Assembly: GCA_028275195.1 (NCBI GenBank)
Contig: JAPWVC010000001.1
Coordinates: 1-33,917, forward strand
Direction: 5' to 3'
Origin: Candidatus Acetothermia bacterium
GTDB lineage: Bacteria > Bipolaricaulota > Bipolaricaulia > RBG-16-55-9 > JANLFV01
DNA: 33,917 bases
The translations under genes were made by a program, and so were the position numbers. Shown here piece after piece: positions 1 through 33,917 of the stretch. Positions within the stretch are counted from its first letter, which is position 1; every line of letters begins with the position of its first letter. The notes under the pieces are model-generated. The model saw only the letters and a list, made by a program, of their open reading frames with translations, was not told the origin of the DNA and made no database searches.

Positions 1-510
1 CTTATGCTCTGCGCCGTGGTATTCCAAGACCCTGCGGATGTCTTTGAGCAGGGTGATTCCCCAGAGATAGATCAGGAAGACGGCGAGCCGGATCAGCCCC
101 TCGAGGAAGGCGAAGAGGAGCCCGCTCGAGCGGCTAGCGAAGAGGTTCGTGAGCCACAAGGGGAGGATGAAGAAGCCCCCGATGGCGATCCCCAAGGCCA
201 AGATGAGCGTGATGGTGAACTCTAGTGGGCCGAACCGCTCCTCCTGCTCCTCCAGGGCGAGGTTGGCCGAGAGGTTGAGGGCCTTGATCCCCAAGACCAG
301 GATCTCGAAGAGGTTGTAGACCCCGCGGAGGAAGGGGATCTTAGAGAGCCCTCTCCAGGCCTGGAACGGCTTGATCTCCCGGATCACGATCTCTCCGCTC
401 CCAGGCCGGCGGACGGCGACCACGACCTGCTCGCCGTTCCGCATCATCACCCCTTCGATCACTGCCTGGCCGCCCAGGTTCGGCCGCTTGGATTCGGCTG
501 GCGGGGTCAA
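1..510 (-). CDS. DUF1385 (YqhQ-like) membrane protein, 3' end cut by window edge, TTG start
   Basis: Manual reverse translation from TTG at 510..508 gives (M)TPPAESKRPNLGGQAVIEGVMMRNGEQVVVAVRRPGSGEIVIREIKPF..., followed by hydrophobic helices. GGQAVIEGVMMR is the signature N-terminal motif of DUF1385. AAGGAG (516-521, minus strand) lies 5 nt upstream. The frame is open to position 1. It is absent from the ORF track because no stop falls in the window. Confidence 0.7.
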   Translation of the reverse strand, partial: MTPPAESKRPNLGGQAVIEGVMMRNGEQVVVAVRRPGSGEIVIREIKPFQAWRGLSKIPFLRGVYNLFEILVLGIKALNLSANLALEEQEERFGPLEFTITLILALGIAIGGFFILPLWLTNLFASRSSGLLFAFLEGLIRLAVFLIYLWGITLLKDIRRVLEYHGAEHK

Positions 511-519
511 GGCTGCTCC

Positions 520-771
520 TTACTTCTTGCCCTTGCCCTTCTCTTTCTCTTTACCTTGGCCCTTGGCTTGGTCCTGGTTCTGGTATCTCCGGCGGAACTG
601 CTCGACTCGCCCTTCAGTGTCGACGAACCGCTCCTCACCGGTGAAGAAGGGGTGGCACTTGGAGCAGATGTCGACCCGCAGGTTCTCCCGCGTGGAGAGG
701 GTCTCCCACTCCGCCCCACAGGAGCAGCGGATCACCACACGCTTCAGCTCTGGATGGATCCCCGGCTTCAT
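520..771 (-). CDS. rpmE: 50S ribosomal protein L31 with Lys/Gly/Glu-rich C-terminal tail
   Basis: MKPGIHPELKRVVIRCSCGAEWETLSTRENLRVDICSKCHPFFTGEERFVDTEGRVEQFRRRY is the classic L31 sequence, including the Cys pairs. Confidence 0.93.
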   Translation of the reverse strand: MKPGIHPELKRVVIRCSCGAEWETLSTRENLRVDICSKCHPFFTGEERFVDTEGRVEQFRRRYQNQDQAKGQGKEKEKGKGKK

Positions 772-793
772 CTTTAATCACTCCTCCCGCGCT

Positions 794-1246
794 CTACCGC
801 TTGGAGTATTGCTCCTCGCGGCGGGCCTTATGGAGGCCATACTTCTTCCGCTCGACCATCCTCGGGTCGCGGGTCAGAAGCCCTTGAGCCCGGAGGATCG
901 GGCGGAAGCCCTCATCGACCCCCAGGAGGGCCCTTGCGATCCCCAGCCGGAGGGCCTCCATCTGGCCGGTCACGCCCCCGCCATCGAGATGGGCCTTCAC
1001 ATCAAACTTGCCTAGTGTCCCCGTCACCTCGAACGGCTTGAGGACGATCCGCTGGAGCCGCTCCTTGACATAAGGCTCGGCGGAGAAATACTTCTCCGCG
1101 GGGAGGCCATTGACGATGATCTCGCCCTTCCCCTTCTTCAGGTAAACCCGGGCCACGGCCTCCTTCCTCCGCCCGACGGCGTGGATCTGGCCGTCGACCT
1201 TCTTGGGGAGCCGCGGCCTTACCTCAACTGTTGTCGCTTCGGCCAT
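794..1246 (-). CDS. rpsI: 30S ribosomal protein S9
   Basis: GRRKEAVARVYLKKGKGEIIVNG ... GGGVTGQMEALRLGIARAL ... TRDPRMVERKKYGLHKARREEQYSKR are S9 hallmarks. GGAGGT Shine-Dalgarno lies upstream of the ATG. Confidence 0.93.
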   Translation of the reverse strand: MAEATTVEVRPRLPKKVDGQIHAVGRRKEAVARVYLKKGKGEIIVNGLPAEKYFSAEPYVKERLQRIVLKPFEVTGTLGKFDVKAHLDGGGVTGQMEALRLGIARALLGVDEGFRPILRAQGLLTRDPRMVERKKYGLHKARREEQYSKR

Positions 1247-1275
1247 CGCTTACCTCCGAAAGGATTGCAGTCCCT

Positions 1276-1281
1276 AATATA
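1276..1281 (-). promoter_or_regulatory. Candidate -10 box (TATATT) for rpsI-rpmE, just downstream of the ahcY stop
   Basis: Minus strand reads tttcggTATATTagggactgcaatcctttcGGAGGTaagcgATG. The hexamer resembles the GGTATAAT elements seen before other genes in this window. Confidence 0.35.
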
Positions 1282-1287
1282 CCGAAA

Positions 1288-2532
1288 TCACTCCCAGCTT
1301 TCAATGTAGCGCCGCTGGGCCTCGCTGAGAGAGTCGATCTCCAGGCCCATCGCCTCCAGGGCCATCTCCGCGACAAGGCGGTCGACCTCCTCTGGGACGG
1401 GGTAGAGCCGGGGCGCGAGCCCCTCATGATGCTGCGAGAGATACTCGGCCGTGAGGGCCTGTAGGGCGAAGGAGAGGTCCATGATCTCGACCGGATGGCC
1501 GTCGGCCGCGGCGAGGTTCACCAGCCTCCCCTGGGCCAGGAGGTAGAGCCTCCGGCCGTCGGCCAGCTCGAACTCCTCGACATTCGGGCGGACCTCCCTC
1601 CGAGAGATCGCCAGCCTCGCTAAGGCCGGGAGGCTGATCTCGACATCGAAGTGGCCGGCATTGGCGAGGATCGCCCCGTCCTTCACGAGCTTCAGGCTCT
1701 CCTCGTCGATGACATCGATGCACCCCGTGGCGGTGATGAAGATCTCTCCGACCTTCGCGGCTTCCCTCATCGGCATGACCCGAAAGCCCTCCATCGCCGC
1801 CTCGAGGGCGGGGATGGGATCGACTTCGGTGACGATCACATTCGCCCCCAGGCCCCGCGCGCGCAGGGCGATCCCCTTCCCGCACCAGCCGTAGCCGGCC
1901 ACGACCACGGTCTTCCCCGCGACCGAGAGGTTCGTGGTCCGGATGATCCCGTCCCAGACCGACTGGCCGGTCCCATAGCGGTTGTCGAAGAGCCTCTTCA
2001 TCTTGGCATCGTTGACCGCGAACATCGGGAAGCGGAGCTTCCCGGCCCGCTCTAACGCCCGGAGCCGCTGGACCCCGGTGGTCGTCTCCTCGCAGCCCCC
2101 GAGCGGCCTCAGCTCCTGCCGGCTCGTATGGAGGAGCCTCACGAGGTCCCCGCCGTCGTCGATGATCAAGTCCGGCCTCGAGTCCAGGACGAGGTTGAGG
2201 TGCCGCTCATACTCCTCCATGGAGACACCGTGCTTGGCGAAGACCGCGATCCCCGCCTCGGCTAAGGCCGCGGCCACATCGTCTTGGGTCGAGAGGGGAT
2301 TGCTCCCGGTGAGGGCCACCTCGGCCCCGCCGGCCTGGAAGGCCCGGGCCAGACAGGCCGTCTTGGCCTCGAGGTGGATGCTGATCCCGACCCTAAGCCC
2401 GGAGAAGGGGCGCTCGCGCTCGAACCGCTCCTTGATCTTGTTGAGCAGAGGCATATGGGCCTCGGCCCACTCGAGCTTCATCCTTCCGCGCGGGGCGAGC
2501 CGGGGGTCCCGGACCTCAGAAGTATGCCTCAT
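1288..2532 (-). CDS. ahcY: S-adenosyl-L-homocysteine hydrolase (adenosylhomocysteinase), short form
   Basis: Family motifs are present: [57 protein letters not shown] and NAGHFDVEI. Confidence 0.92.
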
Positions 2533-3716
2533 GTTCTGATCATCTCCTGCTTTCGCTCTCGGAGGCCCATCTTCTTGGCGATCACCTCATACATCACTTC
2601 CGTGGCCCCGGCCCCGATCTTCCATAGCCGGATGTCACGGTAGAGCCGGGCGATATCGTATTCCTCCATGTAGCCATAGCCGCCGTGGAGTTGCAAGCAC
2701 TCATCGGCCACCTCGCAAGCCACATCGGCGCAGAAGGCCTTGCACATCGAGACGACCGCGGTGGCATCCAGGCCCTCATCGATCGTCCGGGTCGCGGCAT
2801 AGGTGAGCTGCCTGGCCGCCTCGAGCTTGGTCTGGAGTTTGGCCAGCTTGTGGCGGGTCACCTGGAAGTCAGCGAGCCTCTGGCCGAAGAGCTCCCGCTC
2901 CTGGGCATACTGGATGGCGTCCTCGATCGCCTGCTGGGCATGGCCGACCATCGCCACGGAGGAGACGAGCCGCTCGATCTGGAGGCCGCTCATCACCTGG
3001 TAGAAGCCGCGGTTCTCCTCCCCGATCAGGTTCTCTATGGGCACAGGGCAGTCCTCGAAGGTCAATTCCCCGGTGTCCGAGCCGTGCATCCCCAACTTCT
3101 TCGGCATCCGCCGGACGGTGAACCCTGGAGCCCCCTTCTCGACCAATAGCAACGACATCCCGCGGTGGCCGAGCTCCGGGGCGGTCTTGACCAGGACGAA
3201 GAAGAGGTCGGCATTGAGGGCGTTGGTGATGAAGACCTTGCTCCCGTTCACAATATAGTGGTCCCCTTCCCGCCGCGCGGTCGTGCTGATCCCGGCCAGA
3301 TCGCTCCCCGCACCGGGCTCAGTGAGCGCGATGGCGCAGATCCTCTCCCCGGAGATGATCCCCGGGAGCCAGCGCCGCTTCTGCTCCTCGGTCCCCCAGC
3401 GGGCAAGATATGGTGAGGACATGTCGGTGTGGACGAGGACCCCCATCACTAGGCCCCGGGAGCGGCACCGCGCGAGCTCCTCGACGAAGGCGACCGTCGT
3501 CTTCATATCGGCCCCGGTCCCGCCATACTCCTCGGGGAACCTGATCCCCAAGAGGCCGAGCTCTCCGAGCCGTTTGAAGACCTCTCGGGGGATGAGCCCA
3601 GCCTCCTCCCACTCTTCAACATGGGGGTTCAGCTCCTCTTCCACGAACTGACGGACCATCCTCTTGAGGATCCGGTGCTCCTCGGAGAAGAAGGAATAAA
3701 TTGGATACATCTCCAA
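2529..3716 (-). CDS. Acyl-CoA dehydrogenase
   Basis: ACAD motifs are present: [50 protein letters not shown] and [20 protein letters not shown]. The stop overlaps the ahcY start (ATGA). The first codon is TTG at 3716, with an ATG two codons later at 3710. GGAGGTGA lies upstream. Confidence 0.88.
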
Positions 3717-3826
3717 ATCGGCTCACCTCCGGCCAGACTCCAGGCTATCCAAGCTGTCATAGCTTAGCACTTCCGGCCCTGGTGGCGCAATCGGATCGGA
3801 TCGCCGTTGCTGAGAGTTTAAGGTTG

Positions 3827-3835
3827 TGATATGAT
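3827..3835 (+). promoter_or_regulatory. Extended -10 promoter element TGaTATGAT, 6 nt upstream of the folP ATG
   Basis: Sequence is ttgTGaTATGATcgagcgATG, with no Shine-Dalgarno between the hexamer and the ATG at 3842. Confidence 0.5.
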
Positions 3836-3841
3836 CGAGCG

Positions 3842-4693
3842 ATGGACAGGCTCGGGCTCGCACCCACGCTCGCGGAGCTAGGACTAGGGGAGCGGACCCT
3901 GATCATGGGGGTCGTCAATGTCACGCCCGACTCCTTCTCCGACGGGGGGCTCTACGCCGATCCGGAGAGGGCGATCGCCCACGCCTTGGCCCTGGCTGAG
4001 GAGGGGGCGGACATCATCGACATCGGGGGCGAATCGACCCGCCCCGGGGCCGTCCCCGTCCCAGTGGAGGTGGAGCTCGAGCGCGTGATCCCCGTGATCA
4101 AGGGGCTCAGCAAGGAGGTGAAGGTCCCGATCTCCATCGACACCTACAAGGCCGCGGTGGCCGAGGCGGCCCTCGAGGCCGGTGCGGCCATGGTCAATGA
4201 CATCTCCGCCTTGAGGTTCGATCCGCGAATGAGCGAGGTCCTCCGCGGATGTGAGGCGCCCGTAGTCCTGATGCACATGCAAGGGGAGCCGAGGACGATG
4301 CAGGAGAACCCGAGATACGACGATGTCGTCGGGGAGATCGGGGCCTTCTTGCGGGAGAGGGTGGCCGCGGCGGTCGAGGCCGGGATCGCCCCGGAGCGGC
4401 TGATCCTGGACCCGGGGATCGGCTTCGGGAAGACGGTCGCCCATAACCTCGAGATCCTCCGGAGGCTGGACGAGCTGAAGGCCCTGGGGAGGCCGATCCT
4501 CATCGGGCCTTCGAGGAAGTCCTTTATCGGCCAACTGAGCGGGGCCCCGGTGGGCGAGCGGCTCCCGGGGACGATCGCCGCCGTCGTCCTAGGGATCGCC
4601 CGAGGGGCGGACATCGTCCGGGTCCACGATGTCCGGGCCGTCAAGCAGGCGGTCATTCTGGCGGACGCTATCATTCGAGGTGAGCGAAGATGA
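3842..4693 (+). CDS. folP: Dihydropteroate synthase
   Basis: MGVVNVTPDSFSDGG, DIIDIGGESTRPGA, SIDTYKA, MVNDISA, DPGIGFGKT and GPSRKSFIG are canonical DHPS motifs. Confidence 0.93.
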   Translation: MDRLGLAPTLAELGLGERTLIMGVVNVTPDSFSDGGLYADPERAIAHALALAEEGADIIDIGGESTRPGAVPVPVEVELERVIPVIKGLSKEVKVPISIDTYKAAVAEAALEAGAAMVNDISALRFDPRMSEVLRGCEAPVVLMHMQGEPRTMQENPRYDDVVGEIGAFLRERVAAAVEAGIAPERLILDPGIGFGKTVAHNLEILRRLDELKALGRPILIGPSRKSFIGQLSGAPVGERLPGTIAAVVLGIARGADIVRVHDVRAVKQAVILADAIIRGERR

Positions 4694-5202
4694 ATCTTCC
4701 GATCAAGCAGCTCAAGAAGGAGCCGGGAATGGCCTTCCCCTTCTCCGGCCAGATCGAGCTCCCACCGATCGCACACGGAGGGACAGTGATGGCCCAAGGG
4801 AGTCGGGTCACCTTCCACGGCCGGGCGGTCTACCAGGGGGGGAAGGTCCATCTGACCCTGGCCCTCAAGGCGGAGGTGGAGCGGGAGTGCAGCCGCTGCT
4901 TAGCGCACTTCACCCAGACGGTCGAGAAGGAGGAAGAGATCACGCTGCGCGAGGAGCACGAGGTCCGGCTGGAGGACGATGACTTCACCTACCCCGATGA
5001 GGCTGAAGAGGTGGCCATCGAGCCCTACCTCCAGAGCCTGATCCTGAGCGCGCTCGGCCCCAAGCCGCTCTGTGCCCCGGACTGCCGTGGGCTCTGCCCC
5101 TCCTGCGGGGTAAACTTAAACGAGGAGGAGCACCACCCCGACTGCCCGGCCCTCCGGCCGGAGGTCGACCCGCGCCTGGCGCAGCTCTTGGATCTATTAT
5201 GA
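4690..5202 (+). CDS. YceD/DUF177 family protein
   Basis: About 170 aa, with ECSRCL and a C-terminal C.PDCRGLCPSCGVNLN....H motif typical of DUF177. The start overlaps the folP stop (ATGA). Confidence 0.75.
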   Translation: MNLPIKQLKKEPGMAFPFSGQIELPPIAHGGTVMAQGSRVTFHGRAVYQGGKVHLTLALKAEVERECSRCLAHFTQTVEKEEEITLREEHEVRLEDDDFTYPDEAEEVAIEPYLQSLILSALGPKPLCAPDCRGLCPSCGVNLNEEEHHPDCPALRPEVDPRLAQLLDLL

Positions 5203-5254
5203 TGTGGCAGGAATGAAGGATGTGAGGCCGAGGAGGGAACGGCGGATCGAGAAC

Positions 5255-5300
5255 GAGAGGGAGAAGAAAAGGGAGAGGGAGAGGGAAAGGGAGAGAGAAG
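5255..5300 (+). repeat. 46-nt uninterrupted homopurine (GA-only) tract between the yceD-like gene and ruvC
   Basis: gagagggagaagaaaagggagagggagagggaaagggagagagaag contains no pyrimidine from 5255 to 5300. It is built from GGGAGA/GGAGAG-like units. Confidence 0.9.
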
Positions 5301-5308
5301 CCCGCCCG

Positions 5309-5839
5309 ATGAGGGTCTTGGGGGTCGATCCCGGGCTAGCGACCACGGGGTATGGGCTCGTCGAGGAGGCAGCCCGGGGGCGCGGCCGAAGCCGCGGCGG
5401 GGAACCCTTCAGGCTCGTCGAGGCTGGGGTGATCACCACTCCCGCGGGGGAGCCGCTCCCCATGCGCCTCTTGACGATCTATGAGGAGATGCGCGGGCTA
5501 GTGGAGGAGTTCTGCCCTGATGAGCTGGCGGTGGAGGAGCTCTACTTCGCCAAGAACACCAAGACCGCGATCTCCGTGGCCGAGGCGAGAGGGGTGATCC
5601 TCCTCGCCACGGTCGGGCTCCCTCTCAACAGTTACACCCCTCTCCAGGTGAAGCTCCAGCTCACCGGCTTCGGCCGGGCGACGAAACAGCAGATCCAGGC
5701 GATGGTGGCCCGGCTCCTCGGCCTGCGAGAGCCCCCCAAGCCGGACGATGCGGCCGATGCCCTGGCAATCGCGCTCTGCCACCTCTTGAGAGGGGATCAC
5801 CGAGGTGAGGCCCATGTTCGCATCCACTCCTCTTCCTGA
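5309..5839 (+). CDS. ruvC: Crossover junction endodeoxyribonuclease RuvC
   Basis: MRVLGVDPGLATTGYGLVE... is the canonical RuvC N-terminus with the catalytic Asp. Also present: ELAVEELYFAKNTKTAISVAEARGV and DAADALAIALCH. I chose the ATG at 5309 over the in-frame GTG at 5204. Confidence 0.85.
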   Translation: MRVLGVDPGLATTGYGLVEEAARGRGRSRGGEPFRLVEAGVITTPAGEPLPMRLLTIYEEMRGLVEEFCPDELAVEELYFAKNTKTAISVAEARGVILLATVGLPLNSYTPLQVKLQLTGFGRATKQQIQAMVARLLGLREPPKPDDAADALAIALCHLLRGDHRGEAHVRIHSSS

Positions 5840-8513
5840 GCCCGGACCGAAGCGGCGGCTCCTGCTCATCGATGCCGGCTCGATCATCTACCCCGCTTAT
5901 CATGTGATGCGGGAGCTCGCCACCTCCAGTGGCTTCCCCACCGGCGCGATCTACGGTTTCGTTCGGACGCTGCTCAAGCTCCTCCACGACTACCCCTCGG
6001 AATACATGGCCGTGGCCTTCGACTCCAAGGGGAAGACGGTCCGCCACGAGCGCTATGAGGAGTATAAGGCCACCAGGCCGGTGATGGACGAGGCCCTGGC
6101 GGCCCAGCTCCCTAAGGTCAAGGAGCTCCTCCAGGCCTGGGGGATCCCCTCATTCGCCAAGGAGGGCTATGAGGCCGACGACCTCATCGCCACGCTCGCT
6201 CATCTGGCCGCGGAGAGGGGAGTCCCGGTCCTGATCGTCTCGGGGGACAAGGACCTGATGCAGCTCGTGGACGATAAGATTAAGGTCCTCAAGCCGGCCC
6301 GCCCGCCCCGCCAGGAGGTCGAGCTCCTCGACCGGGCGGGAGTGAAGGAGCACTTAGGGGTCCCGCCCGAACTGGTCCGGGACTACCTCGCCCTCGTCGG
6401 GGATAAGGTCGACAATGTCCCCGGGGTCCCGGGGATCGGGGAGAAGACGGCCCAGCGGCTCCTCGCGGAGTTCGGCTCGCTCGAGGGTGTCCTGGAGAAC
6501 GCCGAGAAGGTCGGGAACGCCCGGGTCCGGGAGAGCCTCCTCAAGCACCGGGAGCTGGCCCTCCTCAGCCGAGAGCTGGTCCAACTCCGCGAGGTCGAGC
6601 TCGAGCTCGGCCCGGAGCCGCTCGAGGCCTGTCGCCCCAGCACAAGGGATGAGGAGAGGCTCCGCACGCTCCTGGAGGAGCTGGAGTTCCGCTCGATCCT
6701 CAAGGAGCTCGGGCTGGCCCAGAAGGCCACGAGCGAGGGCCGCTACCACACGATCCTGACCGAGGCGGAGTTCGAGAGGCTCCTCGAGCGGCTCGCCTCC
6801 GCGGAGGAGTTCGCCCTCGACCTGGAGACGACGAGCCAGGACTCGATGCAAGCCGAGATCGTGGGGATCGCACTGGCCTTCGAGCCCTACGAGGGCTTCT
6901 ACATCCCCGTCGGCCACGACTACCTCGGCGCGCCTCAGCAGCTCGGGCGAGAATATGTCTTGGAGAAGCTCAGGCCCTTCCTCGAGGACGGGAAGAGGGT
7001 CCTCGGCCAGAACTTGAAATACGATGCCAAGGTCCTCCGCCGATACGGGATCAAGCTGAAGGAGATCGCCTTCGACTCCATGCTCGCGGCCTATCTTCTA
7101 GACCCCACGAGCCGGAAGGATTTGGGGGAGCTGGCCGCCCGCTACCTCAAGCGGGAGGTGACGAGCTACAAGGAGCTGTCCGATCAGGACATGCGGAAGG
7201 TCCCGATCGAGGAGGCCACCCGCTACGCCGGCGAGGACGCGGAGATCGTCCTCCGCTTGAAGGACCTGATGGTCAAAGAACTCCAAGAGAAGGGGCTCTA
7301 CCAGCTCTTCACCGAGGTCGAGCTCCCCCTCATCGAGGTCCTGGTGGAGATGGAGCTCGCGGGGGTCTTGATGGACCCGCGAGTTCTGGAGGAGCAAGCG
7401 AAGGAGATCGAGGTCCTCTTGGGAAACCTGCGGCAGGAGATCTTCCACCTCGCGGGGGAGGAGTTCAACCCCGCCTCGCCCAAGCAGGTGGCCTCCATCC
7501 TCTACGAGAAGCTGAAGCTCCCCGTGATCAAGAAGACCAAGACCGGCCCCTCGACCGACTCGCTCGTCCTCAAAGAGCTGGCCCTGCAGCACCCCCTCCC
7601 GGAGAAGATCGTCACCTACCGCGAGCTGGAGAAGCTGCTCAACACCTATATCCGGAAGCTCCCGGAATACATCAACCCCCGGACCGGGAGGATCCACACC
7701 TCCTTCAACCAATCGGTGACGGCGACCGGGAGGTTGTCCTCTTCAGATCCGAATCTCCAGAACATACCAGTGCGGACCGAGCTGGGAGGCCAGATCCGCA
7801 GGGCCTTCATCGCCCCGAAGGGGCGGAAGCTCCTCGCGGCCGACTACTCCCAGATCGAGCTGAGGATGCTCGCCCACCTCTCAGGGGATGAGAACTTAAT
7901 CCGGGCCTTCCGCGAGGAGGAGGACCTCCACACCCGGACGGCCGCGGAGCTCTTCGAGGTCCCTAAAGAGAAGGTGACCAAGGCCCAAAGGGAGATCGCC
8001 AAGCGGGTCAATTACGCCACGATCTACGGCGTGAGCGCCTTCCGCCTCTCCAAGGAGCTGGGGATCCCCCAGAAGGAGGCCCAGCAATACCTCGATAAGT
8101 ATTTTGCCCGCTACCCAAGAGTCAAGGAGTTCATCGAGGAGAAGATCCGCGAGGCCGAGAGCCAAGGCTATGCTACGACGATCCTCAATCGGCGAAGATA
8201 CCTGCCGCATATCACCAGCCGGGACCATAACCTGCGGAGCTACGACCAGCGGAACGCCATTAATACCCCAATCCAAGGCTCGAGCGCCGACTTGATGAAG
8301 CTGGCGATGCTCCGGGTCTATGAGAAGATCAAGGCGGGGGAGATCAAAGCGGATATGCTCCTCCAGATCCACGACGAGCTCCTCTTCGAGCTCGACGAAG
8401 CGGAGGTCGAGCGGGCCGCTCCCTTGATCAAGGAGACGATGGAGCGAGTCATGGCCCTCCGGGTCCCTTTAAAGGTCGATATAAAAGTCGGGGAGAACTG
8501 GGAGGAGATCTAA
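5814..8513 (+). CDS. polA: DNA polymerase I (5'-3' exonuclease, 3'-5' exonuclease and polymerase domains)
   Basis: The 5' nuclease domain shows LLLIDAGSIIY and SGDKDLMQL. The 3'-5' exonuclease motifs are ALDLETTS, GQNLKYDAKVL and YAGEDAEI. Polymerase motifs are ADYSQIELRMLAHLS, RRxAKxxNYATIYG and QIHDELLFE. The ATG at 5814 follows GAGGTGA; an alternative GTG lies at 5805. Confidence 0.93.
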   Translation: MFASTPLPEPGPKRRLLLIDAGSIIYPAYHVMRELATSSGFPTGAIYGFVRTLLKLLHDYPSEYMAVAFDSKGKTVRHERYEEYKATRPVMDEALAAQLPKVKELLQAWGIPSFAKEGYEADDLIATLAHLAAERGVPVLIVSGDKDLMQLVDDKIKVLKPARPPRQEVELLDRAGVKEHLGVPPELVRDYLALVGDKVDNVPGVPGIGEKTAQRLLAEFGSLEGVLENAEKVGNARVRESLLKHRELALLSRELVQLREVELELGPEPLEACRPSTRDEERLRTLLEELEFRSILKELGLAQKATSEGRYHTILTEAEFERLLERLASAEEFALDLETTSQDSMQAEIVGIALAFEPYEGFYIPVGHDYLGAPQQLGREYVLEKLRPFLEDGKRVLGQNLKYDAKVLRRYGIKLKEIAFDSMLAAYLLDPTSRKDLGELAARYLKREVTSYKELSDQDMRKVPIEEATRYAGEDAEIVLRLKDLMVKELQEKGLYQLFTEVELPLIEVLVEMELAGVLMDPRVLEEQAKEIEVLLGNLRQEIFHLAGEEFNPASPKQVASILYEKLKLPVIKKTKTGPSTDSLVLKELALQHPLPEKIVTYRELEKLLNTYIRKLPEYINPRTGRIHTSFNQSVTATGRLSSSDPNLQNIPVRTELGGQIRRAFIAPKGRKLLAADYSQIELRMLAHLSGDENLIRAFREEEDLHTRTAAELFEVPKEKVTKAQREIAKRVNYATIYGVSAFRLSKELGIPQKEAQQYLDKYFARYPRVKEFIEEKIREAESQGYATTILNRRRYLPHITSRDHNLRSYDQRNAINTPIQGSSADLMKLAMLRVYEKIKAGEIKADMLLQIHDELLFELDEAEVERAAPLIKETMERVMALRVPLKVDIKVGENWEEI

Positions 8514-8531
8514 CCCTAGATCGGCCTTACT

Positions 8532-9188
8532 GTGGAGCAACTCGTCGCGCTCATCGTCGCTATCGTGAATAAGGTCGGCTACCCCGGGCTCATCGTCGGG
8601 ATGTTCCTCGAGAGCTCGTTCTTCCCCTTCCCCAGCGAGGTGATCATCCCGCCGGCAGGGTATCTCGCCAGCCAGGGGAAGCTGAGCCTGGGGCTGGTGA
8701 TCCTCTTTGGGCTCTTGGGCTCACTCCTCGGGGCCCTCTTCAATTATTGGCTCGCGCTCAAGCTGGGCCGGCCCCTCCTCCTCCGGCTCGGGCGCTACTT
8801 CGGCCTGACAGCGAAAGGGTATGCCAAGGCCGAAGGCTACCTCAGGAGGCACGGTGCGATCGGGACCTTCGTCGGGCGGCTTATCCCCGGCCTGCGGCAG
8901 TATATCTCCCTCCCTGCCGGCTTGGCCCGCATGGCTCTGGGGCAGTTCGCGCTCTTCACTGCCCTCGGGGCGGGGATCTGGACGGCCATCCTGGCCTATC
9001 TCGGCTACTTTATCGGCGAGAACCAGGCCCTCCTCCGGCCATACCTGCGCGAGGTCACAATCTATACGGCCATCGGCCTGGCGGTTATCGTCTTAGCTTA
9101 TATCCTTATCCTCCGCCTCCGGCGTCAGCGGGCTCGCCCCGCCGACTCCGACCCTGGGGCTGGCCGGGATGGGCCGGAGCGGGAGTGA
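8532..9188 (+). CDS. DedA/VTT-domain family membrane protein
   Basis: The N-terminus GYPGLIVGMFLESSFFPFPSEVIIPPAGYLA and FVGRLIPGLRQYISLPAG are DedA-family signatures. Multiple transmembrane segments follow. The start is GTG. Confidence 0.8.
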   Translation: MEQLVALIVAIVNKVGYPGLIVGMFLESSFFPFPSEVIIPPAGYLASQGKLSLGLVILFGLLGSLLGALFNYWLALKLGRPLLLRLGRYFGLTAKGYAKAEGYLRRHGAIGTFVGRLIPGLRQYISLPAGLARMALGQFALFTALGAGIWTAILAYLGYFIGENQALLRPYLREVTIYTAIGLAVIVLAYILILRLRRQRARPADSDPGAGRDGPERE

Positions 9189-9233
9189 AGCGAGCCCCCT
9201 GCGGTGTGGAAGATTGTTCATCTGCTGCGGGAG

Positions 9234-9242
9234 TGGTATAAT
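9234..9242 (+). promoter_or_regulatory. Extended -10 promoter element TGgTATAAT upstream of the S2P protease gene
   Basis: gagTGgTATAATccc; a weak -35-like TTGTTC (9214-9219) sits at 17-nt spacing. The leader of roughly 30 nt carries GAGGTG before the ATG at 9280. Confidence 0.5.
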
Positions 9243-9279
9243 CCCAGCGTAATTTTCCTCGCCCGTGAGGTGTGATGAG

Positions 9280-10401
9280 ATGATGAGGAATGCGCTCTCT
9301 TTGGGGAGGATCTTCGGGATCGAGATCGAGCTGGACTACTCCTGGTTCATCATCTTCATCCTGGTCGCTTGGTCCCTGGCTGTAGGCTACTTCCCTCAAG
9401 GTTATCCCGGCTGGCCCGCGGGCCTCTACTGGGGAGTCGGGCTGGTCACGAGCCTCCTCTTCTTCGGGTCGGTCCTGGCCCACGAGCTGGCCCACAGCCT
9501 CATGGCCCGCCGCCACGGCACGCCGGTCCGGAGCATCCGGCTCTTCATCTTCGGCGGGGTCTCCCAGATCACGGAGGAGCCGAAGTCCGCGCGGGATGAG
9601 TTCAGGTTCACCATCGCCGGGCCGCTCACGAGCCTCGCCCTCGGGCTGGTCTTCGGGGGGATCTGGTGGGCCATGCGGGGCCGGGATCATCCCCTAGCGG
9701 CGCTCGCTCAGTGGCTGAGCTTCGTGAACTTCATGCTCGCGGGGTTCAATCTGATCCCCGGCTTCCCACTGGACGGCGGGCGGCTCTTCCGTTCGCTCGT
9801 CTGGGCGATCACCAAGGACCTCCGGCGAGCCACCCAGCTCGCCGCGGCGATCGGCCGGGCGGTGGCCTTCCTCTTCATCCTCGCCGGGGTGATGCTGATC
9901 TTCCGGGGCTTGTGGATCAATGGGCTCTGGCTGGCCTTCATCGGCTGGTTCCTGGAGAACGCCGCGGCCCAGAGCTGGCGGCAGTTCACCCTCCAGGAGC
10001 TCCTCCAAGGCCATAAGGTCCGAGAGGTCCTGACCAGCGACTGGCCCCAGGTCCCCCCCGAGCTCTCCCTCCAGGAGCTGGTGGAGGAGCATGTCCTCAC
10101 CTCGCTCCGCCGCTGCCTCCCGGTGATCTCCGAAGGGCGGCTCCTCGGAGTGGTGACGGTCCACAAGCTGAGGGAGGTCCCCCGCGAGCGCTGGGCCACG
10201 ACCCGCGTGGCGGAGGTGATGATCCCCCTCGAGCAGGTGAAGACGATCGCTCCCGAGGCCGAGCTCCTAGCCGCCCTCCAGCTCATGACCCAGGAGGACA
10301 TCAACCAGCTCCCCGTCGTGACCGATGAGAGCCTGGTAGGGATGCTGGCCCGGGACAAGATCCTGGCCTTCATCCAGACCCGGGCTGAGCTGGGGATATG
10401 A
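9280..10401 (+). CDS. Site-2 protease (M50) family zinc metalloprotease with C-terminal CBS pair
   Basis: HELAHSLMARRHG is the HExxH motif and FNLIPGFPLDGGR is the LDG motif. The C-terminal half is CBS-like (LPVISEGRLLGVVT, LPVVTDESLVGMLAR). I preferred the ATG at 9280, 9 nt after GAGGTG, over the GTG at 9265. Confidence 0.85.
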   Translation: MMRNALSLGRIFGIEIELDYSWFIIFILVAWSLAVGYFPQGYPGWPAGLYWGVGLVTSLLFFGSVLAHELAHSLMARRHGTPVRSIRLFIFGGVSQITEEPKSARDEFRFTIAGPLTSLALGLVFGGIWWAMRGRDHPLAALAQWLSFVNFMLAGFNLIPGFPLDGGRLFRSLVWAITKDLRRATQLAAAIGRAVAFLFILAGVMLIFRGLWINGLWLAFIGWFLENAAAQSWRQFTLQELLQGHKVREVLTSDWPQVPPELSLQELVEEHVLTSLRRCLPVISEGRLLGVVTVHKLREVPRERWATTRVAEVMIPLEQVKTIAPEAELLAALQLMTQEDINQLPVVTDESLVGMLARDKILAFIQTRAELGI

Positions 10402-11373
10402 ATGAAGCGGCTCGCGGTCCTGACCAGCGGCGGGGACGCCCCGGGGATGAACGCCGCCATCCGGGCGGTTGTCCGAGTCGGGCTTGAGAAGGGCCTCGAG
10501 GTCCTCGGCGTCCGGCGGGGCTATGCCGGGCTCATCGCTGGCGAGTTCTGCCCGCTGGGGGCCCGCGATGTCGGCGGGATCATCCAACGGGGCGGGACGA
10601 TCCTGGGGAGCGCCCGCTGCTCGGAGTTCGAGGCCGAGGCGGGCCAGCGGCAGGCCCTCGAGCGGCTTCACCAGCAGGGGATCGAGGGGTTGATCGTCAT
10701 CGGCGGGAGCGGCTCCCAGGCAGGGGCTTATGCCTTGGCCCGGATGGGCTTCCCCGTCGTGGGCGTGGCCTCGACGATCGACAATGACCTTTATGGCTCG
10801 GAGCCGTCGATCGGGGTCGATACGGCCCTCAACATCGCTTTAGAGGCGATCGACCGGCTCAAGGTCACGGCCTCCTCGCACCAGCGGGCCTTCCTCGTGG
10901 AGGTGATGGGCCGCCAGTGCGGCTACCTGGCCTTAGTCGCGGGCCTGACCGGCGGGGCCGAGGCGATCGTGATCCCCGAGGTGGAGGCCGATCCCGAGGC
11001 CCTGGCCGCGGAGCTCCACGCGGCCTACGAGCGGGGGAAGCCGCATGCGATCGTGGTCGTGGCCGAAGGGGCCTACTACAATGCCACCCGGCTGGCCGCC
11101 TACTTCCAGGAGCACCAAAAGAGGCTGGGCTTCGAGCTGAGGGTCACGATCCTCGGGCATGTCCAGCGGGGCGGGGCACCGGGGGCCTTCGACCGGCTCC
11201 TCGCTACAAGGCTCGGCGCGGCGGCGGTCGAGCACCTCATCCGGGGAGAGCATGGCCTCCTCGTCGGCTGGCTCAACGGCGAGGTCGCGGCCACGCCTCT
11301 CTCCGAGGTGGTCAAGAACAAGAAGGCCCTGGACCCACGGCTCCTGGAGCTGGCCAGGATCTTAGCCAAGTAG
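10402..11373 (+). CDS. pfkA: 6-phosphofructokinase (PfkA family)
   Basis: MKRLAVLTSGGDAPGMNAAIRAVV, RGGTILGSAR, STIDNDL, SSHQRAFLVEVMGR and TILGHVQRGG are family motifs. The ATG directly follows the S2P stop (TGAATG). Confidence 0.9.
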   Translation: MKRLAVLTSGGDAPGMNAAIRAVVRVGLEKGLEVLGVRRGYAGLIAGEFCPLGARDVGGIIQRGGTILGSARCSEFEAEAGQRQALERLHQQGIEGLIVIGGSGSQAGAYALARMGFPVVGVASTIDNDLYGSEPSIGVDTALNIALEAIDRLKVTASSHQRAFLVEVMGRQCGYLALVAGLTGGAEAIVIPEVEADPEALAAELHAAYERGKPHAIVVVAEGAYYNATRLAAYFQEHQKRLGFELRVTILGHVQRGGAPGAFDRLLATRLGAAAVEHLIRGEHGLLVGWLNGEVAATPLSEVVKNKKALDPRLLELARILAK

Positions 11374-12240
11374 CTACTTACAGACCCGCTCGCCTTGCTC
11401 CTGCCAGAGGGCCCTGGCCCGGTCGACCGCCAGCTTGTTATAGAACGGCCATTTGGCCATCACCGCCGGGTCCTGGGCCTTCTCTAAAGTCGTCCTGAGG
11501 AGGCCGCAGAAGAGGGCCCAGTCCTTCTTGGCTTTAGCGTAGAATTCGGCGTAGTTGACATAGTTTTCCAGATACTCCGCGTCGATCTGGATCGACCGCT
11601 CGAAGTGGGGCTTCGAGCCCTCAAGATCGCCCCCGAGGAAGCTCGGGACCTGGGCCAAGAAGGCCGCTAACGCCCGGTGCGGCCCACCGCCGTCGTAGGT
11701 CTCATCGAGCTCGACCGACCGCTCGAATGCGGCCCGGACATCGAGCGTCCCGCCGGTGAGGGCTGTCATCGCATGGTAATTGAGCCATCTCCCTAGGTTA
11801 TTGCCATACCAGAAGATCGCCGCGATATCTTTGGCTAAGCGGAGGGCGGCCCGGAAGCTCTCCCCCTCAGTCCGGACGAACTCCGGATCGAGCCGGAGGC
11901 TCTCCAGTGCATAGTCCTTCCCCTTCCCGTAGGCTGGCTCCCTCTCGGCATACTTGGCGATATAGCCCTCGGCCAGCTCGAAATACGCTTGAGCGAGGCG
12001 GTTCAGCACATGGGCCTTCGTCTGGACCTGGTCTGGGGGGATCAGCGGGAGGGCCTGCTCCCAGAGCTCGATCGCCCGCCGCAGTCGCCCTTCATAGGCG
12101 GCGAAGTCGAACTCCCCGCTCCAGCGGTCGTAGAGCCCGTCGGCCTCGGCGATCAAGGCCGCCGGGTCCTGGGCCAGGCCGCTCTCCAGGGCCAGTAAGA
12201 CCACGAGGAGCATGTAAAGTGTCAGAACCGATCTCTTCAT
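11374..12240 (-). CDS. Secreted TPR-like protein, probable TatT (TRAP T-component) family
   Basis: MKRSVLTLYMLLVVLLALESGLAQ is a signal peptide. The helical-repeat body includes FWYGNNLGRW...ERSVELDETYDGGGPHRALAAFLAQVPSFLGGDLEGSKPHFERSIQID. This matches my recollection of TatT-family proteins, which I have not verified. I chose the start at 12240 because AGGAGGG lies about 8 nt upstream. Confidence 0.55.
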   Translation of the reverse strand: MKRSVLTLYMLLVVLLALESGLAQDPAALIAEADGLYDRWSGEFDFAAYEGRLRRAIELWEQALPLIPPDQVQTKAHVLNRLAQAYFELAEGYIAKYAEREPAYGKGKDYALESLRLDPEFVRTEGESFRAALRLAKDIAAIFWYGNNLGRWLNYHAMTALTGGTLDVRAAFERSVELDETYDGGGPHRALAAFLAQVPSFLGGDLEGSKPHFERSIQIDAEYLENYVNYAEFYAKAKKDWALFCGLLRTTLEKAQDPAVMAKWPFYNKLAVDRARALWQEQGERVCK

Positions 12241-12367
12241 GACCATCCCTCCTTCGGGGAATGCAAGGGTCGGGGCCAATCTAGCGGATCGGCCAGCCGA
12301 GGGTCAAGGAGGGAATTTCATATCCCCTGCCGGAGATGCTAGTCTTGGCCGGGAGGTGAGATAGAAG

Positions 12368-13750
12368 ATGGAGCTAGCTCAGCTGATTGCGGCTCGCGCG
12401 GAAGAAGCCTATGAATTGCATAAGAGATACATCAATCCCCTCTTCGTCCGGGTCTTGGAGATCATCGGCTACGATAAGGTCTACACCAAGGGGGAAGGGG
12501 CCTATCTCTACGACCAGGCCGGCAACAAGTATCTCGACTTCCTCGGGGGATATGGGGTCTACCATCTGGGGCGGAGCCATCCCGCGCTCAAGCGGGCCCT
12601 GCACGAGCTGCTCGAGCTCGACCGGCCCAACCTCGTCCAGATGGACTGCCCACTGCTCGCTGGCCTGCTCGCGGAGCGGCTGGTCGAGCGGACGCGGGCG
12701 AGCTTCCCCGGCCTGGACGCCGTCTTCTTCACCAACTCCGGGGCGGAGGCCATCGAGGGGGCCCTGAAGTTCGCCCGCGCGGCCACGGGCCGGGAGAGGT
12801 TCATCTATTTGGACCATGCCTTCCACGGGCTGACTCTGGGGGCCCTCTCAGTGAACGGGAGCGAGCACTTCCGCTCCGGCTTCGGGAGGCTCCTCCCGGC
12901 GAGCGCGATCGCGATGAACGACCTCGAGGCCCTGGAGCGGGAGCTCGCGCAGGGCGATGTCGCGACCTTCATTGCCGAGCCGATCCAGGGGAAAGGAGTC
13001 TATGTCCCGGACGAGCGCTTCCTCCCCGAGGCCCAGCGGCTCTGCCGCGAGCACAAGGCCCTCTTCATCCTCGATGAGGTCCAGACCGGGCTGGGGCGGA
13101 CCGGGCGGTTCTTCTGCGGGGAGCACTGGGGCCTGGAGCCGGACATCGTCACGATCTCCAAGGCCCTGAGCGGGGGCTACATCCCCGTCGGAGCGGTCCT
13201 CACCCGCCGGGAGATCCACAAGAGGGTCTTCTCCGGGCTGGAGCGGTCGGTGGTCCACTCCAACACCTTCGGGATGAACGAACTGGCGATGGGCGCGGGG
13301 CTGGCGACCCTGGAAGTCCTGGAGAAGGAGGGCTTAGTCGAGCGGGCCGCCCGCCTGGGGGAACGGTTCCTCACCGGCCTTGGGAAGTTGCAGGCGAAAT
13401 ATGAGCTGGTGAAGGATGTCCGGGGGAAGGGGCTGATGGTGGGGATCGAGTTCGGCCCCCCGCGCTCGTTGGCCCTCCGCGCGGCCTGGGCAGGGCTGGA
13501 GAAGGTCCAGGAGGGGCTCTTTGCCCAGATGGTGGTGATGAGCCTGATGCGGGACCACCGCTTGCTCACCCAGGTCTCCGGCCACCGGGTGAACATCATC
13601 AAGTTCCTCCCGCCGCTGGTCATCGGTGAGGAGGAGATCGATTACGCCCTCGAAGCGCTCGATCAGGTCCTGGCCGAGGCCCAGCGCTTCCCCGGCGGGC
13701 TGTGGAAGATGGGGGCCGAACTGGTGAAGGGCGCGCTCAGCCGCCCCTGA
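12368..13750 (+). CDS. Class-III pyridoxal-phosphate-dependent aminotransferase (acetylornithine/putrescine/GABA-type)
   Basis: FTNSGAEAIEGALKFAR, FHG.T.GALS, FILDEVQTGLGRTGRFF, DIVTISKALSGGY (Schiff-base Lys) and VRGKGLMVGIEF. GGGAGGTGAG Shine-Dalgarno lies upstream. Confidence 0.85.
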   Translation: MELAQLIAARAEEAYELHKRYINPLFVRVLEIIGYDKVYTKGEGAYLYDQAGNKYLDFLGGYGVYHLGRSHPALKRALHELLELDRPNLVQMDCPLLAGLLAERLVERTRASFPGLDAVFFTNSGAEAIEGALKFARAATGRERFIYLDHAFHGLTLGALSVNGSEHFRSGFGRLLPASAIAMNDLEALERELAQGDVATFIAEPIQGKGVYVPDERFLPEAQRLCREHKALFILDEVQTGLGRTGRFFCGEHWGLEPDIVTISKALSGGYIPVGAVLTRREIHKRVFSGLERSVVHSNTFGMNELAMGAGLATLEVLEKEGLVERAARLGERFLTGLGKLQAKYELVKDVRGKGLMVGIEFGPPRSLALRAAWAGLEKVQEGLFAQMVVMSLMRDHRLLTQVSGHRVNIIKFLPPLVIGEEEIDYALEALDQVLAEAQRFPGGLWKMGAELVKGALSRP

Positions 13751-14735
13751 CCTTGACATAGCCGTTGGCACGGAACCAATCCACGGCCTTCTGGAGGGCC
13801 GTCCTCGCCGGGGTCTGGGGGAAACCTAGCTCCCTTACGGCCTTGCTCGGGTTGTAGAACATATAATGCCGGGACATCCGGATCGTCTCCGGGGTCATCC
13901 GCGGGGTCGCGCCAGTGAGGGTGCAGAAGGCGGAATTCAAGTAGGAGAGGCCGAGGAGGGGGTAGTAAGGGAGCTTGATCTTCGGGGCCGGCAGGCCGGT
14001 GATCTCCGCGAGGAGGGCCAGCAGCTCCTTCATCGTCAGGTTCTCCCCACCGAGGATGTAGCGCTCGCCGACCCTTCCCTTCTCCGCCGCCAGGAGATGC
14101 CCTAACGCGACATCCTCGACATCGACGATGTTCATCCCCGTATCCATGTAGGCCGGCATCCTTCGGTTCAGGAAGTCGAGGATGATCCGGCCCGAGGGGG
14201 TGGGCTTGATATCGTAGGGCCCGACTGGGAGGCTCGGGTTGACGATCACCACCGGGAGGCCTCGCTCAGCGAACTGGAGGGCCACCTGCTCCGCCAGATA
14301 CTTGCTCCGCTTGTAGTCGCCGATGATCGCCTCGGGCTCGACCGGGGTCTCCTCGTCCGCCGGCTCCTTCCCCTTGGGGAGGCCGAGCGCGGCCACAGAG
14401 CTGGTGTAGACCACCCGCTCGAGCCCGCGCTCGAGGGCCGCTTGCAAGGCGTTCCGCGTCCCCTCGACATTTACCTCGTAGATCAAGTTCCGCGGGCGAA
14501 CCCAAAAGGAATACAAGGCCGCGACATGGAAGAGGAGGGAGCAGCCCTCTAAGGCCCGCTCGAGCGAGCCCCGATCGCGAATGTCCCCCCAGGCCAGCTC
14601 GACCTGGAGGCCCTCCAAATTCCGCCGATTGGAACCGGGCCGGAGGAGAACCCGCACGCGATAGCCCCTTGCAAGCAGGGCCCGGACGACATTGGCCCCG
14701 ATGAACCCCGTCCCGCCGGTCACGAGTGCCTTCAT
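13737..14735 (-). CDS. SDR-family NAD(P)-dependent epimerase/dehydratase (HpnA / dihydroflavonol-reductase-like)
   Basis: MKALVTGGTGFIGANVVRALLARGY is the Rossmann fold. YKRSK is the Yxxx K catalytic motif. FHVAA and VYTSS are also present. Confidence 0.8.
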   Translation of the reverse strand: MKALVTGGTGFIGANVVRALLARGYRVRVLLRPGSNRRNLEGLQVELAWGDIRDRGSLERALEGCSLLFHVAALYSFWVRPRNLIYEVNVEGTRNALQAALERGLERVVYTSSVAALGLPKGKEPADEETPVEPEAIIGDYKRSKYLAEQVALQFAERGLPVVIVNPSLPVGPYDIKPTPSGRIILDFLNRRMPAYMDTGMNIVDVEDVALGHLLAAEKGRVGERYILGGENLTMKELLALLAEITGLPAPKIKLPYYPLLGLSYLNSAFCTLTGATPRMTPETIRMSRHYMFYNPSKAVRELGFPQTPARTALQKAVDWFRANGYVKVRGG

Positions 14736-14764
14736 CTCATCTTACCGCCGCAGTCGACCCCCTT

Positions 14765-14773
14765 TGGTATAAT
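14765..14773 (+). promoter_or_regulatory. Orphan extended -10-like element TGgTATAAT on the plus strand, with no plus-strand gene downstream
   Basis: cctttTGgTATAATcgag is the same motif class as the promoters at 9234, 16359 and 28764(-). It points toward the 3' end of the minus-strand MFS gene. Confidence 0.3.
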
Positions 14774-14914
14774 CGAGTTGGGGACCGGGCCTGCCCATTC
14801 GAGCCTCCATCCCGAGCCCTCAATGGCGGCCGCCCGGCCCCCAAACCTGCTCTGATCTTAACATAATCGCTTCGGGCTGGGCAAGCCCTTGCTTCCCTAC
14901 CCCGCCCTAACTGG

Positions 14915-16255
14915 CTAGCCGAACGGCCCGCCTTCCCAGACCTCCCGGACCTGCGGGGGGACGGCCTCCCCCTTGCCCCTGAGGTAAGCCCCAAGCCGCC
15001 GGGTGAAGAAGAGGGCGCTCAAGATCGAGCTCACCCCGCCGAGGAGGACCGTCTCCGTCGGGCCGATCAGCCCGGCCAGCCCGCCGGCGAGGAGTCCCCC
15101 GAAGGGGAACATCCCCATGAAGGCCATGGTGTAGAGGCTCATGACCCTCCCGCGCTTGTCCTCTGCCACGATCGTTTGCAAGACAGTGTTGCTCGCGGCC
15201 GCTTGGGCCGTCATCCCGAAGCCAGCGACTAGGAGCAAGAGTAGCGAGAGCCAGAGGGCCCGGGAGAGGGAGAAGGCGATCAGCCCGAAGCCGAAGATGG
15301 TCGAGGCGAGGGCGATGAACCTCCCCAGGCCGAGGACTCCCCGCCGAGAGGCAAGATAGATCGCGCCTAGGAGGGCCCCCAGCCCCACGGCCCCCATGAG
15401 GAACCCCAGGGTGCTCGGCCCGCCGTGGAGGACCTCTCGGGCGAAGACCGGCATGAGGACCGTGTAGGGCATCCCCAGGAGGCTGATCACGGCCAGGAGG
15501 AGGAGGATCGCCCGGATCGGGGGCGACCCGAAGGCGTAATCGAACCCCTCGCGTAGCTCCGCCCAGACTCGCACGGCCTGGCCACGCGGCTCCCGCGGCT
15601 GGACCCGCATGGCCGCCAGGGCCGCGATGACCGGGAGGTAGCTGAGAGCGTTGAGGAGGAAGCAGACCCCCTCCCCGAGGGCCGCGACCAGGACCCCGGC
15701 GATCGAGGGGCCGATGAGCCTCGCACTGTTCACCATCGAGGAGTTCAAGGCGATCGCATTCCCCAGGTCCTGGCGGTCCTCGATCATCTCCACCACGAAA
15801 GCCTGCCGGACCGGCATGTCGACGGCATTGACCAAGCCGAGGAAGATCCCCAAGAGGACGATCTGCCAGACGGCGATCGCGCCGGTGAGGACGAGGGCCG
15901 CCAGGACCCCGGCCTGGAGCATGGCGAGGGACTGGGTGAGGATGATGATCTTCTGGCGGTTCCCCCAATCGCTCCAGACCCCGGCGAATGGGGCGAGGAC
16001 AAAGGTCGGGAGCTGGGAGACGAAACTGACCAGCCCCAAGAGGAGCGCGGACCCCGTCAGGCGGTAGACGAGCCAGCTCAGGGCGATCCGCTGCATCCAG
16101 GTCCCGATCAGGGAGATGCTCTGCCCGCTGAAGAAGAGCCGGTAGTTCCGGTGCCGGAGGGCCCGGACCAGCCCTCCCGGCCCCAGCCGCGGCTTCGGTC
16201 CTGCTGCCGGGCTCTCCAGCCCTTGGAAAGCTCGCGCTCGCTCGCCCTTGCCCAT
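14915..16255 (-). CDS. MFS transporter (EntS/MFS_3-like)
   Basis: LRHRNYRLFFSGQSISLIGTWMQRIALSWLVYRLTGS is followed by about 12 hydrophobic segments. I chose the start at the internal ATG 16255 (MGKGERA...) because the longer ORF would run through its own promoter. Confidence 0.8.
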   Translation of the reverse strand: MGKGERARAFQGLESPAAGPKPRLGPGGLVRALRHRNYRLFFSGQSISLIGTWMQRIALSWLVYRLTGSALLLGLVSFVSQLPTFVLAPFAGVWSDWGNRQKIIILTQSLAMLQAGVLAALVLTGAIAVWQIVLLGIFLGLVNAVDMPVRQAFVVEMIEDRQDLGNAIALNSSMVNSARLIGPSIAGVLVAALGEGVCFLLNALSYLPVIAALAAMRVQPREPRGQAVRVWAELREGFDYAFGSPPIRAILLLLAVISLLGMPYTVLMPVFAREVLHGGPSTLGFLMGAVGLGALLGAIYLASRRGVLGLGRFIALASTIFGFGLIAFSLSRALWLSLLLLLVAGFGMTAQAAASNTVLQTIVAEDKRGRVMSLYTMAFMGMFPFGGLLAGGLAGLIGPTETVLLGGVSSILSALFFTRRLGAYLRGKGEAVPPQVREVWEGGPFG

Positions 16256-16290
16256 CTTGCTCGCTTGACCCTGACCTGGAATGAGCAGAA

Positions 16291-16320
16291 ATTTTAGCCC
16301 CAATGGCAAGAGGGCGTCAA
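16291..16320 (-). promoter_or_regulatory. Sigma-70-type promoter TTGACG-18 nt-TAAAAT for the MFS gene
   Basis: Minus strand reads ctaTTGACGccctcttgccattggggcTAAAATttctgc. This lies about 35 nt upstream of the ATG at 16255. Confidence 0.5.
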
Positions 16321-16358
16321 TAGGGCGAGGGAGGGCCGGTGCGGAAAGCGCGGGCATT

Positions 16359-16367
16359 TGCTATAAT
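16359..16367 (+). promoter_or_regulatory. Extended -10 element TGcTATAAT, 9 nt upstream of the iorA ATG
   Basis: catTTGcTATAATttggctcccATG, with no purine-rich Shine-Dalgarno in the 9-nt spacer. Confidence 0.5.
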
Positions 16368-16376
16368 TTGGCTCCC

Positions 16377-18050
16377 ATGCCCGAGCTCCTGGCCAAGAAG
16401 CAGCTCCTCTTGGGGAATGAGGCGCTCGTCCGAGGGGCGCTCGAGGCCGGCTTGGGCTTCGCCACCACCTATCCTGGGACCCCGGCCTCGGAGATCGGGG
16501 ACACCCTCGCCCGCCTGGCGAAGGAGTGCGGGCTCTATTTTGAATACTCCGTCAATGAGAAGGTGGCCCTGGAGCTGGCCGCCGCGGCCGCGATCTCGGG
16601 GGTCCGCGCGCTCGTGGCGATGAAGCATGTCGGGCTGAATGTGGCCGCGGACGCCTTCATCAGCACCCTCTACACCGGGACGAGGGCGGGGCTCCTGGTC
16701 GTGACGGCCGACGATCCGAGCATGCACTCCTCCCAGAACGAGCAGGACAATCGCTACTACGCCTACCTCGCCGGGGCGCCGCTTCTGGAGCCTTCCGACC
16801 CGAAAGAGGCCTACGCTATGGCCAAGGCGGCCTTCCCCCTCTCGGAGGAGCTCGAGCTCCCGGTCCTGCTCCGGCTGACCACCAGGGTCGCGCACACCCG
16901 CGCGGGGGTGGAGGTCGGGAAGCTCCCGCAGGCCCGAGAGAGGAGGGTCAAAGGCCATTTCGAGAAGGACCCCTTCAGGTTCGTGATCGTCCCCTCCGTG
17001 GCCCGCCGGGCCCACAAGCTCCTCCTGGAGCGGCTGGCGCGGGCCGAGGCCCTTTCCGAGGGCTCGCCCTTCAACTTCCTCTTAGGGGAGGGAGAGGAGC
17101 TGGGGATCGCCACCTCGGGGGTCTCCTACACTTATGTCTACGATGCCATCGAGGAGTTAGGGGCCTGGGACCGCGTGAGGCTCCTGAAGCTGGGGATGAG
17201 CTATCCCCTGCCGAGGGAGCTCATCGCGCGGTTCCTGGAGTCGGTCGAGCGGGTCCTCGTGGTCGAGGAGCTCGAGCCCCTCTTGGAGGCAGCCCTCCGG
17301 GCGAGGGCCCAGGAGTTGGGGCTCAAAGTGAAGATCCTCGGGAAGGGGACGGGCGGGCTCTCGAGGCTCTATGAGTATGATCCCGACCGGGTGAGGAGCG
17401 CGCTCGCTCAAGCCCTAGGATTGAAGGAGGAGGAAGCGACCACTCCTCCGCCCGAGGCCGAGCCAGAGTGGAGGCTTCCTGATCGCCCGCCGGTCCTCTG
17501 TCCCGGCTGCCCCCACCGCGCCACATATTATGCCCTCAAGCTAGCTTTAGGGAAGGAGGCGGAGAACACGATCTTCACCACCGACATCGGCTGCTATACC
17601 TTGGGATTGCTCCCGCCCCTCTCCATGGCCGACCATCTGCTCTGCATGGGCTCGTCGGTCGGGACGGCCGGTGGCTTCGCCCGGGCCACGGACCAACGAG
17701 TGATCGCCTTCATCGGGGACTCGACCCTCTTCCATGCCGGGATACCCGCGATCGTCAATGCTGTCCATAATGGGCATAAGTTCTTGGTCGTGGTCCTGGA
17801 TAATCAGACGACGGCGATGACCGGGCACCAGCCCCATCCCGGGCTGGCCTCCTCGGCCTTGGGCCCGGCCGAGCCGGTCCCGCTCGAGCGACTCCTCTCA
17901 GGCTGCGGAGTCCGGAAGATCCATGTCATCGACCCGCAGGACCTTCAAGGGGCGGTCGCGGCCTTCCAGGAGGCCCTCAAGGAGAGCGAGGCGGAGCTGA
18001 CGGTCGTGATCTCCCGCCACCCTTGTGTGCTCCTCGGCCAGGAGGGCTGA
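16377..18050 (+). CDS. iorA: Indolepyruvate:ferredoxin oxidoreductase alpha subunit (TPP-binding), lacking the usual C-terminal ferredoxin module
   Basis: MPELLAKKQLLLGNEALVRGALEAGLGFATTYPGTPASEI, SVNEKVALELAAAAAISG, DDPSMHSSQNEQDNR, LCPGCPHRATYYAL, DIGCYTLG and GDSTLFHAG. The protein ends ...VISRHPCVLLGQEG with no CxxCxxCxxxCP motifs. Confidence 0.85.
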   Translation: MPELLAKKQLLLGNEALVRGALEAGLGFATTYPGTPASEIGDTLARLAKECGLYFEYSVNEKVALELAAAAAISGVRALVAMKHVGLNVAADAFISTLYTGTRAGLLVVTADDPSMHSSQNEQDNRYYAYLAGAPLLEPSDPKEAYAMAKAAFPLSEELELPVLLRLTTRVAHTRAGVEVGKLPQARERRVKGHFEKDPFRFVIVPSVARRAHKLLLERLARAEALSEGSPFNFLLGEGEELGIATSGVSYTYVYDAIEELGAWDRVRLLKLGMSYPLPRELIARFLESVERVLVVEELEPLLEAALRARAQELGLKVKILGKGTGGLSRLYEYDPDRVRSALAQALGLKEEEATTPPPEAEPEWRLPDRPPVLCPGCPHRATYYALKLALGKEAENTIFTTDIGCYTLGLLPPLSMADHLLCMGSSVGTAGGFARATDQRVIAFIGDSTLFHAGIPAIVNAVHNGHKFLVVVLDNQTTAMTGHQPHPGLASSALGPAEPVPLERLLSGCGVRKIHVIDPQDLQGAVAAFQEALKESEAELTVVISRHPCVLLGQEG

Positions 18051-18057
18051 AATTGGA

Positions 18058-19800
18058 ATGGCCTCAGTAAAGGTCGATCTCACGAGGTGCAAGCGCTGCT
18101 GGAACCGCCAGCCGGGCTTCCGCTGCCCCGTCCCGTTCGAGCTCTTGTATGAATCCTTCCGGGCGTTGCAGAAGGTCCAGGCCGGTATGGGCATGGGCAA
18201 GATGGCCCTCCCGCCCTGCGTCGCTGCCTGCCCGGCCAACATCTGTGTCCAAGGGTATGTCGGGCTGGTTGCCGCTGGCCTCTATGAGGAGGCCTACCGG
18301 CTCATCCGCTCGAGAGTCCCTTTTCCTCACACCCTGGGGCTCGTCTGCCCCGGGCCGTGTGAGCGGAGCTGCATCCGGGGCGATTACGATCAGCCGGTCG
18401 CGATCAATGCCCTGAAGCGGTTCGCCGCGGAGCGAACTAGCCCAGCGGCCCGGCGGCGGCTCCTCGAGGAGCTGAAGGCCGGGATCATTGAGAACGGCCT
18501 GGAAGTGGCGGTCGTCGGGGCCGGCCCGGCGGGGCTCACTTGCGCCCACGACCTTCGGCTCCGGGGCTATGCCGTGACGATCTATGAAGCCCTCGAGAGG
18601 CCGGGCGGGCTCTTGCTCACTGGGATCCCGGCCTACCGCCTCCCTCGACCGGTGCTCGAGGAGGAATTAGCGGAGATCTTTGAGCTCGGGGTGAAATTTG
18701 CGGGCGGCCTCCGCCTCGGGGTTGACCTGGAGCTCGCGGATCTCCTGGAAGGCACGAGCGCGGTCTTCCTCGCCGCGGGGGCCCAGAGCGCTACCAGGCT
18801 GAACATCCCCGGGGAGGAGGCCGAGGGGGTCTACGAGGCCCTCGCCTTCCTGAGGGAGGTGAACCTCGGCGGGAGGCCGAAGGTCGGGCCAGCCGTAGCA
18901 GTGATCGGCGGCGGGGACGCGGCGGTCGACGGGGCACGGGTCGCACTCCGCCTTGGGGCAGAGAAGGTCTCGATCCTGTATCGTCGGTCGCGGGCGGAGA
19001 TGCCGGCCCACAGCGAGCAGCTCGCTCAAGCCGAGGCCGAGGGGGTCGAGCTGCTCGAGCGGGTCGCGCCCGTCCGGTTCATCGTTGAGTCGGGAAGGCT
19101 CCGGGCCATCGAGCTGGTCCGGACGGAGCTGGGCGAGCCGGACGCCAGTGGCCGCCGGCGGCCGATCCCGGTCCCCGGCTCCGAATTTATTCTGGAGGCG
19201 GAGACCGCGCTCGTGGCCGCGGGGCAGAGGCCGGAGCCGGGCCTCCTCGCGGGATTGGGCATCGAACTGGACGAGGCCGGCCTACCCCGCGTGGACCAGA
19301 ACATGATGACCTCAGTCGAGGGCCTCTTCGCTGGGGGGGACCTCACCACCGGCCCGGGGACGGTCATCTCCGCGATCGCCGCGGGGAAGCGGGCCGCGGC
19401 GGGGATCGACCTCTACCTCCGGGGCGAGCGGGCCGAGCCGGTCTACTTCGCCTCCTTAGCCGACCTGGAGCATGAGGAGCGCTACCATCCCCCGGAGGTC
19501 CCTCGCCGCTCCAGGGCTGCCCCGCCCCAGGCCCCGGCCACCGCTCGGCGCGAGGACTTCCGCCAGGTCGAGCTCGGCCTCGATGAGGTGGAGGCCCAAG
19601 CGGAGGCCCGGAGGTGCCTGGCCTGCGGCCTCTGCGCCAACTGCAATGCCTGCTTGGACACCTTCGGCTGCCCGGCCATCTCCCTGGACGAGGCGGGCCA
19701 GATCGCGATCGAAGAGGCACTCTGCAATGGCTGTGGGGTCTGCCCCCAGCTCTGCCCCAACGATGCCCTGATCGAGGCCGAGGAGGGGCCCGATGCCTGA
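18058..19800 (+). CDS. GltD/NfnB-like FAD- and NAD(P)H-binding iron-sulfur flavoprotein fused to a C-terminal 2x[4Fe-4S] ferredoxin-like module
   Basis: The N-terminal Cys-rich region reads CVAACPANICVQGY...VCPGPCERSC. There are two Rossmann motifs, VAVVGAGPAGLTCAHDL and VAVIGGGDAAVDGA...ILYRRS. LFAGGDLTTGPGTVISAIAAGKRAA is also present. A Pro/Arg-rich linker precedes CLACGLCANCNACLDTFGCPAI...CNGCGVCPQLCPNDAL. The ATG at 18058 lies 7 nt after the iorA stop. Confidence 0.8.
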   Translation: MASVKVDLTRCKRCWNRQPGFRCPVPFELLYESFRALQKVQAGMGMGKMALPPCVAACPANICVQGYVGLVAAGLYEEAYRLIRSRVPFPHTLGLVCPGPCERSCIRGDYDQPVAINALKRFAAERTSPAARRRLLEELKAGIIENGLEVAVVGAGPAGLTCAHDLRLRGYAVTIYEALERPGGLLLTGIPAYRLPRPVLEEELAEIFELGVKFAGGLRLGVDLELADLLEGTSAVFLAAGAQSATRLNIPGEEAEGVYEALAFLREVNLGGRPKVGPAVAVIGGGDAAVDGARVALRLGAEKVSILYRRSRAEMPAHSEQLAQAEAEGVELLERVAPVRFIVESGRLRAIELVRTELGEPDASGRRRPIPVPGSEFILEAETALVAAGQRPEPGLLAGLGIELDEAGLPRVDQNMMTSVEGLFAGGDLTTGPGTVISAIAAGKRAAAGIDLYLRGERAEPVYFASLADLEHEERYHPPEVPRRSRAAPPQAPATARREDFRQVELGLDEVEAQAEARRCLACGLCANCNACLDTFGCPAISLDEAGQIAIEEALCNGCGVCPQLCPNDALIEAEEGPDA

Positions 19801-20422
19801 ACGCTTGAGGATCTACATCATCGGTGTCGGGGGGCAGGGGACTCTCACCGTCGCGCGGCTCCTGGGGGAGACCGCCCTCCGCCGGGGCCTCGAGGCTGTA
19901 GTGAGCGAGGTCCATGGGATGGCCCAGCGGGGCGGGATCGTCGAGACCGCGGTCCTCCTCGGGGGGTATAAAGGCCCGGTCCTCGGCCGGGGCGGGGCCG
20001 AGGTGATCCTGGCCTTCGAGCCCTTGGAGGCCTTGAGGGCGGTCTTGGCCTTCGGGAAGGCCTCCCCGCGGAGCTGGGTCCTCACCAATACTCATCCGAT
20101 CAGGCCGATCACGGTCTCGCTCAAACTCGGGGAGTATCCGGACCTCGAGCGGGCCCTCGCCGAGTTAGAGGGGCGAGTGGCGCGGCTGATCAAGCTCGAT
20201 GCGACGGCCTTGGCTGAGGAGGCCGGCTCGCCCCTCTCGTTGAACATGGTGATGCTCGGGGCATTGGCCGCTACGGAGCTCCTTCCCTTCCCCGCGGAGG
20301 CGCTCGAGGAGGGGATCAGGGCCTTCGCCCCCGGCTGGGCCGCGGTGAACTTGAGGGCCTTCCAGCTCGGGCGAGAGGCCGTGGCTCGGGCTCTGGCTGA
20401 GACCCGGACCACCGCGGGGTGA
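19793..20422 (+). CDS. iorB: Indolepyruvate oxidoreductase beta subunit
   Basis: IYIIGVGGQGTLTVARLLGE, SEVHGMAQRGGIVETAV, ILAFEPLEALR and LSLNMVMLGALA. It overlaps the preceding gene by 8 nt. Confidence 0.85.
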   Translation: MPERLRIYIIGVGGQGTLTVARLLGETALRRGLEAVVSEVHGMAQRGGIVETAVLLGGYKGPVLGRGGAEVILAFEPLEALRAVLAFGKASPRSWVLTNTHPIRPITVSLKLGEYPDLERALAELEGRVARLIKLDATALAEEAGSPLSLNMVMLGALAATELLPFPAEALEEGIRAFAPGWAAVNLRAFQLGREAVARALAETRTTAG

Positions 20423-20441
20423 TCGAATTCCCCCTCTCAGG

Positions 20442-20460
20442 GAGGGAAGATCCTTCCCTC
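20442..20460 (+). terminator. 8-bp stem, 3-nt loop hairpin (GAGGGAAG-atc-CTTCCCTC) after iorB, with no U-tract
   Basis: A perfect inverted repeat read directly from the sequence, 20 nt after the iorB stop and upstream of the pdxS -10 box. Confidence 0.35.
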
Positions 20461-20487
20461 GCCCTTGAGGGGCCTCTTCGGGCTCGG

Positions 20488-20493
20488 TATAAT
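20488..20493 (+). promoter_or_regulatory. -10 box TATAAT upstream of pdxS
   Basis: ctcggTATAATtcgactgcaattctattAAGGGAGGAGGGAGAATG. The leader is roughly 25 nt with a strong Shine-Dalgarno. Confidence 0.5.
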
Positions 20494-20525
20494 TCGACTG
20501 CAATTCTATTAAGGGAGGAGGGAGA

Positions 20526-21401
20526 ATGGAACGCGGGACCTTCAGGGTGAAGAGCGGTCTGGCGGAGATGCTCAAGGGCGGGGTAATCATGGATGTCACT
20601 AACGCTGAGCAGGCGAGGATCGCCGAGGCGGCCGGAGCGGTGGCGGTGATGGCCCTCGAGCGGGTCCCGGCCGACATTCGTGCCGCCGGGGGAGTGGCGC
20701 GGATGGCCGATCCTCAGAAGATCAAGGAGATCCAGGAGGCCGTCTCGATCCCGGTGATGGCCAAGTGCCGGATCGGCCACTTCGTGGAGGCCCAGATCCT
20801 CGAGGCCCTCGGGGTCGATTACATCGATGAGTCCGAGGTGCTCACCCCCGCGGACCCCTGGCACCACATCGATAAGTGGCGGTTCAAAGTCCCGTTCGTC
20901 TGCGGCTGCCGCGACCTAGGGGAGGCGGCAAGGAGGTTGGCCGAGGGGGCGGCGATGCTCCGGACTAAAGGGGAGGCAGGGACGGGGAATGTGATCGAGG
21001 CCGTCCGGCACATGCGCTTGATCAATAAGCAGGTCCGCGAGGTCTGTCATATGCCGGAGGAGGAACTGGTGGAGTTCGCCAAGGAGATCGGAGCCCCCCT
21101 CGCGGTCCTCCAGTTGATCGCCGAGACCGGCCGCCTCCCGGTGGTGAACTTCGCCGCTGGTGGGATCGCCACTCCGGCCGACGCGGCGATGATGATGCAG
21201 CTCGGGGCGGATGGGGTCTTCGTCGGGAGCGGGATCTTCAAGTCTAGTGATCCGGAGAAGCGGGCGAGGGCGATCGTCCAGGCCGTCACATACTATAATG
21301 ACCCCCAGAAGCTGGCCGAGGTCAGCACCGGTCTGGGCGAGCCGATGAAGGGGATCCCCATCGAGGCGATCCCTCAAGAGCAACTGCTCCAGACGAGATG
21401 A
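20526..21401 (+). CDS. pdxS: Pyridoxal 5'-phosphate synthase lyase subunit PdxS
   Basis: [62 protein letters not shown] and [14 protein letters not shown]. Confidence 0.95.
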
Positions 21402-21485
21402 GACGGCCTCTGGAGCGCTTGCATGCTGGCAGGCGCGTAGAGTGCGATCTTGCCGGCGGGCGCACTCGCGAATGCTAATGTTGGG

Positions 21486-22049
21486 ATGAGAGTCGGGGTC
21501 CTGGCGCTACAGGGCGACTTCCGGGAGCACCTCCAGGCGGTGGAGCGCCTGGGTGCTCGGGGGGTCGAGGTCCGCCGGCCCTGGGATTTGGAGGGGGTGG
21601 AGCGGCTGATCATCCCCGGGGGCGAATCGACGGCCATCTCCCTCCTCTTGCGGGAGAGCGGCCTCGATGAGGAGCTCCGGCGATTGGGGAGAGCCGGGCT
21701 CCCACTCTTCGGGACCTGTGCCGGGCTGATCCTCCTGGCGCGGGAGGTCCTGGGAGAGGATCGGGTCGCCCCGCTCGGTCTGATCGACATCACCGTGAGG
21801 AGGAACGCCTATGGCCGGCAGATCGAGAGCTTCGAGGAGGACCTCGAGGTCAAGGGGCTCGGGCCGACGCCGCTCCGGGCTGTCTTCATCCGGGCCCCGA
21901 AGATCGTGGCCTTCGGCCCGAGAGTCGAGGTCCTGGCCTATCAGGATGGGCTGCCGGTCCTGGCCCGGGAAGGGAAGGTCCTGGTGAGCAGCTTCCATCC
22001 CGAGCTAACGGGGGACCTCCGGCTCCATCGCTATTTCCTGGGGCTATGA
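21486..22049 (+). CDS. pdxT: Pyridoxal 5'-phosphate synthase glutaminase subunit PdxT
   Basis: MRVGVLALQGDFREHL, LIIPGGESTA, GTCAGLILLA, VRRNAYGRQ and FIRAP...SFHPELT. I chose the internal ATG at 21486 because homologs start there. Confidence 0.92.
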   Translation: MRVGVLALQGDFREHLQAVERLGARGVEVRRPWDLEGVERLIIPGGESTAISLLLRESGLDEELRRLGRAGLPLFGTCAGLILLAREVLGEDRVAPLGLIDITVRRNAYGRQIESFEEDLEVKGLGPTPLRAVFIRAPKIVAFGPRVEVLAYQDGLPVLAREGKVLVSSFHPELTGDLRLHRYFLGL

Positions 22050-22064
22050 AGGAAGGGGGGTGGG

Positions 22065-22886
22065 GTGGGGAGCAGTGACCAGGCGGTCTTTGAGCCCAAG
22101 GGCGAGAGCAAGAGCAGGATCAGTGGGTTGGTGCGCCAACTCGCCTGGGGGGCACTCAAGCTCCTCTATCCGCCTCATTGCTACCTTTGCAATGCCCCCA
22201 TCGCCGCCGAGGCCGGCTACATCTGCTCCACATGCTACGCCGGGCTCCCTCGCCCTAAGCCGGATGAGCCGGAATGCGCCCGTTGCGGCGGGCCCCTCAC
22301 CGCTGGCGCTGACGCCGACCTCTGCCTGGACTGCGCCAATCGGCCCTGGTTCTTCAATGAGGCCCGGAGCTTCGGCTTCTACGAGGCCGGGCTGGCCGAG
22401 CTGGTCAAGGGCCTAAAGTATGGGGGCGAGCGGGCCCTGGCCCGCGAGCTTGCCCGCTACCTTCTGGAGGCCGGGGAGGGGCTTTTGGCCCGGGCCGAGG
22501 CCCTCACCTTCGTCCCTTTAACCGAGGCTAAGCTCCATCAAAGGGGGTTCAACCAGGCCGAGCTCTTAGCCCGGGAGTTGAGCAAGCTGGCGAAGCTCCC
22601 GGTCGTCCCCGCCCTGGCGAAGGTCCGCGAGACCGCCGATCAAACGGCCCTCAAGCCCCAGGAGCGGCTGGAGAATGTCCATGGGGCCTTCGCCCCAGTT
22701 GGCCGGGCCAGATGCGAGAGGATCTTGCTGGTCGACGATGTCTACACCACCGGGGCGACGGCGGAGGAGTGCAGCCGGGCCCTCCGCGAGGGCGGGTATG
22801 AGGAGGTCTATGTCCTGACCGTCGCCCGGACGAGGTGGAAGGAGGCCAGTGATGGAGCTCAATCTCAAACCCAAGCTCGAGCTTGA
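22065..22886 (+). CDS. comF: ComF family protein (phosphoribosyltransferase domain, ComFC-like)
   Basis: An N-terminal double Cys-pair zinc ribbon (CYLC...CSTC; CARCG...CLDC) is present. So are KYGGERALA, RGFNQAELLAREL, RLENVHGAF and LLVDDVYTTGAT. The start is GTG after a GAAGGAAGGGGGG purine run. Confidence 0.85.
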   Translation: MGSSDQAVFEPKGESKSRISGLVRQLAWGALKLLYPPHCYLCNAPIAAEAGYICSTCYAGLPRPKPDEPECARCGGPLTAGADADLCLDCANRPWFFNEARSFGFYEAGLAELVKGLKYGGERALARELARYLLEAGEGLLARAEALTFVPLTEAKLHQRGFNQAELLARELSKLAKLPVVPALAKVRETADQTALKPQERLENVHGAFAPVGRARCERILLVDDVYTTGATAEECSRALREGGYEEVYVLTVARTRWKEASDGAQSQTQARA

Positions 22887-23463
22887 GCGGCTCGTGCTCG
22901 GCGAGCTCGCCACGAATTGTTACATCTTGAAGGCCGGCGAGGAGGCCGGAGTCATCGACCCCGGTGCGGAGGACGAGCGGTTGCTCAGGGCCCTTGCGGG
23001 CCATCGCCTCCGGTATATCCTCCTCACTCACGCCCATCCCGACCACCTCGGCGGGGTCCCCCGGCTCAAGCGGGAGTTCCCCGGGGCGAGCCTCCTCCTC
23101 CACGGCGCTGATCTGGAGGGCCTCCGGTGGTTCCTCCCCCAGCTCGAGCCGGATGGCCTCCTCGAGGAAGGCACGACCCTCAAGCTCGGGAAGGAGGAGT
23201 TGCGGGTCCTCCACACCCCGGGCCACTCGCCCGGGAGCGTCGTCTTCATGCTCACGGGCGATGGTCGGCTCTTCGTGGGGGACCTCCTCTTCCGGGACTC
23301 GATCGGGCGGGTGGACCTACCCGGGGGCTCGCCGAGCGAGATGGCCCATTCCTTGAGGCGGCTCGTCGGGTTGAACGGGGATTTCCGGGTCTATCCCGGC
23401 CATGGGCCGGAGACGACCCTAGCCCGGGAGCGGGCCTGCAACCCCTTCCTGAGGGGGCTCTAG
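22852..23463 (+). CDS. MBL-fold metallo-hydrolase (glyoxalase II-like)
   Basis: NCYIL, ILLTHAHPDHLGG, HTPGHSPGS, GDLLF..SIGR.DLPGG and YPGHGPET. GGAGG lies 6 nt upstream of the ATG at 22852. It overlaps the comF 3' end. Confidence 0.85.
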   Translation: MELNLKPKLELERLVLGELATNCYILKAGEEAGVIDPGAEDERLLRALAGHRLRYILLTHAHPDHLGGVPRLKREFPGASLLLHGADLEGLRWFLPQLEPDGLLEEGTTLKLGKEELRVLHTPGHSPGSVVFMLTGDGRLFVGDLLFRDSIGRVDLPGGSPSEMAHSLRRLVGLNGDFRVYPGHGPETTLARERACNPFLRGL

Positions 23464-23468
23464 GCGCG

Positions 23469-25268
23469 ATGGCCACAAAAGAGGAGCTGAGGCTCATTCG
23501 TGAGCGGGCCGATATGGCCGGGCTCCTCTCCCGCTACCTCACCCTCAAGCGGAGCGGGAAGAACTACACCGCGATCTGCCCCTTCCACCCCGACAAGCGC
23601 CCGAGCCTGGTCATCGACCCGGAGAGGAAGCTCTTCCACTGCTTCGGCTGCGGCGAGGGCGGGGACATCTTCAAGTTCCTGATGAAGATCGAGCGGCTCT
23701 CCTTCCAGGAGGCGGTCGAGCGGCTGGCTCAGGAGACGGGGGTCGAGCTCGCCCGCCCGGGCCGAGCGGCCCGCCTCCTAGCCCGGCTCTATGAGCTGAA
23801 CGAGCGGGCGGCCGCGCACTTCGAGTGGAACCTCCAGGGGGAGGCCGGGGCCGCGGCCAGGGCCTATCTCCGGGAGAGAGGGATCGCTCCGGAGACGGCC
23901 AAGGCCTTCCGCTTGGGGTATGCCCTCCCCGGCTGGGACGGCCTCTTGCGGCGACTGGCCCGGACGGAAGAGGAGGCCGGCCTCCTGGCCCAGTTGGGGC
24001 TCCTCGTCCGGCGGGAGAGGGGCGGCTACTTCGACCGGTTCCGGGACCGGCTGATCTTCCCCTTGTGTGACCCCCAGGGGCGGGTGATCGGGTTCGCCGG
24101 AAGGGTGCTGCGCGAGCGAGAGGAGGAGCAGGAGCCGAAATACCTGAACATCCCGAATACCCCGCTCTTCACCAAGGGGGCGACGGTCTACGCCCTCCAG
24201 CTCGCCCGCCAGGGGAACCCCAAGGAGTTCATCCTCGTCGAGGGCTACATGGACGCGATCACCCTCCACCAGGCGGGGTTCACCAACGCGGTCGCGACGA
24301 TGGGGACGGCCCTCACTCCCTCCCAGGCCCAGCTCCTCCGCCGCTATGTCGAGCGAGTGGTCCTGGCCTATGACCGGGATGTGGCGGGCGAGGCCGCGAC
24401 CCTCCGGGGGATGAGGGCCCTGAGGAACGCCGGGCTCGAGGTCCAGGTGGCCCTCCTCCCCAGCGGAGAGGACCCCGACAGCCTCGTCCGGAATGGGGGA
24501 AGAGAGGCCTTCCGGGCCGTGCTGGAGGGGGCCCTCCCGTTCCATAAGTTCTACATCGCTCATCTGGTCGGGCAGGCCGGCCCCGAGCCCGAGCGCGACC
24601 CCCTCAAGGTCGAGCAGCTCCTCGCCGAGGCGGGGAGCTTCATCGCGGGGATCAGCTCCAGGCCCCTCCGGCACGAGCTGATCCGCGGCCTAGCGGAGGG
24701 GTTCGGCCTCTCCGAGGAGGAGGTCGAGCTGGAGATGGCCCGCCGGGCCCAGCAATGGCCGCGAAGGGAGGAGATGCCGGAGGAGACGGGCCTCCGGGAG
24801 CCTCGAGACCGGGACCACGAGCGCATCCCCTGGGGACCGGAAGAGCACCTCCTCTACTTCCTCCTCCAGGGGGACCTCTCGCTCGAGGAGGCGAAGCGGG
24901 AATTGACGGTCCAGGATTTCCCCCGTTACGGCCGGATCATCTCAGTCCTCTTCTCCCGGGGCTTGGAAGAGGGGCAGATCGAGCCGGAGGAATTGCTGGC
25001 GGAACTAGAGGAGCCGGACCAGCGGGTAGTGACCGGGCTCCTCCTCTCCCCGGTCGAGTTCACCGACCGGGCTAAGGCGGCTCAGGACGCGCTCCGAGCC
25101 CTCAAGCTCGCGCGGCTAGAGCGGGAGCTCAAGGAGCTGAAGCGCCGGCTGGCCGAGGCGGAGGACCGGGGCGAGCGGGAGGCGGCTGAGCGCCTCCTCC
25201 AGGAGCAGAGAGAGCGGCAGAAGGCCCTGCGATTGATCCGTAGGCAGGGGCTTCTCGGGATGGGCTAG
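23469..25268 (+). CDS. dnaG: DNA primase
   Basis: CPFHPDKRPSLVIDPERKLFHCFGCGEGGD is the zinc finger. FRDRLIFPL and PKYLNIPNTPLF are also present. ILVEGYMDAITLHQAGF and LAYDRDVAGEAA form the TOPRIM domain. I placed the true start at the ATG at 23469; the longer ORF from 23127 overlaps the MBL gene. Confidence 0.92.
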   Translation: MATKEELRLIRERADMAGLLSRYLTLKRSGKNYTAICPFHPDKRPSLVIDPERKLFHCFGCGEGGDIFKFLMKIERLSFQEAVERLAQETGVELARPGRAARLLARLYELNERAAAHFEWNLQGEAGAAARAYLRERGIAPETAKAFRLGYALPGWDGLLRRLARTEEEAGLLAQLGLLVRRERGGYFDRFRDRLIFPLCDPQGRVIGFAGRVLREREEEQEPKYLNIPNTPLFTKGATVYALQLARQGNPKEFILVEGYMDAITLHQAGFTNAVATMGTALTPSQAQLLRRYVERVVLAYDRDVAGEAATLRGMRALRNAGLEVQVALLPSGEDPDSLVRNGGREAFRAVLEGALPFHKFYIAHLVGQAGPEPERDPLKVEQLLAEAGSFIAGISSRPLRHELIRGLAEGFGLSEEEVELEMARRAQQWPRREEMPEETGLREPRDRDHERIPWGPEEHLLYFLLQGDLSLEEAKRELTVQDFPRYGRIISVLFSRGLEEGQIEPEELLAELEEPDQRVVTGLLLSPVEFTDRAKAAQDALRALKLARLERELKELKRRLAEAEDRGEREAAERLLQEQRERQKALRLIRRQGLLGMG

Positions 25269-25283
25269 CAGCGAGGAGATGAA

Positions 25284-26345
25284 ATGACCATGGAGGAGCA
25301 GGAGCTACAACCGGAGTTGGACCCAGAGGCGCACCTCTCGGAACCCGATGAGGGCGACCAAGACCAAGAGCAAGAGCAGGAGGTCTACTACATCCCGGAG
25401 TTCCTCGAGGTCGAGCTCGAGCTGGGGGTGGGAGAGGAAGCGGGCCTCCCGGAAGAGGTCGAGGAGCTCGAGGAGGAGCGCCTCCGGGACCTCGGGACCA
25501 GCGCGGGTGACCCGGTGAAACTCTACCTCCAGGACATCGGGAAGATCCCGCTCCTCACCCGCGAGGAAGAGGTGGCCCTGGCCCAGGCGATCGAGCGAGG
25601 GGACCGTGAGGCCAGGGAGAAGCTGATCCTCTCCAACCTGAGGTTGGTCGTCTCGATCGCCAAGCGCTACATCGGCCGGGGGCTCTCCTTCCTCGACCTG
25701 ATCCAAGAGGGGAACATCGGACTGATGCGGGCGGTGGAGAAGTTTGACTGGACCAAGGGCTACAAGTTCTCGACCTACGCCACCTGGTGGATCCGGCAGG
25801 CGATCACCCGTGCGATCGCCGACCAGTCGAGGATCATCCGGATCCCGGTCCACATGATCGAGACGGTGAGAGAACTCGACCGGGTGAAGAAGGAGCATGT
25901 CCAGGAGCACGGTGAGATCCCGGACCTCCTCAAGCTCGCGGAGGAGCTGGGGATGCCGGTGGAGAAGCTCAAGCGGGTCGAGAATGTGGCCCAATACACC
26001 ACCTCCTTGGAGAGGCCGATCGGGGAGGACGAGGAGGACACCCTCGGGGACTTCATCGAGGACGAGAAGGCCCCCTCCCCGCTCAAGGAGACCCTCAGGC
26101 TCTTCCTGGCCGAGGAGCTCGAGCGGGCCCTGGCCCAGCTAGAGGAGCGAGAGAAGGAGATACTCAAATTGAGATACGGCCTGGAGGATGGCCACCCCCG
26201 CACCCTTAAGGATGTCGCAAGGGTCTTCAACATCACCCGCGAGCGGGTGAGGCAGATCGAGATCAAGGCCCTGGAGAAGCTCAAGCACCCCAGCCGGAAG
26301 CAGGAGCTGAAGAAGTTCCGAGAGCTCCTGATGAATGAGGAGTGA
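25284..26345 (+). CDS. rpoD: Primary-type RNA polymerase sigma factor (sigma-70 family)
   Basis: An acidic region 1.1 precedes [71 protein letters not shown] and [20 protein letters not shown]. It sits directly downstream of dnaG, the usual macromolecular-synthesis operon order. Confidence 0.92.
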
Positions 26346-27324
26346 CGGAAGCTCCAGGTCCGAGGCTAAGGCCCGGGCTCGGGCTCAGAATCGGAGCTGG
26401 GGGCCCGCGGGCCTGGAACCGGTTATCATCCTCGGCCCGACGGGTGTGGGGAAGACCGCCGTGGCCGTGGAGCTCGCAAGGAGGCTGAGGGGCGAGATCA
26501 TCTCCGCGGACTCTAGGGGCTTCTATCGGGGATTAGAGGTGGGGACGGCCAAGCCCACCCCCGAGCAACGCCGCCTAGTCCCCCACCACTTGCTCGACAT
26601 CCGCTCGCCTGAGGAGCGCTACGATGTCGCGGAGTTCCGAAAGGATGCGGCCCGGCTGATCGGGGAGATCCAAGGCCGGGGGAGGCTCCCGATCGTAGTC
26701 GGCGGGAGCACGCTCTACATCCAGGCCCTGGTGGGAGGGCTCTTCCCCGGCCCGAAGGCCGAGCCCTCCCTCAGGCGGAGGCTCCTCGCCCGGCCCTTGG
26801 AGGAGCTATATATAAGGTTAAAGGAGGTCGATCCCCGGGCGGCCCTCCGGATCAAACCCCAAGACCGCCAGAGGCTCGTCCGGGCCCTGGAAGTCTATGA
26901 GCTGACCGGCCGGCCGATCAGCGAGCTCCAGGAGGAGTCCGAGCCCTTCCCCTACCGCTTCCTCAAGTTCGGGCTGACGATGGACCGCAAGAGCCTCTAC
27001 AAGCGGCTCGATGAGCGGGTCGAGGAGATGCTCTCCCGGGGCTTAATTGAAGAGGCGAGGCAGCTTAAGGCTCGGCTCACCCCGGAGATGCCGGCCTACC
27101 GCACGATCGGGTATGAGGAGGCCTTCGCCTACCTCGAGGGGCGGCGGACGCTAGAGGAGACGGTCGCCCTGATCAAGCGGAATACCAGGAGGCTGGCGAA
27201 GCGCCAGCTCACCTTCTTCCGGAGGATCCCCGATGTCCATTGGCTCGATGTCACCGGGAAGGCCGCGGCCGAGGTGGCCGAGGAGATCATCGCGCTGTTG
27301 CCCCTCTCCTCCGCCTCTCCCTAA
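26335..27324 (+). CDS. miaA: tRNA dimethylallyltransferase
   Basis: [57 protein letters not shown] and [13 protein letters not shown]. It carries a basic N-terminal leader of about 29 aa and overlaps rpoD by 11 nt. Confidence 0.9.
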
Positions 27325-27343
27325 ACGGACGGGAAGGATAGGG

Positions 27344-28731
27344 CTAATAAGGCGTCACATTCAGCAAGAGCGTGAGGGTGTCCTCTTCCTGGTTTGTGGT
27401 CAAAAGGTCGAGCCGGCCGTCGTCGTTCACATCGATAGCGAGAATGGAGGTCGGCCCCCGCCCGACATCGAGCTCGAGCGGCGGGAGCGGCTCGAAGGTC
27501 CCATCCCCTCTCCCGAGGAGGAGGAAGATCCGATTGCCCGCGTGGTCGGCCAGGGCCAGGTCTATCTTCCCGTCCCCATCGAGCTCCAGTAAAGTTAAGG
27601 CGCTCGGGGAGCCCCGGCCCGCGAGGGGCAACTCCACTGGGACCGCCGGCCGGAAGGTCCTTTCCCCCTCGCCGAAGCCGAGGAGGAGGGCCAGCCCGCC
27701 CTCCTTTGCGACGACCAGGTCAGCCTTCCCGTCGCCATTCAGCTCAGCCTGCCGGACGAGCGTAGGCCCCTCCCCGGGCCCGAGGGGGAAGAGGAACCGC
27801 CGAGGGAAGTCCCGTTCCCCGCTCCCGAGGAAGATCGCCAAGTTCCCGCTGTCCTTCGCGACGGCCGCGAGGTCGGGGAGCCCGTCCCGGTCGAAGTCCC
27901 CAAAGGTCAGGGATTTTAGGTTCGCCAGCCGCTCGTCCTTCAGCCGGTTCCCCGGGGTGAAGCTCCCGTCACCATTGCCCCAGAGCAAAGAGATGTCGTC
28001 GCAGAAGTCGTTCACCACCGCTAGATCGAGGCTCCCGTCCCGGTCGAGGTCCACGACCACCAGCGAGATCGGGGCCGTCCCGACCGCCTGCTCCCGGAAG
28101 CGCTTGAAGCTCCCATCCCCAGGAGGATCGAGACCGTGCTGGCGATCAGGTTGGCCACGGCCAAATCGAGGAGGCCGTCCTTGTCCAAGTCCGCGGCCTC
28201 GAGGTAGATCGGCCCGTCCCCCAGCTTCATCGAGGAGGCCGCGAAGCTGCCGTCCCCCCTCCCGAGGAGGATCGTGGCCTCGTCCCCGAACTGGTCGGCA
28301 ATGAAGAGGTCCTGATTCCCATCGCCGTTGAAGTCCGCGGCCGCACCGGAGGTGGGGCCATCGCCCACGGGGATGGTCATGCGGGTGAAGGCGAAATTCC
28401 TGATGATGAGCGAATCCTTCCCCTGCTTCCCGGAGTTGTCCTCGACCGTGAGGGTCACGCTATAGAACCCCGCCCCGGTGTAGGTATGGCTCACCTTCGG
28501 GCCGGTGGCCCTCTCCCCGTCCCCGAAGTCCCACTTATAAGCGGTGATCGAGCCGTCAGGGTCGGAGGAAGAGGTCCCATCGAACTGGACCGTCAGCGGC
28601 GGCTTCCCCACCGTCGGCGTGGCCCGGATGATCGCCACTGGCGACTGGCTGAAGAGGAGGTCGCAGCCGCTTAACCCCAAGCCGAGCAGCCCTAGCAAGA
28701 TCAGGATCATTAGGCCCTTTGCTCTGTCCAT
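27344..28731 (-). pseudogene. Frame-disrupted lipoprotein gene: signal peptide/lipobox, PKD domain and seven FG-GAP (DxDxDG) repeats, split at a G4 run (plus-strand C-run 28117-28120)
   Basis: The upstream ORF (28731 down to about 28119) encodes MDRAKGLMILILLGLLGLGLSGC, a PKD domain (PLTVQFDGTSSSDPDGSITAYKWDFGDG...YSVTLTVEDNSG) and 2 FG-GAP repeats. After ...SILLG it runs into Ser/Arg/Trp nonsense. The -1 frame continues GDGSFKRFREQAVGTAPISLVVVDLDRDGSLDLAVVN and 5 more repeats, down to the stop at 27344. Confidence 0.75.
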
Positions 28732-28755
28732 CTCTGCCTCCTGGAATGCCAAGCC

Positions 28756-28764
28756 ATTATAGCA
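28756..28764 (-). promoter_or_regulatory. Extended -10 element TGcTATAAT (minus strand) for the PKD/FG-GAP lipoprotein gene
   Basis: Minus strand reads gcttgTGcTATAATggcttggcattccAGGAGGcagagATG. Confidence 0.5.
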
Positions 28765-28870
28765 CAAGCCCCTCGCGAGTGGGAAATGCGCTGCCCTTCC
28801 TCTCCTCTAAAAGGGGGCAGGGATGAATGGGTGGGGAGGGCCTCGCTCTCGCGGCAAGGCAAGGAGGAGG

Positions 28871-28899
28871 TTGACTCCAATCCAAGCGGAGCTTACAAT
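28871..28899 (+). promoter_or_regulatory. Sigma-70 promoter TTGACT-17 nt-TACAAT for the nnr operon
   Basis: TTGACTccaatccaagcggagctTACAATcgcaatcgcccgagATG. Only 14 nt separate the -10 box from the ATG, and no Shine-Dalgarno is present. Confidence 0.6.
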
Positions 28900-28913
28900 C
28901 GCAATCGCCCGAG

Positions 28914-30452
28914 ATGAAGGTCCTCACCGGCTCGCAGATGATGGAGCTCGACCGCCGGGCCCAGGAGTTGGGGCTCGATGTCTTGGTCCTGATGGAGAAC
29001 GCCGGGCGGAGCGTGGCCCAGGCCCTGGCCGAGCGGCTCGCGCTCAAGGGGAAGAGGGTCGTGGTCCTCGCCGGGAAGGGAAATAACGGCGGGGACGGGC
29101 TGGTGGCGGCCCGCCATCTAGCGAGCTTAGGGGCTGAAGTCCGGGCCTTCATCCTGGCCGAGCGGGGGCAGCTCTCCCCTCCGGCCGAAAGGAACGCCGC
29201 GATCTTGGAGGGGGCCGGGGCCACGGTCGAGTATCTCCCCGATGAGGCGAGCCTCGCCTCCCTCGAGCCTCAGCTCGCCCGGGCGGAGGTGGTGGTCGAT
29301 GCCCTCCTCGGGCTGGGGATCTCGGGCCCGGTCCGGGGCTACTACGCCCGGGCGATCGAGCTAATCAATGCTTCCGGGGCCTTCATCGTAGCCGTGGATG
29401 TCCCCTCAGGGCTGGAGGCCGAGACCGGCCATGTCGAGGGCCCCTGCGTCCGGGCTGAGCTGACCGTGACCATGGGCCGGCCCAAGCTCGGGCTCCTCCT
29501 CTACCCCGGGCGGGAGTTCGCCGGAGAGATCGTGGTGGGAGAGGTTGGCTACCCCTGCTCGCTCATCGAGGGCTTCGACTCCAAGCTCGAGCTGATCGAC
29601 CACGAGCTGGTCCAGCGGCTCCTCCCCCGAAGACGGGCCTACAGCCACAAGGGGGATTACGGGCGGATCTTCGTCCTGGCCGGCTCGCGAGGCTACACCG
29701 GCGCGGCAGCTCTGACGGCCGAGGCGGCCTTGCGGGCCGGGGCGGGGCTGGTGACCCTCGGGATCCCCGCGAGCCTCAATCCCATCCTAGAGGAGAAGCT
29801 CACGGAGGTGATCACCCGCCCGCTCCCCGAGGCCGACGGCTCCCTGGCCTATGCGGCCTTGGAGGAGATCAAGAGGGCCTTGCAGGCCCAGGACATCTTG
29901 GCCCTCGGGCCCGGGCTGGGCCGCCACCCCGAGACGGCTCGCCTGGTGAAGGACCTGGTCCGGCAGGCGGGCCTGCCCACGGTCATCGACGCGGACGGGC
30001 TGAACAACCTGAGCGATGAGCCCGAGCTCATCAAGAAAGCCGAGGGCCCGTTGGTCCTCACCCCCCATCCGGGCGAGCTCTCCAGGCTGAATAAGAGGGC
30101 CATCGCCGAGATCGAGGCCGACCGGGTCGGAGTGGCGCGGGCCTTCGCCGCGGAATACAAGGTCGTCCTGGCGCTCAAGGGTGTCCCGACGGTCGTGGCC
30201 CTCCCCGACGGGAGGTGCTACCTCAACAGCACGGGGAACTCCGGGCTCGCCTCCGGTGGGAGCGGGGATGTCTTGACAGGGCTGATCGCCGGCTTGATGG
30301 GCCAAGGGCTCGAGCCCTGGCAGGCCGCGGTCTGCGGGGTCTTTCTCCACGGGCTGGTCGCGGACCGCCTGAAGCCCGAGACGGGCGAGCGAGGGATGAT
30401 CGCCGGGGACCTGGTGAGGAAGCTGCCTCAAGTCCTGAAGGAGTTTGAATGA
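28914..30452 (+). CDS. nnr: Bifunctional NAD(P)H-hydrate repair enzyme (epimerase plus ADP-dependent dehydratase)
   Basis: The YjeF_N half shows MENAGRSVA and GKGNNGGDGLVAARHL. The dehydratase half shows HKGDYGRIFVLAGSRGYTGAAALTAEAALRAGAGLVTL, LTPHPGE and GGSGDVLTGLIAGL. Confidence 0.92.
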   Translation: MKVLTGSQMMELDRRAQELGLDVLVLMENAGRSVAQALAERLALKGKRVVVLAGKGNNGGDGLVAARHLASLGAEVRAFILAERGQLSPPAERNAAILEGAGATVEYLPDEASLASLEPQLARAEVVVDALLGLGISGPVRGYYARAIELINASGAFIVAVDVPSGLEAETGHVEGPCVRAELTVTMGRPKLGLLLYPGREFAGEIVVGEVGYPCSLIEGFDSKLELIDHELVQRLLPRRRAYSHKGDYGRIFVLAGSRGYTGAAALTAEAALRAGAGLVTLGIPASLNPILEEKLTEVITRPLPEADGSLAYAALEEIKRALQAQDILALGPGLGRHPETARLVKDLVRQAGLPTVIDADGLNNLSDEPELIKKAEGPLVLTPHPGELSRLNKRAIAEIEADRVGVARAFAAEYKVVLALKGVPTVVALPDGRCYLNSTGNSGLASGGSGDVLTGLIAGLMGQGLEPWQAAVCGVFLHGLVADRLKPETGERGMIAGDLVRKLPQVLKEFE

Positions 30453-30637
30453 AAGGGAAGCTCTTTGCTGGATTGCTGTTGCTATTGGCCCTGGGCCTGC
30501 TCCTCCTGCTCCTCATGCTCAGCGGCTGCGACAACTGCGGGGACGACTTCTGTCCGATCCCGGGCCAAACTCAGGGGAAGGCCTCGATCTGCGTGTGCCT
30601 TGAGGCCGAGGTCCCTGGCGGTCAAGATCAGGGCTGA
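30449..30637 (+). CDS. Small Cys-rich lipoprotein (62-aa precursor, 36-aa mature)
   Basis: MKGKLFAGLLLLLALGLLLLLLMLSGC is a signal peptide with an L-S-G-C lipobox. The mature part, CDNCGDDFCPIPGQTQGKASICVCLEAEVPGGQDQG, has 4 further Cys. Third codon positions are G/C-rich, like the neighbouring genes. The ATGA overlaps the nnr stop, and its own stop lies 1 nt before the next ATG. The competing frame (30465) translates to implausible sequence. Confidence 0.6.
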   Translation: MKGKLFAGLLLLLALGLLLLLLMLSGCDNCGDDFCPIPGQTQGKASICVCLEAEVPGGQDQG

Positions 30638-30638
30638 G

Positions 30639-31547
30639 ATGGGCCGGAGAGCGAGCGCGGTCCTGGTCGGCCTGGTAGCGCTGTTGAGCCTGGCCCTGCC
30701 GGGGTGCGACCGGCTCTTCCTCAAGCCCTTGGTCGCGGACTTCTCGGCTTCCCCGACCTCGGGGAAGGCCCCCCTGGCGGTCCAGTTCGAGGACCGCTCC
30801 CAATCCGACCCGGGGAGGCCGATCACTAGCTGGGAGTGGGCCTTCGGTGACGGTGAGAGGAGCACCGCCGCAAACCCCGAGCACACCTACTCTAGCCCCG
30901 GACTCTACACTGTCAGCCTCACCATCTCCGACAGCGCGGGCCGGAAGGCCACGGCCACCAAGCAGGATTACATCTTGGTCATGGCCGGGGACGAGCCGCC
31001 CCCGCCGGCTCCGACCCCGAAGCTCCCCCCGGAGAAGGGGGATCCCCAGGCGAAGGTCACGATGATCGAGTTCAGCGACTACCTCTGTCCCTACTGCGCC
31101 AAGTTCGCCGTCCTCACCCTCCCCCAGATCGACCAGAATTATGTGAAGTCAGGGAAGGTCCGGCTCGTCTTCCGTCACCTCCCGGTCCACGGCGAGCCCG
31201 CGACGAGAGCGGCCGAGGCGGCCCTCTGTGCCCACGAGCAGGGGAAGTTCTGGGAGTATCATGACCGGCTGTTCGCCATCTCCCTGAACGAGGGCGGGAA
31301 GGCCCTCAGCCTCGAGCGGCTCAAGGCCCTGGCCGAGGAGCTCGGCCTGGCCGAGGAGCCGTTCGCCCGGTGCCTCGACTCCCACAAGTATGCCCAGGCC
31401 ATCAAGGCCGACCTCGCCGAGGCGAAGCGCCTGGGGGTCGAGGGGACTCCCACATTCTTCATCAACAGCCGGAAGATCCTCGGGGCCCAGCCCTACGAGA
31501 CCTTCCGGGAGGCGATCGAGGAGGAATTGGCCAAGAGCGATGGCTGA
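30639..31547 (+). CDS. Lipoprotein fusing an N-terminal PKD domain to a DsbA/BdbD-like thiol:disulfide oxidoreductase domain
   Basis: MGRRASAVLVGLVALLSLALPGC is the signal and Cys. The PKD domain reads PLAVQFEDRSQSDPGRPITSWEWAFGDG...YTVSLTISDSAG. A Pro-rich linker leads to KVTMIEFSDYLCPYCAKF (CPYC active site) and GVEGTPTFFIN (cis-Pro loop). I preferred the start at 30639 over the track's 30465. Confidence 0.8.
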   Translation: MGRRASAVLVGLVALLSLALPGCDRLFLKPLVADFSASPTSGKAPLAVQFEDRSQSDPGRPITSWEWAFGDGERSTAANPEHTYSSPGLYTVSLTISDSAGRKATATKQDYILVMAGDEPPPPAPTPKLPPEKGDPQAKVTMIEFSDYLCPYCAKFAVLTLPQIDQNYVKSGKVRLVFRHLPVHGEPATRAAEAALCAHEQGKFWEYHDRLFAISLNEGGKALSLERLKALAEELGLAEEPFARCLDSHKYAQAIKADLAEAKRLGVEGTPTFFINSRKILGAQPYETFREAIEEELAKSDG

Positions 31548-32316
31548 AGGGCTAGGGCTGATCGACACCCATGTCCACCTCGAGATGAGGGAGTTCGACC
31601 CCGACCGCGGGGCGGTGGTCCGGCGGGCGAAGGGGTCAGGGATCGGGATCATCACCGTGGGGATCGACCTGGATTCGAGCGCCCGTGCGGTCGAACTGGC
31701 CGAGGAATTCGGGCTCTACGCGGCCGTAGGGGTCCACCCCCACGAGGCCAAGCGCTATACTCCCGACTTGGAGAAGGCCCTCGCCAGGCTAGAGGAGCTG
31801 GCAAGAGCCGAGAGGGTCGTGGCCCTCGGTGAGATCGGCCTGGACTACTACCGGAACTACAGCCCGCGGGAGGATCAGTTGAGGGTCTTCCATGCCCAGC
31901 TCGAGCTGGCAGCCGGACTTGACAAGCCGGTGATCGTCCACGACCGCCAGGCGGACGAGGATATCCTGGCCGGGCTCGGAAGGGCCGGGGTCCGCGGGGT
32001 GGTCCACAGCTTCTCCAGCGGCCTGGAGGTGGCCCAGGGGCTCCTCGGGCTCGGCCTTTATCTTGGGTTCAGCGGGCCGGTCACCTTCCCCAAGGCCCGC
32101 CAGCAGTATGTCCTGAAGCATGTCCCGCTCGAGCGGCTGCTGCTGGAGACCGATGCCCCCTTCCTGACGCCCTTGCCCCATCGCGGGAAGAGGAATGAGC
32201 CCTCCTACCTCCGCTACATCGCCCGAGCGGTGGCCAAGCTCACGGGACTGGCCCTGGAGAAGGTGGCAGAGCAGACCACCCGGAACGCCGCGGCGCTCTT
32301 CGCCCTCCCCTCCTAA
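31540..32316 (+). CDS. tatD: TatD family metal-dependent hydrolase/DNase
   Basis: LIDTHVHLE, GVHPHEA, ALGEIGLDYY, Q..VF..QLELA, KPVIVHDR.A, VVHSFSG and ETDAPFLTP. The ATG at 31540 overlaps the preceding stop by 8 nt. Confidence 0.9.
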   Translation: MAEGLGLIDTHVHLEMREFDPDRGAVVRRAKGSGIGIITVGIDLDSSARAVELAEEFGLYAAVGVHPHEAKRYTPDLEKALARLEELARAERVVALGEIGLDYYRNYSPREDQLRVFHAQLELAAGLDKPVIVHDRQADEDILAGLGRAGVRGVVHSFSSGLEVAQGLLGLGLYLGFSGPVTFPKARQQYVLKHVPLERLLLETDAPFLTPLPHRGKRNEPSYLRYIARAVAKLTGLALEKVAEQTTRNAAALFALPS

Positions 32317-32319
32317 GAG

Positions 32320-32439
32320 ATGATTGCCCTGACCGTCCTAGAAGCGCTCTTCCTCGGCCTCCTAGCCCTCGCGCTCTATGAGCTGGTCCTGCTTGAGGGG
32401 GAGCGAGCGGCTTTGCGCTCAAGTTCCTCTTCCGGTTAA
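32320..32439 (+). CDS. Possible 39-aa single-span hydrophobic peptide (speculative)
   Basis: MIALTVLEALFLGLLALALYELVLLEGERAALRSSSSSG. The ATG lies 3 nt after the tatD stop. Third positions are G/C-rich over the hydrophobic part. It is too short to appear in the ORF track, and no convincing Shine-Dalgarno is present. Confidence 0.25.
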   Translation: MIALTVLEALFLGLLALALYELVLLEGERAALRSSSSSG

Positions 32440-32442
32440 GAT
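32437..32442 (+). promoter_or_regulatory. -10-like hexamer TAAGAT, 6 nt upstream of the nfo ATG
   Basis: ggtTAAGATtgttgaATGgcc, with no Shine-Dalgarno in between. Confidence 0.4.
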
Positions 32443-32448
32443 TGTTGA

Positions 32449-33342
32449 ATGGCCCGGGAAGAGATGCTCTTGGGCTGCCACCTCTCGATCGCCGGGGGGC
32501 TTGAGGAGGTCTTCTCCCAGGCCGAGGAGCTGGGGATCAATGCCCTCCAGATCTTCTCCCACAACGCGCGGAGCTGGAAGATGGGCGAGCTTAGGCCGGG
32601 GGAGGCAGAGCGGTTCCGCCAGAGGTGGCAGGCAAGCCGAGTGGAATACATCGTGATCCACACGATCTATCTCATCAACTTGGCCTCGCCGGAGGAGGGG
32701 CTCTACCGGCGCTCGATCGAGGCGGTGGTCAAGGAGCTGGAGCGGGCGGCTCAGCTCGGGATCCCCCAGGTGAACACCCACATCGGGGCCCACAAGGGGC
32801 TGGGGCCGGAGTGGGGGCTGCGGCGGGCCCGGGCGGCCTTAGAGGAGGTCCTGAGCCGGACGGAAGGGCTGCCAGTGAAGCTCTTGCTGGAGAACACCGC
32901 TGGGGAGGGGACGGTCCTCGGCTCGGCCTTTCGTGAGCTGGCCTACCTCCTCGAGGCCGACGATCGCGGTCGGGGCCGGCTGGGGGTCTGCCTCGATACC
33001 TGCCATGCCCTCGCCGCGGGGTATGAGCTCGCGACCGCTGAGGGGCTGGAGGAGACCCTGGCGGAGCTAGACCGGGCGGTCGGGCTGGAGCGACTGGCGC
33101 TCGTCCACCTCAACGATTCGCAATACAAGCGCGGCTCGCACAAGGACCGCCACCAGCACATCGGTGAGGGGGAGATCGGCCTCGAGGGCTTCCGGAACAT
33201 CGTCAACCACCCCGCGCTGCGGGAGCTGCCCTTCATCCTGGAGACCCCGAAATTGGCCTACGAGGATGAGCGGCTCGACTCCGACGCCGATGAGATAAAC
33301 TTGGAGAGGGTCCGGAGGCTGAGGCGGCCTTGGGCACATTAG
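32449..33342 (+). CDS. nfo: Deoxyribonuclease IV (endonuclease IV)
   Basis: LGCHLSIAGG, ALQIFSHNARSW, IHTIYLINLAS, NTHIGAH, LLENTAGEG, VCLDTCHALAAGY, HLNDS and HQHIGEGEIG. An alternative ATG lies at 32464. Confidence 0.9.
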   Translation: MAREEMLLGCHLSIAGGLEEVFSQAEELGINALQIFSHNARSWKMGELRPGEAERFRQRWQASRVEYIVIHTIYLINLASPEEGLYRRSIEAVVKELERAAQLGIPQVNTHIGAHKGLGPEWGLRRARAALEEVLSRTEGLPVKLLLENTAGEGTVLGSAFRELAYLLEADDRGRGRLGVCLDTCHALAAGYELATAEGLEETLAELDRAVGLERLALVHLNDSQYKRGSHKDRHQHIGEGEIGLEGFRNIVNHPALRELPFILETPKLAYEDERLDSDADEINLERVRRLRRPWAH

Positions 33343-33416
33343 CCCATAAGCGAGTGTGCATGGGCTTGCATCCCTGCTGACTTGCGCGGGCGCACACGAT
33401 ATGTAAGGAGGTCCCG

Positions 33417-33917
33417 ATGAAGCTCTTCATCGACACCGCGAACTTGGAGGAGATCAGGGAAGCGGCCGGTTGGGGCCTGATCGAGGGGGTGACGACCAAC
33501 CCCTCCCTGGTCGCGAAGGAGCTCGGCCAGCGGAGCTACGAAGCGCTCCTCCTGGAGATCTGTTCCCTCATCGACGGGCCGGTGAGCGCGGAGGTCACGA
33601 GCCAGACGACAGGAGAGATGGTCGAGGAGGCAAGGAGGCTGGCCGCGCTCCACGAGAACATCGTGGTCAAGATCCCCATGACCATCGAGGGGCTTAAGGC
33701 CGTGAGGAGGCTGAGCGCCGAGGGGATCAAGACGAATGTCACGCTCGTCTTCTCCCCGACCCAGGCCCTCCTCGCCGCCAAGGCCGGAGCAAGCTATGTC
33801 TCCCCCTTCGTCGGGCGGCTCGACGACCGGAGCGAGGACGGGATGGGGCTCGTCTCCCAGATCCTCCAGATCTTCGAGAATTATGACTTCCCCACGGAGG
33901 TGATCGTCGCCGCCGTC
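33417..33917 (+). CDS. tal: Transaldolase / fructose-6-phosphate aldolase family (short Tal type), 3' end cut by window edge
   Basis: Manual translation gives [35 protein letters not shown]...[64 protein letters not shown] lies 5 nt upstream. It is in frame to the last base of the window. Confidence 0.88.

What the first reader, a model, noticed from the sequence alone, without database searches (positions are those of the whole stretch)
16377..20422. IOR-like 2-oxoacid oxidoreductase cluster with a GltD/NfnB-type flavoprotein inserted between iorA and iorB and carrying the ferredoxin module that IorA has lost
Seen in the sequence:
- IorA (557 aa) stops right after its TPP domain (...VISRHPCVLLGQEG) and has no CxxCxxCxxxCP pair.
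- Seven nt later a 580-aa ORF begins. It has a Cys-rich GltD-type N-terminus (CVAACPANICVQGY, VCPGPCERSC).
- It also has two Rossmann folds (VAVVGAGPAGL; VAVIGGGDAAVDGA...YRRS) and the GGD flavin motif.
- After a Pro/Arg-rich linker it carries a di-cluster ferredoxin-like tail (CLACGLCANCNACLDTFGCPAI...CNGCGVCPQLCPNDAL).
- Its extreme N-terminus (VKVDLTRCKRCWNRQPGFRCP) looks like a degenerate half ferredoxin motif.
- It overlaps iorB by 8 nt, so the three genes are translationally coupled.
Established knowledge:
- Canonical IOR is alpha/beta, with the 2x[4Fe-4S] domain at the IorA C-terminus.
- GltD, NfnB and SudA-type proteins are FAD plus Fe-S NAD(P)H oxidoreductases.
Inference:
- A pyridine-nucleotide flavoprotein has been wired directly into the electron path of an aryl-pyruvate/2-oxoacid oxidoreductase.
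- That would give either an NAD(P)+-linked enzyme or a flavin-based electron-bifurcating/confurcating one, rather than a purely ferredoxin-dependent enzyme.
- It could equally run in reverse as an NAD(P)H-assisted reductive carboxylase of arylacetyl-CoA.
I do not know of a biochemical characterisation of this three-subunit architecture.
Basis: partly seen in the sequence, partly recalled or inferred. Interest (0 to 1): 0.72.

Follow-up and report, generated by a model that had tools for sequence, protein, structure and literature searches.

The report
Indolepyruvate oxidoreductase with built-in NADPH flavoprotein
Three overlapping genes in a Bipolaricaulota genome encode an aromatic 2-oxoacid oxidoreductase whose usual ferredoxin-like domain sits on an inserted NADPH-type flavoprotein, so the enzyme probably hands its electrons to NADP+ rather than ferredoxin; no enzyme of this exact type has been tested.

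Summary
iorA (16377-18050) stops after the TPP domain and has no ferredoxin domain. A 580-aa GltD/NfnB-type Fe-S flavoprotein (18058-19800) follows after 7 nt and overlaps iorB (19793-20422) by 8 nt. Its C-terminal dicluster domain is IorA-like, scoring 44-49 bits against a canonical-IorA HMM versus 14-17 bits for PorD-type tails.

New evidence:
- The same order recurs in relatives (Fraserbacteria and an unnamed MAG).
- At least 120 protein clusters carry IorA::GltD::Fer4 in one ~1140-aa chain. Two of the chains examined also carry IorB. These fusions indicate one enzyme.
- The flavoprotein core is circularly permuted, as in the non-bifurcating StnC/NfnABC modules. It has the YRR motif linked to NADP(H) and no NfnA-like partner nearby.
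- Four extra invariant Cys suggest a sixth [4Fe-4S] cluster.

Most likely function: an arylpyruvate:NADP+ oxidoreductase (CoA-acylating) with a linear path from TPP through six clusters to FAD and NADP+. This is inferred, not assayed.

NAD(P)-linked 2-oxoacid oxidoreductases are already known (Azoarcus KGOR, phenylglyoxylate:NAD+ oxidoreductase), and OFOR-linked DsrL-like genes have been noted in print. I rate it a new variant of a known kind, of moderate interest. Caveat: some Fer4-less iorAB loci lack the flavoprotein gene.

The parts
16359..16367 (+). TGcTATAAT, an extended -10-like element 9 nt upstream of the iorA ATG. There is no Shine-Dalgarno sequence, so the mRNA may be leaderless or have a very short leader.
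   Evidence: Read directly from the sequence. The consensus scan did not call it because there is no -35. Weak evidence.
16377..18050 (+). iorA: IOR alpha subunit, 557 aa (POR_N + TPP_enzyme_C). It is truncated right after the fourth proximal-cluster Cys (…SRHPC550VLLGQEG) and has no 2x[4Fe-4S] domain.
   Evidence: canonical-IorA HMM positions 10-549 of 621; Cys list.
17499..18026 (+). Codons of C375, C378, C406 and C550 of IorA: the putative ligands of the [4Fe-4S] cluster next to TPP.
   Evidence: CPGC…GC…PC pattern. The equivalent Cys (C375, C378, C403, C544) are invariant in 68 fused homologs. Assigning them as ligands is inference from the OFOR family.
18040..18046 (+). AGGAGGG Shine-Dalgarno sequence for the middle gene, lying inside the end of iorA.
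18058..19800 (+). Middle gene: 580-aa Fe-S flavoprotein. It consists of a junction Cys motif, a circularly permuted GltD/NfnB core, a linker and an IorA-type dicluster ferredoxin domain.
   Evidence: (AF2 pLDDT 91.3, pTM 0.91).
18067..18138 (+). N-terminal strand plus C11-x2-C14-x8-C23. It is collinear with the start of IorA's ferredoxin domain in the fused homologs. Together with C63 it is a candidate extra [4Fe-4S] site.
   Evidence: in fusion P0030 the pre-GltD segment matches the IorA HMM up to position 573; P0242 matches IOR_alpha up to 566/595; junction Cys plus the C63 equivalent are invariant in 68 fusions. The existence of the cluster is inferred.
18211..18438 (+). Fer4_20 region (residues 52-127) holding C54, C58, C63, C97, C101, E102 and C105: the two [4Fe-4S] sites of the GltD/NfnB module.
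18502..19386 (+). FAD and NAD(P)H binding domains (residues 149-443; GAGPAG, GGGDAA, FAGGD).
   Evidence: Pyr_redox_2, 113 bits; Foldseek to NfnB/NfnL: target-normalised TM 0.82 for 5jca_L and 5jfc_L, 0.83 for 4ylf_B.
18979..18987 (+). Y308-R309-R310, a motif associated with NADP(H) rather than NAD(H).
   Evidence: Invariant in alignments A1-A3. The link between the YRR motif and NADP(H) specificity was shown for DsrL-2 (PMC7596348). Applying it here is inference.
19429..19545 (+). Pro/Arg-rich linker (residues 458-496).
19546..19626 (+). Permuted NfnB N-terminal segment RREDFRQVELGLDEVEAQAEARRC520LAC523. EAxRCxxC is invariant in all 46 subfamily members aligned.
   Evidence: (aligns to residues 7-46 of 5jca_L and 9-42 of 4ylf_B).
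19627..19782 (+). IorA-type 2x[4Fe-4S] ferredoxin domain (C526, C529, C532, C538 / C556, C559, C562, C566). It has the IorA spacing CxxCxxCx5CPA.
   Evidence: IOR_alpha model 551-595, E 5e-8; 44-49 bits versus 14-17 bits for PorD-type tails.
19793..20422 (+). iorB: IOR beta subunit (POR domain), 209 aa. Its start overlaps the middle gene by 8 nt.
   Evidence: Scores are below NCBIfam's equivalog cutoffs (TIGR03334 182.7 versus 205.8).
20465..20493 (+). Promoter-like site in front of pdxS. It marks the downstream end of the ior operon.
   Evidence: pdxS and pdxT identified.

Best explanation
The three genes encode one enzyme: an IOR-type (arylpyruvate/2-oxoacid, CoA-acylating) oxidoreductase with a built-in NADP(H) module.

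Proposed mechanism:
- IorA and IorB decarboxylate the 2-oxoacid on TPP.
- The two electrons leave one at a time, through the proximal [4Fe-4S] of IorA into the IorA-type dicluster domain at the C-terminus of the middle protein.
- They probably then pass through an extra cluster (C11, C14, C23, C63) into the two [4Fe-4S] clusters of the permuted GltD/NfnB core.
- The FAD collects them and delivers a hydride to NADP+.

Net reaction: arylpyruvate + CoA + NADP+ -> arylacetyl-CoA + CO2 + NADPH. This is strongly exergonic and effectively one-way. It amounts to an IOR fused to an NfnB-like, non-energy-conserving ferredoxin:NADP+ oxidoreductase.

Evolutionary origin: a mobile, permuted GltD cassette was inserted into IorA's ferredoxin domain. 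The window carries a version in which that gene is split at the IorA/cassette boundary.

Shown: the domain anatomy, the conservation, the fusions and the permutation. Inferred: complex formation, cluster count, electron path, NADP specificity, direction and substrate.
For: 1. Domain boundaries and missing or relocated Fer4.
2. Same three-gene order in Fraserbacteria (L001) and an unnamed MAG (L003). At least 10 IorA/flavoprotein pairs share identical longest-contig lengths.
3. Single-chain fusions: at least 120 clusters of ~1120-1200 aa with POR_N-TPP_C-Fer4_20-Pyr_redox_2-Fer4. P0252 (1384 aa) and P0248 also carry the IorB POR domain. In three fused loci examined (L002, L087, L088) an iorB gene lies downstream; in L087 an ankyrin-repeat gene separates the two.
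4. AF2 of fusion P0242: pLDDT 90.0, pTM 0.82, i.e. a confidently packed multidomain body.
5. IOR-associated flavoprotein modules form one clade (100% bootstrap); the split forms are a 99% subclade.
6. The core is permuted exactly as in StnC and Bfu-type NfnA. Those are the best Foldseek matches. In StnC that FAD is non-bifurcating and feeds a linear cluster chain (PMC10482914).
7. No NfnA/NfnS-like gene among the neighbours.
8. YRR is invariant. It correlates with strict NADP(H) use in DsrL-2 (PMC7596348).
9. NfnB homologs of the Cac_0764 type act as plain Fd:NADP+ oxidoreductases (PMC12221290).
10. Precedent: the A. evansii 2-oxoglutarate:NADP+ oxidoreductase has a GltD/NfnB-family subunit (PMC10134865).
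Against: - No biochemical data exist for any member.
- Three loci have a Fer4-less IorA followed directly by IorB with no flavoprotein gene (L006, L089, L090). One of them (P0138) lies inside the split clade of the IorA tree, so the partnership is not obligatory.
- The IorA tree does not group split and fused forms together, so the history is unsettled.
- Dissipating about 180 mV by reducing NADP+ directly is wasteful for an energy-limited anaerobe, which keeps energy-coupled alternatives alive.
- IorB scores below NCBIfam equivalog cutoffs, and substrate range cannot be read from sequence.
Confidence: 0.6

Rival explanations
1. Energy-coupled enzyme using flavin-based bifurcation or confurcation. 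The NfnB-like FAD has two partners, the internal cluster chain and an external ferredoxin or second pyridine nucleotide. 2-oxoacid oxidation would then be coupled to reducing two acceptors, or in reverse NADPH plus reduced ferredoxin would together drive reductive carboxylation.
For: The core is homologous to NfnB/NfnL, whose FAD bifurcates. The organism is probably an energy-limited anaerobe (Bipolaricaulota), for which wasting low-potential electrons is costly. An extra, uncharacterised cluster site (C11, C14, C23, C63) exists.
Against: No NfnA-like second path is encoded nearby. The module carries the StnC-type permutation, and that FAD is experimentally non-bifurcating. NfnB homologs without NfnA behave as plain FNORs. 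C63 sits within the Fer4_20 Fe-S region of the sequence, which suggests the extra cluster lies in line with the chain rather than on the other face of the FAD. That placement is inference only.
Confidence: 0.15
2. Dual-outlet enzyme without coupling. The complex still reduces free ferredoxin at the exposed dicluster domain, as a canonical IOR does. The flavoprotein is a valve that diverts electrons to NADP+, or takes them from NADPH, according to the redox state of the cell.
For: The IorA-type ferredoxin domain is retained almost unchanged. Fer4-less IorAB without the flavoprotein exists, which shows the catalytic core can work with other partners. DsrL enzymes run in both directions.
Against: Stable fusion into one chain in many lineages points to a dedicated internal route. 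Nothing in the sequence speaks to ferredoxin docking.
Confidence: 0.13
3. Biosynthetic enzyme running in reverse. NADPH-driven reductive carboxylation of arylacetyl-CoA to arylpyruvate would supply aromatic amino acid synthesis, as proposed for IOR in some methanogens (own knowledge).
For: The YRR/NADPH-type site fits an anabolic donor. The housekeeping neighbourhood (pdxS/pdxT, an aminotransferase 2.6 kb upstream) is not obviously catabolic.
Against: NADPH (about -320 to -380 mV) alone is far too weak for a roughly -500 mV couple (established thermodynamics of 2-oxoacid synthases). No arylacetate-CoA ligase gene is adjacent.
Confidence: 0.07
4. No complex at all. The middle protein is an independent NfnB/DsrL-like oxidoreductase that merely shares an operon with a degenerate IorAB.
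For: Some relatives have Fer4-less iorAB without the middle gene. GltD modules are promiscuous and occur fused to HdrA, NuoF and sulfite reductase.
Against: Single-chain fusions that include all three proteins. An IorA-specific tail on the flavoprotein. Translational coupling. Monophyly of the IOR-linked modules.
Confidence: 0.05

Closest known systems
Indolepyruvate:ferredoxin oxidoreductase (IorAB; Pyrococcus furiosus type, TIGR03336/TIGR03334)
   Same: IorA catalytic part (POR_N + TPP_C) scores 690 bits, above the equivalog cutoff. IorB has the POR domain. The proximal-cluster Cys and an IorA-type dicluster domain are both present in the system.
   Different: The dicluster domain is not on IorA but on a separate 580-aa flavoprotein. 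There are three genes instead of two. The acceptor is probably NADP+ rather than ferredoxin. IorB scores below the equivalog cutoffs.
2-oxoglutarate:NADP+ oxidoreductase of Azoarcus evansii (Ebenau-Jehle et al. 2003; described via PMC10134865 and own knowledge, primary paper not held)
   Same: An OFOR core plus an additional FAD/Fe-S subunit of the GltD/NfnB family, which makes the enzyme reduce NADP+ directly. It also has three subunits.
   Different: The core is KorAB type and the substrate is 2-oxoglutarate. I could not obtain the sequence to test whether its flavoprotein has the same permuted, ferredoxin-tailed architecture.
PRK12771 / NF009410 'NAD(P)-binding protein' (a GltD module embedded in the PorD delta subunit)
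   Same: Same permuted GltD core, linker, EAxRCxxC motif and C-terminal dicluster domain; 44-47% identity. It sits inside an OFOR gene cluster, between porC and porA.
   Different: The window protein scores 471 bits, below the 516 cutoff. Its tail is IorA-like rather than PorD-like (44-49 versus 14-17 bits on the IorA HMM). It has the extra N-terminal Cys motif plus C63 and lacks the PorD 'GSWR' arm. It forms a separate clade.
StnC / NfnA of Bfu-type NfnABC transhydrogenases (8oh5, 9bov, 9n5u)
   Same: Best sequence and fold matches. Identical circular permutation of the GltD module. The module is inserted into a host Fe-S domain and serves as an NADPH port with a linear cluster chain.
   Different: The host there is a NuoG-like domain attached to a HydBC-like bifurcating module. 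Here the host is an IOR and no HydBC-like genes are present.
DsrL (NAD(P)H:acceptor oxidoreductase of dissimilatory sulfite reductase)
   Same: Same domain order: N-terminal two-cluster domain, FAD/NAD(P) domains, linker, C-terminal dicluster ferredoxin. It has the YRR motif, as NADP-specific DsrL-2 does. It couples a pyridine nucleotide to a partner Fe-S enzyme.
   Different: The partner is IorAB, not DsrAB. The DsrL authors explicitly excluded OFOR-linked homologs from the family (PMC7596348).
NfnB/NfnL of NfnAB (5jca, 4ylf) and Cac_0764-type FNOR
   Same: Fold (target-normalised TM 0.82-0.83), FAD, NADPH site and two [4Fe-4S] clusters.
   Different: No NfnA partner. The N-terminal segment is permuted. 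There are an additional ferredoxin tail and a junction motif.
Phenylglyoxylate:NAD+ oxidoreductase PadEFGHI (Hirsch et al. 1998) and Euglena/Cryptosporidium pyruvate:NADP+ oxidoreductase (own knowledge)
   Same: 2-oxoacid oxidoreductases that pass electrons internally to a flavoprotein and then to NAD(P)+.
   Different: Different OFOR subfamilies, subunit numbers and flavoprotein types (the CPR-like domain in PNO). Sequences were not compared here.

Membership tests
IOR (IorA, TIGR03336) | Alpha subunit with POR_N and TPP-binding domains scoring above the equivalog cutoff | tested here: met
   690.2 bits versus cutoff 650.9.
IOR (IorA, TIGR03336) | 2x[4Fe-4S] ferredoxin domain at the C-terminus of the alpha subunit | tested here: not met
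   The match ends at model position 536/595 and IorA has no CxxCxxC. The domain is found instead on the middle protein.
IOR (IorB, TIGR03334 / NF005323) | Beta subunit above the equivalog cutoff | tested here: not met
   182.7 versus 205.8 and 188 versus 238. The POR domain itself is clear (105 bits).
IOR | Two-subunit alpha/beta composition with ferredoxin as acceptor | tested here: not met
   There are three translationally coupled genes. The acceptor cannot be tested with these tools.
IOR | Arylpyruvate substrate specificity | not testable with these tools
   Needs enzyme assays.
PRK12771 (NF009410) | Score above the curated cutoff of 516 bits | tested here: not met
   471.2 bits for the window protein. 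True members P0041 and P0052 score 639 and 644.
PRK12771 (NF009410) | PorD-like tail, and position between porC and porA | tested here: not met
   The window tail hits IOR_alpha, and no PorD family appears among its 25 best NCBIfam matches. The neighbours are iorA and iorB. P0041 and P0052 do hit PorD models and do sit in the delta-subunit slot.
NfnB/NfnL (bifurcating NfnAB) | GltD-like fold with FAD, NADPH site and two [4Fe-4S] clusters | tested here: met
   Foldseek E 4e-48, target-normalised TM 0.82 to 5jca_L; phmmer 1e-95.
NfnB/NfnL (bifurcating NfnAB) | NfnA/NfnS partner (FAD + [2Fe-2S]) encoded alongside | tested here: not met
   None among the neighbouring genes.
NfnB/NfnL (bifurcating NfnAB) | Native (non-permuted) order, with the RCLxC motif at the N-terminus | tested here: not met
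   The motif lies at residues 516-523, after the flavin domains, and aligns to NfnB residues 7-46.
StnC-type permuted GltD cassette | Continuous alignment from PPCxxxCP through the FAD/NADPH domains to EAxRCxxC | tested here: met
   Residues 51-527/536 align to 101-569/571 of 9bov_A and 8oh5_C.
StnC-type permuted GltD cassette | Association with a HydBC-like bifurcating module | tested here: not met
   No such genes in the operon or among the neighbours examined.
DsrL | Domain order: N-terminal ferredoxin domain, FAD/NAD(P), linker, C-terminal ferredoxin domain | tested here: met
   family definition from PMC7596348.
DsrL | Encoded in a dsrAB organism or context and not linked to OFOR genes | tested here: not met
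   Flanked by iorA and iorB. Criterion [3] of PMC7596348 excludes such genes.
NAD(P)-dependent OFOR (A. evansii KGOR type) | 2-oxoacid- and CoA-dependent NADP+ reduction by a TPP/Fe-S/FAD complex | not testable with these tools
   The architecture is compatible, but activity needs assays.

The most novel reading that the evidence does not exclude
The IOR-GltD complex is an energy-coupling enzyme. The NfnB-like FAD, aided by the extra junction cluster, would bifurcate or confurcate between the internal low-potential chain, external ferredoxin and NADP(H). This would give either a ferredoxin-plus-NADP+-reducing 2-oxoacid dehydrogenase or an NADPH + reduced-ferredoxin-driven arylpyruvate synthase. 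It would be the first flavin-based bifurcating member of the OFOR superfamily, and it would be widespread in uncultured Myxococcota, Planctomycetota, Acidobacteriota and Bipolaricaulota.
Probability: 0.12. Interest if true: 0.8.

Novelty: new variant of a known kind. Interest (0 to 1): 0.5.

Why it matters
If the proposed function is right, a sizeable family changes meaning. It comprises at least 120 fused protein clusters plus the split Bipolaricaulota/Fraserbacteria form, all now annotated as 'IorA' or 'FAD-dependent oxidoreductase'. These enzymes would make NADPH, not reduced ferredoxin, from aromatic amino-acid breakdown. That changes the redox and energy budgets inferred for many uncultured anaerobes.

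It also shows a general design rule. One circularly permuted GltD/NfnB cassette, whose two ends meet at an Fe-S cluster, has been inserted into the ferredoxin domains of at least two OFOR lineages (IorA and PorD). The same cassette is found in NuoG-, HdrA-, NuoF- and sulfite-reductase-type proteins, turning ferredoxin-dependent enzymes into pyridine-nucleotide-dependent ones.

Such a self-contained 2-oxoacid:NADP+ enzyme, possibly thermostable given the thermophile-like sequence composition, could be useful in metabolic engineering.

Tried and rejected
1. The genome contigs survey with alignment A2 was swamped by the generic pattern [AV]VIGGGD[AS]A. The best loci (L007-L027) turned out to be HdrA::GltD and NuoF::GltD fusions with no ior neighbours.
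2. The primary paper on A. evansii KGOR (PMC225024 / its DOI) is not held. The comparison rests on a secondary citation and my own knowledge.
3. Model coordinates are not exposed. I could not measure Cys clustering or inter-cluster distances in either AF2 model. The 'sixth cluster' and the continuous wire remain inferences from invariant Cys.
4. I tested whether the N-terminal CxxC is the remnant of IorA's ferredoxin start using in-silico chimeras. Adding the N-terminal 8-14 residues raises the IorA-HMM score by about 14 bits, but the isolated N-terminus scores about 0 bits. This is suggestive, not decisive.
5. I expected split and fused IorA parts to be sister groups. The NJ tree instead places the split IorAs among canonical IorAs. 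I do not claim a single clean history; possibilities are module transfer, reversion or a rate artefact.
6. I considered a nearby NfnA-like gene. In L001 and L089 a NAD_binding_1/DHODB_Fe-S_bind gene lies upstream, but on the opposite strand in a hydrogenase/AsrAB-like operon. No such gene was found among the window neighbours examined.
7. Literature searches combining indolepyruvate with GltD, NfnB, DsrL or Bipolaricaulota found no description of this architecture.

Full report
**1.

The ORF list and direct reading of the junctions give three + strand genes:
- iorA, 16377-18050, 557 aa
- a middle gene, 18058-19800, 580 aa
- iorB, 19793-20422, 209 aa

The gap between iorA and the middle gene is 7 nt and is preceded by AGGAGGG at 18040-18046. 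The middle gene overlaps iorB by 8 nt.

Pfam finds only POR_N and TPP_enzyme_C in IorA. NCBIfam's IOR_alpha equivalog scores 690 bits (cutoff 650.9) but aligns only to model positions 2-536 of 595, so the C-terminal dicluster domain is missing. IorA has seven Cys and no CxxCxxC. C375, C378, C406 and C550 fit the four ligands of the TPP-proximal cluster, and the protein ends six residues after the last of them.

The middle protein has Fer4_20 (52-127), Pyr_redox_2 (149-443) and a weak dicluster match (515-570). Its residues 525-571 hit exactly the part of the IOR_alpha model that IorA lacks (551-595, E 5e-8). IorB has the POR domain, although it scores below the IOR_beta equivalog cutoffs.

The neighbourhood is housekeeping: a class-III aminotransferase, an epimerase and a divergent MFS transporter upstream, and pdxS/pdxT downstream behind their own promoter-like site. 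No NfnA-like gene was found among the neighbours examined.

**2. Source organism**

The closest homologs are from MAGs of Candidatus Bipolaricaulia/Acetothermia (78-98% for the flavoprotein, 79-100% for IorA). Candidatus Fraserbacteria comes next at 62-65%.

**3. The arrangement is conserved, and natural fusions tie the three proteins together**

The same order, iorA(no Fer4)-flavoprotein-iorB, is present in the Fraserbacteria locus L001 and in L003 (54% identity). At least ten IorA/flavoprotein cluster pairs share identical longest-contig lengths.

A homolog cut by a contig end (P0030) had a TPP domain fused to the flavoprotein. I searched with it against 1.84 billion representatives, and then with the full-length hit P0242 against the 5.8-billion-protein set. 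All 120 proteins listed in that second search carry IorA and flavoprotein domains in a single chain; most are about 1120-1200 aa. Pfam scans of five of them (P0242, P0245, P0248, P0252, P0265) read (POR_N-)TPP_enzyme_C-Fer4_20-Pyr_redox_2-Fer4.

These fusions come from MAGs labelled Deltaproteobacteria, Myxococcales/Myxococcota, Polyangia, Bradymonadaceae, Phycisphaerales and Acidobacteria. P0252 (1384 aa) and P0248 additionally carry the IorB POR domain at the C-terminus, so all three window genes occur as one polypeptide. In three fused loci examined (L002, L087, L088) an iorB gene lies downstream; in L087 an ankyrin-repeat gene separates the two. AF2 on P0242 gives pLDDT 90.0 and pTM 0.82 for 1142 residues, consistent with a compact multidomain body.

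This is strong comparative evidence that the window's three products form one enzyme. It is not a biochemical demonstration.

**4. Anatomy of the middle protein**

AF2 gives a confident model (pLDDT 91.3, pTM 0.91). The best sequence and fold matches are not classical GltD or NfnB. They are the GltD-like modules embedded in StnC and in NfnA of Bfu-type NfnABC complexes (9bov, 9n5u, 8oh5). NfnB/NfnL follows (5jca, 4ylf; target-normalised TM 0.82-0.83), then GltD.

The residue-level alignments explain why. Residues 52-457 align to NfnB from about residue 45-50 onward. Residues 485-524 (…RREDFRQVELGLDEVEAQAEARRCLAC) align to the N-terminus of NfnB (7-46 of 5jca_L; 9-42 of 4ylf_B). The core is therefore circularly permuted, in the same way as in StnC, with which the alignment is continuous (51-527/536 against 101-569/571). 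EAxRCxxC is invariant in all 46 subfamily members aligned, including 900-aa HdrA-like proteins.

The true dicluster ferredoxin motif is C526-x2-C529-x2-C532-x5-C538-P … C556-x2-C559-x2-C562-x3-C566-P.

That tail is specifically IorA-like:
- It has the IorA spacing and context (CxxCLDxFGCPA; compare the canonical tails).
- Against an HMM built here from 96 canonical IorAs it scores 44-49 bits at HMM positions 563-619. The tails of PorD-type relatives score 14-17 bits.

**5. The N-terminus**

The N-terminal 27 residues (VKVDLTRC11KRC14…C23P) are collinear with the start of IorA's ferredoxin domain in the fusions. In P0030 the pre-cassette segment matches the IorA HMM up to position 573 of 621. 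In P0242 IOR_alpha aligns through model position 566 of 595 before the cassette begins. In-silico chimeras gain about 14 bits when these residues are added, but the isolated N-terminus scores about 0 bits.

The three N-terminal Cys and C63 (…CPANIC63VQGY) co-occur. They are present in split and fused IOR-type proteins and absent from the PorD-type proteins inspected. Their equivalents (C568, C571, C580, C629) are invariant in 68 fusions. I infer an additional [4Fe-4S] site at the junction.

Per protomer that gives six clusters (one in IorA, five in the middle protein), plus TPP and FAD. Of the middle protein's 20 Cys, 19 fall in these motifs.

**6. A wider pattern**

Relatives at 44-47% identity (P0041, P0052) are true members of NCBIfam PRK12771 (639-644 bits against a 516 cutoff). 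Their tails hit PorD models (P0041 also passes the TIGR02179 cutoff), and their N-termini carry a PorD-like 'GSWR' motif (own reading of the alignment). They sit between porC and porA, in the slot of the delta subunit of four-subunit OFORs. The window protein misses the PRK12771 cutoff (471 bits).

The same permuted cassette has therefore been inserted into the ferredoxin modules of two different OFOR lineages. It also occurs in NuoG-like (StnC; PMC10482914), HdrA-like and NuoF-like proteins, and in a sulfite-reductase-like protein (L088).

In an NJ tree of the cassette, all IOR-linked modules form one clade (100% bootstrap), with the split forms as a 99% subclade. PorD-type and HdrA-type modules lie outside. 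The IorA tree is not congruent: fused IorA parts separate from all others (79%), and split IorAs nest among canonical IorAs. Whether there was one insertion followed by gene fission, or transfer of the cassette-plus-tail between IOR lineages, is unsettled.

**7. Mechanism**

I favour a linear, non-bifurcating path:

2-oxoacid/TPP -> proximal cluster (IorA) -> IorA-type dicluster tail -> junction cluster -> two GltD clusters -> FAD -> NADP+

Reasons:
- The module is the StnC-type permutant. In StnABC the FAD was shown to be non-bifurcating and to feed a linear chain (PMC10482914).
- No NfnA/NfnS partner, which provides the second branch in NfnAB, is encoded nearby.
- NfnB homologs lacking NfnA (Cac_0764 type) are plain ferredoxin:NADP+ oxidoreductases (PMC12221290).
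- Y308-R309-R310 is invariant. In the architecturally identical DsrL family, YRR goes with strict NADP(H) dependence (PMC7596348).
- A characterised precedent exists. The 2-oxoglutarate:NADP+ oxidoreductase of Azoarcus evansii has a GltD/NfnB-family subunit (PMC10134865 citing Ebenau-Jehle 2003). Phenylglyoxylate:NAD+ oxidoreductase is another NAD-linked OFOR (Hirsch 1998, cited in PMC5109826).

Thermodynamically, oxidation at about -500 mV coupled to NADP+ at about -320 mV is strongly downhill, so the reverse reaction with NADPH alone is implausible (established knowledge). Substrate identity (arylpyruvates) rests only on family membership of IorA.

**8. Caveats and rivals**

- Three loci have a Fer4-less IorA followed directly by IorB with no flavoprotein gene (L006, L089, L090). 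One of these IorAs (P0138, 62% identical) lies within the split clade. The catalytic core can evidently exist without this partner, and loss or gain of the middle gene has happened.
- An energy-limited anaerobe wasting about 180 mV is a reason to keep bifurcation or confurcation (0.15) and an uncoupled dual-outlet enzyme (0.13) as live rivals.
- Reverse biosynthetic operation (0.07) and mere co-location (0.05) are less likely.

**9. Novelty**

I found no paper describing or testing an IOR with an integrated GltD/NfnB module. Databases name these proteins 'IorA', 'FAD-dependent oxidoreductase' or 'glutamate synthase beta subunit-like'.

The general idea, an OFOR hard-wired to a pyridine-nucleotide flavoprotein, has been known since 1998-2003. 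The DsrL study explicitly mentions, and sets aside, DsrL-like genes adjacent to pyruvate/ketoisovalerate oxidoreductase genes. I therefore rate it a new variant of a known kind.

- the large fused family, which supports a single enzyme
- the recognition of a circularly permuted, insertable cassette shared with StnC and PRK12771
- the candidate sixth cluster

Interest: moderate (0.5).

Noticed in passing
window 16359-16379: TGcTATAAT (an extended -10-like element) ends 9 nt before the iorA ATG and there is no Shine-Dalgarno sequence. iorA may be translated from a leaderless or near-leaderless mRNA. The longer ORF starting at 16281 has no support from homolog lengths (546-568 aa).
   Followed up: partly
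L004 5001-6683; L005 4767-6497: True PRK12771 proteins (P0041, P0052) occupy the delta-subunit (PorD) slot between porC and porA. They keep a PorD-like tail (NCBIfam PorD hits) and an N-terminal 'GSWR' motif (own reading), so a GltD cassette is embedded in PorD. They are probably NAD(P)-linked four-subunit OFORs.
   Followed up: partly
L006 5001-7282; L089 4001-6311; L090 71-2555: IorA lacking any ferredoxin domain is followed directly by IorB with no flavoprotein gene. How these enzymes pass electrons on is unexplained.
   Followed up: partly
L001 637-3104 and L089 1-3835 (minus strand, divergent from iorA): In two distant relatives the ior cluster lies back-to-back with a Fer4_22 / cNMP-binding / NAD_binding_1+DHODB_Fe-S_bind operon. 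In L089 this continues into NiFe-hydrogenase small and large subunits. It resembles NADP-linked group 3b sulfhydrogenase (own knowledge), a possible sink for NADPH made by the IOR.
   Followed up: no
L088 11278-14664 (minus strand): A 1128-aa protein combines NIR_SIR sulfite/nitrite-reductase domains with Fer4_20, Pyr_redox_2 and Fer4. This is the same GltD(+ferredoxin) cassette fused to a sulfite-reductase-like enzyme, a few kb from a fused ior gene.
   Followed up: no
L007-L012, L019, L026 (about 3500-8300 in each): Large (900-1600 aa) HdrA-like proteins contain the same GltD cassette and lie next to HdrB/C-like genes. L011, L014 and L021 have NuoF-like::GltD fusions next to NuoE-like genes. 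All were retrieved by the generic pattern of the genome scan.
   Followed up: partly
window 20465-22049: pdxS (20526-21401) and pdxT (21450-22049) follow the ior operon behind their own promoter-like site (TTGAGG-17-TATAAT). No intrinsic terminator-like site was found anywhere in 16000-20700.
   Followed up: partly
IorA versus cassette phylogenies: The flavoprotein modules of split and fused IORs are monophyletic, but the attached IorA parts are not. Split IorAs are closer to canonical IorAs (about 58% identity) than to fused ones (about 51%). This hints at cassette transfer between IOR lineages or at strongly unequal rates.
   Followed up: partly
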